Positions 1 to 64,000 of a stretch of DNA of 64,000 bases are shown in pieces (the first letter of the stretch is position 1; every line of letters starts with the position of its first letter). This DNA comes from an uncultured Gemmatimonadaceae bacterium (GTDB lineage: Bacteria; Gemmatimonadota; Gemmatimonadetes; Gemmatimonadales; Gemmatimonadaceae). The notes beneath the pieces were generated by a model, which was not told the DNA's origin, did no database searches, and saw nothing but the letters and a program-made list of their open reading frames with translations. The position numbers and the translations under genes were made by a program. The stretch lies in NCBI GenBank assembly GCA_963822945.1, contig CAWGJO010000033.1:42344-106343 (forward strand), given 5' to 3'.

Positions 1-1011
1 TTGCTCAGCACGGTCATCAGCGCGTCCGTCGGCACGGTGACGCTCGTGGCCGGTGGGCTCGCGCCCTGGCACGCGGTGCCGGCCGTCTGGATGACCTGGT
101 GGGTGGGCGACTCGGTGGGCGCGCTGGTCGTGGCGCCGATGGTGCTCTCGTGGGCCGACCAGCCGCGCATCCGCTGGCGGTTCCGCCGGGCGGTGGAAGC
201 GGTGGTGCTGTTTGCCGCCACGCTCGCGGTCGCGCTCTTCCTCTTCAGCGGCCGGTCGATCGCCAGCGCCGGCAACGATCCACTGGCGTTCCTGAGCATC
301 CCGTTCATGGTGTGGATCGCGTACCGGTTCGGCCAGCGCGAAGTGGCGCTGACGTCAGCCGGACTGGCGGGCATCGCCATCTGGGGAACGTTGCACGGGC
401 ACGGACCGTTCGGCGGCCGCCCCCTGCCGGCGTCGCTGCTCCTGCTGCAGGCGTTCATCGGGGTGACGGTCGTGATGAGCCTCGTCCTCGGCGCCCTCGC
501 CACGGAGCGGCGCAAGACCGAGGATGAGCTGCGGGAGCTGGCCGGGCTGGACCCGCTGACCGGATTGCTCAACTACCGGGAAATGATGAGCGTGCTCACG
601 GCGGAGATCCGTCGTGCGCGGCGTACGCGGCGATCGTTCGCCGTGCTCTTCCTCGATGTCGACGGTCTGAAGCAGATCAACGACCGGTTCGGACACCTGG
701 TGGGCAGCCAGGTGCTGTGCCGCGTGGCCGAGGTCGTGCGCGAGTCCAGCCGCGTCATCGACACCGCGGCCCGGTACGGCGGGGACGAATTTGCGGTCGT
801 GCTGCCCGAGACGCAGGAAATCACGGCCCGTCGGGCGGCGCATCGCATCGCGCGCCGCATCGCCGCCGGCCGCGGCGAGCCGCCGGTGACGGTCAGCATC
901 GGCATCGCCGTCTGTCCGCGCGATGGGACCAGCGCCGAAGCGCTGCTCCAGGCCGCCGATCGGATGCTCTATGACGCAAAGCACGGCCGGCGCCTGATGT
1001 CGCTGGCCTGA
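1..1011 (+). CDS. MASE1-domain diguanylate cyclase (5'-partial)
   Basis: Multi-TM N-terminus (WWVGDSVGALVVAP, MASE1-like), then a GGDEF domain with DVDGLKQINDRFGH, RVID I-site and intact GGDEF. Confidence 0.9.
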   Translation: MLSTVISASVGTVTLVAGGLAPWHAVPAVWMTWWVGDSVGALVVAPMVLSWADQPRIRWRFRRAVEAVVLFAATLAVALFLFSGRSIASAGNDPLAFLSIPFMVWIAYRFGQREVALTSAGLAGIAIWGTLHGHGPFGGRPLPASLLLLQAFIGVTVVMSLVLGALATERRKTEDELRELAGLDPLTGLLNYREMMSVLTAEIRRARRTRRSFAVLFLDVDGLKQINDRFGHLVGSQVLCRVAEVVRESSRVIDTAARYGGDEFAVVLPETQEITARRAAHRIARRIAAGRGEPPVTVSIGIAVCPRDGTSAEALLQAADRMLYDAKHGRRLMSLA

Positions 1012-1081
1012 CGGGCGAGCGCTCCGCGCCGTCGGGTGACCGAAGCGCGTGCCATAGGGTTATGCAAATAGGAGGGTTGAT

Positions 1082-1687
1082 ATGGCCACCGGAACGTTGC
1101 GATTCCTGGGGCTCGCCGCGGTCACGCTCGTCTTTGCGGCAGCGCCGAGCCGGGCGCGCGCGCAGTCATCCGCGGTGTCGGTGGATGCGGCAATGGGCGT
1201 CGCGCACGTGGGTCGGGGATGGTACTCGGACCGTTCGCGCATCGGCGGCCGCGGCCGCGTCGACGTCCGCATCGCGACGCTCGGCGCCACGCAGTTCATC
1301 CTGGGCGCCTCCGCCGGCCAGTACGGCGACCAGGGGCCTCGGGTGATCAACACGGCGGTCCTTTGCGTGAACACGGGCGGCCAGGCGGTGCCATGCTACC
1401 CACCGCAGCCACCTTCGGCGCCCAACGTTCTGTATCTCGGCGCGCACTTCGGCGTCCGGCATCCCATTTCGCGGTTGCTCATGGTGGAAGCCGACGCCGG
1501 GGCTGGAGTCGCGCGGACTTCGCCCGGAGCCTCGCCCGACCGCCTCGGAGTTTCGGGTGATCTCAACCTGGTCCTCGGCCAGGCGAGCCACCTGAAGCTC
1601 GTGTGCGGCGTTCAACTGCTGACGTTGACCGACGCGGGCACCAGACTCTATGCATATCCCGTGACCATCGGTCTGCGGTTCCAGTGA
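1082..1687 (+). CDS. Exported hypothetical protein, probable small outer-membrane beta-barrel
   Basis: GGAGG RBS, signal peptide ending ARAQ, amphipathic strands, C-terminal IGLRFQ resembling a beta-signal. Confidence 0.6.
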   Translation: MATGTLRFLGLAAVTLVFAAAPSRARAQSSAVSVDAAMGVAHVGRGWYSDRSRIGGRGRVDVRIATLGATQFILGASAGQYGDQGPRVINTAVLCVNTGGQAVPCYPPQPPSAPNVLYLGAHFGVRHPISRLLMVEADAGAGVARTSPGASPDRLGVSGDLNLVLGQASHLKLVCGVQLLTLTDAGTRLYAYPVTIGLRFQ

Positions 1688-1693
1688 CGACGA

Positions 1694-1728
1694 ACGGCCC
1701 GGCAGCGCCTCTGGCGCCGCCGGGCCGT
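1694..1728. terminator. GC-rich hairpin between convergent genes
   Basis: ACGGCCCGGCAGCGCC-TCT-GGCGCCGCCGGGCCGT; no U-tract. Confidence 0.5.
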
Positions 1729-1729
1729 G

Positions 1730-1770
1730 CGACTGTCCGACTGTCCGACTGTCCGACTGTCCGACTCCGA
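1730..1770. repeat. 8-bp tandem repeat (CGACTGTC)x4 plus partial unit
   Basis: Read directly; abuts the pirin stop codon. Confidence 0.95.
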
Positions 1771-2693
1771 TCACCCGTGCTTGATGAACGTCCCGTTCTG
1801 CAGTTCCTGGTACGCCTCGCGCAGCTGCTCCTCGGTGTTCATCACGATCGGCCCGTACCACGCCACCGGCTCCGAGATGGGCTTGCCCGACACGAGCAGG
1901 AACCGGATGCCCTCGTCGCCGGCCTGCACCGTCACCTCGTCGCCGCTGTCGAACAGCACCAGCGACCGGTTGCCCGCCATGTCGCGCACGGTGTCCTCGG
2001 CCACGGTGGCGCCGTTGTCGCCCACGCGCTCGGTGAGCGCGCCGAACGGCTCCGAGGCGCCGCGGAAGCTCCCGCTCCCCTCGAACACGTAGGCGAACGC
2101 GTGACGGTAGGTGTCCACCGGCAGCGTCTTCCGCACGCCGGGCGGCACCGAGACGTCCAGGTAGCTGCGGGTTCGCGGCGATGCCCGTCCACCGGTCCCT
2201 TCTTGCCCCAGAACTCGCCCGTCACCACGCGCACCACGGTGCCGTCGTCGTCGGTGACTTCCGGAATGTCCGGCGACTTGATGTCCTGATATCGAGGATC
2301 CACCATCTTCTGATGCGCCGGCAGGTTGGCCCAGAGCTGGAAGCCGTGCATGCGCCCTTCGGGATCGCCCTTCGGCATTTCCTGGTGCATGATGCCGCTG
2401 CCCGCGGTCATCCACTGCACGTCGCCCGCGCCCAGCGAGCCTTTGTTCCCCAGGCTGTCGCCGTGGTTCACGGTGCCCTTGAGCACGTAGGTGATGGTCT
2501 CGATGCCGCGGTGCGGGTGCCAGGGGAATCCCTTGAGGAAGTCCTCGGGGCGCTCGTTGCGGAAGTCGTCGAACAGGAGGAAGGGGTCGAACTCCTGGGT
2601 CTTCCCGAACCCGAAGGCGCGACGAAGCTTCACTCCGGCGCCTTCCAGCGTGGGCGTGGCTTCGACGATTCGCTTCACCGGTCTGATCGACAT
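1771..2693 (-). CDS. Pirin family protein (frameshift near 2170-2185)
   Basis: DPFLLFD, GFPWHPHRGIETITY, QWMTAGSGIMHQE in one frame; EPVAWYGPIVMNT in a second frame. Confidence 0.9.
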
Positions 2694-2864
2694 CTCTCCT
2701 CCATGGGTCCCGCGCCCCGGAACGGGGTCGCACCTGCCAATCTAGGAAGCCTGGCAAGGGGCGCGCGGTTCCGGCGGATCGAGCGCCGCTCGCGACCGCC
2801 CGTACCGGCGGCTATGATTTGACCCACGCCATCCCTGTCGGCACGCCTGGTCAGGACCCGTCGC

Positions 2865-4625
2865 ATGCACCCGAAATTCGCCTCTATCGGCACCGCCGCC
2901 GTCGCCTTTGCGATCGCGTCGTTCGCCGCCACGGATCAGTACATCGCCCGCTATCCGGAACAAGCGGTGGCGCGCTTCCGGGCATCGATGAACGCGCTCG
3001 CCATCCATCCCGCGGTGCGGCACGATCTGGGCCCCGTGTTGGTCGCGTCGGCCGCCGCGATGCCAACCGATGACGACGAGCCGGGCCTCGAGTTGAGCGC
3101 GATCCCCCACGGAGCGCTGGCGCCGCCGCCTATCGGAGCGCTGGCCGCGGATACGCCAGCGGTGCCGACCATCACCACACCGCCCGGATCGGGCGCCGCG
3201 GAGCAGCGCGCGCAGGGATCGCGGCCGCCCGCCATGCTCGCCGCCAGCTTCGACGGACTCGGCGTCGGGTTCGTGGGGCCGCAGGGCACGGCGCGCCTGC
3301 GCAATCCGTCCGACAACTCGCTCGCCGTGGGCCCCGACCACATCGTGCAGATCGTGAACACGCGCTTCGCCATCTACACGAAGAAGGGCGCGATGTACGA
3401 CACCACGGGCCGCGTGCTCGTGGGCCCGGTGCCGACCAACGAGATCTTCCGCGGCTTCGGCGGCGCTGCGAGGCGCGGCCCAACGGCGACGCCGTGGTGC
3501 GCTACGACCAACTCGCCAAGCGGTGGCTCTTCGTGATGCCGATCTTCCGCAAGATCGCCGACGCCACCAGCGAGCCCGCGGTGCACGCGCCGGGCGACTC
3601 GGCGCACTACGCCATGTGCTACGCGGTGAGCCAGGGGCCGAGTCCCATGGGCCCGTACTATCGCTACGAGTTCCTGCGCACGCTCTTTCCCGACTATCCG
3701 CGCCCCGCCGTCTGGCCAGACGGCTACTACGTGCCCACCAGCACCGGCGACCACGTCATCCAGAAGCACGCCTGCGTGGCCGACCGCGCGCGGATGCTCA
3801 AGGGCGAGGACGCCACCGAGCAGTGCGTGATCGTGGACGGGGCGAACTTCCTGAACAACGCCGACCTCGACGGCACGCAGCTCCCGCCGCCGGGCGCGCC
3901 CGAGATCGTGATGGCCGCGGGCGGCACGCAGTTGAAGGGCGTCATGGAGGACAGCACGATCAGCGTGTGGCGGATGCACGTGAACTGGGAGCAACCCGGC
4001 GCTGACCAGTCTCACCGGCCCCGAGAAGATCGCCGTGGCGCCCTACCATTACCTGTGCGACGGGCAGCTCTCCAGTTGCGTGCCGCAGCCCGGCACCGAC
4101 CGGCGACTGGACGCGCAGGGCGACAAGCTGATGGCGCGGCTCGTCTATCGGCGCATCGGCAACCAGCAGTCCGTGGTCGCCGTGCACTCGGTGAACACCA
4201 CCGAGGGCGCGGGCGGCGTGCGCTGGTACGAGTTCCGGCTGGGCGCGGGCGGCGACGTGTCGCTCTACCAGCAGGGTACGTATGCTCCCGACAGTTCCTA
4301 TCGATGGATGGGGAGCGCCGCGATGGACGGACGCGGCGACATCGGCATCGGCTACTCGTTCGGCGGCACGCCCTACTACGCGGGGCAGCGCTTTGCCGGA
4401 CGGCTGGCCGGCGATCCCAAGGGCGAACTCACGCTGCGCGAGACGGTACTCGCCGAGGGCGCCGGCGCGCAGACCAACACGCTGCGCTGGGAGGACTACA
4501 CGCAGACCGCGGTGGACCCGAGCGACGACTGCACCATCTGGTACGTGGGCGACTACTACAAGGCGGGCGCGGAGAGTTACTCCAGCCGGATCGGGGCGTT
4601 CCGGTTTCCGGGGTGCGCCCCGTAG
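2865..4625 (+). CDS. Secreted hypothetical protein (frameshifts near 3470 and 4005)
   Basis: Three consecutive ORF pieces join into one protein: signal peptide, PSDNSLAVGPDHIVQ, PDYPRPAVWPDGYY, GVRWYE, RWEDY..DPSDDCTIWY. Confidence 0.7.
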
Positions 4626-4627
4626 TT

Positions 4628-4667
4628 GGACTGTCCGACTGTCTGACTGTCCGACTGTCCGACCGTC
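4628..4667. repeat. 8-bp tandem repeat (CGACTGTC variants)x5
   Basis: Fills the gap between two convergent stop codons. Confidence 0.95.
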
Positions 4668-5517
4668 AAAACACGAGCTGCGACAGATATCGGTAGTTCG
4701 CCCTCGCACTCGCCAACTCGTCCTTCGGACTCTCCTGCTCCACGTAGCAGGGCTTGTCGTCGATGTTCGGGATGGCGCCCAGCAGCGACCTGAGATTCAG
4801 TACGCCGGCGCCGAGTTCCGTATCGTGCGAGTGGTCGGCCACCACGTCCTTCACGTGGAAGGTCCAGTAGCGGTCGCGATACCGGTTCAGATATGCCATC
4901 GGGTCGCCGCCGCCCTGTGCCATGTTGCCGAAGTCGAGCTGCAGCCGCACGGCGGCCGGATCGGTGCGCGCGACGAACAGGTCGTAGGGAATCTGTCCAT
5001 CGATGGGATGCACATGCTCCGGCTCGTTGTGGAAGGCGAGCCAGAGCCCTGCGCGGCGCGCCGCGGCGCCCGCCGTGTTGAAGTGGTCGGCCCACGCGCG
5101 CCAGGCGTCGAGCGAGGTCCTGGTCTCGTCGGGGAGGCTGGGCACGATGAGATACTGCTGGCCCAGGTAGTTGGCCGTGTCGAGACTCTTCTGCCAGTCG
5201 CCGAGCAGGAGTTCGGGAGCGATGTGCGCGGAGGGGGCCCGAAGGCCCAGGTGGTCGAGCGTGGCGCGGACCTGCTTGGGTGTGCGGCCGAAGTTGTCGA
5301 AGCTCCAGAGCAGCTCGACGTCGTCGTAGCCGATGGCGCGGACTGCCGCCAGCGTACCCTCGGGGTCGCGCTTCATGGCGTTGCGCACCGAGTACAGCTC
5401 GAGGCCCACCCGGGCGAGGCGGCGCGACCGGAGCCCGATGGCGAACCCGGCGCGCGGCGCGAGGGCGGCCCCGGCCACGGAGGCCCCCAGCGATCGCAGA
5501 AAATGACGTCGGCGCAT
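4666..5517 (-). CDS. Tat-exported sugar phosphate isomerase/epimerase (xylose isomerase-like TIM barrel)
   Basis: MRRRHFL twin-arginine signal; GLELYSVR, FHNE, QLDFG, FHVKD, YVEQE. Confidence 0.85.
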   Translation of the reverse strand: MRRRHFLRSLGASVAGAALAPRAGFAIGLRSRRLARVGLELYSVRNAMKRDPEGTLAAVRAIGYDDVELLWSFDNFGRTPKQVRATLDHLGLRAPSAHIAPELLLGDWQKSLDTANYLGQQYLIVPSLPDETRTSLDAWRAWADHFNTAGAAARRAGLWLAFHNEPEHVHPIDGQIPYDLFVARTDPAAVRLQLDFGNMAQGGGDPMAYLNRYRDRYWTFHVKDVVADHSHDTELGAGVLNLRSLLGAIPNIDDKPCYVEQESPKDELASARANYRYLSQLVF

Positions 5518-5723
5518 GCCCCCAACCTGTGGCCGGGAGCGATCCTTCGCCATATCGGGTAGATGGAGCCCCATGGGTGCCGGCGCGTAAACCCACGGAG
5601 CGAGGGGCGGGTCTAACTCCGCGAATCGGGCATTCCGCATAGCGCCCGGTTCACGTTCTGATGTGTGATGGCCCATCTTTCGGCGTTGCGGCGCCCCCTG
5701 CTTCACCTCTCGCCCCTCCGTCC

Positions 5724-8700
5724 GTGAATCCTCGTCGTCTGTTGGTCCTGGCGGGTGTGCTCGCCGGTGCACTGGCGCTGGCGCATCCCGCCCGCGCGCA
5801 GGGGGCCGACGTGATCCGTGGCCGCGTGGTCGATCCCGACTCGAATCCCGTGTCCGACGTGCAGGTGTCGGCCACGTCCATCTCCGGCAACGTGACGCGC
5901 ACGGCGCGCACCGGGCGGGACGGCCGGTTCACGATCACCTTCCCGAACGGCGACGGCGACTACATGGTGGCGTTCAACCACCCCGGGTTCGCGCTCAAGC
6001 GGTTCGAGGTGAAGCGCACGGCCGACCAGGAGATTCTGGTGGCCGACACCAAGCTGTCGCGCGATCTGACGGTGCTCGACACGGTGCACGTGCAGGGGTC
6101 GCGTCCGCGCCCCAGGCGCAACGACACGCAGCCGGACATCGGGGGCACCGAGCGGCCCGTGAACAACCAGGCCCTCACCGCCGATCAGCAGGGCGACCTC
6201 GCGGCCATGGCGGCGTCGTTGCCTGGGGTGCTCTTTCTGCCCGGCTCCAACGGCGACCCGTCGGGCTTCTCGGTGCTCGGCCTCGACGGCAGCCAGAACA
6301 GCAACACGCTCAACGGCATGGATTTCGGCGGGTCGAACATTCCGCGCGACGCGCAGGTGAACAGCTCGCTGGTCACGGCGCCGTACGACGTCTCGCGCGG
6401 CGGGTTCAGCGGCGGCCAGTTCAACATCAGCACGTCGTCGGGCACCAACTTCATCCGCCGTTCGGCGAGTCTGGTGATGGACGCGCCGCCGCTGCAGTGG
6501 ACCGATCCCGCCGCGCGCGCGCTGGGCCAGCAGTACACCAATCTGAATCTGAGCGGGGGCCTGTCGGGCCCCATCCAGTTCGACAAGTCGTTCTACAACT
6601 TCTCGTATCAGTTGGGGCGGCGGTCCAATCCCTGGCACTCGCTGCTCAACACCGACGCGCTCGGTTTGCAGACGGCGGGCATCGCGCCCGATTCGGTGAA
6701 CCGGCTGCTCGGGATCCTGGGCCAGGATCAGGTGCCGGCGACGATGCGCGGCGTTCCCGGCCAGAAACTCACCGACCAGGGGCTGGTGCTCGGCAGCTTC
6801 GACTGGGCGCCGCCAAGTTCGACCACCGGCCAGGCGCTCAACCTCACCGTGAACGGCGGCTGGTTCAAGTTCAATCCGCTCACCATGGGCGCCACGGAGC
6901 TGCCGGCGCACAGCGGCTCGTTGACCAGCTGGAACGCCGGCGTCCAGGCGCAGCACACGGCCTACTTCGGCTTCGGCATCCTCACGGAGACCGGACTCTC
7001 GGTGAGCGCTTCGCACCGCTACGGCACGCCCTACCTGATCCTGCCCAGTGGCAGCGTGCGCGTGAACTCCGATTTCGCCAACGGCACGGCGGGGCTGCAG
7101 GACGTGGCCTTCGGCGGCAGTCCGTTCCTGAACACCAGCAACACCAGCCGGAGCGTGGACCTGCGAAACCAGCTCTCCTGGTTCAGCCTCGACAACAAGC
7201 ACCGCATCAAGCTGAGCAGCGAGATCCGGCGCGACGCCTACTCGCTGGACCAGACCGGCAACCGGCTCGGCACGTTCACTTTCAATTCCCTCTCCGATCT
7301 CCAGGCCGGCACCCCGGCGAATTTCACGCGCACGCTCCTGCCGCGTACGCGCAGCGGCAGCGAATGGGTGGGCGGCCTGTCGCTCGGTGATTCCTACCGC
7401 GTCAGCCCCGACCTGCAGGTGCAGTACGGCGTGCGGCTGGACGGCAATCGGTACGAGGGCACCCCGCAGGCCAATCCGCTGGTGCAGCAGACCTTCGGCG
7501 TGCGCAACGATCTCGTGCCCAACCGGGTCTACGTGAGTCCGCGCATCGGGTTCTCGTGGAGCTACGGCGTGGCGCCGGAGATCGGCGGATTCCTGGGCGC
7601 AGTGCGCGGTCCGCGAGCCGTGGTGCGCGGCGGCATCGGGTTGTTCCAGAACGTCGGGCGCGTCACCGACATCGGATCGGCCGTGGACAACACCGGGCTG
7701 GCCACCGGACTGCAGCAACTCACCTGCGTCGGTGGGGCCGCGCCGGTGCCCGACTGGGCCCAGTACCTGAGCGATCCCTCGACGATTCCCACCCAGTGCG
7801 CCGGCGGGGGCGGCGGCACCGTGTTCTCCAACTCGGCGCCCAACGTGACCCTGTTCGCGCGCGACTACAACGCGCCGCGCAGTCTGCGCTCCAACCTGCA
7901 GTGGACCGGCCCGATTCTCGATAACCGCTTGCGGGCCACCTTCGAGGGCACGTACTCGCTGAATCTCAACCAGCAGTCGCTGGTGGACCTGAACTTCAAT
8001 CCCGTGGTCGCCTTCCGGCTGGCGGACGAGGGGAACCGGCCGGTGTTCGTGCAGCCGGCGAGCATCGTGCCGGCCACCGGCGCCATCGCTTCCAGCGACG
8101 CGCACGTGTCCAGCGCCTTCAACCGCGTGACGCAGATGCGCTCGGACATGCGCTCGGAGAGCGAGCAGTTGAGCGTGCAGCTGGCGCCCACGGGGTTCAA
8201 TACGAACTACAGCTGGAGCCTGTCGTACACCTACCAGAACGTGCGCGATCGCATGCGCGGGTTCGGCGGCGGCTTCGGTGGCGGCAACACCGCCGGCAAT
8301 CCGCTCGACGTGACGTGGGGCCGCTCGAGCTACGACTCCCGCCATCAGATCCAGTATTCGCTGGGCTACAACTTCTTCGATTGGGTGCGCGTGAACTGGT
8401 ACGGCAACTTCCGGTCGGGCACGCCGTTCACGCCGCTCGTGGCGGGGGACATCAACGGCGACGGGTACGCGAACGACCGGGCGTTCGTGTTCGACCCGTC
8501 GCAGACGGCGGATCCCACGCTCGCCTCTGCCATGCAGTCGCTGCTCGCTGGCTCATCGGGGCGCGTGCGGTCGTGTCTGGAGCGGCAGCTGGGGCAGGTG
8601 GCGGGGCGGAACAGTTGCGAGGGACCGTGGACCAGCTCGGCGAGCATGTCGATCTCGTTCAACCCCATCAAGGTGCACATGCCGCAGCGCGCTACGCTCT

Positions 8701-9467
8701 CGTTCCAGATCTCCAACCCGCTGGGCGCTGCCGACCTGCTGCTCCACGGGCAGAACCACACGCACGGGTGGGGACAGTCGGCGGTGCCCGATGCGTCGTT
8801 GCTGTACGTGCGCGGCTTCGACGCCCAGACGCAGCAGTACCAGTACCAGGTGAATCAGCGGTTCGGCGCCACCAACCCGCAGCTCACCACCTTCCGGTCG
8901 CCGGTGACGCTCACCGCCATGCTGCGCGTGGACCTCGGGCCCACACGCGAGCGGCAGCTCCTGGTGCAGCAGCTCGACCGGGGGCGCACGCACGAAGGCA
9001 TCCGGCTCACGCAGCCCATCCTCCGCGCGCTGTACGGAAACGGCGGGCTCACCAATCCGCTGTCGGTCATCCTCCGCCAGCAGGACACGCTGCAACTCAC
9101 GCCCGTGCAGGCCGACAGCGTGGCCACGCTCAACCGCTGGTACATCGTGCATCTCGATTCCATCTGGACGCCGATCACCAGCTACTTCGCCGCGCTGCCC
9201 GATCACTTCGACGAGGGCGAGGCGTACCGTCGCTACCGTCGTGGGCGCGAGGCGTCGGTGGACCTCCTCCTCAAGCTCAGTCCCACGATCAAGGGGCTGC
9301 TCACCGACGCCCAGCGTCGCCGGCTGCCCTCCATCGTCGCCAGCTATCTCGATCCGCGCTACCTGTCGGCCATCCGGTCGGGCACGGCCGGCGCGTCGGG
9401 CTTCGGATCGGGTGGGGGCGTGCCGTTCATCGAGGGCGGCGCCGTGCGCGTCGTCATCAGCAAGTAG
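5724..9467 (+). CDS. TonB-dependent receptor-like outer-membrane protein with carboxypeptidase regulatory-like N-domain and C-terminal helical extension
   Basis: Signal peptide; IRGRVVD..TGRDGRF N-domain; plug motifs (TLNG, RGGFSGG); SPRIGFSW; GDINGDG..ND; GTG start chosen within ORF 5661-9467. Confidence 0.8.
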   Translation: MNPRRLLVLAGVLAGALALAHPARAQGADVIRGRVVDPDSNPVSDVQVSATSISGNVTRTARTGRDGRFTITFPNGDGDYMVAFNHPGFALKRFEVKRTADQEILVADTKLSRDLTVLDTVHVQGSRPRPRRNDTQPDIGGTERPVNNQALTADQQGDLAAMAASLPGVLFLPGSNGDPSGFSVLGLDGSQNSNTLNGMDFGGSNIPRDAQVNSSLVTAPYDVSRGGFSGGQFNISTSSGTNFIRRSASLVMDAPPLQWTDPAARALGQQYTNLNLSGGLSGPIQFDKSFYNFSYQLGRRSNPWHSLLNTDALGLQTAGIAPDSVNRLLGILGQDQVPATMRGVPGQKLTDQGLVLGSFDWAPPSSTTGQALNLTVNGGWFKFNPLTMGATELPAHSGSLTSWNAGVQAQHTAYFGFGILTETGLSVSASHRYGTPYLILPSGSVRVNSDFANGTAGLQDVAFGGSPFLNTSNTSRSVDLRNQLSWFSLDNKHRIKLSSEIRRDAYSLDQTGNRLGTFTFNSLSDLQAGTPANFTRTLLPRTRSGSEWVGGLSLGDSYRVSPDLQVQYGVRLDGNRYEGTPQANPLVQQTFGVRNDLVPNRVYVSPRIGFSWSYGVAPEIGGFLGAVRGPRAVVRGGIGLFQNVGRVTDIGSAVDNTGLATGLQQLTCVGGAAPVPDWAQYLSDPSTIPTQCAGGGGGTVFSNSAPNVTLFARDYNAPRSLRSNLQWTGPILDNRLRATFEGTYSLNLNQQSLVDLNFNPVVAFRLADEGNRPVFVQPASIVPATGAIASSDAHVSSAFNRVTQMRSDMRSESEQLSVQLAPTGFNTNYSWSLSYTYQNVRDRMRGFGGGFGGGNTAGNPLDVTWGRSSYDSRHQIQYSLGYNFFDWVRVNWYGNFRSGTPFTPLVAGDINGDGYANDRAFVFDPSQTADPTLASAMQSLLAGSSGRVRSCLERQLGQVAGRNSCEGPWTSSASMSISFNPIKVHMPQRATLSFQISNPLGAADLLLHGQNHTHGWGQSAVPDASLLYVRGFDAQTQQYQYQVNQRFGATNPQLTTFRSPVTLTAMLRVDLGPTRERQLLVQQLDRGRTHEGIRLTQPILRALYGNGGLTNPLSVILRQQDTLQLTPVQADSVATLNRWYIVHLDSIWTPITSYFAALPDHFDEGEAYRRYRRGREASVDLLLKLSPTIKGLLTDAQRRRLPSIVASYLDPRYLSAIRSGTAGASGFGSGGGVPFIEGGAVRVVISK

Positions 9468-9518
9468 ATTCAGGACGGGGCGCCGCCGGGCGCCGCGCCG
9501 CACTTACCGGAGCCAGCC

Positions 9519-10907
9519 ATGAACCGTCGCATCCCCATCGCACTCGGCGTCGCTCTCTTCTCCGTGGCGCCCACGGTCCGCGCCCAGCAGGCGCTGCCGC
9601 CGGTGCACCCCATCGGGCCCATCGAACACGTGACCACGGAGCCCATGAAGGCCGTGTCGCAGGTGCGCGAGCTGCCCGGGCGGCGCGTGTTGGTGAACGA
9701 CATCGTGGACCACCGGGTGCTGCTGTTCGACTCCACGCTCGCCCACGCGACCGCGGTGGCCGACTCCACGTCGAGCACCGCCAACGCGTACGGCAACATG
9801 CCGGGCGGGCTCATTCCCTACCGCGGCGATTCCACGCTGTTCGTCGACCCGGCCTCACTCTCCATGCTCGTGCTGGACGACGCCGGCAAGATCGCGCGTG
9901 TGATGTCGGTGCCGCGCCCCAACGAGGCGATCTTTCTCATCGGCGGCCCCTTCGGCACCTCCGGGTTCGATCCCGCCGGCCGGCTCGTATACCGCGGCAA
10001 CACCCTGCGGATGCGCGTGCAGCCCGACACCGGCAAGAGCGACAAGGAGAGCAAGGGGGACCCGGCCGACATGCTTCCGCAGTTCCCCGACTCGGCCCCC
10101 ATCGTCCGCGTGACGCTCGCCACGCGCGTCGAGGACACGGTGGCCTATTTCAAGATTCCGCCGACGAAGATGACCATCAAACGCACCGACAACGGATTCG
10201 TGGCCACCTCGACGGTCAACCCGATGCCGGTGGTCGACGATTGGGCCCTGCTGCCGGACGGCACCGTGGCCGTGGTCCGCGGCCGCGACTTCCACATCGA
10301 CTGGATCCATCCCGACGGGACCAGGACCTCCACGGCCAAGATTCCCTTCGACTGGCAGCGGCTCACCGACGACCAGAAGGTGGCCGTGATCGACTCGGCG
10401 AAGCAGGTGCTGGAGAAACGCCGCGCCGACCGGATGGCCGCGCTGACCGAAACCCGCACGGCCACCAACGCCGGCGGCAATGAGCGCCGGGTGACGGCCT
10501 CGGCCGGCGGCGATGGGGGCGGCGCCGCGATGGGCGGCATGGTGATCGTGATGCGCAAGTCGGACGGCGAGGGCGGCGGGGCCGCGCCACCGATGCGCGG
10601 CGGGTCCAACGAGCAGGTCAAGATGCCGCCGCTGCAATTCGTGCCGCCGTATGAGCTGCCGGACTACCGGCCGGCGTTCGGCACCGGCGCCACCAAGTGC
10701 GACCTGCAGGGCAACCTCTGGATCCGCACCTCGCAGGCCACCGACGGGCGCCCGGTGTACGACGTCGTGAACGAGCAGGGGGTACTGGTGGATCGCGTGC
10801 AGCTCCCCGCCTTCCGGACCATCGCCGGCTTCGGCCAGGGGGTGGTGTACATGGGCGTCACCGACAGCACCGGCGCGGTGCACCTGGAGCGGGCGCGGAT
10901 GAAGTAG
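9519..10907 (+). CDS. Secreted hypothetical protein, probable beta-propeller with helical insert
   Basis: GGAG RBS, signal peptide, repeated blade-like motifs (LPGRRVLVND, LPDGTVAVV, DLQGNLWIR). Confidence 0.65.
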   Translation: MNRRIPIALGVALFSVAPTVRAQQALPPVHPIGPIEHVTTEPMKAVSQVRELPGRRVLVNDIVDHRVLLFDSTLAHATAVADSTSSTANAYGNMPGGLIPYRGDSTLFVDPASLSMLVLDDAGKIARVMSVPRPNEAIFLIGGPFGTSGFDPAGRLVYRGNTLRMRVQPDTGKSDKESKGDPADMLPQFPDSAPIVRVTLATRVEDTVAYFKIPPTKMTIKRTDNGFVATSTVNPMPVVDDWALLPDGTVAVVRGRDFHIDWIHPDGTRTSTAKIPFDWQRLTDDQKVAVIDSAKQVLEKRRADRMAALTETRTATNAGGNERRVTASAGGDGGGAAMGGMVIVMRKSDGEGGGAAPPMRGGSNEQVKMPPLQFVPPYELPDYRPAFGTGATKCDLQGNLWIRTSQATDGRPVYDVVNEQGVLVDRVQLPAFRTIAGFGQGVVYMGVTDSTGAVHLERARMK

Positions 10908-11106
10908 CCGCGCCCCTGCTCCCGCGTGCGATCGGGCAATCGGGGGATCGGTCCTTTACAGGCCGCCGAAGGATCGCTTAACGTCAAAGGACTGGGCTTT
11001 CCGGCGCGCGAGCCGGGAGCTCGGAGCCGACGCTGACTCCGGCTCTTGCTGGCGTCCCGGGAGTGCCCTGCATCGGAAATCTCGATTCAACACACGGGAG
11101 GCAGGG

Positions 11107-11622
11107 ATGCGGCTCGATCAACACGGGTTCACTCGCGTTCGCCTGACGGGAGCGATCGCGGCGACGACGGCGATGCTGTTCGTGCTCGGCGCGTGCGGGG
11201 GCGGCGAGAAGAGCGCGGCCACCGACACCACCAGCGCCATGGCGGCGCCCACCGACACCACGGCGGCGGCCGGTCAGATGGCGGCGGCGCCTGCCATGGG
11301 CGCACCCCCGGCCGGCGCGACGGCGGCCATGGTGAGCCTGGGTGACAGCATCTTCCACGGCCAGGCGGCCGGCGGACTCTGCTTCACCTGCCACGGGGCG
11401 GATGCCAAGGGTGGACCGCTGGCGCCGAACCTCACCGATACCGCCTGGCTCACAGGTGACGGCAGCTATGCCTTCATTCAGAAGCGCGTGACCGAAGGCA
11501 TGCCCAAGCCCACCGCGCCCTATACGGCGCCGATGCTGCCCATGGGCGGCGCGACGCTGACGCCCGACCAGATCAAGGCCGTGGCTGCCTACGTGTACAC
11601 GCTCAGCCACCACGGAAGCTGA
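11107..11622 (+). CDS. Monoheme cytochrome c lipoprotein
   Basis: Lipobox LGAC, CFTCH heme motif, APNLTD, candidate Met ligand in PMLPMG. Confidence 0.9.
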   Translation: MRLDQHGFTRVRLTGAIAATTAMLFVLGACGGGEKSAATDTTSAMAAPTDTTAAAGQMAAAPAMGAPPAGATAAMVSLGDSIFHGQAAGGLCFTCHGADAKGGPLAPNLTDTAWLTGDGSYAFIQKRVTEGMPKPTAPYTAPMLPMGGATLTPDQIKAVAAYVYTLSHHGS

Positions 11623-11629
11623 ACGTCGC

Positions 11630-11659
11630 CGGGGACTCCCGGTTCGCCGGGAGTCCCCG
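11630..11659. terminator. Hairpin between convergent genes
   Basis: CGGGGACTCCC...GGGAGTCCCCG perfect stem. Confidence 0.6.
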
Positions 11660-11688
11660 CGCCGCGGGCGTTCGCCCGCGGCCGGCCG

Positions 11689-12751
11689 TCAGGCGGAGAG
11701 TTGGCCGCGAAGCTCGGCGCGCACGACGGGCAGAGACTCCGGGTGGCGCTCCTGCAGGTAGGCCACGAGCTGCTCGCGCACCAGGCAGCGCAGATCCCAC
11801 GCCTTCGACGAGTCGGAGGCGCTCATCAGCGCGCGGATCTCCACCGTCTGCTCCTTGGAGTCGGTCACCTGCACGTTCCACACCTTTCCGTCCCACAGGT
11901 CGGTGGTGCCGAGGATGCGGTGCACCTCCTGGCGTAGCTCCTCCACCGGCACGCGGTAGTCGGTGTACACGAACACGCTGCCGATGATGTCGGCGCTGGT
12001 GCGCGTCCAGTTCTGGAACGGGTGCTCGATGAAGTAGCTGAGCGGCACCACCAGCCGCCGGAGATCCCAGATCCGGACCACGACGTAGGTGGTGCGGATC
12101 TCCTCGATGCGCCCCCACTCGCCCTCGACGATCACGACGTCGTCGATCCGGATGGGCTCGGTGAGCACGAGCTGCACGCCGGCGATGAGATTGGCCAGGG
12201 TGGGGCGCGCCGCGAGGCCGACCACCAACCCCGCCAGCCCGGCCGACGCCAGAATGCTGTCGCCGATGTGCCGGATGGTGGGGAAGGTCATGAGGATGAT
12301 CGCCGTGGCGACGATCGTGACGATCACGATCGCGATGCGGCGCAGCACGCGGATCTGCGTGAGGACGCTCCGCGCGCGCAGGTTGTCGGCAACGTCCATC
12401 GGAAAGCGCTCGGCCACCAGATCGTCCACCACCGAGAACATCGCGATCAGCAGCCACGCGCCGGCGGCGATGAGCAGCACGCCCAGGGTGTGGCGGAGCG
12501 CCGCCTCCGTGTCGGCCGAAAGCTGCAGGCCGGGCAGTACGAACAGGATGGCCGCCAACGGAAAGAGCACGCGCGTGGGGCGTCGCGCGTGGTTCACGAC
12601 CGATTCGTCGAACTTGGTCGCGGTCATCCGCGTGAGCCGGAGCGCTACGCGGTTGAGCACGGCATGCGCGGCGAGCGCCAACAGCCGGAGCCGCAACGAC
12701 GACGACGAGCGACCAGACCCAGTGGTGGGATGGGTGAAGGAAATCGGCCAT
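11689..12751 (-). CDS. MscS family mechanosensitive channel (frameshift near 12690)
   Basis: SAGLAGLVVGLAARPTLANLIAG, PIRIDDVV..GEWGRIEEI, FQNWTR; ATG at 12751 with GGAGGT RBS lies in a different frame. Confidence 0.88.
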
Positions 12752-12902
12752 GGCACCTCCGGAAATCGAGACGGGAACTTGGAGCGACACCGTCGGAGTA
12801 ATGGGCCGTTGGCCCGGTGGATGCAACCGCCGGGGAAAAACGAACGCGGGCGGCGACTCACCGTGAGTCACCGCCCGCGCTCACCATCGGGTCAGCGTGG
12901 CG

Positions 12903-14990
12903 CTATCCGTGACACGCCGCGCCGCCGAAGCGGCCGCCGAATCCGCGGCCCGCGGGCTCGGCGGGCGCCGGTTGCCGCGGCCAGGTGTTGTCCTCCACGT
13001 CCTTGTCCGGGAACCGGCAGTGCGGGTCGAGCACGATGCGCTCGATGCGCCGCGGCCCGAAGTCGAACGTCGCCTTGAACGTCCGGCTGCCGCCGAACCA
13101 CACGTCCACCGGATAGGTGACCGTGGCCGTGGTGTCGTCCACGATCTTCGCGTTCGGCACTCGGCGCAGCGCCGGGCCGCCGGGCGCGAAGTGCACGTTG
13201 AGCACCACCGGCGACGGCATCTGTCCCGCCTGGTGCACGGTCACGGTCGTGCGGCCGCTCATCGCGCTCACGTTCTGGATGGATCCGTCCACCGCTTCGG
13301 TGGTGAACAGCCAGTAGTACCAGAACCAGCCGAGGTCGCGGTGCAGGGCGTTGTCCATGAAGAAGGCGTAGTCCCACGGCGAGGGGTGCTTGAACCGCCA
13401 GGCGTGCGCGTACTCGCTCATCGCGTGCCACACCGCGCTGTCGCCAACGATGCCGCCGAGCATCGAGAGCATCATCGGCGCCTTGCTGTACGCCTGGAAC
13501 GAATACATGGGGCCGCCGTAGTTGGCGTCCCACATCAACGTGCCCTCGCGCTCGTTGCCGCTCGTGCGGCCGTAGCTCTGGCCGGGCCCGTCCAGATCGG
13601 CCGGCCGTCGCTGCCGGTCGTCGCGCGACAGGATGTTCATGTACTGGTTGAATCCCTCGTCCATCCAACCGTACCAGGTCTCATTGGTGCCCAGCGTCAT
13701 CGGCCACCATTCGTGTCCGGTCTCGTGATCCGACGCGCCCGTGCTCGACATGATGAACATCGGGTACTCCATGCCGAGTTCCGGACCGTCCACCATGGTC
13801 ATGGTCGGGAACGCATACGGGAGCCAGAGTTTGGAGTAGAACTCCAGCGCGTGGGCCACCGTGGGCCCGGCGTCGGCGTACTGCGGCGTGTGGCCCGGCA
13901 GGTACATGATGTTGATGGGCACGTTCTTGCCCGAACCCGGAATCACGGCGTGGAAGCCGTCCCAGACGAACTGATCCGACGTGGCCCAGGCCACGTCGCC
14001 GGCCGTGTCGGCCACGAAGTGCCACACCAGCCGGTCGCCGGCGGCCGTCGCCTTGCCCGGCCCGAACTGGTCGGGACTCAGGATGCGCACCGTCGAGTCG
14101 GCGGTGAGCGCCCGCTGGAGGCCTGCCCGCTCGTCGGCAGTGTACACCTCGTCAGGATTCTGAAGGATGCCGGTGGCACCCACCAGCCAGCCTGCGGGCA
14201 CGTCGAGCTTCACATCGAAGTGGCCGAAGTTGTTGTAGAACTCGGATGGGCCGAGATACGGCTCGGTGTCCCAGCCACCCTGGCGCAGGTCGTCGAACAC
14301 CATGACCCGCGGGTACCACTGGCCCACCTGGTAGAGGGTGTCCCCCCAGGCTCCCATGCGGATGCCACGAGTGGGCGAAACGACCTTGGGCACGGTGAAG
14401 TGCCAGTCGGCGTCGAGGGTGAAGCTCCCGTGGGCCGGCACCGGCTCCGGCAGGGTGATCCCGGCCACCGTCTGCGACATGTCGTAGGCGGCCAGTTCAA
14501 CCGGGGGCGGAGCCGCGCCGCGTCCGCCGCGCCCGAACCGCCGCGGCGGGCCTCCCTGGTTGAGCGCCACCGGCTTTCCGTCCACGCTGAGCGCCGTCAC
14601 CTGCATGCCGTCGGTGATGTCCGTGACCACCTCGGCCTTCGGCACGTTGGCGGCGAACAGATTCTGATCGAGACGCAGCATGATGGTGCGCATCTCGTCG
14701 GGCCCGTTGTTGTGCACCACCACGTGCTCGTGTCCGGTCACCAGCCCCGTGGCCGGATCGAAGCGGGCGTTGATCGTGTAGTCGGTCCAGAGCTGCCAGT
14801 AGTTGGGGCCCGGACGCCCGGTGCTGTCGCGGGTGCCGGCGGCAAAGGCCCGCTGGATCATGTCGGTCATCGGGATGTCGTGCCGGATGGCACGCTCCGG
14901 ATACTTCGGAGTCGCCTGAGCGAGGCTGGCAGCGGGGAGCGCCGCCAGCGCGCCCAGCGCGGCCAGGGCGGCGAAGGTTCGTGAGCGCAT
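12903..14990 (-). CDS. Secreted M1 family metalloaminopeptidase
   Basis: Signal peptide, GMEYP, HETGH followed by WMDEG; AGGAG RBS. Confidence 0.88.
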   Translation of the reverse strand: MRSRTFAALAALGALAALPAASLAQATPKYPERAIRHDIPMTDMIQRAFAAGTRDSTGRPGPNYWQLWTDYTINARFDPATGLVTGHEHVVVHNNGPDEMRTIMLRLDQNLFAANVPKAEVVTDITDGMQVTALSVDGKPVALNQGGPPRRFGRGGRGAAPPPVELAAYDMSQTVAGITLPEPVPAHGSFTLDADWHFTVPKVVSPTRGIRMGAWGDTLYQVGQWYPRVMVFDDLRQGGWDTEPYLGPSEFYNNFGHFDVKLDVPAGWLVGATGILQNPDEVYTADERAGLQRALTADSTVRILSPDQFGPGKATAAGDRLVWHFVADTAGDVAWATSDQFVWDGFHAVIPGSGKNVPINIMYLPGHTPQYADAGPTVAHALEFYSKLWLPYAFPTMTMVDGPELGMEYPMFIMSSTGASDHETGHEWWPMTLGTNETWYGWMDEGFNQYMNILSRDDRQRRPADLDGPGQSYGRTSGNEREGTLMWDANYGGPMYSFQAYSKAPMMLSMLGGIVGDSAVWHAMSEYAHAWRFKHPSPWDYAFFMDNALHRDLGWFWYYWLFTTEAVDGSIQNVSAMSGRTTVTVHQAGQMPSPVVLNVHFAPGGPALRRVPNAKIVDDTTATVTYPVDVWFGGSRTFKATFDFGPRRIERIVLDPHCRFPDKDVEDNTWPRQPAPAEPAGRGFGGRFGGAACHG

Positions 14991-15100
14991 CGAAACTCCT
15001 GATCGGGGGTCCATCACGAGCCCGGCCGGAACGCCGGGTTCACCAGAAATACCATGCGGTACTACATATTGAAAGGGACGCCAACCCCGAGGCCGAATTC

Positions 15101-15802
15101 ATGGAGCCCCCCGCCCGACACCGCGAAACGCATCGCACCGACCGCATCGGCTGGCTGCGCGCCGCCGTGCTCGGCGCCAACGACGGCATCGTCTCCACGG
15201 CGAGCCTCGTGGTGGGCGTGGCGGCCGCCAGTGCCGCGCATGCCGATATTCTCCTGGCGGGCATTGCCGGGCTCGTGGCCGGGGCCATGTCGATGGCCGC
15301 CGGCGAGTACGTGTCGGTGAAGTCGCAGGCCGAGACCGAGCAGGCCGACCTGGCGCGCGAGCGGTCCGAGTTGAAGGGCGACCCGGAAGTGGAGCATGTC
15401 GAGCTGGCCGGGATCTACGTGAAGCGGGGGCTCGAGCCGGCGCTGGCGCGCCAGGTAGCCGACCAACTCATGGCGCACGATGCGCTCGGCGCGCACGCGC
15501 GCGACGAACTCGGCATCTCGGAGGTCGTCACGGCCAAGCCCATCCAGGCGGCGCTGGCGTCGGCGGGCAGCTTCGCGGTGGGCGCGGCGATGCCGCTGCT
15601 CACCACCTGGCTCGCGCCGGTAACGCGCGTGATCCCACTCGTGATCGCGGGCTCGCTGGTATTTCTGGCTCTGCTGGGGGCGGTTGCGGCGCGCACGGGA
15701 GGGGCGCCGGTGGTGCGAGGCGCCATCCGGGTGACCTTCTGGGGCGCGCTCGCCATGGCGATCACCGCGGGCGTGGGGCACTTGTTCGGGACCGTCGTCT
15801 AG
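15101..15802 (+). CDS. VIT1/CCC1 family Fe/Mn transporter
   Basis: WLRAAVLGANDGIVS, AGAMSMAAGEYVSV, HARDELG. Confidence 0.92.
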   Translation: MEPPARHRETHRTDRIGWLRAAVLGANDGIVSTASLVVGVAAASAAHADILLAGIAGLVAGAMSMAAGEYVSVKSQAETEQADLARERSELKGDPEVEHVELAGIYVKRGLEPALARQVADQLMAHDALGAHARDELGISEVVTAKPIQAALASAGSFAVGAAMPLLTTWLAPVTRVIPLVIAGSLVFLALLGAVAARTGGAPVVRGAIRVTFWGALAMAITAGVGHLFGTVV

Positions 15803-15835
15803 CGCGGTTCCCCAACCGCGGGCACCGCCCCGGGG

Positions 15836-16204
15836 TCAGGTCTCGCCGGCGAGCGCCTCGAGCGTCGACTTCAGTTGCTGCGTCGTGGTCGGCTTGCCGA
15901 GGAACTCGGCGGCGCCCGCGTCGAACGCGGCCTGCCGGGCTGTGGGGTCGGTGGTGCCGCTCAGCACGATCACCGGGATGTGGGCGGTCTTGCTCGAGGC
16001 CCGCAGCTTCTCGAGCGCGCCCATCCCCGTGCCCCCCGGCATGTTGAGGTCGAGGAGGATCGCGTCGGGATGCGGCGAGCGCATGGCGAGCATCAGCGTC
16101 TGCATGGCATCGAACGCCGGCATCGGCCGGTGGCCGAGTCCGCGCACCATGGCGCAGATGGTCTGCGACGTTACCTGGTCGTCTTCGGCTACGAGTATTC
16201 GCAC
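15836..16204 (-). CDS. Stand-alone response regulator receiver
   Basis: ILVAEDD, LLDLNMPG, IVLSG, FLGKP. Confidence 0.88.
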   Translation of the reverse strand: MRILVAEDDQVTSQTICAMVRGLGHRPMPAFDAMQTLMLAMRSPHPDAILLDLNMPGGTGMGALEKLRASSKTAHIPVIVLSGTTDPTARQAAFDAGAAEFLGKPTTTQQLKSTLEALAGET

Positions 16205-16255
16205 CGGCCGCACTCCGGTCGAGAGCCAAACCACGGCCATCGCCGGCCGCACCAT

Positions 16256-17317
16256 TCAAAACTGGCGGGTGGACGCTCCCCGCGCCAGCGCGGCCCAGAG
16301 TGTCGGATCTTCCGTGCCGAGCACCCAGACCGAGTAGCCGCGCAGATGGTACTGCGAGACGAGCGCCAGCTTGTCCATGAAAGCGCGGGTATTCTCGATC
16401 CACAGGTAGCGGAACACCCCGTTCTCGCTCCACACGGCGTAGGGTGATTTCTGGACACTGTCCCACACGGCGTGCACGCGGTTGGCGGTGAGCAGACTCT
16501 CGGCGCGCACGTACGGGACGTCGCGCCCGCGCATGCGGGAGCCCTCCTTCTCGGTGTACGACGGGAACCACCAGTCCGAATACGACGGAATGCCGAGCGA
16601 TATCTTGGACGGCGGCACGCCGAGGGCGAGCAGGTGCCGCAGGCACGCCTCCATCCACGGATAGCCGGCCACCGGGCCGGCCGGCGATCCGCCCGTGTGT
16701 TCGGCGTACGTCATGTACGAGATGAAGTCGAGCGTGTCGGCCAGCGCCTTGTAGTCGTAGACGCCGCGCCAGTTAGCGAAGATCCACCGGTCGTAGCTGT
16801 TGGTGCCGGGATCGTCGCTCGCCCGGGGCACCACGGCGGCGGAGAGCGTGCACCCGGCGTGGTGCACCGAGTCCACCGCTTCGCGGACGAAGGCGGTGAA
16901 CCGGTGCTTGTCGAACACGTTCACGTTCTCAAGGTCGAACTGGATTCCGTCCAGGTGCTGCGTGCGGCAGAGCGCGGCGAGACTGCGCATCGCGCGGCGC
17001 CACGCGGTCCGATTGGTGAGCACGTGATGAATGGCGGGCTGGCTGAACCCGGGGTTCATCACGAGCGGCACGAGCTTCACGTGGTGTTCGTGGGCGGCGG
17101 CGACGACGCGCGGGTCGATGCGGCCGGTGATGCGCCCGTTGGACTGGAGCGCGAACACCTGCGGGGCGACGACGTCGATCTGACTGGCGTGCTCGACGAA
17201 GTGCACCGTGCTGGAGTCGGCGCCGGTGGAGTACCAGAGGGCTTCGGGGTGCTGCGCTTGGGCCCCGGTGGAGATCAGGGCGAGGGCGAGGAGGGGGGCG
17301 CCGAGGGAGGGACGCAT
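16256..17317 (-). CDS. Secreted GH18 family glycoside hydrolase
   Basis: Signal peptide; LDGIQFDLE catalytic motif; YMTY, LGIPSY, SVWVLG. Confidence 0.85.
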   Translation of the reverse strand: MRPSLGAPLLALALISTGAQAQHPEALWYSTGADSSTVHFVEHASQIDVVAPQVFALQSNGRITGRIDPRVVAAAHEHHVKLVPLVMNPGFSQPAIHHVLTNRTAWRRAMRSLAALCRTQHLDGIQFDLENVNVFDKHRFTAFVREAVDSVHHAGCTLSAAVVPRASDDPGTNSYDRWIFANWRGVYDYKALADTLDFISYMTYAEHTGGSPAGPVAGYPWMEACLRHLLALGVPPSKISLGIPSYSDWWFPSYTEKEGSRMRGRDVPYVRAESLLTANRVHAVWDSVQKSPYAVWSENGVFRYLWIENTRAFMDKLALVSQYHLRGYSVWVLGTEDPTLWAALARGASTRQF

Positions 17318-17319
17318 TG

Positions 17320-17517
17320 GACGGGCGGTGGGTCGGTGGGTCGGTGGGTCGGACGTCGGACAGTCGGACAGTCGGACAGTCGGACAGTCAAACGGCGGAA
17401 CGGAGAAACCGCGGAACCACGAAACGGCGCAAGGGCGAAAGGGCGCAAGGGCGAAACGGCGAAACGGCGAAAGGGCGAAACGGCGCAACGGCGCAACCGC
17501 GAAAGGGCGGGCTGTCG
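17320..17517. repeat. Compound 8-bp-period array, ~25 units
   Basis: (GTGGGTCG)x3, (GACAGTCR)x4, then ~14 units mostly of the form MAASSGCG. Confidence 0.9.
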
Positions 17518-17563
17518 GAGCGTAGATGAGGCGCACATAATAGAGCGCCCAATCAGAACCGCA

Positions 17564-18028
17564 ATGACTTCCGAGCCCAACTCCCCCGGTCCCGACCAAG
17601 TGTTCCGCTCCAGGGTCGATCTCTGGCTCGTGCTGGTGGCGCTGGTGGCATCCGTCGGCGGACTTGCGGTCGCCATGGCGAGCCCGTCCACCAACGCCGG
17701 GCTCGGCAGGGGGGTCGGGATCGGGATCACGGGCGGTACGGGCCTGTTGGTCGTCCTGCTGTTCTGGTGGACCTACCGGTCCACCGCCTACACGCTCGAC
17801 GACGACACGCTCGACGTGCGGTGCGGAGGCCTGCACTGGCACGTTGCCTGCCGCGACATCACGCGCGTGGAATATTCAGGAAACGTACTTTCTGCGCCCG
17901 CGCTCTCGTTGCGCCGGTTGAAGGTGTGCTACGGGAAATCCGGGTGGCTGTTGATCTCGCCGCAGGACCGCGAGGCGTTCATCGCGGCCCTGCAGCGGCG
18001 GGTGCCGGGCCTGGTGGTCAAGCGGTAG
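17564..18028 (+). CDS. Two-TM bacterial PH-domain protein
   Basis: FRSRVDLWL, two TM helices, YTLDDDTL, SAPALSLRRL, LISPQDREAFI. Confidence 0.8.
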   Translation: MTSEPNSPGPDQVFRSRVDLWLVLVALVASVGGLAVAMASPSTNAGLGRGVGIGITGGTGLLVVLLFWWTYRSTAYTLDDDTLDVRCGGLHWHVACRDITRVEYSGNVLSAPALSLRRLKVCYGKSGWLLISPQDREAFIAALQRRVPGLVVKR

Positions 18029-18085
18029 GCGGTGCCGATCCCGGTTTGAGACCGGCAGCACCGCGCTCCCCGCGGGCCCCCGCGC

Positions 18086-19949
18086 TCAGTGCGAACGATC
18101 GTTGGGACGCAGGTCGTCGAGGATCGGGTGGTCGAGTCCCTGGAGCGTGGAATGTTCCGGCGCGAGCAGGTCGAACACCACGACGTCGTTGCGACCCGCA
18201 CGCAGCCACGGTCCCGGCACGTAGAGCGTCTGCTCCGGACCGATGCCCCAGAAGCGCCCGAGCTGGTGGCCGTTCACCCAGACGGTGCCCTTGCCCCAGT
18301 CGCGCATGTCGAGAAAGGTGTCGCCGGTGCGGGTGAGATCGAACGCTCCGACGTAGAACCCCGCCGTCTGCATCGGCTCGAACGACATCATCCGGATCGA
18401 CCGCTGGCACTCGACGGCACCCGTCACCTGGCAGTCGAGCTCCGAGAGATCGCGCATGGGGAATGTGTACACGTTCCAGCCGGTGAGCTCGCGCCCCGCC
18501 AGCGTCACGCGGTGCGTGATGCCCTTCTCCTCGTAGCGCAGCGGCCTGGCGAAGTTCACGCGCCCGCTGTTCTCGACCAGAATCGAGAGACGGGCGTGCG
18601 CCGGCACGACGATCGGCATGCTGTCCTCGCCCAACCGGCGGTCGAGCGTGCCTTTCAGCACGTCGTCCACGTAGACCTGCGCATAGTCGCGCACGTCGCG
18701 GATGACGAGCTCGCCACTCGCCGAATCTCCCACTGTCGTGCGGTACAGGATGTAGCCATACGACTGGCCGAAGCTCTCCATGTTGCGCGGGTGCTGCGAC
18801 GCGCACCGGCTTCGGAAGGTGGTCGAAGATCGACGCGATCGGCACGAGGTCGAACGCCGGCACCGCTATCGGCGCCGGCGTCTCCGGCACCGGCGGCGGG
18901 GTCACACCCGTGGCCTTGGCGATCGCGTCGCGGAACATGAAGTACTTGGGCGTCGGCCGGCCCGGACTCGTCGAGCGCCGCGTCGTAGTCGTAGCTCGAC
19001 GTCTGCGGGTGGTAGTGCCCGCCGTCGATGTTGGCGCCGTTCATGAACCCCGGCGTCGTGCCGCCGTGGAACATGTAGATGCTCACCGAATAGCCGCGGT
19101 CGAGCATCCAGCTCAGTTCCTTCGTCTGCCGCGCCGCGTTGGTGGTGTGGTGCGGCTGCCCCCACTGATCGAACCAGCCGGCCCAGTATTCGCCGCTCAT
19201 CAACGGCTCGCCGGGTTTGAAGCGCGCGAGCCGCGCGAACGCGCTGTCCGCCTCGCCGGGGCCGAAGTTCACCACCGCCGGCAACTCGGGGAGGGTGCCG
19301 TTGGGCAACTGCACGTCGCCGTCGGCAGTGAACAGGTACACGTCGTTGAACCCGGCGTGCCGCAGCGCGCCGAGCTGCCAGCGCAGGTAGTCCTTGTCCT
19401 TGCCGAACGAGCCGTACTCGTTCTCCACCTGCACGGCGATGATCGGACCGCCGCGGCTGGCCAGGAAGGGCGTCACCACCTTGCCGAGCGTGTCGAGCCA
19501 CGCCTCGGCGGGCTTGGTGAACTTCGGATCGGTGCTGCGCAGCACGATGCTCGTGTCGGCGAACAGCCATCCCGGGTATCCGCCCAGCTCCCACTCCGCG
19601 CACACGTACGGTCCCGGGCGCAGGATCACGTGCAGCCCCACCTGTTGCGCCGTCCGCAGATACTCGGCGATGTCGCGCTGACCCGAGAAGTCGAAATGGC
19701 CCGGCGTCGGCTCGTGGAAGTTCCAGAACACGTACGTCGTGATGGTGTTGAGGCCCATCGCCTTGGCCTTCTCCATCCGGTCGCGCCAGTACTCGCGCGG
19801 CACGCGCGCGTAGTGCATGGAACCGGAGATGATCTGGAAGGGTTTACCGTTCAGAACGAAGTGGCCGGAGTCGGCGGTCAACGGCCCGGTCTGTGCACGG
19901 GCCGTGGTGCCGAGGGCGATCAGGCAGAGCAGAGCAGGAGTCGGCGCAT
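18086..19949 (-). CDS. Secreted GH35 beta-galactosidase (frameshifts near 19930, 18960, 18810)
   Basis: SGSMHYARVP, LRPGPYVCAEW, QVENEYG, EYWAGWFD, YMFHGGT, SYDYDA, WGKG..NG..LGRFW. Confidence 0.92.
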
Positions 19950-20034
19950 GGGCAGAAGATACCTCACGGCGCTCCGCCCGTCAGCACGCCGCCACGGCGG
20001 TGAGAAACCACCGCGGCAGAGTCCGCCAGCACGT

Positions 20035-20186
20035 GCTCCGTTCAGTTCCGTTGTCCTCCGTTCGGTCCGTATCCGATTCGTAGAATGCCGAACGGCAGGG
20101 TTGCCGGTGGCGTCCGTGGGGCTCAACGGGGCAGGCGCCCACGAGTTTGGATACGGACTGTACGGACCGGAACGGACCGGAACTGA
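20035..20186. repeat. Imperfect inverted doublet of 9-10-bp TCCGT/ACGGA units
   Basis: Left arm ..TCAGTTCCGTTGTCCTCCGTTCGGTCCGTATCC; right arm GGATACGGACTGTACGGACCGGAACGGACCGGAACTGA; ~75-bp spacer. Confidence 0.75.
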
Positions 20187-20277
20187 GAAGGCAGATGTGG
20201 CCTCACGCTCTGGTCGCGTCACCCGGGAAGCGGTACTATCTGGTATCTCCTATCTGCTCACCGCCCACCGAGTCGTC

Positions 20278-21577
20278 ATGCGCCGATACGGACCTCTGAT
20301 CTGCACCGTCGCCCTCGCGTTCGTCCCGCTTTCACTGAGAGCCCAGCAGCTCTCGGCGAGCGAGCAAGCCATGGTGCGCGCCGTGGACGCGCACAACGCC
20401 GAGGCGCTGGCGCTGCTCCAACGCATCGTCGACATCAACAGCGGCACGATGAACTTCGCCGGCGTTCGCCAGGTGGCGGACGTACTGCGTCCCGAGTTCG
20501 ATGCCCTCGGGTTCACGACGCGCTGGGTGGACGGTGCCTCGTTCGACCGTGCGGGACACCTGGTGGCCGAACATCCGGGGCCCGGGCCCAAGCTGCTTCT
20601 CATCGGCCACATGGACACGGTGTTCCCGGTGACGAGCACGTTTCAGCGCTGGACGCAGATCGACGACTCCACGGCCACCGGCCCGGGGATCATCGACATG
20701 AAGGGCGGCGACGTGATCATCCTCTATGCGCTGCGTGCGCTGAAGGACGCGGGCGCAGCTGGAGCGGATGAACGTGACCGTGGTGTTCGACGGCGACGAG
20801 GAGAATGCGGGCGCCCCGCTGTCGGCGGCGCGCCGGGCGCTCATCGACGCGGCAAAGGGGGCGAAGGCGGCCATCGGATTCGAGGACGGCGCGGCCGATC
20901 CGGCGACCGCCGTGATCTCCCGCCGCGGGGCGGGCAGCTGGACGCTCACCACCACCGGCAACGCCGGCCACTCGTCCCAGATCTTCCGGAGCGACATCGG
21001 CGCCGGTGCGGTGTTCGAGGCGTCACGCATTCTGAACGCCTTCTACACGCAGCTCCGGGGCGAGCGCTACCTGACCTTCAACCCCGGGCTGGCGCTCGGC
21101 GGCACAACGGTGGCGCTCGACAGCAACGCGGCCGCCGGCCGGGCGGCCGGCGAGCACAACGTGGTGGCCGAGCACATGGTGGTGAGCGGCGACATCCGGA
21201 CGCTGTCGCCGGCGCAACTCGCCGCCACGAAGCAGACCATGCGGGACATCGTGTCGCACCATCTGCCGCAGACCAACGCCACCATCGCGTTCGACGACGG
21301 GTATCCGCCGATGGCGCCCACCGACGGCAACCGCCGGCTGCTGGCGCTGTACGACCAGGCCAGCCGGGACCTCGGGTTCGGCGGCGTGGCGGCGGTGGAT
21401 CCCTCACGCGCCGGCGCCGCCGACGTGGCGTTCGTGGCCGATCAGGTGCCGATGGTCATCGACGGCATCGGCCTGTCGGGACACGACGACCACAGCGAGA
21501 AGGAGACCGCGTATCTCAATTGGCTGCCGCGGCTGACCAAGCGTGCCGCGGTTCTGTTGCACCGACTTTCACAGTGA
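20278..21577 (+). CDS. Secreted M20 family metallohydrolase, carboxypeptidase G2-like (frameshift near 20757)
   Basis: Signal peptide, IGHMDTVF, GPGIIDMKGG, GDEE, FE, HSEKE. Confidence 0.88.
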
Positions 21578-21585
21578 GCCACGCC

Positions 21586-22080
21586 ATGGATCCCCGTGCC
21601 GTCGCACCTGCCGAAATCCTCCGCATCAACACCAAACTCTTCCGCAACTGCCTGCACGGGATGAGTCAGGCGCAGGCGGAGGCGCGTCCCTCCGGCGAGA
21701 CCAACAGCGCGCTGTGGGTGGCCGCGCACATGGTGAAGGCGCGCTACGGACTGCTGAAGTGGCTCGGCGCGGAGCGCCCGAATCCGTTGCCGGCGGGGTT
21801 GATGACGGCCAAGAGCATCGACGAGGTGAACGCATGGCCGCCGGTGGCCGACGTCCTCGCCGCGTGGACCGAGGCCTCGCACGCTCTGCGCGACCGGCTG
21901 TCGGCGATGACCGCGGCGCAGTTGAGCACGCCGGTGGACGTGCGGTTCCCGGTGTTCGAGCAGACCACGTTCGCGCTGCTCACCTTCATGGTGCAGCACG
22001 ATACCTATCATCTCGGCCAGCTCTCGGCGCTGCGGAAGCTCGCCGGGTTGCCGGGGATGAGTTACACCGACCCCTCGTAG
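21586..22080 (+). CDS. DinB family protein
   Basis: NSALWVAAH and HDTYHLGQL His triad. Confidence 0.8.
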   Translation: MDPRAVAPAEILRINTKLFRNCLHGMSQAQAEARPSGETNSALWVAAHMVKARYGLLKWLGAERPNPLPAGLMTAKSIDEVNAWPPVADVLAAWTEASHALRDRLSAMTAAQLSTPVDVRFPVFEQTTFALLTFMVQHDTYHLGQLSALRKLAGLPGMSYTDPS

Positions 22081-22091
22081 CCCCGCCGCCG

Positions 22092-23063
22092 ATGCCCTCA
22101 TTGTCCCGTCGCGAATTCATCGCCACCTCCGGAAGCTGCGCCGCGCACCTCGCGCTCGCCGCCGCCGTCTCGCCGCGGATTCTCCGCGACCTCTGGGCCG
22201 CGCGCCCGCTGGGTCCGGTCGTTGCCACGGCGCCCTTTGCCCGCATCGAGCGCGTGGGTGAGAACATCTGGGCGCTCGTGTCCACGCCCCTCGGCGGCGA
22301 CTACACCACCGTGTCCAATGGCGGCATCATTGCCGGCCGGAACGCCGTGCTCGCCATCGAGGGGTTCCAGACACCCAAGGGCGCCGCGTGGCTGGCCGAA
22401 CAGGCGCATGCGCTCACCGGCCGCTGGCCCACGCACGTGCTCGTGACCCACTACCACTCCGACCACTCCAACGGCGTGGCGGGCTACGTGACGGCCGATC
22501 ACCACCCGGAACTGAGCGTCACGCAGATCACGCGCGACGAGGCGATCGCGCGCAACAAACCGGCGGACGCCGACCGCACGGCCGCGCTGAACGATGCCGT
22601 GCTCATGTCGCCCACCGACTCGGCTACCCTCGACCTCGGCGGCCGCAGCATCCGCGTCGTGCCCCAACTCGGCCACACCGACAGCGATGTGGCGCTGGAA
22701 CTCGACGACGCGAACCTCGTGTTCACCGGCGATCTGTTCTGGAACGCGATGTTTCCGAACTACGTGGACGCCATTCCGAGCAAGCTCTCGGCGTCGGTGC
22801 GCGTGTTGCGCGCGCGGAACGCGGCGACGTACGTGCCGGGGCACGGGGCGGTGGGTACACCGGCCGACCTCGATCGGTACACCGCGATGATCGACGACGT
22901 GGAACGCGCGGCGCGGAAGGCGCACGCCGCCGGCACGAGCGCCGGCGACGCGGCCGCCGCCTACACCATTCCGGCATCCACCGGGGAGTGGACGATGTTC
23001 GGTAAGACGTTCGTCGAGCGTGCGTTCACGGCCTGGTACCGCGAGCTCGGAGGGGCGGGGTGA
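22092..23063 (+). CDS. Tat-exported MBL-fold metallo-hydrolase
   Basis: SRREF signal, THYHSDH, GHT, FTGD, VPGHG. Confidence 0.88.
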   Translation: MPSLSRREFIATSGSCAAHLALAAAVSPRILRDLWAARPLGPVVATAPFARIERVGENIWALVSTPLGGDYTTVSNGGIIAGRNAVLAIEGFQTPKGAAWLAEQAHALTGRWPTHVLVTHYHSDHSNGVAGYVTADHHPELSVTQITRDEAIARNKPADADRTAALNDAVLMSPTDSATLDLGGRSIRVVPQLGHTDSDVALELDDANLVFTGDLFWNAMFPNYVDAIPSKLSASVRVLRARNAATYVPGHGAVGTPADLDRYTAMIDDVERAARKAHAAGTSAGDAAAAYTIPASTGEWTMFGKTFVERAFTAWYRELGGAG

Positions 23064-23803
23064 CGCTCGGGTCCAAGGCGGATCTCAATGGCATGCGCCG
23101 CGTCGGCCGCCTGGTGGCCGACGCCCACGCGTTCCTCGCGCGGCAGGTAGCCGTGGGCATGACCACCGCCGAGCTGGACGAACGCGGGGCGAAGTTCATT
23201 CGCGCGCGCGGCGGGCGCTCGGCCCCGCAGCTCACCTACCGGTTCCCCGGCTTCAATCTCATCAGCGTCAACGACCAGATCGTGCACGGCGTGCCGGGCG
23301 ACCGCGTGTTGGCGCGCGGCGATCTGGTGAAGCTCGACATCACCGTGGAGCTGGACGGGTTCGTGGCCGACGCCGCGCGCACCATCGCGCTGCCCGGAGC
23401 GCCGGCGGTGGCGCGGCGGCTCATGCGGTGCGTGCGGCGTGCGTTCACCGCCGCCATGGCCGAGGCGCGCGATGGCCGCCCGGTGCGCGGCATCGGCCGC
23501 GCCATCGAGCACGAGGTGGTGCGCGACGGGTTCGCCGTGGTGCGGGAACTCACGGGGCATGGGGTGGGGCGCACCATCCACGAGTCGCCCACCGTGCTGA
23601 ACTACGAAGACCCGCGTGACCGCGCGGTGCTGCACGAGGGGATGGTGCTGGCCGTCGAACCGATCATCACCGAACGCCCGTCCCGCACCGTGGAGGAGCG
23701 TGACGGATGGACCATCCGGTCGCGCAACCACGCCCTGTCGGCGCATTACGAGAATACCATCGTCGTCCGGCAGGGACGCCCGCTCATCCTCACCGCGGCG
23801 TAA
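23060..23803 (+). CDS. map: Type I methionyl aminopeptidase
   Basis: SVNDQIVHGVP, KLD..GFVAD, GHGVG..IHE, AVEP, SAHYENT; GTGA overlap with upstream gene. Confidence 0.92.
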   Translation: MTLGSKADLNGMRRVGRLVADAHAFLARQVAVGMTTAELDERGAKFIRARGGRSAPQLTYRFPGFNLISVNDQIVHGVPGDRVLARGDLVKLDITVELDGFVADAARTIALPGAPAVARRLMRCVRRAFTAAMAEARDGRPVRGIGRAIEHEVVRDGFAVVRELTGHGVGRTIHESPTVLNYEDPRDRAVLHEGMVLAVEPIITERPSRTVEERDGWTIRSRNHALSAHYENTIVVRQGRPLILTAA

Positions 23804-23924
23804 TCCACGTCACAACCAGAGCGGCAAGTGGCAGGACCTTCAGTTGAACGGCTTCGTTTCGGGGGACGTGCAACAATCGTCCCGATGTGGGGGTAGTCCC
23901 CAGAACCCGCAACGGAGGAGTCGC

Positions 23925-24506
23925 ATGAAGCGTGCATTCGTGAGCATGGCGGTCGTGACCGCATTGATCGGGAGCGTCGCGCCGGCGGCGCACGCCCAGA
24001 GCGGACTTGGGATCAAGGGCGGCGCGACGTTCAGCAACGTCACGACCACCGGCATCAATCCGGGCGCCCTGCAGTCGCGCACCGGCTATTCCATCGGTCT
24101 CGGCTACGAGAGCGGTTCGCCGCTCGGAATCGGGATCGAGGGGCTGTATACGCAGCAGGGTGTCACGAGCACCACGCCCGGCGCGGCGCGCGAGTTGAAC
24201 TACATCGACGTGCCGGTCTATCTGCGGCTGAGCATGCCCATTCCGGGCCTCTCGCCGTTTGCGTACGCGGGACCGCAGGCGTCGTTCGAGATGTCGTGCA
24301 ACGCCGGCGGCAGCAGCTGCCCCGACACCGGCCGTCCGAAGACGACGTACGCCGGCGTTTTCGGCGCCGGCGTACGGGTGATGGGCGGTCTCACGCTCGA
24401 GGGCCGCTACGTCTACGGCCTCACGGACCTCAAGCTGGCCACGGTGCAGAGCATCAACAGCTACAAGAGCCGCACCTTCATGGTGCTGGTCGGCTTCGGG
24501 TTCTAG
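23925..24506 (+). CDS. Outer-membrane beta-barrel (PorT-like) protein
   Basis: GGAGGAG RBS, signal peptide, GIKGG, LNYIDVP, EGRYVYGL, C-terminal VGFGF. Confidence 0.8.
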   Translation: MKRAFVSMAVVTALIGSVAPAAHAQSGLGIKGGATFSNVTTTGINPGALQSRTGYSIGLGYESGSPLGIGIEGLYTQQGVTSTTPGAARELNYIDVPVYLRLSMPIPGLSPFAYAGPQASFEMSCNAGGSSCPDTGRPKTTYAGVFGAGVRVMGGLTLEGRYVYGLTDLKLATVQSINSYKSRTFMVLVGFGF

Positions 24507-24509
24507 TCG

Positions 24510-26795
24510 TCATTTCGCGCGCTCCAGTGTGGAGGCGGCGTCGTTCACCAACGCCGCCTCCGCGCTGAGGGCGTTGGCGATGCGCAGGATCTGCGCATTC
24601 ACGTCGCTCCACTCGCCCTGTTCGATGGCCTCGCGCGCTCCCGGCATCGTCTTCACGCCGTAGCCGGTGTAGAAACCCGGCGCGTAGAGCAGGTGCTTGT
24701 ACCACGGCCGCTTCGGCAGGCCGTCCGGTGACGTGAGGTCACGCTCCGACCTGAGCAGCTGCTCGTTCACTCCGCGCAGCGCCGCCTCCGCCGTATCCGC
24801 GGCCGCGTCCCACGCGCCATAGGCCTTCTCGAACCGCGCCGCGGCGGCGTTCAACGTGTCCACCGCATTGAGCAGCGGCGCGAAGTTGAACTGCGGCGGC
24901 GGCACCTTCACCGCCGGCGCGCCGGTGGGATCCTCGGGATCGCTGACCATCGCGAAGTCGCCGGCCCTGATCGCGCGGTTGGTGGCCTCGATGGCGCGCG
25001 CGCGCTGGTCCCGGAGCTGCTGCAGCTCCGCGGTGTACCGCTGCACCGTCTGCGCCAGGTTGGTATAGACGAAGGGCAGCACGTCGGCATCGGCCAGCCG
25101 CATCACCATCCGGCCGGCCGTCTGCGCCAGCGCCCGGCCGTACACGAACGACGTGTCGCTGAAGTGCGTGTACCAGTAGAAGTCGTCGTAGATGGAATGG
25201 TAGATGCCGCTCTGGTCCTCGCCGCCGAAGCCGAGGTTGAGCGAGGCGATGCCCAGGTGCTGCAGGAAGGGCGTGTAGTCGGAGCCCGAGCCGAGCGCTC
25301 CGATGCGGATGTCGGCGTTGGGCCCGCCGTTGCCGTCCGCACCGCCGCGCCCGCCACCGCCCTCGGCGGCGCGCACCGCCTGCTGCGCCTTGGCGCGCTT
25401 CCACACGCTGACGTGCGCTTCGGGGTCCATCACGTCCTTCTCGGCCTCGTTCACGAACGCCTCGAGCGAGTGCGAGCCCGATGCGCGGAAGAAGCCGCGG
25501 CCGTTGCCGTCGGTGTTGATGTACGCCACCGCGTGCTGCGCCAGCTCGTCGGCGTGCTCCTCCACCCACTCGGTGGAGCCGAGCAGTCCCGGCTCCTCGC
25601 CGTCCCACGCCGCGTAGATGATGGTGCGCTTGGGACGCCAGCCCTGCTTGTACAGTTCACCCAGCGCGCGGGCCTCCTCCAGCTCGGCCACCTGGCCAGA
25701 CAGCGGATCGGCGGCGCCGTTGACCCAGGCGTCGTGGTGGTTGCCGCGGATCACCCACTGGTCGGCCTCGGTGGTGCCGGGCAGCTTGGCGATCACGTCG
25801 TGCAGCGTCTTGAGATCCCAGTTGGACCTGACCACCAGGTGCACGCGGGCCGGGCCCGAGCCCAGGCGATAGGTGATCGGCAGTCCGCCGCGCCAGGCGG
25901 CGGGCGCCACCGGACCGCCCATGGCGGCCAGCAGCGGCTGCGCGTCGCCGTACGAGATGGGCAGCACCGGGATCTTGGTGAGTGTGGGCGCCTGATCCAC
26001 GGGCAGCCGCTTGGCGTCCTTGGTGGCGCCGATGCCCGGCGTGAGCGGATCGCCGGGATACGTCGGCATGTCTTCCACGCTGCCGCGCTGCACGCCTTGC
26101 GGGGGACGCATCGGTCCCTTCGGGAAGACGGCGCCGCCCGCGTACCCGTCGTCGGCCGGGTCGGAATAGATGAGACAGCCCACGGCACCGTGCTCGGCGG
26201 CCACTTTGGGCTTGATGCCGCGCCACGAACCGCCGTACTTGGCGATCACGATCGCGCCCTTCACCGAGATACCGTGCCGGGCCAGCTCGTCGTAGTCGGC
26301 CGGGATGCCGTAGTTCACGAACACCAGCGGGCCGGTCACGTCGCCGTCGGCGGAGTACGCGTTGTAGGTGGGGAGCTGCTCCGACGTCTGGTTGGACGTC
26401 GGATCCTCCGGCACCACCGGCTCCTGCAGCTTGGCGGTGTAGTGCGTGGGGGCGATCATCTCTACCAGCCGCTGCTTCGGCGTCGGGAAGAGCACGTCGA
26501 AGGTCTCGATGTGTGCGTCCCAGCCCCACGACTTGTACTGCGCCAGGATCCACTCGGCGTTCTGCAGGTCGTAGGGCGAGCCCACGTGGTGCGGGCGCGC
26601 CGACAGCAGCTTCATGTTGGCGCGCAGGCGGGCGGGGTCGGGAATGGCGTCGAACTTGGCTTCCCAACTGCGCTCGACACGGGAGGTGGCGGCGGTGAAG
26701 CCGCGCAGCGGCGCCGGCTCGGGGGCGAACCGCGCGGGCAGCAGCGTGAGTCCGCCCAGGGCGGCGAGGACGGGGAGGGTGAGTCGGGGCGTCAT
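24510..26795 (-). CDS. M28 glutamate carboxypeptidase II-like peptidase (PA and TfR-dimerisation domains)
   Basis: GNHHDAW, GAADPLSG, WDGEEPGLLGS, GSGSDYTPF, YHSIYD, RPWYKH. Confidence 0.92.
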   Translation of the reverse strand: MTPRLTLPVLAALGGLTLLPARFAPEPAPLRGFTAATSRVERSWEAKFDAIPDPARLRANMKLLSARPHHVGSPYDLQNAEWILAQYKSWGWDAHIETFDVLFPTPKQRLVEMIAPTHYTAKLQEPVVPEDPTSNQTSEQLPTYNAYSADGDVTGPLVFVNYGIPADYDELARHGISVKGAIVIAKYGGSWRGIKPKVAAEHGAVGCLIYSDPADDGYAGGAVFPKGPMRPPQGVQRGSVEDMPTYPGDPLTPGIGATKDAKRLPVDQAPTLTKIPVLPISYGDAQPLLAAMGGPVAPAAWRGGLPITYRLGSGPARVHLVVRSNWDLKTLHDVIAKLPGTTEADQWVIRGNHHDAWVNGAADPLSGQVAELEEARALGELYKQGWRPKRTIIYAAWDGEEPGLLGSTEWVEEHADELAQHAVAYINTDGNGRGFFRASGSHSLEAFVNEAEKDVMDPEAHVSVWKRAKAQQAVRAAEGGGGRGGADGNGGPNADIRIGALGSGSDYTPFLQHLGIASLNLGFGGEDQSGIYHSIYDDFYWYTHFSDTSFVYGRALAQTAGRMVMRLADADVLPFVYTNLAQTVQRYTAELQQLRDQRARAIEATNRAIRAGDFAMVSDPEDPTGAPAVKVPPPQFNFAPLLNAVDTLNAAAARFEKAYGAWDAAADTAEAALRGVNEQLLRSERDLTSPDGLPKRPWYKHLLYAPGFYTGYGVKTMPGAREAIEQGEWSDVNAQILRIANALSAEAALVNDAASTLERAK

Positions 26796-26936
26796 GGCAG
26801 GGAGGGGTTGTGCGGACAGTGGCGGGCAGGGGGGAACCCGGCCAAATTGGAGCGCCGTCCCGTCCGGCGCCAGACGCACCCGATGGTTCGCCTCTTCGCG
26901 CTCCCCCGCTCGACCTCTCCCCAATCCCCCCGCGGC

Positions 26937-28061
26937 ATGCCTCGCCTCATTCGATTGGCCGTTCCGGCCCTCGTGGTGCTGTGTTCGTCGGTCGCCACCG
27001 CGCAGCAGCGTCCCGACCCCTCCACGGTCGACACGTTCGTGATCGCGAACTTCCGCACCGAGAGCGGCACCGTGCTCCCGTCGGCGCGCGTGGTGTACGG
27101 CACGTACGGGCATCTGAACGCCGCGCACGACAATGCCGTGCTGCTGCCGTCGCACTACATGGCCAACCACCGCGGATACGAATGGCTCATCGGGCCGGGC
27201 CGCGCGCTCGACACCACGCGCCTGTTCCTGGTGGCCACCGAACTTTTCGGCAATGGCCATTCGTCGTCGCCGAGCAATACGCCCGAGCCGTTTCACGGGC
27301 CGCGCTTTCCGGTGACGACCATTCGCGACAACGTCGAGGCGGTCCACCGGCTGCTCACGGAGCGGCTCGGCATCACGCACGTGCGCGCCGTCATCGGGTT
27401 CTCGATGGGGGCGCAGCAGGCATTCCAGTGGGCGGTGAGCTATCCCGACTTCGCCGACCGGGTGGTGGCCACGTCCGGCACCGCCAAGACGTACGGCCAC
27501 GGCATCGTGCGCCTCGAGGGGCAGATCGCGGCGATCACCGCCGACCAGACCTTCAACGGCGGCGACTACACCAGCGAACCCGTGAAGGGAATGCAGGCCT
27601 TCGGGATGGTGTGGGCCGGGTGGCTGTACTCGCAGGAGTGGTGGCGCCGCGAGCTGTGGCGCACCAACACGCCGCCGGGCACGACGTTCGAGCAGGTGGT
27701 GAACAACTTCCGCACCAACTTCCTCAAGGGCGCCGACGCCAACGACGTGATCCTGCAGGCGCGCACCTGGCAGCGGCACGACGTGGGGCAGACACCGGGC
27801 TTCCACGGCAGCGTCGAAGCGGCGCTGCGCTCCATTCGCGTGCCCTTTCTCTACATGCCGTCGGAAACCGACATGTACTTCCCGATCACCGACGCGCGCT
27901 ACGAACAGCAGTTCATGCGCACCGTGTCGTTCGTGCCGATTCCGTCGCTGTGGGGGCACCCGGCGGGCGCGGGCGCGAGCCCGGCCGATCTCGCGTTCCT
28001 GAACGACAAGATCGGCCGCTTTCTGCGCGGGGAGAAGGTGACGGCGGGGCCGGAGCGGTAG
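26937..28061 (+). CDS. Alpha/beta hydrolase, homoserine O-acetyltransferase-like, with signal peptide
   Basis: YGTYGHLN, SSPSN, GFSMGAQQ nucleophile elbow, TDMYFP, WGH. Confidence 0.8.
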   Translation: MPRLIRLAVPALVVLCSSVATAQQRPDPSTVDTFVIANFRTESGTVLPSARVVYGTYGHLNAAHDNAVLLPSHYMANHRGYEWLIGPGRALDTTRLFLVATELFGNGHSSSPSNTPEPFHGPRFPVTTIRDNVEAVHRLLTERLGITHVRAVIGFSMGAQQAFQWAVSYPDFADRVVATSGTAKTYGHGIVRLEGQIAAITADQTFNGGDYTSEPVKGMQAFGMVWAGWLYSQEWWRRELWRTNTPPGTTFEQVVNNFRTNFLKGADANDVILQARTWQRHDVGQTPGFHGSVEAALRSIRVPFLYMPSETDMYFPITDARYEQQFMRTVSFVPIPSLWGHPAGAGASPADLAFLNDKIGRFLRGEKVTAGPER

Positions 28062-28069
28062 GACCGCGC

Positions 28070-28636
28070 ATGGCGCAGGAGTCACCGAGCGCTCGGGGCA
28101 CCGCGCAGCTCACGCGCAACGCGCGCCTGGGGTTGCTCGTGCTGCTGGCGGTCTACGGGGTGGTGTGCTACCGGAGCCCGATGTCCGGGCACCTCATCGA
28201 CAGTGTCGACCTCGCCATCCACGAGACCGGGCACCTGGTGTTCGCGCCGTTCGGCGAGGTGATCCAGTTCGCGGGCGGCACGCTCTTCCAGTTGATCGTG
28301 CCGCTGACCTTTCTCGCCTACTTTCTGCGCTTCGGGCCCAAGCGCGACGACTTCGCGGCGTCGGTGATGTTGTGGTGGGTTGCCGTCAATCTCTGGAACA
28401 TCGGCGTGTACATGGCCGACGCGCGCACGCAGGCGCTGCCGCTGGTGGGCGGCGGCGAGCACGACTGGGCGTACCTGTTCGGGCACTTCGGCCTGCTCGC
28501 CCACGACACCTCCATTGCCGCGAGCGTGCGCGGACTGGGCACGCTGATCTTCCTGATCGCGCTGATCCGGGGCTACCTGGCGGCCGTCCGCGCGCCGGCG
28601 GAGGACGAGGTGGACGGAGAAGCCGGCGCGCGGTAA
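28070..28636 (+). CDS. Membrane protein with HExxH motif (M50-like zinc peptidase candidate)
   Basis: IHETGHLVF, GGTLFQL, YMADAR, HDW; about four hydrophobic segments. Confidence 0.7.
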   Translation: MAQESPSARGTAQLTRNARLGLLVLLAVYGVVCYRSPMSGHLIDSVDLAIHETGHLVFAPFGEVIQFAGGTLFQLIVPLTFLAYFLRFGPKRDDFAASVMLWWVAVNLWNIGVYMADARTQALPLVGGGEHDWAYLFGHFGLLAHDTSIAASVRGLGTLIFLIALIRGYLAAVRAPAEDEVDGEAGAR

Positions 28637-28645
28637 GCTCTCCGC

Positions 28646-30106
28646 ATGCCTACCACTCGAGTCTTCCGTTCCCCCCGCGTCGCAAGCCTCGCGGCCGCGG
28701 CGACCGCCTGTCTGTTCGTCGCCGCCGCGGTGGCGCCAGCCGCTGCCCAGCGTCCCACGCTCTCCCGCAACGTGATGCAGTACGTGAGCGTCGACACGAC
28801 CGTCGTCGCGCTGACGCACGTGCGCGTGATCGACGGTACCGGCGCCGCACCCCGGGAAGATCAGACGCTCATTCTGCGCGACGGGAACATCGCCGCGATG
28901 GGCCCCGCCGGCTCGGTGCCGGTTCCCGCCGGCGCGCAGGTCATGGACCTCACGGGCAAGTCGGTGATCCCGGGGCTCGTGATGATGCACGAGCATCTGT
29001 TCTATCCGTCGGGGCCGGGCGTGTACGGCAGCGACTTCGTGAGCTTCCCGCGACTGTACCTGGCGGGGGGCGTCACCACGATGCGCACCACCGGCAACGT
29101 GAGCGGCTACGGCGACCTGCGCATGGCCGCGGCCATCAAGGCGGGCGACCAGCCCGGGCCCTGGATCGACGCCACGGCGCCGTACGTGCAGGGGCCGTCG
29201 CCCTTCTTCCAGATGTATGCGCTCAAGGACTCGGCGGACGCGCGCCGCTACGTGAACTTCTGGGCCGACGCGGGCGCCACGTCGTTCAAGGCGTACATGA
29301 ACATCACGCGCCCCGAACTGGCGGCGGCCATCGATGCCGCGCACAAGCGCGGGCTCAAGGTCACCGGGCACCTTTGCTCCGTGACCTACCGCGAGGCGGC
29401 GGACCTCGGCATCGACGATCTCGAGCACGGCTTCTTCGTGTCCACGGACTTCGTGAAGAACAAGCAGCCCGACCTCTGTCCGGGGCAGGCCCAGGGGATG
29501 CAGGCACTGGCCACCGTCGACACGGGCAGCCCGGCATTCAAGTCGCTCGTGCAGCACCTCGTGGCCAAGCACGTCGCCATCACGTCCACGCTCACCGTGT
29601 TCGAGACCTTCACGCCCGGGCAGCCGATTCCGCCCGGCATCGACGTGCTCGATCCGATTCTCAAGGAACAGTTCCTGAAGAACTACGAGCGGACGCAGAG
29701 CCGGCCCGACTCGCCGTACCGAAAGCTGTTCGCCGAGGACCGGGCCATGGAGGTGGCATTCGTGCGGGCGGGCGGGTTGCTGCTCGCCGGCACCGACCCC
29801 ACGGGCGGCGGCGGCGTGATTCCCGGCTATTCCGACCAGCGCCAGGTGGAACTGCTCGTGGGCAGTGGCTTCACGCCGCTCGAGGCCATCAAGATCTGCA
29901 CCCTGAACGGCGCCACATACCTGGGCCGCGCCGATCGCATCGGGTCAATCGCCGCCGGCAAGCAGGCCGACCTGGTGGTGATCGACGGCAATCCGGCGGC
30001 GAACATCGACGACATCGCGAAGGTGGAGCTCGTGTTCAAGCAGGGCGTGGGGTACGACCCGGCCAAGCTGATCGGGTCGGTGAAGGGGAGGGTCGGGTTG
30101 TATTGA
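28646..30106 (+). CDS. Exported amidohydrolase family protein
   Basis: PGLVMMHEH, GVTTMR, KAY, GH, LEH, AGTD, GKQADLV. Confidence 0.9.
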   Translation: MPTTRVFRSPRVASLAAAATACLFVAAAVAPAAAQRPTLSRNVMQYVSVDTTVVALTHVRVIDGTGAAPREDQTLILRDGNIAAMGPAGSVPVPAGAQVMDLTGKSVIPGLVMMHEHLFYPSGPGVYGSDFVSFPRLYLAGGVTTMRTTGNVSGYGDLRMAAAIKAGDQPGPWIDATAPYVQGPSPFFQMYALKDSADARRYVNFWADAGATSFKAYMNITRPELAAAIDAAHKRGLKVTGHLCSVTYREAADLGIDDLEHGFFVSTDFVKNKQPDLCPGQAQGMQALATVDTGSPAFKSLVQHLVAKHVAITSTLTVFETFTPGQPIPPGIDVLDPILKEQFLKNYERTQSRPDSPYRKLFAEDRAMEVAFVRAGGLLLAGTDPTGGGGVIPGYSDQRQVELLVGSGFTPLEAIKICTLNGATYLGRADRIGSIAAGKQADLVVIDGNPAANIDDIAKVELVFKQGVGYDPAKLIGSVKGRVGLY

Positions 30107-30156
30107 GGGTCGGACAGTCGGACAGTCGGACGGTCGGACGGTGAGGCGGTGAGGTC
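30107..30156. repeat. 8-bp tandem repeat GACAGTCG decaying to GRCGGTGA
   Basis: Fills the whole intergenic gap. Confidence 0.85.
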
Positions 30157-30906
30157 GTGACGCGCTGGCCGGCGTATCTCGCCGAGTTGATCGGCACGGC
30201 GCTGCTGATTCTCGTCGGGTTGTCGTTCGTCATTCTCGACTTCGGCGCCGGCAGCCCGGTAGTTGCGGCCATTCCCGATCCGCTGCTCCGCCGGGCGCTG
30301 ACCGGATTGCTGTTCGGGGCCACCGGCGCGGCCATCGCCGTGTCGCGCGTGGGCAAGATCAGCGGCGCTCACATCAATCCGGTGGTCACGCTCGCCTTTC
30401 GTCTCCAGGGCACGCTCTCCACGCGCGACACGATCGGGTATACCGTGGCGCAATTCGCCGGCGCACTGCTCGGCGCGCTGCCCCTGCTGCTCTGGGGCAC
30501 GATGGGGCGGAGCGTGGCGTTCGGGAGCACCGTCCCGGGGACCGGCTATTCCGTGTGGGCCGCGCTCGGCGGCGAGCTCGTGACCACCGCGGCGCTCATC
30601 ATCGGGCTGTTCGTGTTCATCGGGCACGGGACGCTCCGGCGGTACACGCCGCTGCTCTTTCCCGTGTTGTACGCCGTGATGGTCGCCGTGGAAGCCCCGC
30701 TGTCGGGCACCAGCACGAACCCGGCCCGTACCTTCGGGCCGGCCGTCGTCGCCGGCGTGTGGAGCGGGTGGTGGATCTATCTCGCGGGTCCCGTGGCCGG
30801 CACGCTGGTGGGGCTCGCGATCTTCCGGACGCGGTGGTTCGCCAGGTTCGAGGTCGACGTGGCCAAGGTCTACCACTTCACCTACCGGGCCAACTCCCGT
30901 CAGTAG
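30157..30906 (+). CDS. MIP/aquaporin family channel
   Basis: [20 protein letters not shown]. Confidence 0.9.
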
Positions 30907-31724
30907 GACGGCCGGTCCAGCTTTGCCGCCTGCATGATGGTGGCCGACAGCTCCTCGATCGACTTGGTCGAGGAGTCGAGCCACTGGATGCACTCGCGCG
31001 TCATCATGTGCTTGGCGGCCTCCACCTCGTAGCGGCAGTTCTCGATCGAGGCGTAGGTGCTGTTGGGGCGGCGGGCGTGGCGGATGCTCGACAGACGGTC
31101 GGGGCTGATCGAGAGTCCGAACAGCTTTGCCCGGTGCGACGCCAGGTCGTCGGGCAGCTTTTTCCGCTCGAAATCCTCGGGAATGAGCGGGAAGTTGGCC
31201 GCCTTCACGCCGAACTGGAGCGCCAGGTAGAGGCTCGTGGGCGTCTTGCCGCTGCGGGAGACCCCGACCAGGATGATGTCGGCCTGGTCGAGGTCCGTGC
31301 TCGTGACCCCGTCGTCGTGCGCCAGCGTGAAGTTCACGGCGTCGATGCGGTTGGTGTAGTCGAGACTGGTCGCCACCTTCCGGGATTTCCCGATGGCATG
31401 AGAACTGCGAGCATGGAATTCTGCCTCCAGCGGGGCAATGAAGGTCGAGAAGAAATCGAGGATCAGGGCGTCGGCCTCACGCAGCCGGTCCGCCACCTCG
31501 GGATTCACGAGCGTCGAGATCACGACGGGGCGGACGCCGTCCAGCGCCTGGGCAGCGCGAATCTGCGCCACGCAGTCCAGGACCTTCTCGGCGCTGTCCA
31601 CGAAGGGGATGCGCACCTGTCGGAAGGTGATCCCTTCGAATTGGGAGAGCAGGCTGTGTCCCAACGACTCGGCGGTGATGCCGGTGCCGTCGGAGATGAA
31701 GAAGACGGTGCGCTTCGCGGCCAT
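30900..31724 (-). CDS. ppsR: PEP synthase regulatory protein (kinase/pyrophosphorylase)
   Basis: [31 protein letters not shown]; divergent from ppsA. Confidence 0.93.
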
Positions 31725-31811
31725 GAAAGTGGGACTCGCGTGCTGATGGGTTAGACTAATTGTAGCGCTTCGCAGACTGAAATCCCCAATCAAGACCTAG
31801 GACTGCCGGCA

Positions 31812-34190
31812 ATGACGAAGAAAACGACTGCGTACGTGATGCCGTTTGAAGATATCCGCATGACCGACGTCGACCGGGTGGGTGGCAAGAATGCATCGCT
31901 CGGTGAGATGATCGGCCAACTCGCAGCCTCCGGCGTGCGGGTGCCCGGCGGGTTCGCCACCACGGCGGCGGCGTTTCGCGACTTCCTGGGGCAGAGCGGG
32001 TTGGCCAAGCGGATCGAGGAAACGCTCGGCGCCCTCGACATCGAGGACGTGAACGCGCTGGCCGAGACGGGTGAGCGAATCCGGAAGTGGATCCTGGATA
32101 CGCCGCTCCCGCCGAAGCTCGAAACGGAAATCAAGTCACATTATGAGAAACTGGTCGCCGACAGCGGCGACGACATGACGTTCGCCGTCCGGTCGTCGGC
32201 CACCGCCGAGGACCTGCCCGATGCGTCCTTTGCCGGCCAGCAGGAGACGTACCTCAATATCCACGGGTACGAGAACATCCTCACCGCGGTGAAGGAGACC
32301 TTCGCGTCGCTCTACAACGACCGCGCCATTGCGTATCGCGTGCATAAGGGGTTCGCGCACGCCGACGTCGCGCTGTCGGCCGGCATCCAGCGCATGGTGC
32401 GCTCCGATACCGGCGCGTCGGGCGTGATGTTCACACTCGACACCGAATCGGGGTTCGACCAGGTGGTGTTCATCACCGCATCGTACGGACTGGGCGAAAC
32501 CGTGGTGCAGGGCGCGGTGAACCCCGACGAGTTCTACGTGCACAAGCCGACGCTCGCGCTGGGCAAGCCGTCCATCGTGCGCCGGAGTCTCGGCTCCAAG
32601 CTCATCAAGATGGTGTTCACCGGCGATCGCGAGGCGGGAAAGAGCACGCGAACGGTAGACGTGCCGGAATCCGATCGCTACCGGTTCGCGCTCAACGACG
32701 CGGACGTGCTCGAGCTGGCCCGCTATGCGGTGATCATCGAGAAGCACTATGGTCGCGCCATGGACATCGAGTGGGGGCGCGACGGCGAGGACGGCAAGCT
32801 CTACGTGCTGCAGGCGCGTCCGGAAACGGTCAAGTCGCACCGCTCGAACACCACCGAGAAGTTCAGGCTCAAGCAGCACGGCAAGGTGCTGGTCAAGGGT
32901 CGCGCCATCGGGCAGAAGATCGGCGCCGGCCCGGCCCGCGTGGTGAAGAGCGCGAAGGAGATGGACCGCGTGAAGCCGGGCGACGTGCTGGTCACCGACA
33001 TGACCGACCCCAACTGGGAGCCGGTGATGAAGCGCGCCGCGGCGATCGTCACCAATCGCGGCGGGCGCACCTGCCACGCCGCCATCATCGCCCGCGAGTT
33101 GGGGATCCCCGCCATCGTCGGCACCGGCGACGGCACCTCCAAACTCGAGGAGGACGAGCCGATCACCGTGAGCTGCGCCGAGGGCGACACCGGGTACGTG
33201 TATCGGGGAATGCTCGAGTACGAGGTGACCACCGCCGACGTCGGCAAACTGCCCGACCTCCCGGCCAAGATCATGATGAACGTGGGCAACCCGGAAATGG
33301 CGTTCGAGTTCGCGCTCATTCCCAATGCGGGCGTGGGCCTGGCGCGGCTGGAGTTCGTGATCAACAACGTGATCGGCGTACACCCCAAGGCGATTCTCGA
33401 CATCGAGCACGTGCGCGAGAGCCTGCGCGAGGAGATCACGCGCCGGGCCCGCGGCTACGCGAGTCCCGAGGACTTCTTCGTCGACAAGCTCGTGGAGGGC
33501 GTGGCGACCATCGGCGCCGCATTCTATCCCAAGCCGGTCATCGTGCGGCTCTCGGACTTCAAGTCCAACGAGTACCGCAAGCTGCTGGGTGGCGAGATAT
33601 ACGAGCCGGAGGAGGAGAATCCGATGCTCGGCTTCCGCGGTGCGTCGCGCTACGTGGCCGACAGCTTCCGCGACTGCTTCGAGCTGGAGTGCCGGGCCAT
33701 GAAGCGCGTGCGCGACGAGCTGGGACTCACCAACGTGGAGATCATGATTCCGTTCGTGCGCACGGTGAGCGAGGCCAAGCGGGTGGTCGAGCTGCTGGCC
33801 GAGCACGGGCTGCAGCGCGGTGAGAACGGCCTGCGGCTGATCATGATGTGCGAGATCCCGTCCAACTCCCTGCTCGCCGACGAGTTCCTGGAGTACTTCG
33901 ACGGCTTCTCCATCGGCTCCAACGATCTCACGCAGTTGACCCTGGGGTTGGACCGCGACTCGGGGTTGGTGGCCCAGGGATTCGACGAGCGCGACGGCGC
34001 GGTGAAGAAGCTGCTCTCGATGGCCATCTCGGCGTGCAACCGGCTGGACAAATACATCGGCATCTGCGGCCAGGGGCCGAGTGACCACGCCGACTTCGCC
34101 CAGTGGCTGATGGACGAGGGGATCCAGACCATTTCGCTGAATCCGGATACGGTCGTCGAAACCTGGATGCGCCTGGGAGCGAAATCGTAA
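31812..34190 (+). CDS. ppsA: Phosphoenolpyruvate synthase
   Basis: [29 protein letters not shown] phospho-His, [19 protein letters not shown]. Confidence 0.97.
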
Positions 34191-34248
34191 GTCGGTAGGT
34201 CGGTACGTCGGTGTATTGCCCGACCTACCGACCTACCGACCTACCGAC
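34191..34248. repeat. Inverted pair of 8-bp arrays (GTCGGTAG / CTACCGAC) forming a hairpin
   Basis: GTCGGTAGGTCGGTACGTCGG-TGTATTGC-CCGACCTACCGACCTACCGAC directly after the ppsA stop. Confidence 0.85.
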
Positions 34249-34318
34249 CGTCTGTCTGGCGCGCAACGCTCCGGCCGGCGATGTTGTCTGACCAGCATCC
34301 CCGGCCAGGAGCCACGCC

Positions 34319-36793
34319 ATGCTCCGCGACTTCGCGTACGCCTTTCGTTCGCTCCGCAAGAATCCCGGATTCACGGTCACGGCGCTGATCACGCTCGCCC
34401 TCGGCATCGGGGCCACCACGGCGATCTTCAGCGTGGTGAATGCGGTGCTGCTGCGGCCGCTGCCGTACGCCGATGCAAGCCGCCTCGTCGTGATCACGTC
34501 CGACATGGTGGCCCGGGACGTGAATGACTTCCCGATGGCCGCCGGCGACATCAAGCAGATGCGCGACGGGGGGAGCCTGTTCGACGGCATCGCGGCGGTT
34601 CGCACTTTCAACCAGCCCACCGTGAACGAGCGCGGGGAGACCGAGCAGATCCGCGGCGCCCTCGTCACCACCAACCTGTTCTCCGTGCTCGGCGCGCACC
34701 TGGTGGCGGGGCGCGATTTCACCGACGCCGACGGAACGCCGCAGCCCGTGACGCTGGGCCCCAACGGCCGGCCTGTGGCGCCGACCACGCCGCCCCCACC
34801 GCCGGTGGTGATCCTGGGGTACGGCTACTGGCAGCGCCACTTCGGTGGCGAACGATCGGTGGTCGGCACGGTCATTCCCGTGGGAGCCGCTCGCGGCGAG
34901 GTGGTCGGCATCGCGCCGCCCGGGTTCGAGTTGCTCTTCCCCCCGAGCTTCAGCGTCGAGCGAACGCCCGACGTCTATATTGCCGCGCGCATCGACTGGG
35001 CCACCGCCTCGCACATCAATGTCGGCTTCCGGACGCTCGGGCTTCTCAAGCCCGGGGTGTCGGTGTCCGCGGCCCAGTCGCAGATGAACACGGTGGCCGC
35101 CGACCTGAACGAACTCGTGCCGATCAAGAAGACGGCAGGATTCCGGCTTCGCGTGGTACCCATGCACGAGGAGATGGTGGCCGAGGCGCGGCCGGCCGTG
35201 CTCGCGCTCATGGGCGGCGTCACGTTCGTGCTGCTCATTGCGTGCGCCAACGTGGCCAACCTGCTCCTCGTTCGCACGTCGCGGCGCGAGCGCGAGCTGG
35301 CCGTGCGGGCCGCACTCGGCGGCAGCCGGTCGCGGCTCATGCGGCAGATGTTGGCCGAATCGTTGCTGCTCTCGGTGGGCGGCGCACTGCTGGGGTTGGG
35401 GCTCGCCGCGCTCGGGGTGAGGCTGCTCGTCGCCATCGGCCCGCAGGATCTGCCGACCATCGGCCGGGTGGCCATCGATCCGATCGCGTTGTCGTTCGCC
35501 GTCGGGGCCGGCGTGCTGGCGGCCGTGCTGTTCGGGGTCATGCCCGCGTGGCGCGCCTCGCGGCCCGACATCGTGGGCGTGTTGCGTTCCAGCGGCCGCA
35601 CGTCGGAACTCGGGGCGGGGCGCGCGCTGCGCAATGGCGTGGTGACCGCCGAGGTGGCGCTCGCCTTCGTGCTGCTGGTGGGAAGCGGGCTGATGCTGCG
35701 GAGCTTCGCGGTGCTGACGCGCGCCGATCCCGGTTTCGATCCGACGGGACTGCTGACCTTCCAGGCGCAGCGCCTCGGGGGCGGTCCGCCCGCGCAGCGC
35801 GAGGCGTTCGGCCGCCTCATGGCGCAACGGCTGGCGGGCATGCCGGGGGTCACCGGCGTCGCGGCCGGCGTGCCGGTGCCGTTCTCCGGCGGAGACGTCA
35901 CGGCGCGCTGGGGCACCGAAGTCGCGGTCAACGACCCGGCCGCCTTCCGGGAGGCCGACCTGGGCATCGTGACGCCCGGCTACTTCCGCGTCATGCGCAC
36001 GAAGCTGCTGGCCGGGCGTGTCTTCACCGAGGCGGACAACGTGCCGACGTCCACGTCGGTGATCGTCGATCGGGCCCTCGCCGCGCGCGCGTTCCCGGGA
36101 CAGTCGGCGGTGGGCAAGCGGCTCTTCGTGCGCTACCGCAGCAACGAGCCGGAGTGGGTGGATATCGTCGGTGTGGTGGACCAGGTGCGGCGCGACTCGC
36201 CGGCCACCGACGGGCCGGAGCAGATGTACGTGACCGACGGCGAGATCGGATTCGGCATCGGGACGTGGATCGTGCGAACGTCCGGCGATCCGGCGCGCCT
36301 GGAGTCCACGGTGCGGTCCACCATCGCGCAGATCGACCCCAAGATTCCGATCGTCGACATGAAGCCGATGCGCGCCTACGTGCGCGACGCGTACGCGTCC
36401 ACCCGGTTCGCGCTCGCCCTCGTGGGCGCGTTCGCGGCCATCGCGCTCGTGCTCGCCGCCGTGGGCCTGTACGGCGTACTCTCGACCATCGTGCGCCAGC
36501 GCACCGCCGAGATCGGTGTGCGGATGGCGTTCGGCGCGCCAAAGGAGCGCATCTTCCGGCAGATGGTGGGTGAGGGGATGCGCCTGGCAGGCATCGGGAT
36601 CGGGGTGGGCCTCGCGGCCGCGTTCGCGCTCACCCGGACCATGCGAAGCATGCTGGTCGGCGTTCGGGCCACCGATCCGGCGACCTTCGCCGCGATCGCG
36701 CTGGTGTTCGTGGCCATCGCGGCGTTGTCGTGCTGGCTGCCGGCGCGGCGGGCGGCGGCACTCGATCCGGCGGACGCGTTGCGGGGGGAGTGA
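34319..36793 (+). CDS. ADOP-type duplicated ABC permease (MacB/FtsX domains)
   Basis: TLALGIGATTAIFSVV, LLIACANVANLL, RRERELAVRAALG, GLYGV..RTAEIGVRMAFGA, PARRAA..DP. Confidence 0.92.
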   Translation: MLRDFAYAFRSLRKNPGFTVTALITLALGIGATTAIFSVVNAVLLRPLPYADASRLVVITSDMVARDVNDFPMAAGDIKQMRDGGSLFDGIAAVRTFNQPTVNERGETEQIRGALVTTNLFSVLGAHLVAGRDFTDADGTPQPVTLGPNGRPVAPTTPPPPPVVILGYGYWQRHFGGERSVVGTVIPVGAARGEVVGIAPPGFELLFPPSFSVERTPDVYIAARIDWATASHINVGFRTLGLLKPGVSVSAAQSQMNTVAADLNELVPIKKTAGFRLRVVPMHEEMVAEARPAVLALMGGVTFVLLIACANVANLLLVRTSRRERELAVRAALGGSRSRLMRQMLAESLLLSVGGALLGLGLAALGVRLLVAIGPQDLPTIGRVAIDPIALSFAVGAGVLAAVLFGVMPAWRASRPDIVGVLRSSGRTSELGAGRALRNGVVTAEVALAFVLLVGSGLMLRSFAVLTRADPGFDPTGLLTFQAQRLGGGPPAQREAFGRLMAQRLAGMPGVTGVAAGVPVPFSGGDVTARWGTEVAVNDPAAFREADLGIVTPGYFRVMRTKLLAGRVFTEADNVPTSTSVIVDRALAARAFPGQSAVGKRLFVRYRSNEPEWVDIVGVVDQVRRDSPATDGPEQMYVTDGEIGFGIGTWIVRTSGDPARLESTVRSTIAQIDPKIPIVDMKPMRAYVRDAYASTRFALALVGAFAAIALVLAAVGLYGVLSTIVRQRTAEIGVRMAFGAPKERIFRQMVGEGMRLAGIGIGVGLAAAFALTRTMRSMLVGVRATDPATFAAIALVFVAIAALSCWLPARRAAALDPADALRGE

Positions 36794-36804
36794 GGGGGCG
36801 TAAC

Positions 36805-36932
36805 GACAGTCGGACAGTCGGACAGTCGGACAGTCGGACAGTCGGACAGTCAGACAGTCAGACAGTCAGACAGTCGAAGGGGCGGACAGTCGAAGGGGCG
36901 GACAGTCGAAGGGGCGGAGAGACGGGGCGTCG
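36805..36932. repeat. 8-bp array (GACAGTCR)x9 followed by alternating AAGGGGCG/GACAGTCG
   Basis: Read directly; 8-bp register maintained over 16 units. Confidence 0.95.
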
Positions 36933-36950
36933 GACCCGGCGGCAGTGCGC

Positions 36951-37790
36951 CTACGCCGCCGGTTGCGGCTCCGCCGGCAGCGGTCCGAGTGCGGCGCGCC
37001 GCTGCCAGAAGAGGAGTCCGACCACGACGGCACAGAGGGCGAGCGCCGCTCCGAACTCGCCGGTGATCCAGGCCGTGTGCCCGGTATCGGCCGTCATCCG
37101 GTCGAACACTCCCTGGATGAACAGGTTGTGGCTGGCGTGCAGGAGCGCGCCCGTCCACAGGCTTCCCGAACGGAGCCGGATCCACGCGAACGCCGTGCCG
37201 ATGCCGAGTACCATGACGGCGAAGCAGGTGAGCCCGAACCACCAGGGCGTGCCGGAGTTGTAGTCGGCGAACAGCAGCACGGGTGTGTGCCAGAGCGCCC
37301 AGATGCCGCTGCTGATGAGTGCCGTGCCGGTGAAGCCGGTGACGCGTGAGAGTTGGGGCACGAGCACGCCGCGCCATCCGATCTCCTCGCCCGTGGCGCT
37401 GATCAGCGACATGCACACGCCCAACGTGGCGGCCCTGACGATGAAGGTCCCGGTCGCCGTTCCCTGCGGCAGGTGCGCGGTGGTGAATGCGCCCCACCCG
37501 GCGGCCCACACCACGCCGTACGCGACCGCCGCGTACGCCACGGGGAGCAGGTAGGCGAGCGCGAGCCACTTCGGGCGGCCGAGCCCCCATCCCATGCCGC
37601 GCAGACTGTGCGTGTTGATCAGCATGGTGAGGATGCCCGCCGTGCCGGGGCACCACATCAGGCCGAGGACGTACAGTCCGTGGCCCGCCGAAAGCGTACC
37701 GGCGCGGATGATCAGCGTGTAGAAGATGCTGCTCAATCCGAAGGTGAGCAGCAGATAGGTCGCGAGGTTTCGCTTGGCGGAGGCGGGCAT
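36951..37790 (-). CDS. CPBP (Abi/CAAX) intramembrane metalloprotease
   Basis: GEEIGWRG, IWALWH, LHASHN; multi-TM. Confidence 0.9.
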   Translation of the reverse strand: MPASAKRNLATYLLLTFGLSSIFYTLIIRAGTLSAGHGLYVLGLMWCPGTAGILTMLINTHSLRGMGWGLGRPKWLALAYLLPVAYAAVAYGVVWAAGWGAFTTAHLPQGTATGTFIVRAATLGVCMSLISATGEEIGWRGVLVPQLSRVTGFTGTALISSGIWALWHTPVLLFADYNSGTPWWFGLTCFAVMVLGIGTAFAWIRLRSGSLWTGALLHASHNLFIQGVFDRMTADTGHTAWITGEFGAALALCAVVVGLLFWQRRAALGPLPAEPQPAA

Positions 37791-37849
37791 GGGAGGTGGC
37801 GGAAGGGGGAGGGGGAGGGGCAACCGGTGGGCCAGCGTCACGCGAAGTT

Positions 37850-37913
37850 CGACTGTCCGACTGTCCGACTGTCTGACTGTCCGACTGTCCGACTGTCCGA
37901 CTATCGGACTGCC
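37850..37913. repeat. 8-bp array (YGACTGTC)x6 plus 2 degenerate units
   Basis: Read directly; reverse complement of the 36805 array. Confidence 0.95.
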
Positions 37914-37953
37914 CCATCTTACACTTCCCGGCGAAACTCGCTATACGTGCGTC

Positions 37954-38232
37954 ATGTCCCGCGCATTCGTCAACGAAGACGCCAACGAGCCCGAGCCGCG
38001 CTACGTGCTCCCGCCGCGCGACGATCCCGGCTACGACGAGGCCGCAGCCGTCGCCCTCCTCGACGGCGCCGACGTCGGCAACTCCTACAGCGCCGAGCAG
38101 GCGACGGGGTACACGTGGGGCGATCCCGCGCTCGAGGCGCACATGCGCCGCCTGCTCGCGCGCGCCGAGGCCGAAGGCGACGACCGCCGGGCGACGCTGG
38201 CGAGCCGCTACCTGCGGGCCATCAAGCGGTAG
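37954..38232 (+). CDS. Small hypothetical protein with MSRAFVNED N-terminus
   Basis: 92-aa ORF with high third-position GC; N-terminus recalls GreA/GreB-like 'MSRAFVKE' proteins. Confidence 0.65.
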   Translation: MSRAFVNEDANEPEPRYVLPPRDDPGYDEAAAVALLDGADVGNSYSAEQATGYTWGDPALEAHMRRLLARAEAEGDDRRATLASRYLRAIKR

Positions 38233-38262
38233 CTCTTCGCCGGCTCACCGTCTCAACTCCGT

Positions 38263-40953
38263 CTATTCCGCGCGCATCGCAATTACGGGATCCACCCGCG
38301 CCGCCCGCCGCATGGGGACCACGCACGCCAGCAGTGCGGTGGCCAGCAGCGCACCCGCGGCCAGCCCGTACGACAGCGGATCGTCGGCCGACACTCCGCT
38401 GAGCATGTTCGACAGCAGGCGGGTTCCCCAGTGTGCTCCCACCAGGCCCACCGCCATGCCGAGCGCGGCGAGCAGCACGCCACGGCCCACCACGCTGCGC
38501 GCGATGCGCGCGTTGGTGGCGCCCAGGGCCACCCGGATGCCGATCTCGCGGGTTCGCTGCGCCACCGCGTAGGCCATCACGCCGTAGAGCCCTACCGCGG
38601 CCAGCACGAGCGCCAGGCCGGTGAAGATGGCCAGCAGGAGCATCGTGAACCGTGGGCGCGCGATGGTGGACGCCATCGCGTCGGCGACGTTGTCCACGTG
38701 CACGGGCGGGATGGCGGCGTTCATCTCGGCCACCACGCGGCGAATCTGCGGCAGCGCACGGGCCGGATCGGGGATGCGTGCCAGGAGTGTCGGCGAGAAG
38801 TACCGCGCGGGTGGTTCGTACAGGATCGGATCCGTCGTGTCCATCGTGATGCCGCCGGTGGACGCGTCCTTCGCCACTCCGACGATGGTCATCCAGTTCC
38901 CGTGGCCGCCGTTCTCCACCCGCACCCGATGACCCACGGCGGTGCCGTTCGGCCAGAACCTGCGCGCCATCCCTTCGTTGACGATCACCTGGGCGGCGGC
39001 CGCCGTGGTATCGGTGAACGTGGTGCCCTGGACCAGCGGAATCCCCATGAGCGCGAAGTACTCGGGCCGTACGCCCAGCACGCCGACGAAGGAGCTGCCC
39101 CCTTCGGGCGCCGGCTGGTTGTCGATCTGGAGGTTCCCGAGGCTGAAGTTGCGTCCCGGCGGCGCCGTGGTGGCCAGGGTCACCGCCTGCACGCCCGGAA
39201 TGTCCGCCACTCGTGTTGCCAGGCGATCGTAGAAGCTCCACTGCCGCGCCGTCGTGGTGTCGGCGGTAGCCGAGAGATTGGCCGTCACGGCATACAGCCC
39301 CTGGGCCCTGAACCCGGGGTCGGTCAACTGCAGGTGCGCGAAACTGCGGATGAGCAGTACGGCGCCCACGAGAAGCGTCGTCGAGAGGGCCATCTCGGTG
39401 ACCACGAGCAGCGACCGCAGCCGGTCGTGTCCTCGGCCCATGGAAGTCGGCGTCCCGACCCTGAGCACGGCGGGCGAGGAGAGTCGCGCGGACTGCGACG
39501 CCCCGGCGAGACCGAAGACCAGGCCGGTGACGACGGCGAGCGCCGCGGCGACGAGGATGGTGGTGCCGTCCATGTGCGCCGTGGCCAGCTCCGACAGCGA
39601 TGCCGGACGGAGCGCGACCAGCGCGCGCAGCATGCCCCATCCGACGGCGAGTCCGACCACGCCCCCCGCACCCGCAAGCACCAGCGTCTCCGTGATCAGT
39701 TGGCGAAACAGGCGGCCCCGGCGGGCGCCGATCGCGGCGCGGATGGCCATCTCGCGCTGGCGCGTGGCTCCCCGCGCGAGCAGCAGGTGGGCGACGTTGG
39801 CGCAGGCGATGATCAGGACGAGCGCCACGGCGCCGGCCAGCAGGAGCAGCGAGTCGTGAAAGCTGACCAGCGAACTGGGCGCGCGGACCACCGCGGCGAA
39901 CTGCACCTTGGAGGGCGCCCCCGGTTGGTGCGCCGAGATCGTGTCGAGTTCCCGCGCCGCCTGGCCGTAGTCGATTCCCGGACGCAGCCGGCCGAGCATC
40001 GTGACGCCCTGATTGTCGTCGTGAATGTCGAGCGGCAGGAACACGTCGCTGTGGTTCTGCAGAATGGCCGGCAGTTGAAAGGCCGCCGGCATCACGCCGA
40101 TGACCGTGTAGTCCTTGCCGTCGAGCACGATCGGCGTGCCGGCCACATTCCGGTCGCCGCCGTAGCGGGAGCGCCAGTATCCCTCGCTCAGCACGGCCAC
40201 CGGCGCCTTGGCCCGGACATCGGCGTCGGTGAAGTAGCGTCCCACGAGGGGCCGCTCGCCGGTGAACGCGGCGAAGCTCGGTTGCACGATGGCGCCGTGC
40301 ACCACCGACGCCGGGGCGTCGCCGGCGCGGAGAATCATGTCCCGCGTGGCGAAGCCTTCCAACTGTTCGAAGTCGTGGGTGTTCGCCTGCCAGGCCCGCA
40401 GCGTCCGCGTGGTGGGGCTCACGAACACGCTCACGCCGCTCACGCTGCCCGCGGTCGGTTGCATGAACACGACGGCCAGCCGGCTCGCGTTGGGGTAGGC
40501 GAGGGGGTGGAGGAGCAGGTCGTTGACGACGCTGAACACCGCGGTGTTGGCGCCGATGCCCAGCGCGAGGGTGAGCACACCGACGATCGTCCAGCTCTTC
40601 TGCCGTGCCATGGCGCGGATGCCGAAGCGCACGTCCTGCACGAAGGCGTCGAGGAGTTGAGCGCGGGTCATGCGGCGGTTCCTCCGGTTGTCGATCTCGA
40701 TGCACCGGGCGCGGACGGCGGCCAGATCACCGAGTCGCCGCGCCACGGCGTCGCGGGCCTCCTGCTCGCTCAGGCCGCGGGCCAGGTGGTCGTCCACGCG
40801 CATGTCGGCGTGGAAGGTGAGTTCCTCATCCACGTCGGCGTCGGCGCGCGGCCCCCAGAAGTGCAGATAGCGGCGCCACATCGCGGCGGCGCGCGCGTTG
40901 GGCGCCGGTTGCTGGACGTGCCGCGTGTCGGGCCGGGTGTCCGATGCTCGCAT
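38263..40953 (-). CDS. ADOP-type duplicated ABC permease with permease-prefix domain
   Basis: DVDEELTFH..RRLGD prefix, TLALGIGANTAVFSVV, IACANVAHLL, RTREIGIRVALGA. Confidence 0.92.
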   Translation of the reverse strand: MRASDTRPDTRHVQQPAPNARAAAMWRRYLHFWGPRADADVDEELTFHADMRVDDHLARGLSEQEARDAVARRLGDLAAVRARCIEIDNRRNRRMTRAQLLDAFVQDVRFGIRAMARQKSWTIVGVLTLALGIGANTAVFSVVNDLLLHPLAYPNASRLAVVFMQPTAGSVSGVSVFVSPTTRTLRAWQANTHDFEQLEGFATRDMILRAGDAPASVVHGAIVQPSFAAFTGERPLVGRYFTDADVRAKAPVAVLSEGYWRSRYGGDRNVAGTPIVLDGKDYTVIGVMPAAFQLPAILQNHSDVFLPLDIHDDNQGVTMLGRLRPGIDYGQAARELDTISAHQPGAPSKVQFAAVVRAPSSLVSFHDSLLLLAGAVALVLIIACANVAHLLLARGATRQREMAIRAAIGARRGRLFRQLITETLVLAGAGGVVGLAVGWGMLRALVALRPASLSELATAHMDGTTILVAAALAVVTGLVFGLAGASQSARLSSPAVLRVGTPTSMGRGHDRLRSLLVVTEMALSTTLLVGAVLLIRSFAHLQLTDPGFRAQGLYAVTANLSATADTTTARQWSFYDRLATRVADIPGVQAVTLATTAPPGRNFSLGNLQIDNQPAPEGGSSFVGVLGVRPEYFALMGIPLVQGTTFTDTTAAAAQVIVNEGMARRFWPNGTAVGHRVRVENGGHGNWMTIVGVAKDASTGGITMDTTDPILYEPPARYFSPTLLARIPDPARALPQIRRVVAEMNAAIPPVHVDNVADAMASTIARPRFTMLLLAIFTGLALVLAAVGLYGVMAYAVAQRTREIGIRVALGATNARIARSVVGRGVLLAALGMAVGLVGAHWGTRLLSNMLSGVSADDPLSYGLAAGALLATALLACVVPMRRAARVDPVIAMRAE

Positions 40954-40968
40954 GCGCCGTCCCCCGGG

Positions 40969-41313
40969 TCAGGCGTTGGCCGGCGCCGTATCGAGCACCT
41001 TGCCCACGGCCGCGGCGAACCGCGCCCAACTGTCACGCGACGCGCGCAGGTGCTTCCGCCCGGTCGGCGTGAGCCGGTAGAACTTGGCCCGCCGGTTGTT
41101 GTCGGTGATGCCCCAATCGGCGCTGACGAGACCCTGCTCCTCGAGCTTGTGCAGGGCGGGGTACAGCGACCCCTCCTCCACCTGCAGGACGTCGTCGGTG
41201 CACTGCTCGATCCAGCGGGCGATGCCGTACCCGTGGGCCGGACCCCATGACAGCGTCTTGAGGATCATCAGGTCGAGCGTACCGCGGAGGAAGTCGGTGG
41301 AGGGAGTCGCCAT
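40969..41313 (-). CDS. PadR family transcriptional regulator (ADOP-associated type)
   Basis: GTLDLMILKTL, HGYGIA, EEGSLYPALH, NNRRAKFY. Confidence 0.93.
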   Translation of the reverse strand: MATPSTDFLRGTLDLMILKTLSWGPAHGYGIARWIEQCTDDVLQVEEGSLYPALHKLEEQGLVSADWGITDNNRRAKFYRLTPTGRKHLRASRDSWARFAAAVGKVLDTAPANA

Positions 41314-41346
41314 GGGTGCGCCGGTGGCCGGTTGGATTCGGGATGT

Positions 41347-41370
41347 TGCCTAGGGTGCCTAGGCATTATA
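41347..41370 (-). promoter_or_regulatory. Perfect -10 box (TATAAT) adjoining palindromic operator TGCCTAGG-N3-CCTAGGCA
   Basis: Palindrome 41347-41365; ATTATA at 41365-41370 is TATAAT on the minus strand, ~50 bp upstream of padR. Confidence 0.7.
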
Positions 41371-41508
41371 CCGAGCCTGTCTATGGGACACCAGTCCGGA
41401 CGGAACGGTTGCCACCGTCGCGCGCTTCGGCCTCCACCCTTCAGCGTTCAGCCGTCGACCCGCAGGGGTGAGCCGTCGGGCCCACCCCCAGGCCGCACGC
41501 CTCAGCCC

Positions 41509-43833
41509 TCAGGTGCCGCCCAGCGCCCGGAACAGGTAGCTCACCTTCACGAAGAACGCGTCGTTCACCCGACGCAGCTGCTGGAATCGCAGCGGATCGG
41601 GTTCGGTCATCGTGTTGCCGTAGCCCGCAAAGAACACCGTGCCCGGCGTCGGCCGGTAGGAGAACAGCCAGTCGGCCCGGAGCGAGTTCGACACCGTCTC
41701 CACGGTGGGCGCGCCGCCGACGATCAGCGTCCGGCCGGTGGCCGGATCGATGAGCGGCTCCCGTTTGCTGGCGGTGTACTGCGCCACCACGCGGAAGAAG
41801 ATCGAGCGGGTGAGCTGGTACTCCACCTTGAGCCGCGGGATCTGCACGGTCAACGTGCGCCGGCCGTCGCTGCGTCGCGTGAAGCTGCTGCTCTGATACG
41901 TGGCCCCGACGCGGATCTGCTGCGTGGGGCGCAGGGTGAGGCTCGCGTTGTAGTCCAGCCGGTTGACGCGCGAGGTCTCCAGGAAATCGACGTCGTTCCC
42001 GGTGGTGACGCCCGCGGAGGCGGAGTAGTGCTGGTACTGCGGCGTCGAGACCTTCCACTGCGTGGTGAAGGTCGTGATGCGCGGCGAGGGCTGGAAGGGC
42101 GCGAAGGTCGTGGGGCCGGTCGCCTCAGTGTAGCTCGCGTACGCGGCCGGATCGAAGGCGTAGCTCGACAGCGTGGGGGTGAGCCCCACCGACCAGCCGC
42201 CGCGCAGCGTGACGTCGGTGCGCGCCGACAGCTTGTCCTCGAGCAGGCTCTTGTGGGCGAAGAAGTCGTCGTAGTTCCAGGTGGCGCCCGTCTGCAGGTA
42301 GACGTTGAACCGTTCCACCAGCGCTCCCGGGCCGCCGTACAGCGTGAGCCGGTTCATCACGCTCGGCGACACGATGCCGGTGCGCTGGACGAAGCCGTTG
42401 TCGTCGGCGAAGTCCTTGCCGATGCCGAGGATGTTGTAGTGGAAGCCGAACCGCCGGCCGGTGCCGTCGGCCACGGCCGACCACATGGGCGCCGACGTCG
42501 TGATGCCATTCTGCGTGGTATTGCTCATCACGCCCTGGAACTCGGCGTAGTATTTGCCGCCGAACACGTAGTGGACGTCGGCGTCGGCCACGCGGTTGGC
42601 GCGCCCCCCGCCCACGCGCTCGCTGTAGAACATCCCGGCCGTACTCTGGGAGCCGAAGCCGCGCCGCAGCCGCACCACGTTCACCAGCGGACGCTGGCCG
42701 GTGGCGGTGGTGCTGGTCGCGTCGAGCGCGGAGAGCACGGCGACGTCGGTGCGTCCCACTTTTCCGGTGAGCTTGAGCGCGCCGGCCGGCTGGACGATGG
42801 TGCGCGTGTAGAAGAGCGTGTTCGGGACGTTGAACTGGTCGGAGCCTTCGACGAAGAAGGGCCGCTTCTCCGGATAGTACAGCGCGAAGCGCTCGTCGGC
42901 GGCGATCTGGGTGGCGTCGGCCTCCACCTGCGAGAAGTCCGGCTTCACCGTCCCGTTGAGCACGAAGTTGCTGCCCATGGCCCAGCGCACGTTGCCGCCG
43001 AGCTGCGGCTTGGACGCGTAGTGCCACCCATCATTCGCGGGCGCGCAGCAGGGGGTGCCGTTCACGGTGTTGGTGAGTTCGGGGTTGAGCCCCACCACCT
43101 GGCCGTGGTGCATGCCCGTCATGCCGACGAGCAGTCCCTCCTGGTCGATGAAACTCGCCGACGCCTTGTGCGCCTCGGTCCACGTTTCCTGGTAGCCGTT
43201 GTGCTGCACGTTGCGTTCGATCTGGATGCCCCAATCCTGGCGGGAGGTGCTGGGGTAGCGCAGGCTGCTGAAGGGAATGCGCACCTCGACCTCGTATCCC
43301 CACGGGGTGACGTGCCCCTTGGACTCCCAGATGAAGTCGGCGCTGAGGTCGTTCTGTCCCGGCATGATGTTGGAACCCGGGACGAAGCCGCCCTGTTCGT
43401 TCTTGATTCCGTCGGCCTGGACGCCGAGCGGATTGACGATGAACACGAAGGCGCGGTTGCGCTCGTTGTAGGTGTCGAGCTGGATCTCGGTGTTGTCGTC
43501 GTTCGAGACGTTGTCGCGCTCGGCGAGGGTCGCCCGCACCGCCCCATGGGGTTCGTATGCCTTGATGCCGAAGTAGATGGCGTCGCGGGAGTACCACACG
43601 AGCACTTCGGTGGAGTCGGGGCTGGGCCGCTGGTCCACGGGGGCGTATTCGGAGAACCCGGTGAGCATGGCGGCGTGCTTCCACACCGGCTCGTCCAGGC
43701 GGCCGTCGACGGTGACGGTGTCCTGGATGGACGGCGCGTGCACGGATGTCTGGCCGAGTCGCGCGTTGTAGACGGTCTGCGGGGGCGCACTGACGGCGGC
43801 GAGCTGGAACGCAGCAAGAAAGGGGAGGAGCAT
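41509..43833 (-). CDS. CBM9-like sugar-binding domain plus DUF5916 outer-membrane protein
   Basis: VDGRLDEPVW, VNPLGVQAD, EVRIPFSSLRY, PDFSQVEAD, PEKRPFFVEG, FVKVSYLF. Confidence 0.82.
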   Translation of the reverse strand: MLLPFLAAFQLAAVSAPPQTVYNARLGQTSVHAPSIQDTVTVDGRLDEPVWKHAAMLTGFSEYAPVDQRPSPDSTEVLVWYSRDAIYFGIKAYEPHGAVRATLAERDNVSNDDNTEIQLDTYNERNRAFVFIVNPLGVQADGIKNEQGGFVPGSNIMPGQNDLSADFIWESKGHVTPWGYEVEVRIPFSSLRYPSTSRQDWGIQIERNVQHNGYQETWTEAHKASASFIDQEGLLVGMTGMHHGQVVGLNPELTNTVNGTPCCAPANDGWHYASKPQLGGNVRWAMGSNFVLNGTVKPDFSQVEADATQIAADERFALYYPEKRPFFVEGSDQFNVPNTLFYTRTIVQPAGALKLTGKVGRTDVAVLSALDATSTTATGQRPLVNVVRLRRGFGSQSTAGMFYSERVGGGRANRVADADVHYVFGGKYYAEFQGVMSNTTQNGITTSAPMWSAVADGTGRRFGFHYNILGIGKDFADDNGFVQRTGIVSPSVMNRLTLYGGPGALVERFNVYLQTGATWNYDDFFAHKSLLEDKLSARTDVTLRGGWSVGLTPTLSSYAFDPAAYASYTEATGPTTFAPFQPSPRITTFTTQWKVSTPQYQHYSASAGVTTGNDVDFLETSRVNRLDYNASLTLRPTQQIRVGATYQSSSFTRRSDGRRTLTVQIPRLKVEYQLTRSIFFRVVAQYTASKREPLIDPATGRTLIVGGAPTVETVSNSLRADWLFSYRPTPGTVFFAGYGNTMTEPDPLRFQQLRRVNDAFFVKVSYLFRALGGT

Positions 43834-44049
43834 GGTGCGGGGAATATATCGCCGGGACCCGCCGCCATCTGCATGCAATCGGTAAGGGGGTGGGCCGCCG
43901 ACCAGCACCGGGAGGGCGCCGACCGGGGGGGCCTCAAGAACGGAGAACCTGGACCTGATGATACGGATGGGCCGGATGAGACGGATGGAATTCGTTGGGG
44001 GTGCGGGAATCGGGTGACGGTTCGCCAAGGCCGTGCGCCATGCTCGGGA

Positions 44050-44463
44050 ATGGCTCAGGAACTCAAGGAAGGAGAGACCACCGGCGCGATCGTCGGCGCG
44101 TTCTATGCCGTGTACAACGGACTCGGATACGGATTCATGGAGAGCCTGTACATGGCGGCGCTGGAGCGGGAGTTGCGGGACCGTGGACACGGCGTGGGCC
44201 GGGAAGTGTACGTGCCCGTGAAATACCGGGGCGTGGAATTGGGCCGGCAGCGCCTCGATATGGTGGTGGACGAGAAGGTCGTAGTCGAGGCCAAGGCCAC
44301 GGAGATTCTTCACCCGAACGCCTCTCGACAACTCTTCGCCTACCTCCGCGCGACGCGTCTGGAGGTGGGTCTCCTTCTCCACTTCGGCCCGCGCCCGCGG
44401 TTCCATCGGGTGGTTTGCCTGAACACCACTGATCCCAACAAGCCCCGCATCCGCTCCGTTTAG
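44050..44463 (+). CDS. GxxExxY protein (PD-(D/E)XK nuclease superfamily)
   Basis: LGYGFMESLY, RLDMVVDEKVVVEAKA, QLFAYLRAT..VGLLLHFG. Confidence 0.93.
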   Translation: MAQELKEGETTGAIVGAFYAVYNGLGYGFMESLYMAALERELRDRGHGVGREVYVPVKYRGVELGRQRLDMVVDEKVVVEAKATEILHPNASRQLFAYLRATRLEVGLLLHFGPRPRFHRVVCLNTTDPNKPRIRSV

Positions 44464-44470
44464 TTCCGGT

Positions 44471-44500
44471 CCCCGCCCCCGCCCCCGCCCCCGCCCCCGC
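44471..44500. repeat. (CCCCCG)x5 tract
   Basis: Read directly. Confidence 0.9.
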
Positions 44501-44688
44501 GGTATCATCGCTCGTTTCCGCGCGGTACCGCGCCGTTTGTAGTTCCCCCGGCATGCTCCGTCTCATCCGTCCCATCCGAATCATCAGGTCCAGATGTTCC
44601 GTTCCTGATGCCCGCTCTGGCGCGCCCCATGCACCGCGGCCAATTTCACCGGGTCTCCCGTCCCGGTCCCCCGATTTCGAGGCTCGTC

Positions 44689-47600
44689 ATGAAGCGCCTT
44701 GTCCATCTGCTCTCTGCCGCCGCTGCGCTGATCTCGTTCTCCCTCACCGCCCCCGCTGCGCTGGCGCAGGGCGAACTGCACGGGCTCAAGCCCGGGCGCG
44801 ATCCGAACCAGCCCATCGACTCGGCGTACACGGCGAAGATCCGCGAGTACACCACCGAGCCCTTCTTCTCGTCGCCCCTGGTGAACTACCTGCCGGCGTC
44901 GAAGACCGTGCCCACCCCGATGGCCGAACTCGGCGACATCGCCGGGGCCAGGGACAACCTGCCGTACTCGTCGCAGGTGTACGCGTACATGCGCATGCTC
45001 GCCAAGGCGAGTCCGCGCGTGCGCGTCTGGACCATCGGTCACACCGAAGAGGGGCGCGAGATGATCGCCGTCGGCGTGGCGTCCGAAGCCGTGTGGAAGA
45101 ACCTCGACCGGAACAAGGCCAACCTCGCCAAACTCGCCGACCCGCGCACCATCGGCATGAACGACGCCGTGGCCGAGAAGCTCATCCCGCAGACGGTGCC
45201 CGTGTACTACATCACCGGCACCATCCACTCCCCCGAGTCCGGCGCGCCCACGGCGCTCATGGAACTTGCCTACCGCCTGGCCGTCGACAACAGTCCCTAC
45301 ATCAAGAACATCCGTGACCACCTGATCACGTTGATCACGCCGATCGTCGAGGTCGACGGGCGCGACCGCGAGGTGGACATCGTGCGCTGGCACATGGCGC
45401 ACCCCAAGGAGACGCCGCTCCCCCTCATCTACTGGGGGCACTACGTGGCGCACGACAACAACCGCGACGCCATGGGGGCCACGCTCGATCTCACCCAGAA
45501 CGTGCTCAACACCTACGTGGGCTGGAACGCCCAGGTGCTGCACGACCTGCACGAGTCGGTGCCCTTCCTCTACGACAACACCATCGGCGACGGCCCCTAC
45601 AACGCCTGGATCGATCCGCTGCTCGCCAACGAGTGGCAGATGATCGGCTGGAACAACGTGCAGGAGATGACGCGGTTTGGGATGCCGGGCGTGTTCGCCC
45701 ACGGCGACTTCGACACCTGGTCGCCCGGCTACCTGATGTTCATCGCCGCCATGCACAACGGCATCAGCCGGTTGTACGAGACGTTCGGCAATGGGGGCAC
45801 CGCCGAGACGGTCGAGCGCACGCTGTCGCCGAGCGAGACGGAGAAGACCTGGTACCGGCAGGACCCGCCGCTGCCGCACGTGAAGTGGTCACTTCGCGAC
45901 AACAACAACTATGAGGAGACGGGGCTGTTGGTCTCGCTCCAGTACTTCGCCAACAACCGGCAGCTCTTCCTCGAGAATTTCTACACCAAGGCCAAGCGCT
46001 CCATCGCCAAGGCCACCACCGAGGGGCCGGCCGCGTACGTGCTGCCGGGCGACGATCCGCGCCTGCAGTCGCAGGCCGATCTGTTGCAGGTGATGCGGCG
46101 GCAGCACGTGGAGATCTCGCGCGCCACGGCGCCGTTCACGGTGCAGGTGCCGGTGAAGAAGCCCGCCAACGGCAACGGACGCGGGGCGCGCGGCGGGCGC
46201 GGTGCCAACGCGCCGGCGCGGGTCGGCGGCGGATACGGCGGTGCAGCCCAAGCCGCCGGCTACCGAGGCGCGCACCTTCCCGGCCGGCAGCTACATCATC
46301 CGCATGGACCAGCCGTACTCGCGCATCGCCGACGCGCTGCTCGACTACCAGTTCTGGTCGCCCGACGATCCGCAGAAGCACCCCTATGACGATACCGGCT
46401 GGACCTTCCCCGAAGGATTCGGCGTGGAGTGCGTGCGCGTGGTCGATACGACGGTGCTCAAGGCGCCGATGGAGAGGGTGACGGGCGACATCGTCGCGCC
46501 GGGCGGTGTGCACGGCACGGGGGCGACCTATGCCATCAACAACGTGGGCGAGAACTCGCTCGTCACGCTGCGCTACCAACTCAAATCGGCGGACTTCCAG
46601 GCCGCTGAGGATTCGTTCAGCGCGGCGGGGCACCATTTCAACCGCGGCTCCTTCCTCGTGAGCAACGTGTCGTCCGGCGATCTCGACAAGGCGTCGAAGG
46701 CGCTCGGCATCGAGGTGTATGCGCTGGCGTCGGCGCCGAGCGTGACCACGCATCCGGCGCGCGCGCCGCGAGTGGCGATTCTTCACACCTGGCAGGGCAC
46801 GCAGACCGAGGGATGGTGGCGGCTTGGCTTCGATGCCCAGCACGTGCCGTACGACTACATCAGCACGCAGGACGTGGCCAGGGACGCCAACCTGAATGCG
46901 AAGTACGACGTGATCGTATTCCCGCCGGCCGGTGCCAGCGGACAGTCGATCATCGAGGGGATGCCCATGTGGCGGAACCCGATGCCGTGGGAGAAGAGTG
47001 AACTCACGCCCAACCTCGGCCGCATCGCCAGCACTCCCGACATCCGGCCGGGCCTGGGTTGGGACGGTCTGCAGCACCTGCAGGACTTCGTGGCCAGGGG
47101 TGGGCTGCTGATCACCTCGGTGAACACGGCCGACTTCGCGATCAACTACGGGCTCACCAACGGCGTGAGCATGAACCGGCCGCGCGGGCAGGAGGTGGTG
47201 GGCAGCCTGCTGCGCACGCGGCTGGTGGACGGCGCGAGCCCGATTACGTACGGCATCGAGGACAGCCTGACCGTGTACAGCGACGGGGGCGAGACCTTCA
47301 ACGTGAGCAACACGCGCGGCGGACGCTTCGGCGGACGCTTCGGCGGCGGGGGCGCCACGCGCGAGACGGGACGCGGGACGGCGGACGATCACGACGTGGT
47401 GCAGGGGCGGCCGGCGCTGACGCCGCAGTTCGAGCGTCCCGTGCCGCCGAAGGTGGAGCCGTGGCAGGCGCAGCCGATCAGCGACGAGCAGCTGCGCAAT
47501 CCGCTGAACATCATTCCGCCCGACCAGCGGCCGCGCGTGGTGCTGCGCTACACCGATCGCAGCGATCTGCTCGTGTCGGGCCTGCTGAACGGGGGCAACG

Positions 47601-47773
47601 ACATCGCGCAGCGGGCGGTGGTGGTGGACGACCCCGTGGGGAAGGGGCACGTGGTGATGTTCGCCAACAATCCGGTGTATCGGGGCGAGACCATCGGCAG
47701 CTACGCGCTGGTGTTCAATGCCCTGATGAACTGGGACAACCTGAACGCGGGGCGGGTGCTGGACCAGCGGTAG
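44689..47773 (+). CDS. Secreted M14 zinc carboxypeptidase family protein (frameshift near 46220)
   Basis: Signal peptide, IGHTEEGR, IHSPE, HDNNRD, HDLHE, PYDDTGWT, C-terminal GATase-like region. Confidence 0.88.
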
Positions 47774-47785
47774 AAGCGTCAGCGG

Positions 47786-47819
47786 GTGGGGCGGCGGCCC
47801 GATGGGGCCGCCGTCCCAC
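47786..47819 (+). terminator. GC-rich hairpin after the M14 gene
   Basis: GTGGGGCGGCGGCCC-GATG-GGGCCGCCGTCCCAC. Confidence 0.55.
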
Positions 47820-47844
47820 GGCGTTGCCGAATCCCGGCCGGAAT

Positions 47845-47881
47845 GATTATGGTTTGACTAGTCTGACCATAATCGACTAGT
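47845..47881. promoter_or_regulatory. Palindromic operator of the vapBC operon
   Basis: GATTATGGTTTGACTAGTCTGACCATAATC (26/30 self-complementary) plus a second GACTAGT, just before the antitoxin ATG. Confidence 0.7.
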
Positions 47882-47888
47882 TTGCGGC

Positions 47889-48164
47889 ATGCGTGACACC
47901 TACTCCCTGTACGAGGCCAAGGCGCACCTGTCGGCCATCGTGCGGCGCGTGCGCGAGGGGCACACGGTGGTGGTGACCGTGCACGGCGAGCCGGCCGTCG
48001 AGATCCGGCCCCTCGCCGCCGAGTCGAAAGATCTGAGTGCCCGACTGACGGCGCTCGCCGAACGGGGCATCCTCGTGGAGCCCGCGGAACCGCGGGCGGC
48101 CCTCAGACCGGGGACGCCGAAGCGTGGCGCGCTCAAGCGCTTCCTGGCCGATCGCGACGGATGA
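47889..48164 (+). CDS. vapB: Phd/YefM family antitoxin
   Basis: SLYEAKAHLSAIVRRVREGHTVVVTVHGEPA. Confidence 0.9.
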   Translation: MRDTYSLYEAKAHLSAIVRRVREGHTVVVTVHGEPAVEIRPLAAESKDLSARLTALAERGILVEPAEPRAALRPGTPKRGALKRFLADRDG

Positions 48165-48544
48165 GAGTCGCCTATGTCGATACGTCGTGCCTCGTGGCGC
48201 TCGAGTTCGGTGAACGGGGCGCGGCGGCGCTGGCGCGGCGGCTTGGCCGCTTCGATCGCCTGGTCGCGGCCAATCTGTTGGAGGCCGAACTGCGGGCGGC
48301 CTGCGTCCGAGAGGGGCGTGACGGACCGACTGACGCGCTGCGGTCGATATCATGGGTCGTTCCCGACCGACCCCTCTCGCCGGAGATCGGCCGCGTGCTC
48401 GACGCGGGGTACGTGCGCGGCGCCGATTGCTGGCACCTGGCGACGGCGCTGTATGTGGCCGGAGACGCCGCGGCAATTTCGTTCGTGACGCTGGACGAGG
48501 CGCAGGGCCGGGTCGCTCGCGCGCTTGGGTTCGCCCCAGGTTGA
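48161..48544 (+). CDS. vapC: PIN-domain toxin
   Basis: YVDTS, EAE, RGADCWHLATA, FVTLD; ATGA overlap with the antitoxin. Confidence 0.88.
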   Translation: MRVAYVDTSCLVALEFGERGAAALARRLGRFDRLVAANLLEAELRAACVREGRDGPTDALRSISWVVPDRPLSPEIGRVLDAGYVRGADCWHLATALYVAGDAAAISFVTLDEAQGRVARALGFAPG

Positions 48545-48734
48545 AATTCGCAACTATAGAGTGCTCCTTGCCCCGGGGGGCTATGTGGCCCATGTTGAGT
48601 CCACTCGGCGCGCCCCCTTTGCCCGCCTGACCGGCCGGCTCAAGCCAGCCCGATTTCTCGCCTCCTGATCGGACGCGCACGTCGCGTCCGATTTCCGTAT
48701 TCCGTGAGCCCGCCGACTCCATGAGGAGCCCGCC

Positions 48735-51461
48735 TTGAGCGACGTCGCAACAGGCCTTGGTCGCGCGCTATCCGACCGCTACCGCATCGAGCGCGAACTC
48801 GGCGCGGGCGGCATGGCCACCGTGTACCTCGCCGAGGACCTGAAGCACGACCGCCGGGTGGCGCTGAAAGTCCTGCGTCCGGAGCTGGCCGCCGTGATCG
48901 GCGCGGATCGGTTCCTGAGCGAGATCAAGACGACGGCCAATCTGCAGCACCCGCACATCCTCGCCCTGTTCGACTCCGGCGAGGCGGGCGGGTTCGTCTA
49001 CTACGTGATGCCGTACGTGGAGGGCGAGTCGCTGCGCGACCGGCTGGATCGCGAGAAGCAACTGCCCGTGGACGATGCCGTGCGCATCGCGAGCGAAGTG
49101 GCCGACGCGCTCGAGTACGCGCACGGGCACGGCATCATTCACCGCGACATCAAGCCGGAGAACGTGCTGCTGCACGGCGGGCATGCGCTGGTGGCCGACT
49201 TCGGCATTGCGCTGGCCGTGAGCCGCAGCGACGGCGCCACGCGGATGACCGAGACCGGGATGTCGCTGGGCACGCCCACGTACATGAGTCCCGAGCAGGC
49301 GATGGGCGAGCGGGAGATCACGGCGCGCAGCGACGTGTACGCGCTCGGCGCGATGCTGTACGAGATGCTGGTGGGCGATCCGCCGTTCACGGGGAGCACG
49401 GCGCAGGCGATCGTCGCCAAGGTGCTGACCGCGGCGCCGGCGTCGATCACGGAGCAGCGGCACACCGTTCCTCCGCATGTGGAGGCGGTGGTGCTGCGCG
49501 CGTTGGAGAAGCTGCCGGCCGACCGGTTCGCGAGCGCGGCGCAGTTCTCGGCGGCGCTGGCGGACGCGTCCGGCGGTGCGTCCGGGACATCAGGCACACG
49601 GCGCATGCCGTACATGAAGTCGCAGGGGGGACTCGGCCTGCCCACGGTGGCGGCGCTGGTGCTCGCCGCGCTCGTTGTCGGCGCGGCGGGGGTCGCGCTC
49701 ATGCGCCGTGGTCATGCCACGGCTACGTCCACCACGCGAGTGATGCTCGAGTTCCCGACCAACGAGCAACCGCAGCATGGGACCGTGCCGGCGCCGTTGC
49801 TCGCGCTCCGCCCCGACGGCAGCGGGTTGGTCTATTCCGGCATCGGCACCAACGGGCAGCCGCAGCTCTGGATGCGGCGGTGGGATCGGCTGGGAGCCAC
49901 GCGGTTCTCGCAGACACTGGGCGGCGCCTGCTGCTCGGTGTTCTCGCCCAGTGGCGATTCGGTGGCATACCTGGCGCCGCCACACACACTGCAGGTGCTC
50001 CCGCTGACCGGTGGATTCCCCGCAACGGCGGCGGACTCGGGGCTCACCCCGGTGTCCGACCTCGGCGGCGGTGTGGACTGGGGGTCGGACGGCATGCTCT
50101 ATGTGACCGGACCGAAGGGGCTGCTCCGGGTCTCGCCCCGTGGCGGCATCCCCGACGTGGTGGCCCCCCTGGACGCGCAGCGCGGTGACCTCCGGTATAT
50201 GTGGCCGGCCGTGCTTCCAGGCGCGCGGGGTGCGCTGGTTTCGGTCGTTCCAGCGTCAAATCCCACCAGCCAGGACGCCGTGGCAATTGGCGCCGTCGAT
50301 TTCCGCACGGGAAAGGTGTCGCTGATTCTGCAGGGGACCCGGGCCATCTACGCCCCAACCGGCGACGTGATCTTTTCCAAGGCCAACGGTGTGCTCTGGG
50401 CCGTCCCATTCGACGAGAAGTCGCTGACCACCACCGGGCCGGCCCGTGAACTGGCGGACACGCTGGCCAGCGGGGCACAAAGGATCGGGGACCTCTCGCT
50501 TTCGCCAGACGGCACGCTTGCCTACGTGAAGGGCGTCGTCCAGTCGTACGGGTTGGTGTGGGTGAACCGGAACGGCGACGTGACGCCGGTGGCCAGCGAC
50601 TTGGTGGACGACGCTATCGACAGCCCGGCGCTTTCCCCGGACGGCAAGCGGATCGTCGTCGCCATGGCCGGTCCCGATGGCAGGTTCAGCCTCTGGATGA
50701 AGACGCTGGACGGAAGCCCCAAGGTGCGCGTCACCTTCGACGGAACGTCCAACTGGCGCGCCGCCTGGCGGCCTGGGACGAATCAGGTCGCGTATCTCTC
50801 CGATCGGGCCAAGCTCGGCGCGACGAGCCTGCGGTTGTTCCTGCTCAACCTCACGGGGCAGGCGGGCATCACCCAGCCGGATCTGCACGACGCGCGCACC
50901 ATCGGCGGCGCATCCTGGTCGCCCGACGGCAAGTGGCTGGTGTTCCGCACGGACAACCAGGAGCCCGGCAACGGTGACATTCTGGCCATCCGCCCCGGCG
51001 TCGATACCGTGCCGCGCACGCTGGTGGCCACGCCGGCCGAAGAACTGCGGCCGGAGATATCGCCCGACGGCCGGTGGATGGCGTACAGCTCCGACGTGTC
51101 GGGCCGGCGCGAGATCTACGTGCGCTCCTTTCCCGACGCCGCGGGCACGCCGTACCAGGTGTCCACGACGGGTGGAACGAATCCGATGTGGAATCCGACC
51201 GGCAAGGAACTGTTCTATATCGATGCCGCGAACAACATGGTGTCGGTGCCGGTGATTCCCGGCGCCGCGTTCCAGGTGGGGCAGCCGCAGGTGTTGTTCG
51301 CCGCCGGTGGGTTCTTCCTCAACGCGTTCTCGCAGGAATGGGCGGTGGCACCCAACGGGCAGCGCTTTCTCATGATCCAGGGCACCCAGGGCGACGCCGT
51401 GCACGTGGTGGTGGTGTTCCACTTCCTCGACGAGCTGAAGCGCCGGATGGCCGGCCAATGA
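48735..51461 (+). CDS. Ser/Thr protein kinase-TM-PD40/TolB-like propeller, copy 1 (intact)
   Basis: GAGGMATVY, VALK, HRDIKPEN, DFG, YMSPEQ; TM helix; repeated SPDG motifs; TTG start with GGAG RBS. Confidence 0.93.
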   Translation: MSDVATGLGRALSDRYRIERELGAGGMATVYLAEDLKHDRRVALKVLRPELAAVIGADRFLSEIKTTANLQHPHILALFDSGEAGGFVYYVMPYVEGESLRDRLDREKQLPVDDAVRIASEVADALEYAHGHGIIHRDIKPENVLLHGGHALVADFGIALAVSRSDGATRMTETGMSLGTPTYMSPEQAMGEREITARSDVYALGAMLYEMLVGDPPFTGSTAQAIVAKVLTAAPASITEQRHTVPPHVEAVVLRALEKLPADRFASAAQFSAALADASGGASGTSGTRRMPYMKSQGGLGLPTVAALVLAALVVGAAGVALMRRGHATATSTTRVMLEFPTNEQPQHGTVPAPLLALRPDGSGLVYSGIGTNGQPQLWMRRWDRLGATRFSQTLGGACCSVFSPSGDSVAYLAPPHTLQVLPLTGGFPATAADSGLTPVSDLGGGVDWGSDGMLYVTGPKGLLRVSPRGGIPDVVAPLDAQRGDLRYMWPAVLPGARGALVSVVPASNPTSQDAVAIGAVDFRTGKVSLILQGTRAIYAPTGDVIFSKANGVLWAVPFDEKSLTTTGPARELADTLASGAQRIGDLSLSPDGTLAYVKGVVQSYGLVWVNRNGDVTPVASDLVDDAIDSPALSPDGKRIVVAMAGPDGRFSLWMKTLDGSPKVRVTFDGTSNWRAAWRPGTNQVAYLSDRAKLGATSLRLFLLNLTGQAGITQPDLHDARTIGGASWSPDGKWLVFRTDNQEPGNGDILAIRPGVDTVPRTLVATPAEELRPEISPDGRWMAYSSDVSGRREIYVRSFPDAAGTPYQVSTTGGTNPMWNPTGKELFYIDAANNMVSVPVIPGAAFQVGQPQVLFAAGGFFLNAFSQEWAVAPNGQRFLMIQGTQGDAVHVVVVFHFLDELKRRMAGQ

Positions 51462-54145
51462 CCGCGGCTCCCGACCGTCTCGCCACGGCGCTCGCCGACC
51501 GCTACCGCATCGAGCGCGAACTGGGGCAGGGCGGGATGGCCACCGTGTATCTGGCCGAGGATCTGAAGCACGACCGCAAGGTGGCGCTGAAGGTCCTGCG
51601 TCCGGAGCTCGCCGCCGTCATCGGCGCCGAGCGGTTCCTGAGCGAGATCAAGACCACCGCCAACCTCCAGCACCCGCACATCCTGCCGCTGTTCGATTCC
51701 GGCGAGGCGGGCGGGTTCCTGTTCTACGTGATGCCGTACGTGGAAGGCGAAACGGTGCGCGACCGGTTGAATCGCGAGAAGCAACTTCCGATCGCCGACG
51801 CGGTGCGCATCACCACCGAAGTGGCGAGCGCGCTGGACTACGCGCACCGGCACGGCGTGATCCACCGCGACATCAAGCCGGAGAACATCCTGCTGCACGA
51901 CGGGAGCGCGCTGGTGGCCGACTTCGGCATCGCGCTGGCCGTGAGCACCGCCGGCACGCGGATGACCGAGACCGGGATGAGCCTCGGCACGCCGCACTAC
52001 ATGAGTCCCGAGCAGGCGATGGGAGAGCGCGAGATCACGGCGCGCTCCGACGTGTACGCGCTGGGGTGCGTGTTGTACGAGATGCTCACCGGCGACCCGC
52101 CGTTCACGGGGAGCACGGCGCAGGCCATCGTGGCGCGCGTGGTGACGGAAACACCGCGTCCGCTCACGCTGCAGCGGCACACGATTCCGCCGCACGTCGA
52201 AGCGGCGGTGTTGACGGCGCTGGAGAAGCTGCCAGCCGACCGGTATGCGAGCGCCGCCGAATTTGCCGAAGCGCTGGCCCGGCCCGAGTTGATGGCGGCG
52301 ACCACTGCCGGCCGCGCGGCAGCGCGGCCGGCGGCGCGCGCATCCCGTCCCCTGCTCATCGGCTTGGTCGCCGCACTCGTGCTGACGGCCGGCGCCGCGG
52401 CGTGGGGATGGCTCGCGTATCGCCGGTCCGTCAACCAGCCGGCGTCGTGGCAGTACGTCACACTCGGCGACAGCGCGCGCGTGAATTCGGCGATCAACGC
52501 GCAGATCCTCGCCCTGTCGCCCGACGGGAATACGCTCGCGTTTCGCAACGAGGCCGCGGGAGGCGCGCTCTGGATCAAGCGGCGCGGGCAGCTCGATCCG
52601 GTGCCCCTGCCGGGCACGGACAATGCGTGGAACCCGGTGTTCTCCCCCGACGGCAAGTCGATCGCGTTCATCGCCGACCAGAAGCTGAAGCGCGTCGATC
52701 TGGCCGGCGGAGCGCCGGTGACGCTGGCCGATACCGCGGCGGGCGGCTACGGAGGCGTCGCGTGGATGGATGATGGGACGTTGATCTATTCCATGCCGTC
52801 GCAGGTGGATCTACGACGCGTCTCGGCGTCTGGCGGCGCGATCTCGGAAGTGCTCCATGACGACTCGAAGAGTGGCGGCGGCATCGGCTTTCCCGTGGCG
52901 CTTCCGCACTCGCGGGGCGTGCTCTTCCAGTACTGCGGTTCCGGATGCGTCACGATCGGCATCCGCGTACTCGATCTGAAGACCGGGCAACAGAAGACGT
53001 TGCTCGACAACGTCGTGTCGGCCTGGTATCTCCCCCTCGGCTTCCTGCTCTACATCCGACCTGACGGCACCGCGCTCGCGGCGCCGTTCGACCTCAAGAC
53101 GCTCACCATCACCGGCGCCGCCGTACCCGTGCTGGACCACGTGTTGGTGCAGGTCTCCAACGGCGTGGTGCCGTTTGCGTGGTCGGCGTCGGGTTCCGCG
53201 GTCTATCTTCCCGGCAGCGGCGTGGCGAGCCTCATGCGCGTCGTCCGCGTGACGCGGGACGGCGTTGCCACCCCGCTCGATACGTCGTGGGTGGGACACG
53301 TCAACTCGATGGCCGAATCGCCCGACGGCCGCCGGCTGGCCGTGGGGGACGGCGATCCGACCAGCCTCAACATCTGGATCAAGCAACTCGACGGCGGGCC
53401 GTACTCGCGGCTGAGCTTCGGCAATCAAGACCGTCGCCCCGTGTGGTCACCGGACGGCAGCGCGATCGCGTTCATCCGCGATACGGGGGCCACCGGGGGC
53501 GTGTTCGAGCGGCCGGCGAACGGCACCGGGGGCGACCGCCTGGTCGCCCGCCTGGGCGTGCGGGTGCAGGAGGTGTTCTGGACGCACGACGGCAAGTGGC
53601 TGGTGTTGCGCACCGACAACGCCGGCCCGGGCGCCGGCGACCTGATCGGCGTGCGGACCAGCGGCGATACGACGCCGGTGCCGCTGGTGGCGAGCCGGTT
53701 TTCCGAGATGGAGCCGGCCGTGTCGCCCGACAGTCGCTGGATCGCCTACACGTCCAACGAGTCGGGGGTGCCGGAGATCTACGTGCGCCCGTTCCCGAAC
53801 ACCACCGATGGCAGGTGGCAGGTGTCGTTGAACGGCGGCGATAGTCCCGTATGGTCGCCCGACGGGCGCTCCCTGTACTATCGGCGCGGCGATGCCCGGT
53901 TGGTGGAAGCCCGGCTCGAGGGCGGAACGACGTTCGGCGTCGCGTCGCGGCAGCCGCTGTTCGACGCGACGAACTACGCCGCGAGCGGTTTCCACCAGTC
54001 ATTCGTGGTCGAGCCGGGTGGCAAGACGTTCCTGTTCGCGGTCAGCGCGCAGGCCGGGGCCGGGGCCGGGTCCAGGGACGCCTCGGCGAAACTGGTCTGG
54101 GTGGACCACTGGTTCACCGACCTCAAACAGCGACTCAACCGGTAG
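51458..54145 (+). CDS. Ser/Thr protein kinase-TM-PD40 propeller, copy 2 (intact)
   Basis: Same motifs; ATGA overlap with copy 1. Confidence 0.93.
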   Translation: MTAAPDRLATALADRYRIERELGQGGMATVYLAEDLKHDRKVALKVLRPELAAVIGAERFLSEIKTTANLQHPHILPLFDSGEAGGFLFYVMPYVEGETVRDRLNREKQLPIADAVRITTEVASALDYAHRHGVIHRDIKPENILLHDGSALVADFGIALAVSTAGTRMTETGMSLGTPHYMSPEQAMGEREITARSDVYALGCVLYEMLTGDPPFTGSTAQAIVARVVTETPRPLTLQRHTIPPHVEAAVLTALEKLPADRYASAAEFAEALARPELMAATTAGRAAARPAARASRPLLIGLVAALVLTAGAAAWGWLAYRRSVNQPASWQYVTLGDSARVNSAINAQILALSPDGNTLAFRNEAAGGALWIKRRGQLDPVPLPGTDNAWNPVFSPDGKSIAFIADQKLKRVDLAGGAPVTLADTAAGGYGGVAWMDDGTLIYSMPSQVDLRRVSASGGAISEVLHDDSKSGGGIGFPVALPHSRGVLFQYCGSGCVTIGIRVLDLKTGQQKTLLDNVVSAWYLPLGFLLYIRPDGTALAAPFDLKTLTITGAAVPVLDHVLVQVSNGVVPFAWSASGSAVYLPGSGVASLMRVVRVTRDGVATPLDTSWVGHVNSMAESPDGRRLAVGDGDPTSLNIWIKQLDGGPYSRLSFGNQDRRPVWSPDGSAIAFIRDTGATGGVFERPANGTGGDRLVARLGVRVQEVFWTHDGKWLVLRTDNAGPGAGDLIGVRTSGDTTPVPLVASRFSEMEPAVSPDSRWIAYTSNESGVPEIYVRPFPNTTDGRWQVSLNGGDSPVWSPDGRSLYYRRGDARLVEARLEGGTTFGVASRQPLFDATNYAASGFHQSFVVEPGGKTFLFAVSAQAGAGAGSRDASAKLVWVDHWFTDLKQRLNR

Positions 54146-54153
54146 CCGATCCG

Positions 54154-56851
54154 ATGACCAACCCCCCGGAACGTCTCGCCGCCGCCCTGGCCGGCCGCTA
54201 CCGCATCGAGCGCGAACTCGGCGCCGGCGGCATGGCCACCGTGTATCTGGCCGAGGATCTGAAGCACGATCGGAAGGTGGCGCTCAAGGTGCTGAAGCCG
54301 GAGCTGGCCGCCGTGATCGGCGGCGAGCGGTTCGTCGTCGAGATCAAGACCACGGCGGCGCTGCAGTCACCCGCACATCCTGCCGCTGTTCGACTCGGGC
54401 ACCGTGGACGGCTTCCTGTACTACGTGATGCCGTACATCGAGGGCGAGACGCTCCGCGACAAGTTGAATCGCGAGACGCAGCTCGGCATCGACGAAGCGG
54501 TGCGCATCACGAGCGAGGTGGCCGACGCGCTGGACTATGCGCACCGGCACGGCGTGATCCACCGCGACATCAAGCCCGAGAACATCCTGCTGCACGACGG
54601 GCGGCCGATGGTGGCCGACTTCGGCATCGCGCTGGCGCTGAGCGCGGCGGCGGGCGGGCGCATGACCGAAACCGGCATGTCGCTCGGCACGCCGCACTAC
54701 ATGAGCCCCGAGCAGGCGACGGCGGACAAGGACATCTCCAACCGCTCCGACATCTACTCGCTGGGCAGCGTGCTGTACGAGATGCTCACCGGCGAGCCGC
54801 CGCACATGGGGAACTCGGCGCAGCAGATCATCATGAAGATCGTGACCGAGGAGGCCGCGCCGGTCACCAAGCTGCGCAAGAGTGTGCCGGCGAACGTGGC
54901 CGCGGCGGTGGCCAAGGCGGTGGAGAAGCTCCCGGCCGATCGGTTCGAGACGGCGAAAGCATTTGCCGACGCGCTCAACAATCCGGCGTTCGCGACGCAG
55001 GCGATCACCGCGGGGTCGTTCGCCGGCGTGCGGACCGGGCGGCCGCGTGTCGATGCTCGCCGTCCGGTGCCGCCGCCGCGGTCGTGGCGCTGGCGGCCGG
55101 TTGGGCAATCGGCCGCCGCGGCGGCGATCCCGGCAGCGTCGGTCCGACCGAGGTCGTGCACGCCACGCTCGGGCTCGCGGACAGTGTCACGGTTCCGGCG
55201 ATCGCGACCATGCGCCTGGCGATCTCGCCGTCGGGACGGCGCATCGCCTTCGTGGGCCAGAAGGACGGCGTCGTCCAACTCTGGGTGCGCGAACTGGCGA
55301 CGCCGCGGCGCATCCACTGCCGGATACCGAGGGGCCGCTCGATCCCTTCTTCTCCCCGGACGGAGAGTCGATCGGGTTCTACACCGGCACCGGTTCATCG
55401 AAGCGCACGCTCAAGGCCGTGAGCTTCGGCGGAGGCGCGGTCCGGACGATCGTCGCCGACTCGCGTGCCGTTCTACGGCGGTGGTTCATGGGGCGACGAC
55501 GGGCAGATCTACTTCACGTACGGCGCCGGCCTCGCCTCGGTCGCGGCGGCCGGCGGCCCGGTGACGGTGATCGCCCGACCGGACTCGGTGACCGGCGGCT
55601 CCGAATTCGACTTTCCCGAAGTGCTGCCAGGGAGCCAGCAACGTGCTCGTGATGGTCTGGCGGGGGTCGGCCGGCGCGGCCCACATCGCCGCCATCGACG
55701 TGGCCAGCGGGCACTTCACCGACCTGACGGCCGGGCACGATCGCCCGCTACGTGGCGCCGGGATTCCTGGCCATCGGGACTGCCGGACGGCCGCGTCATT
55801 GTCGCGCGCTTCGACGCGGCATCGGCTCGCCTCACGAGCGCGCCCGCTGCCGATGGTGCAGGACGTGCAGGCAGAGAGCACCAACGGCACCGTGCAGTTC
55901 GCGGTGTCGTCGACCGGGCATGGTGGTGTACGAGCGCCGGCCGGCGGCGGCGGGGGACTCGTCTGGGTGGACCGGACCGGCCCGATGACCGCCCGTGGAC
56001 ACCAGCCCGCACGGCGGGTACAAGGATCCCGTGCTGTCGCCGGACGGTACGCAGATCGCCGTGGCGCGGGAGGATGCCGGCGCGACGCAAGTCTGGGTGA
56101 AGCAGCTGCCGACCGGGGCGTTCAGCCGGCTCACGTCGGATCCGGGCAACGCCGACCGCCCCGACTGGTCGCCGGACGGGCGGCGCGTGGCGTACATGGC
56201 GACGGTGAACGGGGGGCGCACGCGCGTTCATCCGCCGCGCCGACGGGACCGACAGCGAGGAACCCGTGCTGGCAGCCGTGCCCAAGTTGGATGAGGTCGC
56301 CTTGGATCCGGTCGGCCGGTACATGGTGTTCCGCACCGAGGGTGTCGGGCAGGGCAGTCGCCATCTGCTCGTCGCGGAGCCCGGCAAGGACAGCGTGCCG
56401 CGGACGCTCATCGAGTCGCGATTCGACCACTATCGCCTGCGGCTTTCGCCCGACGGCCGCTGGCTCGCCTACGTATCCGAGGAATCCGGCAACGCCGAGG
56501 TCTACGTCCGGCCCTTCCCCAACGTCGACTCGGCGCGCATCGCGATCTCGGTGGGTGGCGGTATCGAGCCGGTCTGGAGCCGCAACGGCACCGAGCTGTT
56601 CTTCCGCGGCCAGCGCGGCGAGATGTTCGCCACTCCCGTCACCATGGGGGCCCGCTTCACGCATGGGGCGCCGAAGTTGTTGTTCACGCTTCCTGCGCTG
56701 GTGCAGGATCTGTACCATCGCGCCTACGACGTGACACCGGACGGCAAGCGGTTCCTGATGGTGCCGTCCGGCGGGCGACAACGCGGCCGACCTGAACGTG
56801 GTCTTCAACTGGCGCGTGGAGGTCGAGCGGGTAACGGAGAAGGGGAAGTGA
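54154..56851 (+). CDS. Ser/Thr protein kinase-TM-PD40 propeller, copy 3 (roughly ten frameshifts; pseudogene or consensus error)
   Basis: Kinase and propeller segments scattered over all three frames; ends LNVVFNWRVEVERVTEKGK*. Confidence 0.85.
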
Positions 56852-56994
56852 CGGAAGCGCTCGCGCGCCTGGCCGCGGCGTTGGCCGATCGCTACCGCTC
56901 TGCGCACTCGCATTCGATGTAAAATATGGGTGAGGGAAATGACGGAAGCGCTCGCGCGCCTGGCCGCGGCGTTGGCCGATCGCTACCGCTCTGC
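56843..56994 (+). repeat. 61-bp direct duplication of a kinase gene start
   Basis: 56843-56903 versus 56934-56994, one mismatch (GTG/ATG). Confidence 0.9.
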
Positions 56995-57351
56995 AGCACC
57001 CGCACATCCTCGCGCTGTTCGATTCGGGCGAGGTCGATGGTACGGTGTTCTACGTCGTGCCGTACGTGGAAGGCGAGCCGCTGCGCGACCGGCTGGCGCG
57101 GGAGAAGCAGCTGCCCGTGACCGACGCGGTGCGCATTGTCGGCGAGGTGGCCAGCGCGCTCGACTACGCCCCCCGCCACGGCGTGATCCACCGCGACATC
57201 AAGCCGGAGAACATCCTGCTGCACGACGGGCAGGCGCTGGTGGCCGACTTCGGCATCGCGCTGGCGGTGAGCCGCTCGGACTGCGGCACGCGCATGACCG
57301 AGACCTGCATGAGCCTCGGGCACGCCGCACTACATGAGTCCCGAGCAGGCG
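56848..57351 (+). pseudogene. Ser/Thr kinase remnant, copy 4
   Basis: Jumps from ADRYR directly to LQHPHIL (G-loop and VALK lost); keeps HRDIKPEN and DFG; similarity ends after YMSPEQA. Confidence 0.85.
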
Positions 57352-57452
57352 CTCTGGCGCTTCCGGCCGGACAGCACTCGAAGGCCGAAGCAGTGAACCG
57401 CGAACCCGCGGCTGATGGAATGTGTGCAACCCCACCCCCCAACCGGAGAACC

Positions 57453-58003
57453 ATGATGCACAAGCTCAGCAAAGCGGCGTTGGCAATTCTGACCATGGCG
57501 GCGGCTGCGGCCCTGCCTGGTTCCCTGTCGGCCCAGCACCCCGCGGGCATTCGAGGGGAAGTTCTGGAGCAGTTCAACGAGGCCGCCAACAAGCTGGTCC
57601 AGCTCGCCGAGGCGATTCCCCAGGCCAAGTACACCTGGCGTCCGATGGACGGCGTGCGCTCCGTGAGCGAGGTGCTGCTCCACGTGGCGGGGAGCGACGA
57701 GTACCAACTGGCGGCCGTCGGGGTGAAGGCGCCGTCGGGGGGGAGAACGACCTGGAGCACTCCACCACCGACAAGGCGCAGATCATCGCCCGGTTGAAGC
57801 AGTCGAACGATCGTGTGCGCGCCGCGATCCTGGCGATGTCGGACGCCGATCTGGAGAAAGCCACCAAGCAGTTCGGCATGGACATGACGTATCGCGGCGC
57901 GATCCTCCTGCTGGAGACGCACGCCCACGAGCACCTGGGGCAGATGATCGCCTACGCCCGGACGAACGGCGTCGTGCCGCCGTGGAGCCTCCCGGCGAAG
58001 TGA
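57453..58003 (+). CDS. Secreted DinB family protein (frameshift in the G-run near 57740)
   Basis: Signal peptide, WRPMDGVRSVSEVLLH, HAHEHLGQMIAYAR..VVPPWS. Confidence 0.82.
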
Positions 58004-58048
58004 GCAGGCGGAGCGCATTGCGTGTGAGTCTCTCTCCTGAGGTGTCCG

Positions 58049-58573
58049 ATGACGGAACTTCGACGGCGTAGTCTCATGCGTTGGGTGCACCGGGTGCAGG
58101 CGGGGGCGGCGGGAGGCCTCGTCGCCGGCGGTGTGGTGGCGGCCTTCTTCTTCCTGGTCGGCGCGATCGACCTGCATCCGCTTGCCGTCCCCGCGTCACT
58201 CGCGTCCGGATTGTTCGGTGGAGGGGGCGCCGCCCCGGGCGTTGCGAGTCCCCCTGAATCGTTCGTCGTCCTCGCCGTCGAGATGCTCGCCTACACGGCC
58301 ATCCACCTGCTGGCGTTCACCGGGGTCGGGGCGAGCGCGGGCATGGCAGTGAAAGCCTCGACGTTCTGGCGGACCCTGCTGAGCAGCACGCTCTACGTGA
58401 CCGTGGCCTGCACCGGCCTGCTCTACCTGGCCGGCTGGTTCGTCGCCACGCCGGTGGCCGTGGACGTACTGGGCCTTCCCCGCGTGCTGCTCGCGAACGC
58501 GGTAGCGGGCACGGTCATCGGGACGGCGCTCTACCTGCAGGAACAGAGCGACGCCCGCGAGATGACGGTCTGA
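58049..58573 (+). CDS. Four-TM membrane hypothetical protein
   Basis: GAGGTG RBS; hydrophobic helices; YTAIH motif. Confidence 0.7.
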   Translation: MTELRRRSLMRWVHRVQAGAAGGLVAGGVVAAFFFLVGAIDLHPLAVPASLASGLFGGGGAAPGVASPPESFVVLAVEMLAYTAIHLLAFTGVGASAGMAVKASTFWRTLLSSTLYVTVACTGLLYLAGWFVATPVAVDVLGLPRVLLANAVAGTVIGTALYLQEQSDAREMTV

Positions 58574-58615
58574 ACGCGTTCTGGCGATCGATCTCTCCAG
58601 GGGACATGTTCTGAT

Positions 58616-61323
58616 ATGGCAGACGACGTCGCCCGCCTCACCGCCGCCCTGGCCGACCGTTACCGCCTCGAGCGTGAGCTGGGGCAGGGCGGCATGGCCA
58701 CCGTCTATCTGGCCGAGGACCTGAAGCACGATCGCAAGGTCGCGATCAAGGTCCTCAAGCCCGAACTGGCCGCCGTGCTCGGCGCCGAGCGGTTCGTGAC
58801 CGAGATCAAGACGACGGCGGCGCTGCAGCATCCCAACATCCTGCCGCTGTTCGATTCGGGCGAAGCGGGCGGGTTCCTGTTCTACGTGATGCCGTACGTA
58901 GAAGGGGAAACGCTGCGCGCCAAGCTCGACCGCGAGACACAGCTTGGCGTGGACGAGAGTGTGAAGCTGGTGAGCGAGGTGGCTGACGCCCTACAGTACG
59001 CGCACGAGCACGGCGTGGTGCACCGCGACATCAAGCCGGAGAACATCCTGCTGCACGGCGGCCGGCCGATGGTGGCGGACTTCGGGATCGCCCTCGCGGT
59101 GAGTGCCGCCGCGGGCGGGCGGATGACCGAGACGGGATTGAGTCTCGGCACGCCGCACTACATGAGCCCCGAGCAGGCGACGGCCGAGAAGAACATCACA
59201 GCGCGCAGCGACGTGTACTCGCTGGCGAGTGTGCTGTACGAGATGCTCGCCGGGCAGCCGCCGCATCTGGGCGGCTCGGCGCAGCAGATCATCATGAAGA
59301 TCGTGACCGAGCCGGTGGAGCCGGTCACCCGCTATCGGAAATCGGTGCCGCCCAACGTCGCGGCAGCGCTCGCCCGGGCGCTGGAGAAGCTCCCGGCCGA
59401 CCGGTTCGAGAGCGCGAAGGCGTTCGCCGATGCGCTGGGCAATGCGTCGTTCACCACGGTTCACGCGGCGGCTGCCGGTGGCGGCACCGCAACACTCGCG
59501 GGCGGGAATCGCTGGCTGGCCGGAGCACTGGGCGCGGCGTTGCTCGCGGCCGGTGTCGGGATCGGCGCCCTGCTCAACCGGCACCAGTCGCCGACGCCCC
59601 ATGTGGTGCGCTTTACCGTTGCCCCGGGACCGGGACAGCAGCTCTTCACCAATCACCTGGTCGCGGAGACCTTCGCCCTGTCACCCGACGGGACCCGCCT
59701 CGCCTATGTGGCGACCGATTCCGGTGCCTCGTTGCCGACGCTGCACGTCCGTTCGCTCGACCAGTTCCGCTCGACGTCCTTCCCCGGCACGGAAGGTGCC
59801 GTCAGCGTGTTCTGGTCTCCCGATGGGCTCTGGATCGGCGTCGTGACCGTCAACCGGACGATCCTCAAGGTGTCGGCCGGTGGCGGGCCGGTCAGTCAGA
59901 TCGCGTCGGATGTCGACCGGGACGACGGACCGCCGTCGTGGGGGGACGATCACTTCATTGCGTACACCGATAACAATGTCCCGATGCGGGTGAGCGACGG
60001 TGGCGGTGCGGCAACGCCGCTGGTCGACACGACGAAGGCGAACGTCCAGGGCATTGCCCCCGTACTGCTTCCCGGCAGCCATGCCATGCTGCTCTCCGTC
60101 TGCCACGGCCGCATGTTCAGGGATGCGACCGGGATCTGGGGGTGCTGGATCTCGCCACGGGCAAGTTCAAGGTGCTCGTGGCAGGCGCCAATCGCGGCTG
60201 GTACCTGCCGGAGGGACTCCTGGCGTACGGCACCAAGGAAGGGGCGCTGTTCGCGGTCAAGTTCAACCTGAAATCCCTCACGGTCACGAGTGCGCCGGTG
60301 GGGGTGCTCGACGGCCTCAAGACCGGATCACGGTTCGCGCTTGCCGAGGTGGCCATCTCGGCGTCGGGTACCGCGGCGTATCTCCCGGTCGGGGCCCAGC
60401 CCGGCGGCGTCATCGTGCAGCGGGACCGGACCGGTCGTGAAGAGACGATCGTTGGCAAACCGGGGTCGTACAACGACCCTCGACTTTCCCCCGACGGCCG
60501 GCGCGTGCTGTTCTACGGCCCGGACGCCAAGGGCGTGAACCAGCTCTGGATCTACGACCGGGCGTCACTCACCACGCGACAGCTCACCTTCGACGGGGTG
60601 AGCATCCGTCCCACGTGGTCCCCCGACGGCAACCGGGTGGCGTTCTCCGGAGAACGCGGCTCGGTGTGGCATACCATGTGGATGCCCGCGGACGGCTCGC
60701 GGCCGGCGGCGCGGGTGAGCAAGGGGCGGGATGTGGTCGGCACCTCGGCGGTGTCGTGGACTCGCGATGGCAAGTGGATCGTGGTGGACGGCCCGCCAAG
60801 CGACGGGAAAGGGGCCGGCGGCGAAGACGTATTCGCCATCCCCACCACGGACACGTCGCACGCCATGCGCCCGGCGGTGGCCTCCCCGGCAAATGAGCAG
60901 CTTGGCGAGGTGTCGCCCGACGGCAAGTGGATCGCGTTCAACTCCGATGATGCCGGCCAGTACCAGGTCTACATTCAGCCGTTCCTCGCGCCGGGAGGGC
61001 GCACGTTGATCTCTACCGGGAACGCGGAGGAACCCGCCTGGCTGTCGAACAATGAGCTCGTGTACCTCAATCGGGAGACCGACAGCCTGACGCTCGCCCA
61101 CCTGACGTTCGGGCGCACCATCGAGGTGACGCGAACGCCGCTGTTCAGTTTCCAGAACTACCAGAGCGGAACCGTTTCGGAACGGGCGTACGACGTCTCG
61201 CGCGATGGCAAGGACTTCATCCTGGTCAAGCCGCTGGCCGGCCGCGAGGCGGTCGCGCCGGTCGTCGTGCTGAACTGGACCACCGAGGTGAAACGCCTGA
61301 TGGCGGCGGCGGGGGTCAAGTGA
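58616..61323 (+). CDS. Ser/Thr protein kinase-TM-PD40 propeller, copy 5 (frameshift near 60120)
   Basis: ORFs 58616-60271 and 60142-61323 join; ends VVVLNWTTEVKRLM. Confidence 0.9.
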
Positions 61324-63933
61324 CCGAAGCGTCGAGCGCTGCCGGCCGCCTCACCGCCGCCCTGGCCGATCGCTACCGCATCGAGCGCGAGCTCGGGCCG
61401 GGCGGGATGGCCACGGTCTATCTCGCCCAGGACCTCAAGCACGACCGCAAGGTCGCGATCAAGGTCCTCAAGCCGGAACTGGCCGCCGTGCTCGGCGCCG
61501 AGCGATTCGTGACGAGATCAAGACGACGGCCGCGCTCTCGCATCCCCACATCCTGCCGCTGTTCGACTCCGGCGAGGCGGACGGGTTCCTGTACTACGTG
61601 ATGCCGTACGTCGAGGGGGAGACGCTGCGCGACAAGCTCGACCGCGAGACGCAGCTCGGCGTGGACGAGGCGGTGAAGCTCTCCAGCGAGATCGCCGACG
61701 CGCTGCAGTACGCGCACGGGCACGGCGTGATCCACCGCGACATCAAGCCCGAGAACATCCTGCTGCACGACGGGCGGCCGATGGTGGTGGACTTCGGCAT
61801 CGCGCTCGCGGTGAGTGCCGCGGCGGGCGGCCGGATGACGGAGACGGGGCTGAGTCTGGGCACGCCGCACTACATGAGCCCCGAGCAGGCGACGGCGGAG
61901 AAGGACGATCACGGCCCGCACCGACATCTACAGGCTCGGCGCGGTGCTGTATGAGATGCTCACCGGCGAGCCGCCGCACACGGGGAATCTGCGCAGCAGA
62001 TCATCATGAAGATCGTGACCGAGGAGGTGGCGCCGGTCACCGAATTCGAAAGACGGTGCCAGGGAACGTCGCGGCCGCGGTGGGCAAGGCGCTGGAGAAG
62101 CTGCCTGCCGATCGGTTCGACTAGGCGAAGGCGTTCGCGGATGCGCTCGCGGACCCGCACTTTGCCGCCGGCGGCGCCGGTATGGACGGTGCGTCGATGC
62201 TGAGCGACGTCCGTGGCGTCCGGTGGGTGGTTCGGAATCCGTGGTGGTGGGCGACGGTCGCGGCCGCCGCGGCCGTGGTGGCGCTGACGGCCGTGCTCGC
62301 ACGACGCTCGGAGCCTGCCTCGCCACCGTGGTTCACAGCCCGGACCTTCGACGCCCGCTCGATCTTCAACGCGCGCTTCATGCCCGACGGGCAGACGATC
62401 GTGTTCAGCGGCCTGCCCGACGTGGGCACCGTGTCGCGCGTGTACGTCATCCGGCCCGACCACCCGGATCCCGTCCCCTTCGGGCCGGACTCCACGCACC
62501 TGCTCAATGTCTCCAGCACCGGCCAGCTCGCCGTCCTCACGCACGCGAGCTACCGCGGCAACCATCGGCTGTTCTCGGGCACGCTGGCGACGTTCTCCCT
62601 CGGCGGCGAGGCGCCGCACGAGGTGACGACCGGCGTGCGCGAGGCCGACTGGAGCCCGGACGGCAAGAGCATGGCCGTGATCCGCGACAGCGCCGGCACC
62701 GACCTGCTCGAGTACCCGGTGGGGACGGTCCTCGTCCGTTCCCAGGGCTACCTCTCCGATCCCAGGATCTCGCCCTCGGGAGACGCCGTCGCGTACCTCC
62801 GGCACCCCGCCAGGTTCGACGATCGCGGCTCGGCCGTCATCGTCGATCGCACGGGCCGCACGCTGGCACGGTCGGGCGACTTCCAGGGAGTCGAGGGGGT
62901 CGCGTGGCGGCCGGACGGGAAGCGCGTCCTGTATTCGTCCGCCGGGGGAGGAGGTACCGGGGTAGCCACCTTCGCGGTGCGCGAGCTCGACCGGTCCGGA
63001 CGGGACGGCTGGGCCCTCTCCGGTCCCGGCGGCCTGACGGTCCAGGATGTCTCCCGGCAAGGTCGTGTCCTGCTGACCGACGATCGCCAGATGATGGGTG
63101 TCGTCGGGCGGGGACCGGGCGACACGGACGAGACGGACATGGGCGTGCGCAATTGGTCGCAGAGGCCGGTGCTCAGCGGGGACGGCCGCTACCTGGCGTA
63201 CAGCGATGCGGGCGCGATGGGCGGTACCGACTACTCCTTGCTGTGGCGGAAGACGGATAGTTCTGCGCTGGTCCGCCTCGGCGCGGGGACTCCGATGGCC
63301 GTGGCCCCCGGCGACGGCCTCGTCCTGGCGGGCCTGCCCACGAGTCCGGCAAAGCTCATGCTCTATCCCACCGGTCCGGGCACGGCGCAGCGGCTCGATT
63401 CCGGCCAGTTCCAGACGTTGAACCTCAACGCGGCCGATGTGGGAGTGGCGGGGAGCGACACCATCGTCTTCTTCTGCGCAACAGAGCCGCGGCAGTCCGA
63501 GCGCTGCTACGTCGACTCGCTGTCCCACGGGTCCCCGATCGCGGTGACACCACCCGGAACGTCTCAGGCGATGCTCTCGCCGGACGGCCGGACGGTGCTG
63601 GCCCGGGTCGGGGACAGCGTGGCGATCTACCCGCTGGCGGGAGGCTCGCCTCGACCTGCGCGCGGAGTCCGTCCGGGAGATGTCCTGATCCGGTGGAGCC
63701 CGGAGGGACGCGAAGTCTGGGTATGGACGAATCCGAACTCGGCCTCGAGCCTGCGCTTCGATCGCGTCGATCCCCTCACTGGCGTGCGCGCGCCGCTCCT
63801 GAGCGTGGTGCCCCGTGAGCTGGCTGGAGTGCGCGGCTTCGAACGGCCGACGCTGGCGGATGATCCCCACGTGTACGCCTACAACGAGTTCCTCTACACA
63901 TCGCTGCTCTACACCGTGGACAGTCTGCGATGA
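61320..63933 (+). CDS. Ser/Thr protein kinase-TM-propeller, copy 6 (several frameshifts and a TAG in the kinase part)
   Basis: GTGA overlap; kinase motifs in several frames; intact 583-codon TM-propeller ORF 62182-63933. Confidence 0.85.
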
Positions 63934-64000
63934 CGGATGTCGGTCGCCTGGCGGCCGCCCTCGCCGACCGCTACCGCATCGAGCGCGAGCTCGGGGCGGG
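63930..64000 (+). CDS. Ser/Thr protein kinase, copy 7 (3'-partial)
   Basis: ATGA overlap; MTDVGRLAAALADRYRIERELGA matches the other copies. Confidence 0.85.
   Translation, partial: MTDVGRLAAALADRYRIERELGA

What the first reader, a model, noticed from the sequence alone, without database searches (positions are those of the whole stretch)
48735..64000. Tandem array of at least 7 receptor-like Ser/Thr kinases: constant kinase, variable propeller
Seen: seven consecutive starts (48735, 51458, 54154, 56848, 58616, 61320, 63930) share an L.RY motif (mostly RL..ALADRYRIERELG.GGMATVY). Four junctions are ATGA/GTGA stop-start overlaps and one is an 8-bp gap. The ~280-aa kinase parts are nearly identical over long DNA stretches. 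Past the TM helix the ~550-aa PD40/TolB-like propellers share little beyond SPDG blade motifs and, in most copies, a terminal motif like VVxNW. Known: Hanks-type kinase-PD40 fusions are expanded in Gemmatimonadota/Acidobacteriota; I know of no characterised ligand or substrate. Inference: a co-translated repertoire of diversified sensors feeding one conserved phospho-output, comparable to plant receptor-kinase clusters. The kinase block could also act as the recombination substrate for expanding and swapping sensors. The array runs off the window.
Basis: partly seen in the sequence, partly recalled or inferred. Interest (0 to 1): 0.82.

Follow-up and report, generated by a model that had tools for sequence, protein, structure and literature searches.

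The report
Receptor kinase array shuffled by recombination
A Gemmatimonadota bacterium carries a row of predicted membrane receptor kinases with old, distinct outer sensors, and related species show sensors deleted, inserted and swapped with breakpoints in or just after the shared kinase DNA, so the set of sensors changes between lineages while the signalling half stays alike; what the sensors bind is unknown.

Summary
Real, but overstated. The seven starts and junctions are as described. Only two copies are intact; three are frameshifted (likely consensus errors), one is a sensor-less relic followed by two unrelated genes, and one is cut by the contig end. Kinase DNA is 74-85% identical, not near-identical. 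The sensor is a predicted nested double beta-propeller, TolB-like. Relatives support the recombination idea: array content differs at the same locus, chimeric kinases switch parent at nt ~126, ~200, ~845 and ~910, and kinase and sensor trees conflict (19 of 30 supported splits, against 5 of 29 between the two propellers). Sensors are under purifying selection (dN/dS at most 0.4), so the repertoire is old and reshuffled, not hypermutating. Arrays occur across Gemmatimonadota, up to 25 kinase genes in 91 kb. Ligand, substrate and co-translation are untested, and reads were not checked. It works like the S. aureus lpl cluster joined to a PknD-type receptor. This scan has reported the same kind of array several times in other genomes; I found no paper describing it in eight searches.

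The parts
47889..48544 (+). Phd/YefM-type antitoxin (47889-48164) and PIN-domain toxin (48161-48544), a VapBC-type pair just upstream of the array
   Evidence: PIN PF01850 E 3e-9; the matching antitoxin in G001 hits PF02604; sequence
48735..51461 (+). Copy 1, intact, 908 aa: Hanks-type kinase (16-265), one TM helix (~305-323), nested double beta-propeller (sensor type S1)
   Evidence: S1 orthologues 81-99% DNA identity in six relatives
51458..54145 (+). Copy 2, intact, 895 aa, sensor type S5
   Evidence: the G012 copy has this kinase with the G006 sensor allele, switch at nt ~845
54154..56851 (+). Copy 3, full length but frameshifted, sensor type S2
   Evidence: 13 private non-triplet indels, none shared with three orthologues; intact orthologue in G009
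56848..57350 (+). Relic: duplicated kinase start, internal deletion, ends after the activation loop, no TM or sensor
   Evidence: absent from G006, where the S2 stop is followed by DinB
57453..58003 (+). DinB-family gene with one frameshift, inside the array
   Evidence: PF12867 in two frames; same position in G006
58049..58573 (+). 174-aa hydrophobic ORF of no known family, inside the array
   Evidence: no Pfam, PADLOC or NCBIfam hit
58616..61323 (+). Copy 5, kinase-TM-double propeller with one frameshift
   Evidence: no same-sensor partner among the genes catalogued
61320..63933 (+). Copy 6, frameshifted kinase with a more distant PD40 propeller type lacking the terminal NW motif
   Evidence: best intact-catalogue hit only E about 1e-4
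63930..64000 (+). Start of copy 7, cut by the contig end

Best explanation
This is a tandem array of predicted single-pass receptor Ser/Thr kinases whose sensor content differs between related genomes, with chimeric genes that switch parent in or just after the kinase DNA, likely through ordinary homologous recombination between kinase copies. Each gene encodes a Hanks-type kinase, one TM helix and a predicted nested double six-bladed beta-propeller; the conserved VVxNW tail is predicted to be the strand that closes the first propeller. Inferred: the propellers face the periplasm and bind a protein or peptide ligand on their variable loop faces; binding would pair the kinases, which would autophosphorylate activation-loop threonines and phosphorylate substrates encoded elsewhere, with a PP2C phosphatase resetting them. 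The sensors are old paralogues each kept by purifying selection, so diversity between lineages comes from deletion, insertion, conversion and allele exchange of whole sensors. Odds by step: kinase-mediated reshuffling about 0.85; active receptor kinases about 0.8; largely shared output about 0.5; peptide or protein-fragment ligand tied to scavenging about 0.35.
For: Architecture: catalytic motifs in 83-85 of 85 intact genes, a TM helix in 76 of 85; model pLDDT 92.6, pTM 0.89; residues 277-562 match TolB-type propellers (Z 27.8, rmsd 2.6, 258 aligned) and 11-579 match the PknD sensor (Z 21.8, rmsd 2.9, 241 aligned). Recombination: the G001 S2 gene follows copy 2 up to nt ~201 and copy 3 after (24:9 then 14:134 informative sites, 0 of 2000 permutations), and G001 lacks the S5 unit; G000 C23:5414 has a 5' 126 nt of another kinase type (0 of 2000); the G009 S8 gene carries its neighbour's kinase, switch at ~910, with a 457-nt exact run; the G012 S5 gene is G000 kinase plus G006 sensor, kinase dS 0.024 against sensor dS 0.186; G011 starts at the same left flank with an S4 sensor on a kinase of the other subtype; two G010 paralogues have kinase dS 0.04 and sensor dS 1.26. 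Trees of 75 intact genes: 19 of 30 supported kinase splits conflict with propeller 1 and 18 of 30 with propeller 2, against 5 of 29 between propellers; distance correlation 0.33-0.37 against 0.71. Selection: sensor dN/dS at most 0.40 in all 36 same-sensor pairs. Loops on the presumed binding face are least conserved among 57 paralogues (0.15 against 0.38) but 0.78 among 10 close S1 orthologues. A PP2C gene lies inside the G001 array (E 1.6e-6) and in two distant arrays.
Against: No reads were laid, so the relic and the order of copies 5-7 are not independently confirmed, and exact kinase runs in G009 and G010 could be consensus artefacts. The window's own kinases show no recent homogenisation. 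Kinase and sensor distances still correlate (0 of 300 permutations), and S1 shows similar dS in both halves, so shuffling is occasional, not free. Of 10 triplets tested, one was not significant (274 of 2000) and two were weak (21 and 44 of 2000); the triplets were chosen after viewing the profiles. No FHA or ECF gene of G000 lies in the array contigs' kinase runs, so no substrate is identified. The peptide link is strong only in this genus; in distant arrays it is 4 of 55 genes against 4 of 132 background (p 0.24). Face assignment was made by hand from the secondary structure, and the opposite face holds the repeat's SPDG motif.
Confidence: 0.65

Rival explanations
1. Old tandem duplications with strong purifying selection on the kinase and plain gene loss; recombination plays little part.
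For: Window kinases are 74-85% identical with short exact runs; kinase dN/dS is mostly 0.02-0.15; the nearest kinase is usually the same-sensor orthologue where one exists.
Against: Plain loss cannot give chimeras with internal switch points, kinase dS 0.04 beside sensor dS 1.26, or one sensor on two kinase subtypes. It explains why kinases stay alike, not the reshuffling.
Confidence: 0.12
2. The array is a threat-sensing repertoire (phage, predator, competitor or envelope damage) that signals to defence or dormancy, with VapBC modules as effectors or stabilisers.
For: Variable content between species and allele exchange; PIN genes in 4 of 55 interspersed genes against 0 of 132 background (p 0.007); VapBC pair upstream here; kinase domain hits PADLOC PD-T4-6 models.
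Against: Sensors show no positive selection; PADLOC hits cover only the generic kinase domain and the MAD6 and PglW cut-offs are not reached; the background scan used a stricter E-value (1e-10 against 1e-6), which would have missed a PIN as weak as the window's own; toxin-antitoxin pairs gather in any unstable region (recalled).
Confidence: 0.18
3. The broken part of this array (copy 3 to copy 7) is a decaying or misassembled stretch, so the functional repertoire in this strain is smaller than it looks.
For: Copy 3 has 13 private indels; copy 6 has frameshifts and an in-frame stop; the relic is missing in G006 and its kinase piece is closer to a G011 copy (88%) than to own-genome copies (83-84%); the stretch lies at a contig end.
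Against: The indels are mostly single-base insertions (11 of 13) and private, and orthologues in other assemblies carry private ones too (4 and 1), as expected of consensus errors; S2 is intact in G009; copies 1-3 are collinear in G006. This rival concerns the strain, not the array type.
Confidence: 0.25
4. A site-specific, integron- or shufflon-like system moves the sensors as cassettes.
For: Co-oriented units (172 of 178 copies), variable order, interspersed toxin-antitoxin pairs.
Against: Switch points are spread over nt ~126, ~200, ~845 and ~910; codon conservation is raised along the whole kinase with no local peak; no recombinase among the genes scanned in or beside arrays.
Confidence: 0.05

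Closest known systems
Mycobacterium tuberculosis PknD (PDB 1rwi; described in PMC2877116, passages read)
   Same: Hanks kinase, TM helix and extracytoplasmic six-bladed propeller sensor; structural match Z 21.8
   Different: PknD has one symmetric propeller and is a single gene; here two nested propellers, one TolB-like, in arrays of up to 25 kinase genes
Staphylococcus aureus lpl tandem paralogue cluster (PMC2568036; abstract and section 19 read)
   Same: Tandem paralogues rearranged by homologous recombination in a conserved part of each ORF; incongruent domain trees; deletions, conversions and translocations
   Different: lpl genes are lipoproteins with a central conserved block compared within one species; here the block is an 800-bp 5' kinase, the variable part is a receptor domain, and exchange is seen between species
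Polymorphic toxin loci (PMC3482391; passages read)
   Same: Constant 5' part recombined with variable 3' parts
   Different: There one full gene is fed by silent cassettes with immunity genes; here most units are whole genes and the variable part is a predicted sensor
Ser/Thr kinase expansion of Solibacter usitatus Ellin6076 (PMC3174227; passages read)
   Same: Many kinase paralogues without positive selection in a soil bacterium
   Different: The passages read mention no propeller sensors, kinase arrays or domain exchange
TolB and tricorn-type propellers (PD40; PDB 2ojh, 1c5k)
   Same: Second propeller matches at Z 26-28; Atlas neighbours carry PD40 and Tricorn_N
   Different: No TolB N-terminal domain or protease domain; NCBIfam TolB score 73 against cut-off 343

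Membership tests
Hanks-type bacterial Ser/Thr kinase | Gly loop, VAxK lysine, helix-C glutamate, HRD, DFG | tested here: met
   79, 83, 85, 84 and 84 of 85 intact genes; Pkinase E 4e-49 for copy 1
Hanks-type bacterial Ser/Thr kinase | Measured autophosphorylation or substrate phosphorylation | not testable with these tools
   needs purified protein
PknD-type receptor kinase | Kinase, single TM helix, propeller beyond it | tested here: met
   TM in 76 of 85 by hydropathy; fold; side of membrane inferred
PknD-type receptor kinase | One symmetric six-bladed sensor propeller | tested here: not met
   Two nested propellers
PknB/Stk1 (PASTA) kinases | PASTA repeats; NF033483 cut-off | tested here: not met
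   No PASTA hit; 319-330 bits against cut-off 450
lpl-type recombining paralogue cluster | Tandem co-oriented paralogues with a conserved block | tested here: met
lpl-type recombining paralogue cluster | Incongruent trees and breakpoints at the conserved block | tested here: met
lpl-type recombining paralogue cluster | Conserved unit spanning the 3' part of one ORF and the 5' part of the next | tested here: inconclusive
   Seen in single cases (copy 2 tail plus copy 3 kinase in G009; C23 start in G009); not tested across all genes
Anti-phage kinases (PD-T4-6, MAD6, PglW) | Whole-protein match and system partners | tested here: not met
   Only the kinase domain matches PADLOC models; MAD6 181 against 460 and PglW 84 against 990
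ECF sigma factor-linked kinases | Adjacent ECF sigma factor as substrate | tested here: not met
   The six strongest PF07638 loci of G000 sit beside other kinases of 31-46% identity, none beside the array
Integron or shufflon | Site-specific recombinase and a fixed recombination site | tested here: inconclusive
   Breakpoints scattered and no recombinase among scanned genes; no dedicated integrase search was run

The most novel reading that the evidence does not exclude
Gemmatimonadota keep a phylum-wide, horizontally traded library of extracellular pattern receptors that plug into an interchangeable kinase, so that recombination at one locus rewires what a lineage detects (neighbours, predators, phage or prey proteins) without changing the response: a bacterial counterpart of plant receptor-kinase clusters.
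Probability: 0.2. Interest if true: 0.8.

Novelty: new variant of a known kind. Interest (0 to 1): 0.5.

Why it matters
Gemmatimonadota are common and poorly understood, and a sizeable block of their signalling genes sits in these arrays. The locus shows how a bacterium can change its input repertoire by recombination in a conserved signalling domain, and it gives ready-made natural chimeras for testing whether kinase and sensor are interchangeable. Both ingredients are known separately (PknD-type receptors; lpl-type shuffling), and the ligand is unknown, which limits the score.

Tried and rejected
Sequencing runs: no RNA holder listed, best DNA holder 0.23 of the words; no reads were laid, so expression, frameshifts and the relic stay unchecked. 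Promoter scan of 47700-58600: 0 sigma-70-like sites and 2 terminator-like sites, both at chance level. Positive selection on sensors: rejected, dN/dS at most 0.40 in 36 pairs (Nei-Gojobori, whole domain; single sites not tested). Whole-genome homogenisation of kinases: not seen, kinases do not group by genome. A local DNA signal in the kinase front end: none stood out. Peptidase enrichment outside this genus: not significant, 4 of 55 against 4 of 132 (p 0.24), lenient 6 of 55 against 5 of 132 (p 0.085); 2 kinase ORFs were dropped from 57, and 132 of 167 background ORFs were scanned. Direct overlap joining C33, C23 and C13: none found. Foldseek gave only generic tandem propellers. Literature: eight searches found no description of these arrays; PMC7159879 (0 mentions of Gemmatimonad) and PMC10581226 (no protein-kinase passage) were checked by term search only; supplements were not read and most subscription papers are not held. 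No complex prediction was run.

Full report
Setting. The window is the end of contig C33 of G000. Of 71 titled loci related to copy 1, 70 are Gemmatimonadota and one is Vicinamibacteria; the closest (83%) is titled Gemmatimonadaceae.

Observation. The seven starts, four 4-bp overlaps and one 8-bp gap are in the sequence. Copies 1 and 2 are intact. Copies 3, 5 and 6 are full length but frameshifted. The unit at 56848 is a relic with a duplicated start, about 52 missing codons and no sensor, followed by a DinB gene and a 174-aa ORF. Copy 7 is cut by the contig end. The five full kinases share 74-85% DNA identity, 62-75% at third positions, and exact runs of at most 69 nt, so 'nearly identical' is too strong. 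Copy 3 has 13 private non-triplet indels, 11 of them insertions, against 4, 1 and 0 in three orthologues, none shared. I infer consensus errors, but reads were not checked.

Extent. G000 has 16 kinase hits of this subfamily plus the cut start: six on C33, five on C23, two on C13, two on C44, one on C19. C23 and the start of C13 are collinear with one G012 contig, and G001, G010 and G011 carry the window's left flank and C23/C13-type genes on single contigs. The locus therefore likely holds about 14 starts in G000 (inferred; no overlap joins the contigs). G029 has 25 kinase genes in 91 kb. Among the 71 titled loci, 43 have two or more copies, as do 18 of 27 loci of at least 15 kb, and 172 of 178 copies are co-oriented. 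A minority of array genes carry TPR domains instead of propellers, some without a TM helix.

Protein. Catalytic motifs are present in 83-85 of 85 intact genes and a TM helix in 76. The sensor of copy 1 folds with pLDDT 92.6. Residues 277-562 form a TolB-like propeller (Z 27.8, rmsd 2.6), and a second propeller spans 11-579 around it (PknD, Z 21.8, rmsd 2.9). The strand at 566-571 therefore closes the first propeller, which would explain the conserved tail. Across 75 intact propeller genes, paralogues average 72% in the kinase and 26-27% in the propellers; same-sensor pairs average 95%, 85% and 83%. Loops on the presumed ligand face are the least conserved among 57 paralogues (0.15 against 0.38) yet 0.78 among 10 close orthologues (faces assigned by hand).

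Reshuffling. Sensor DNA clusters into orthologous types across genomes. The window runs S1, S5, S2; G006 the same and then a different gene; G001 S1, S2; G009 S1, another, S8, S2; G010 S1 and then unrelated types; G011 begins with S4 at the same left flank. Of 10 triplets tested, six had 0 of 2000 permutations as extreme (two of them on the same gene), one had 2, two were weak (21, 44) and one was not significant (274). Clear cases: the G001 S2 gene switches from copy-2-like to copy-3-like at nt ~201, the expected scar of deleting S5 by a crossover inside the kinase; G000 C23:5414 has a foreign first 126 nt; G009's S8 gene has its neighbour's kinase up to ~910; G011's S4 gene has the other kinase subtype up to ~841; G012's S5 gene is G000-like to ~845 and G006-like after, which points to allele exchange between species. 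Synonymous divergence agrees: 0.024 against 0.186 for that pair, and 0.04 against 1.26 for two G010 paralogues. Kinase trees conflict with sensor trees in 19 and 18 of 30 supported splits, while the two propellers conflict in 5 of 29. Against free shuffling: kinase and sensor distances still correlate (rho 0.33-0.37), and S1 has similar dS in both halves. A block of two peptidase genes lies before S6 in G000 and after the last nearby kinase in G012, a translocation of the kind the lpl model predicts (PMC2568036, section 19).

Selection. Sensor dN/dS is at most 0.40 in all 36 same-sensor pairs and kinase dN/dS mostly 0.02-0.15. The repertoire is a set of old, individually conserved sensors dealt in different combinations, not a hypermutating one.

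Function. In this genus the genes between and beside kinases are M1, M3, S9, S41 and M14 peptidases, a POT peptide transporter, an amino-acid permease, DinB and VapBC pairs, which suggests sensing tied to protein scavenging. These genomes share one locus and are not independent. In distant arrays the link is not significant (4 of 55 against 4 of 132), while PIN genes are enriched (4 of 55 against 0 of 132, p 0.007, with a stricter threshold on the background). No substrate is evident: FHA and ECF genes of G000 lie elsewhere, the ECFs beside a different kinase subfamily; G000's PP2C genes also lie elsewhere, though PP2C genes sit inside three other arrays. Activation by pairing and activation-loop phosphorylation is recalled from PknB and PknD, not tested.

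Comparison and verdict. It works like a PknD-type receptor (PMC2877116, passages) arranged and rearranged like the S. aureus lpl cluster (PMC2568036, abstract and section 19), and it is a member of neither: two nested propellers, no PASTA, below all NCBIfam cut-offs. Eight literature searches found no description; Solibacter's kinase expansion is noted without arrays in the passages read (PMC3174227). This scan has already reported such arrays in other Gemmatimonadota and Acidobacteriota genomes; one of those notes gave me the lpl lead, which I then read. New variant of a known kind; interest 0.5.

Noticed in passing
window 56902-56940: An AT-rich insert with a possible ribosome-binding site lies between the two duplicated starts of the relic; it matched nothing else in the genome or the fetched loci.
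   Followed up: partly
window 44608-47773: Large M14 zinc carboxypeptidase split by one frameshift; it marks the left flank of the array in G001, G006, G009, G010, G011 and G012.
   Followed up: partly
window 58049-58573: 174-aa hydrophobic ORF with no family hit, present here but not at this position in G006.
   Followed up: partly
L033:9588-12434 and L033:14031-15962 (G029): Inside the G029 array lie a winged-helix-TPR protein and a stand-alone PD40 propeller protein; P0092 joins the same propeller type to a BTAD domain, so these sensors also pair with other outputs.
   Followed up: no
L062 (G000 C13) and L041 (G001 C12): The S3 kinase gene lies on opposite sides of an ABC-transporter block in G000 and G001, another translocation at the locus edge.
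   Followed up: partly
L097, L138, L149: DUF2911 genes recur between kinase copies in three distant arrays.
   Followed up: no
window 38263-41313: PadR-like gene beside a MacB/FtsX-type permease; similar permeases recur in the background regions and in the G029 array.
   Followed up: no
window 49929-49934 (copy 1 sensor C75-C76): Two adjacent cysteines are kept in S1-like sensors but not in paralogues, a possible periplasmic disulfide or redox site.
   Followed up: no
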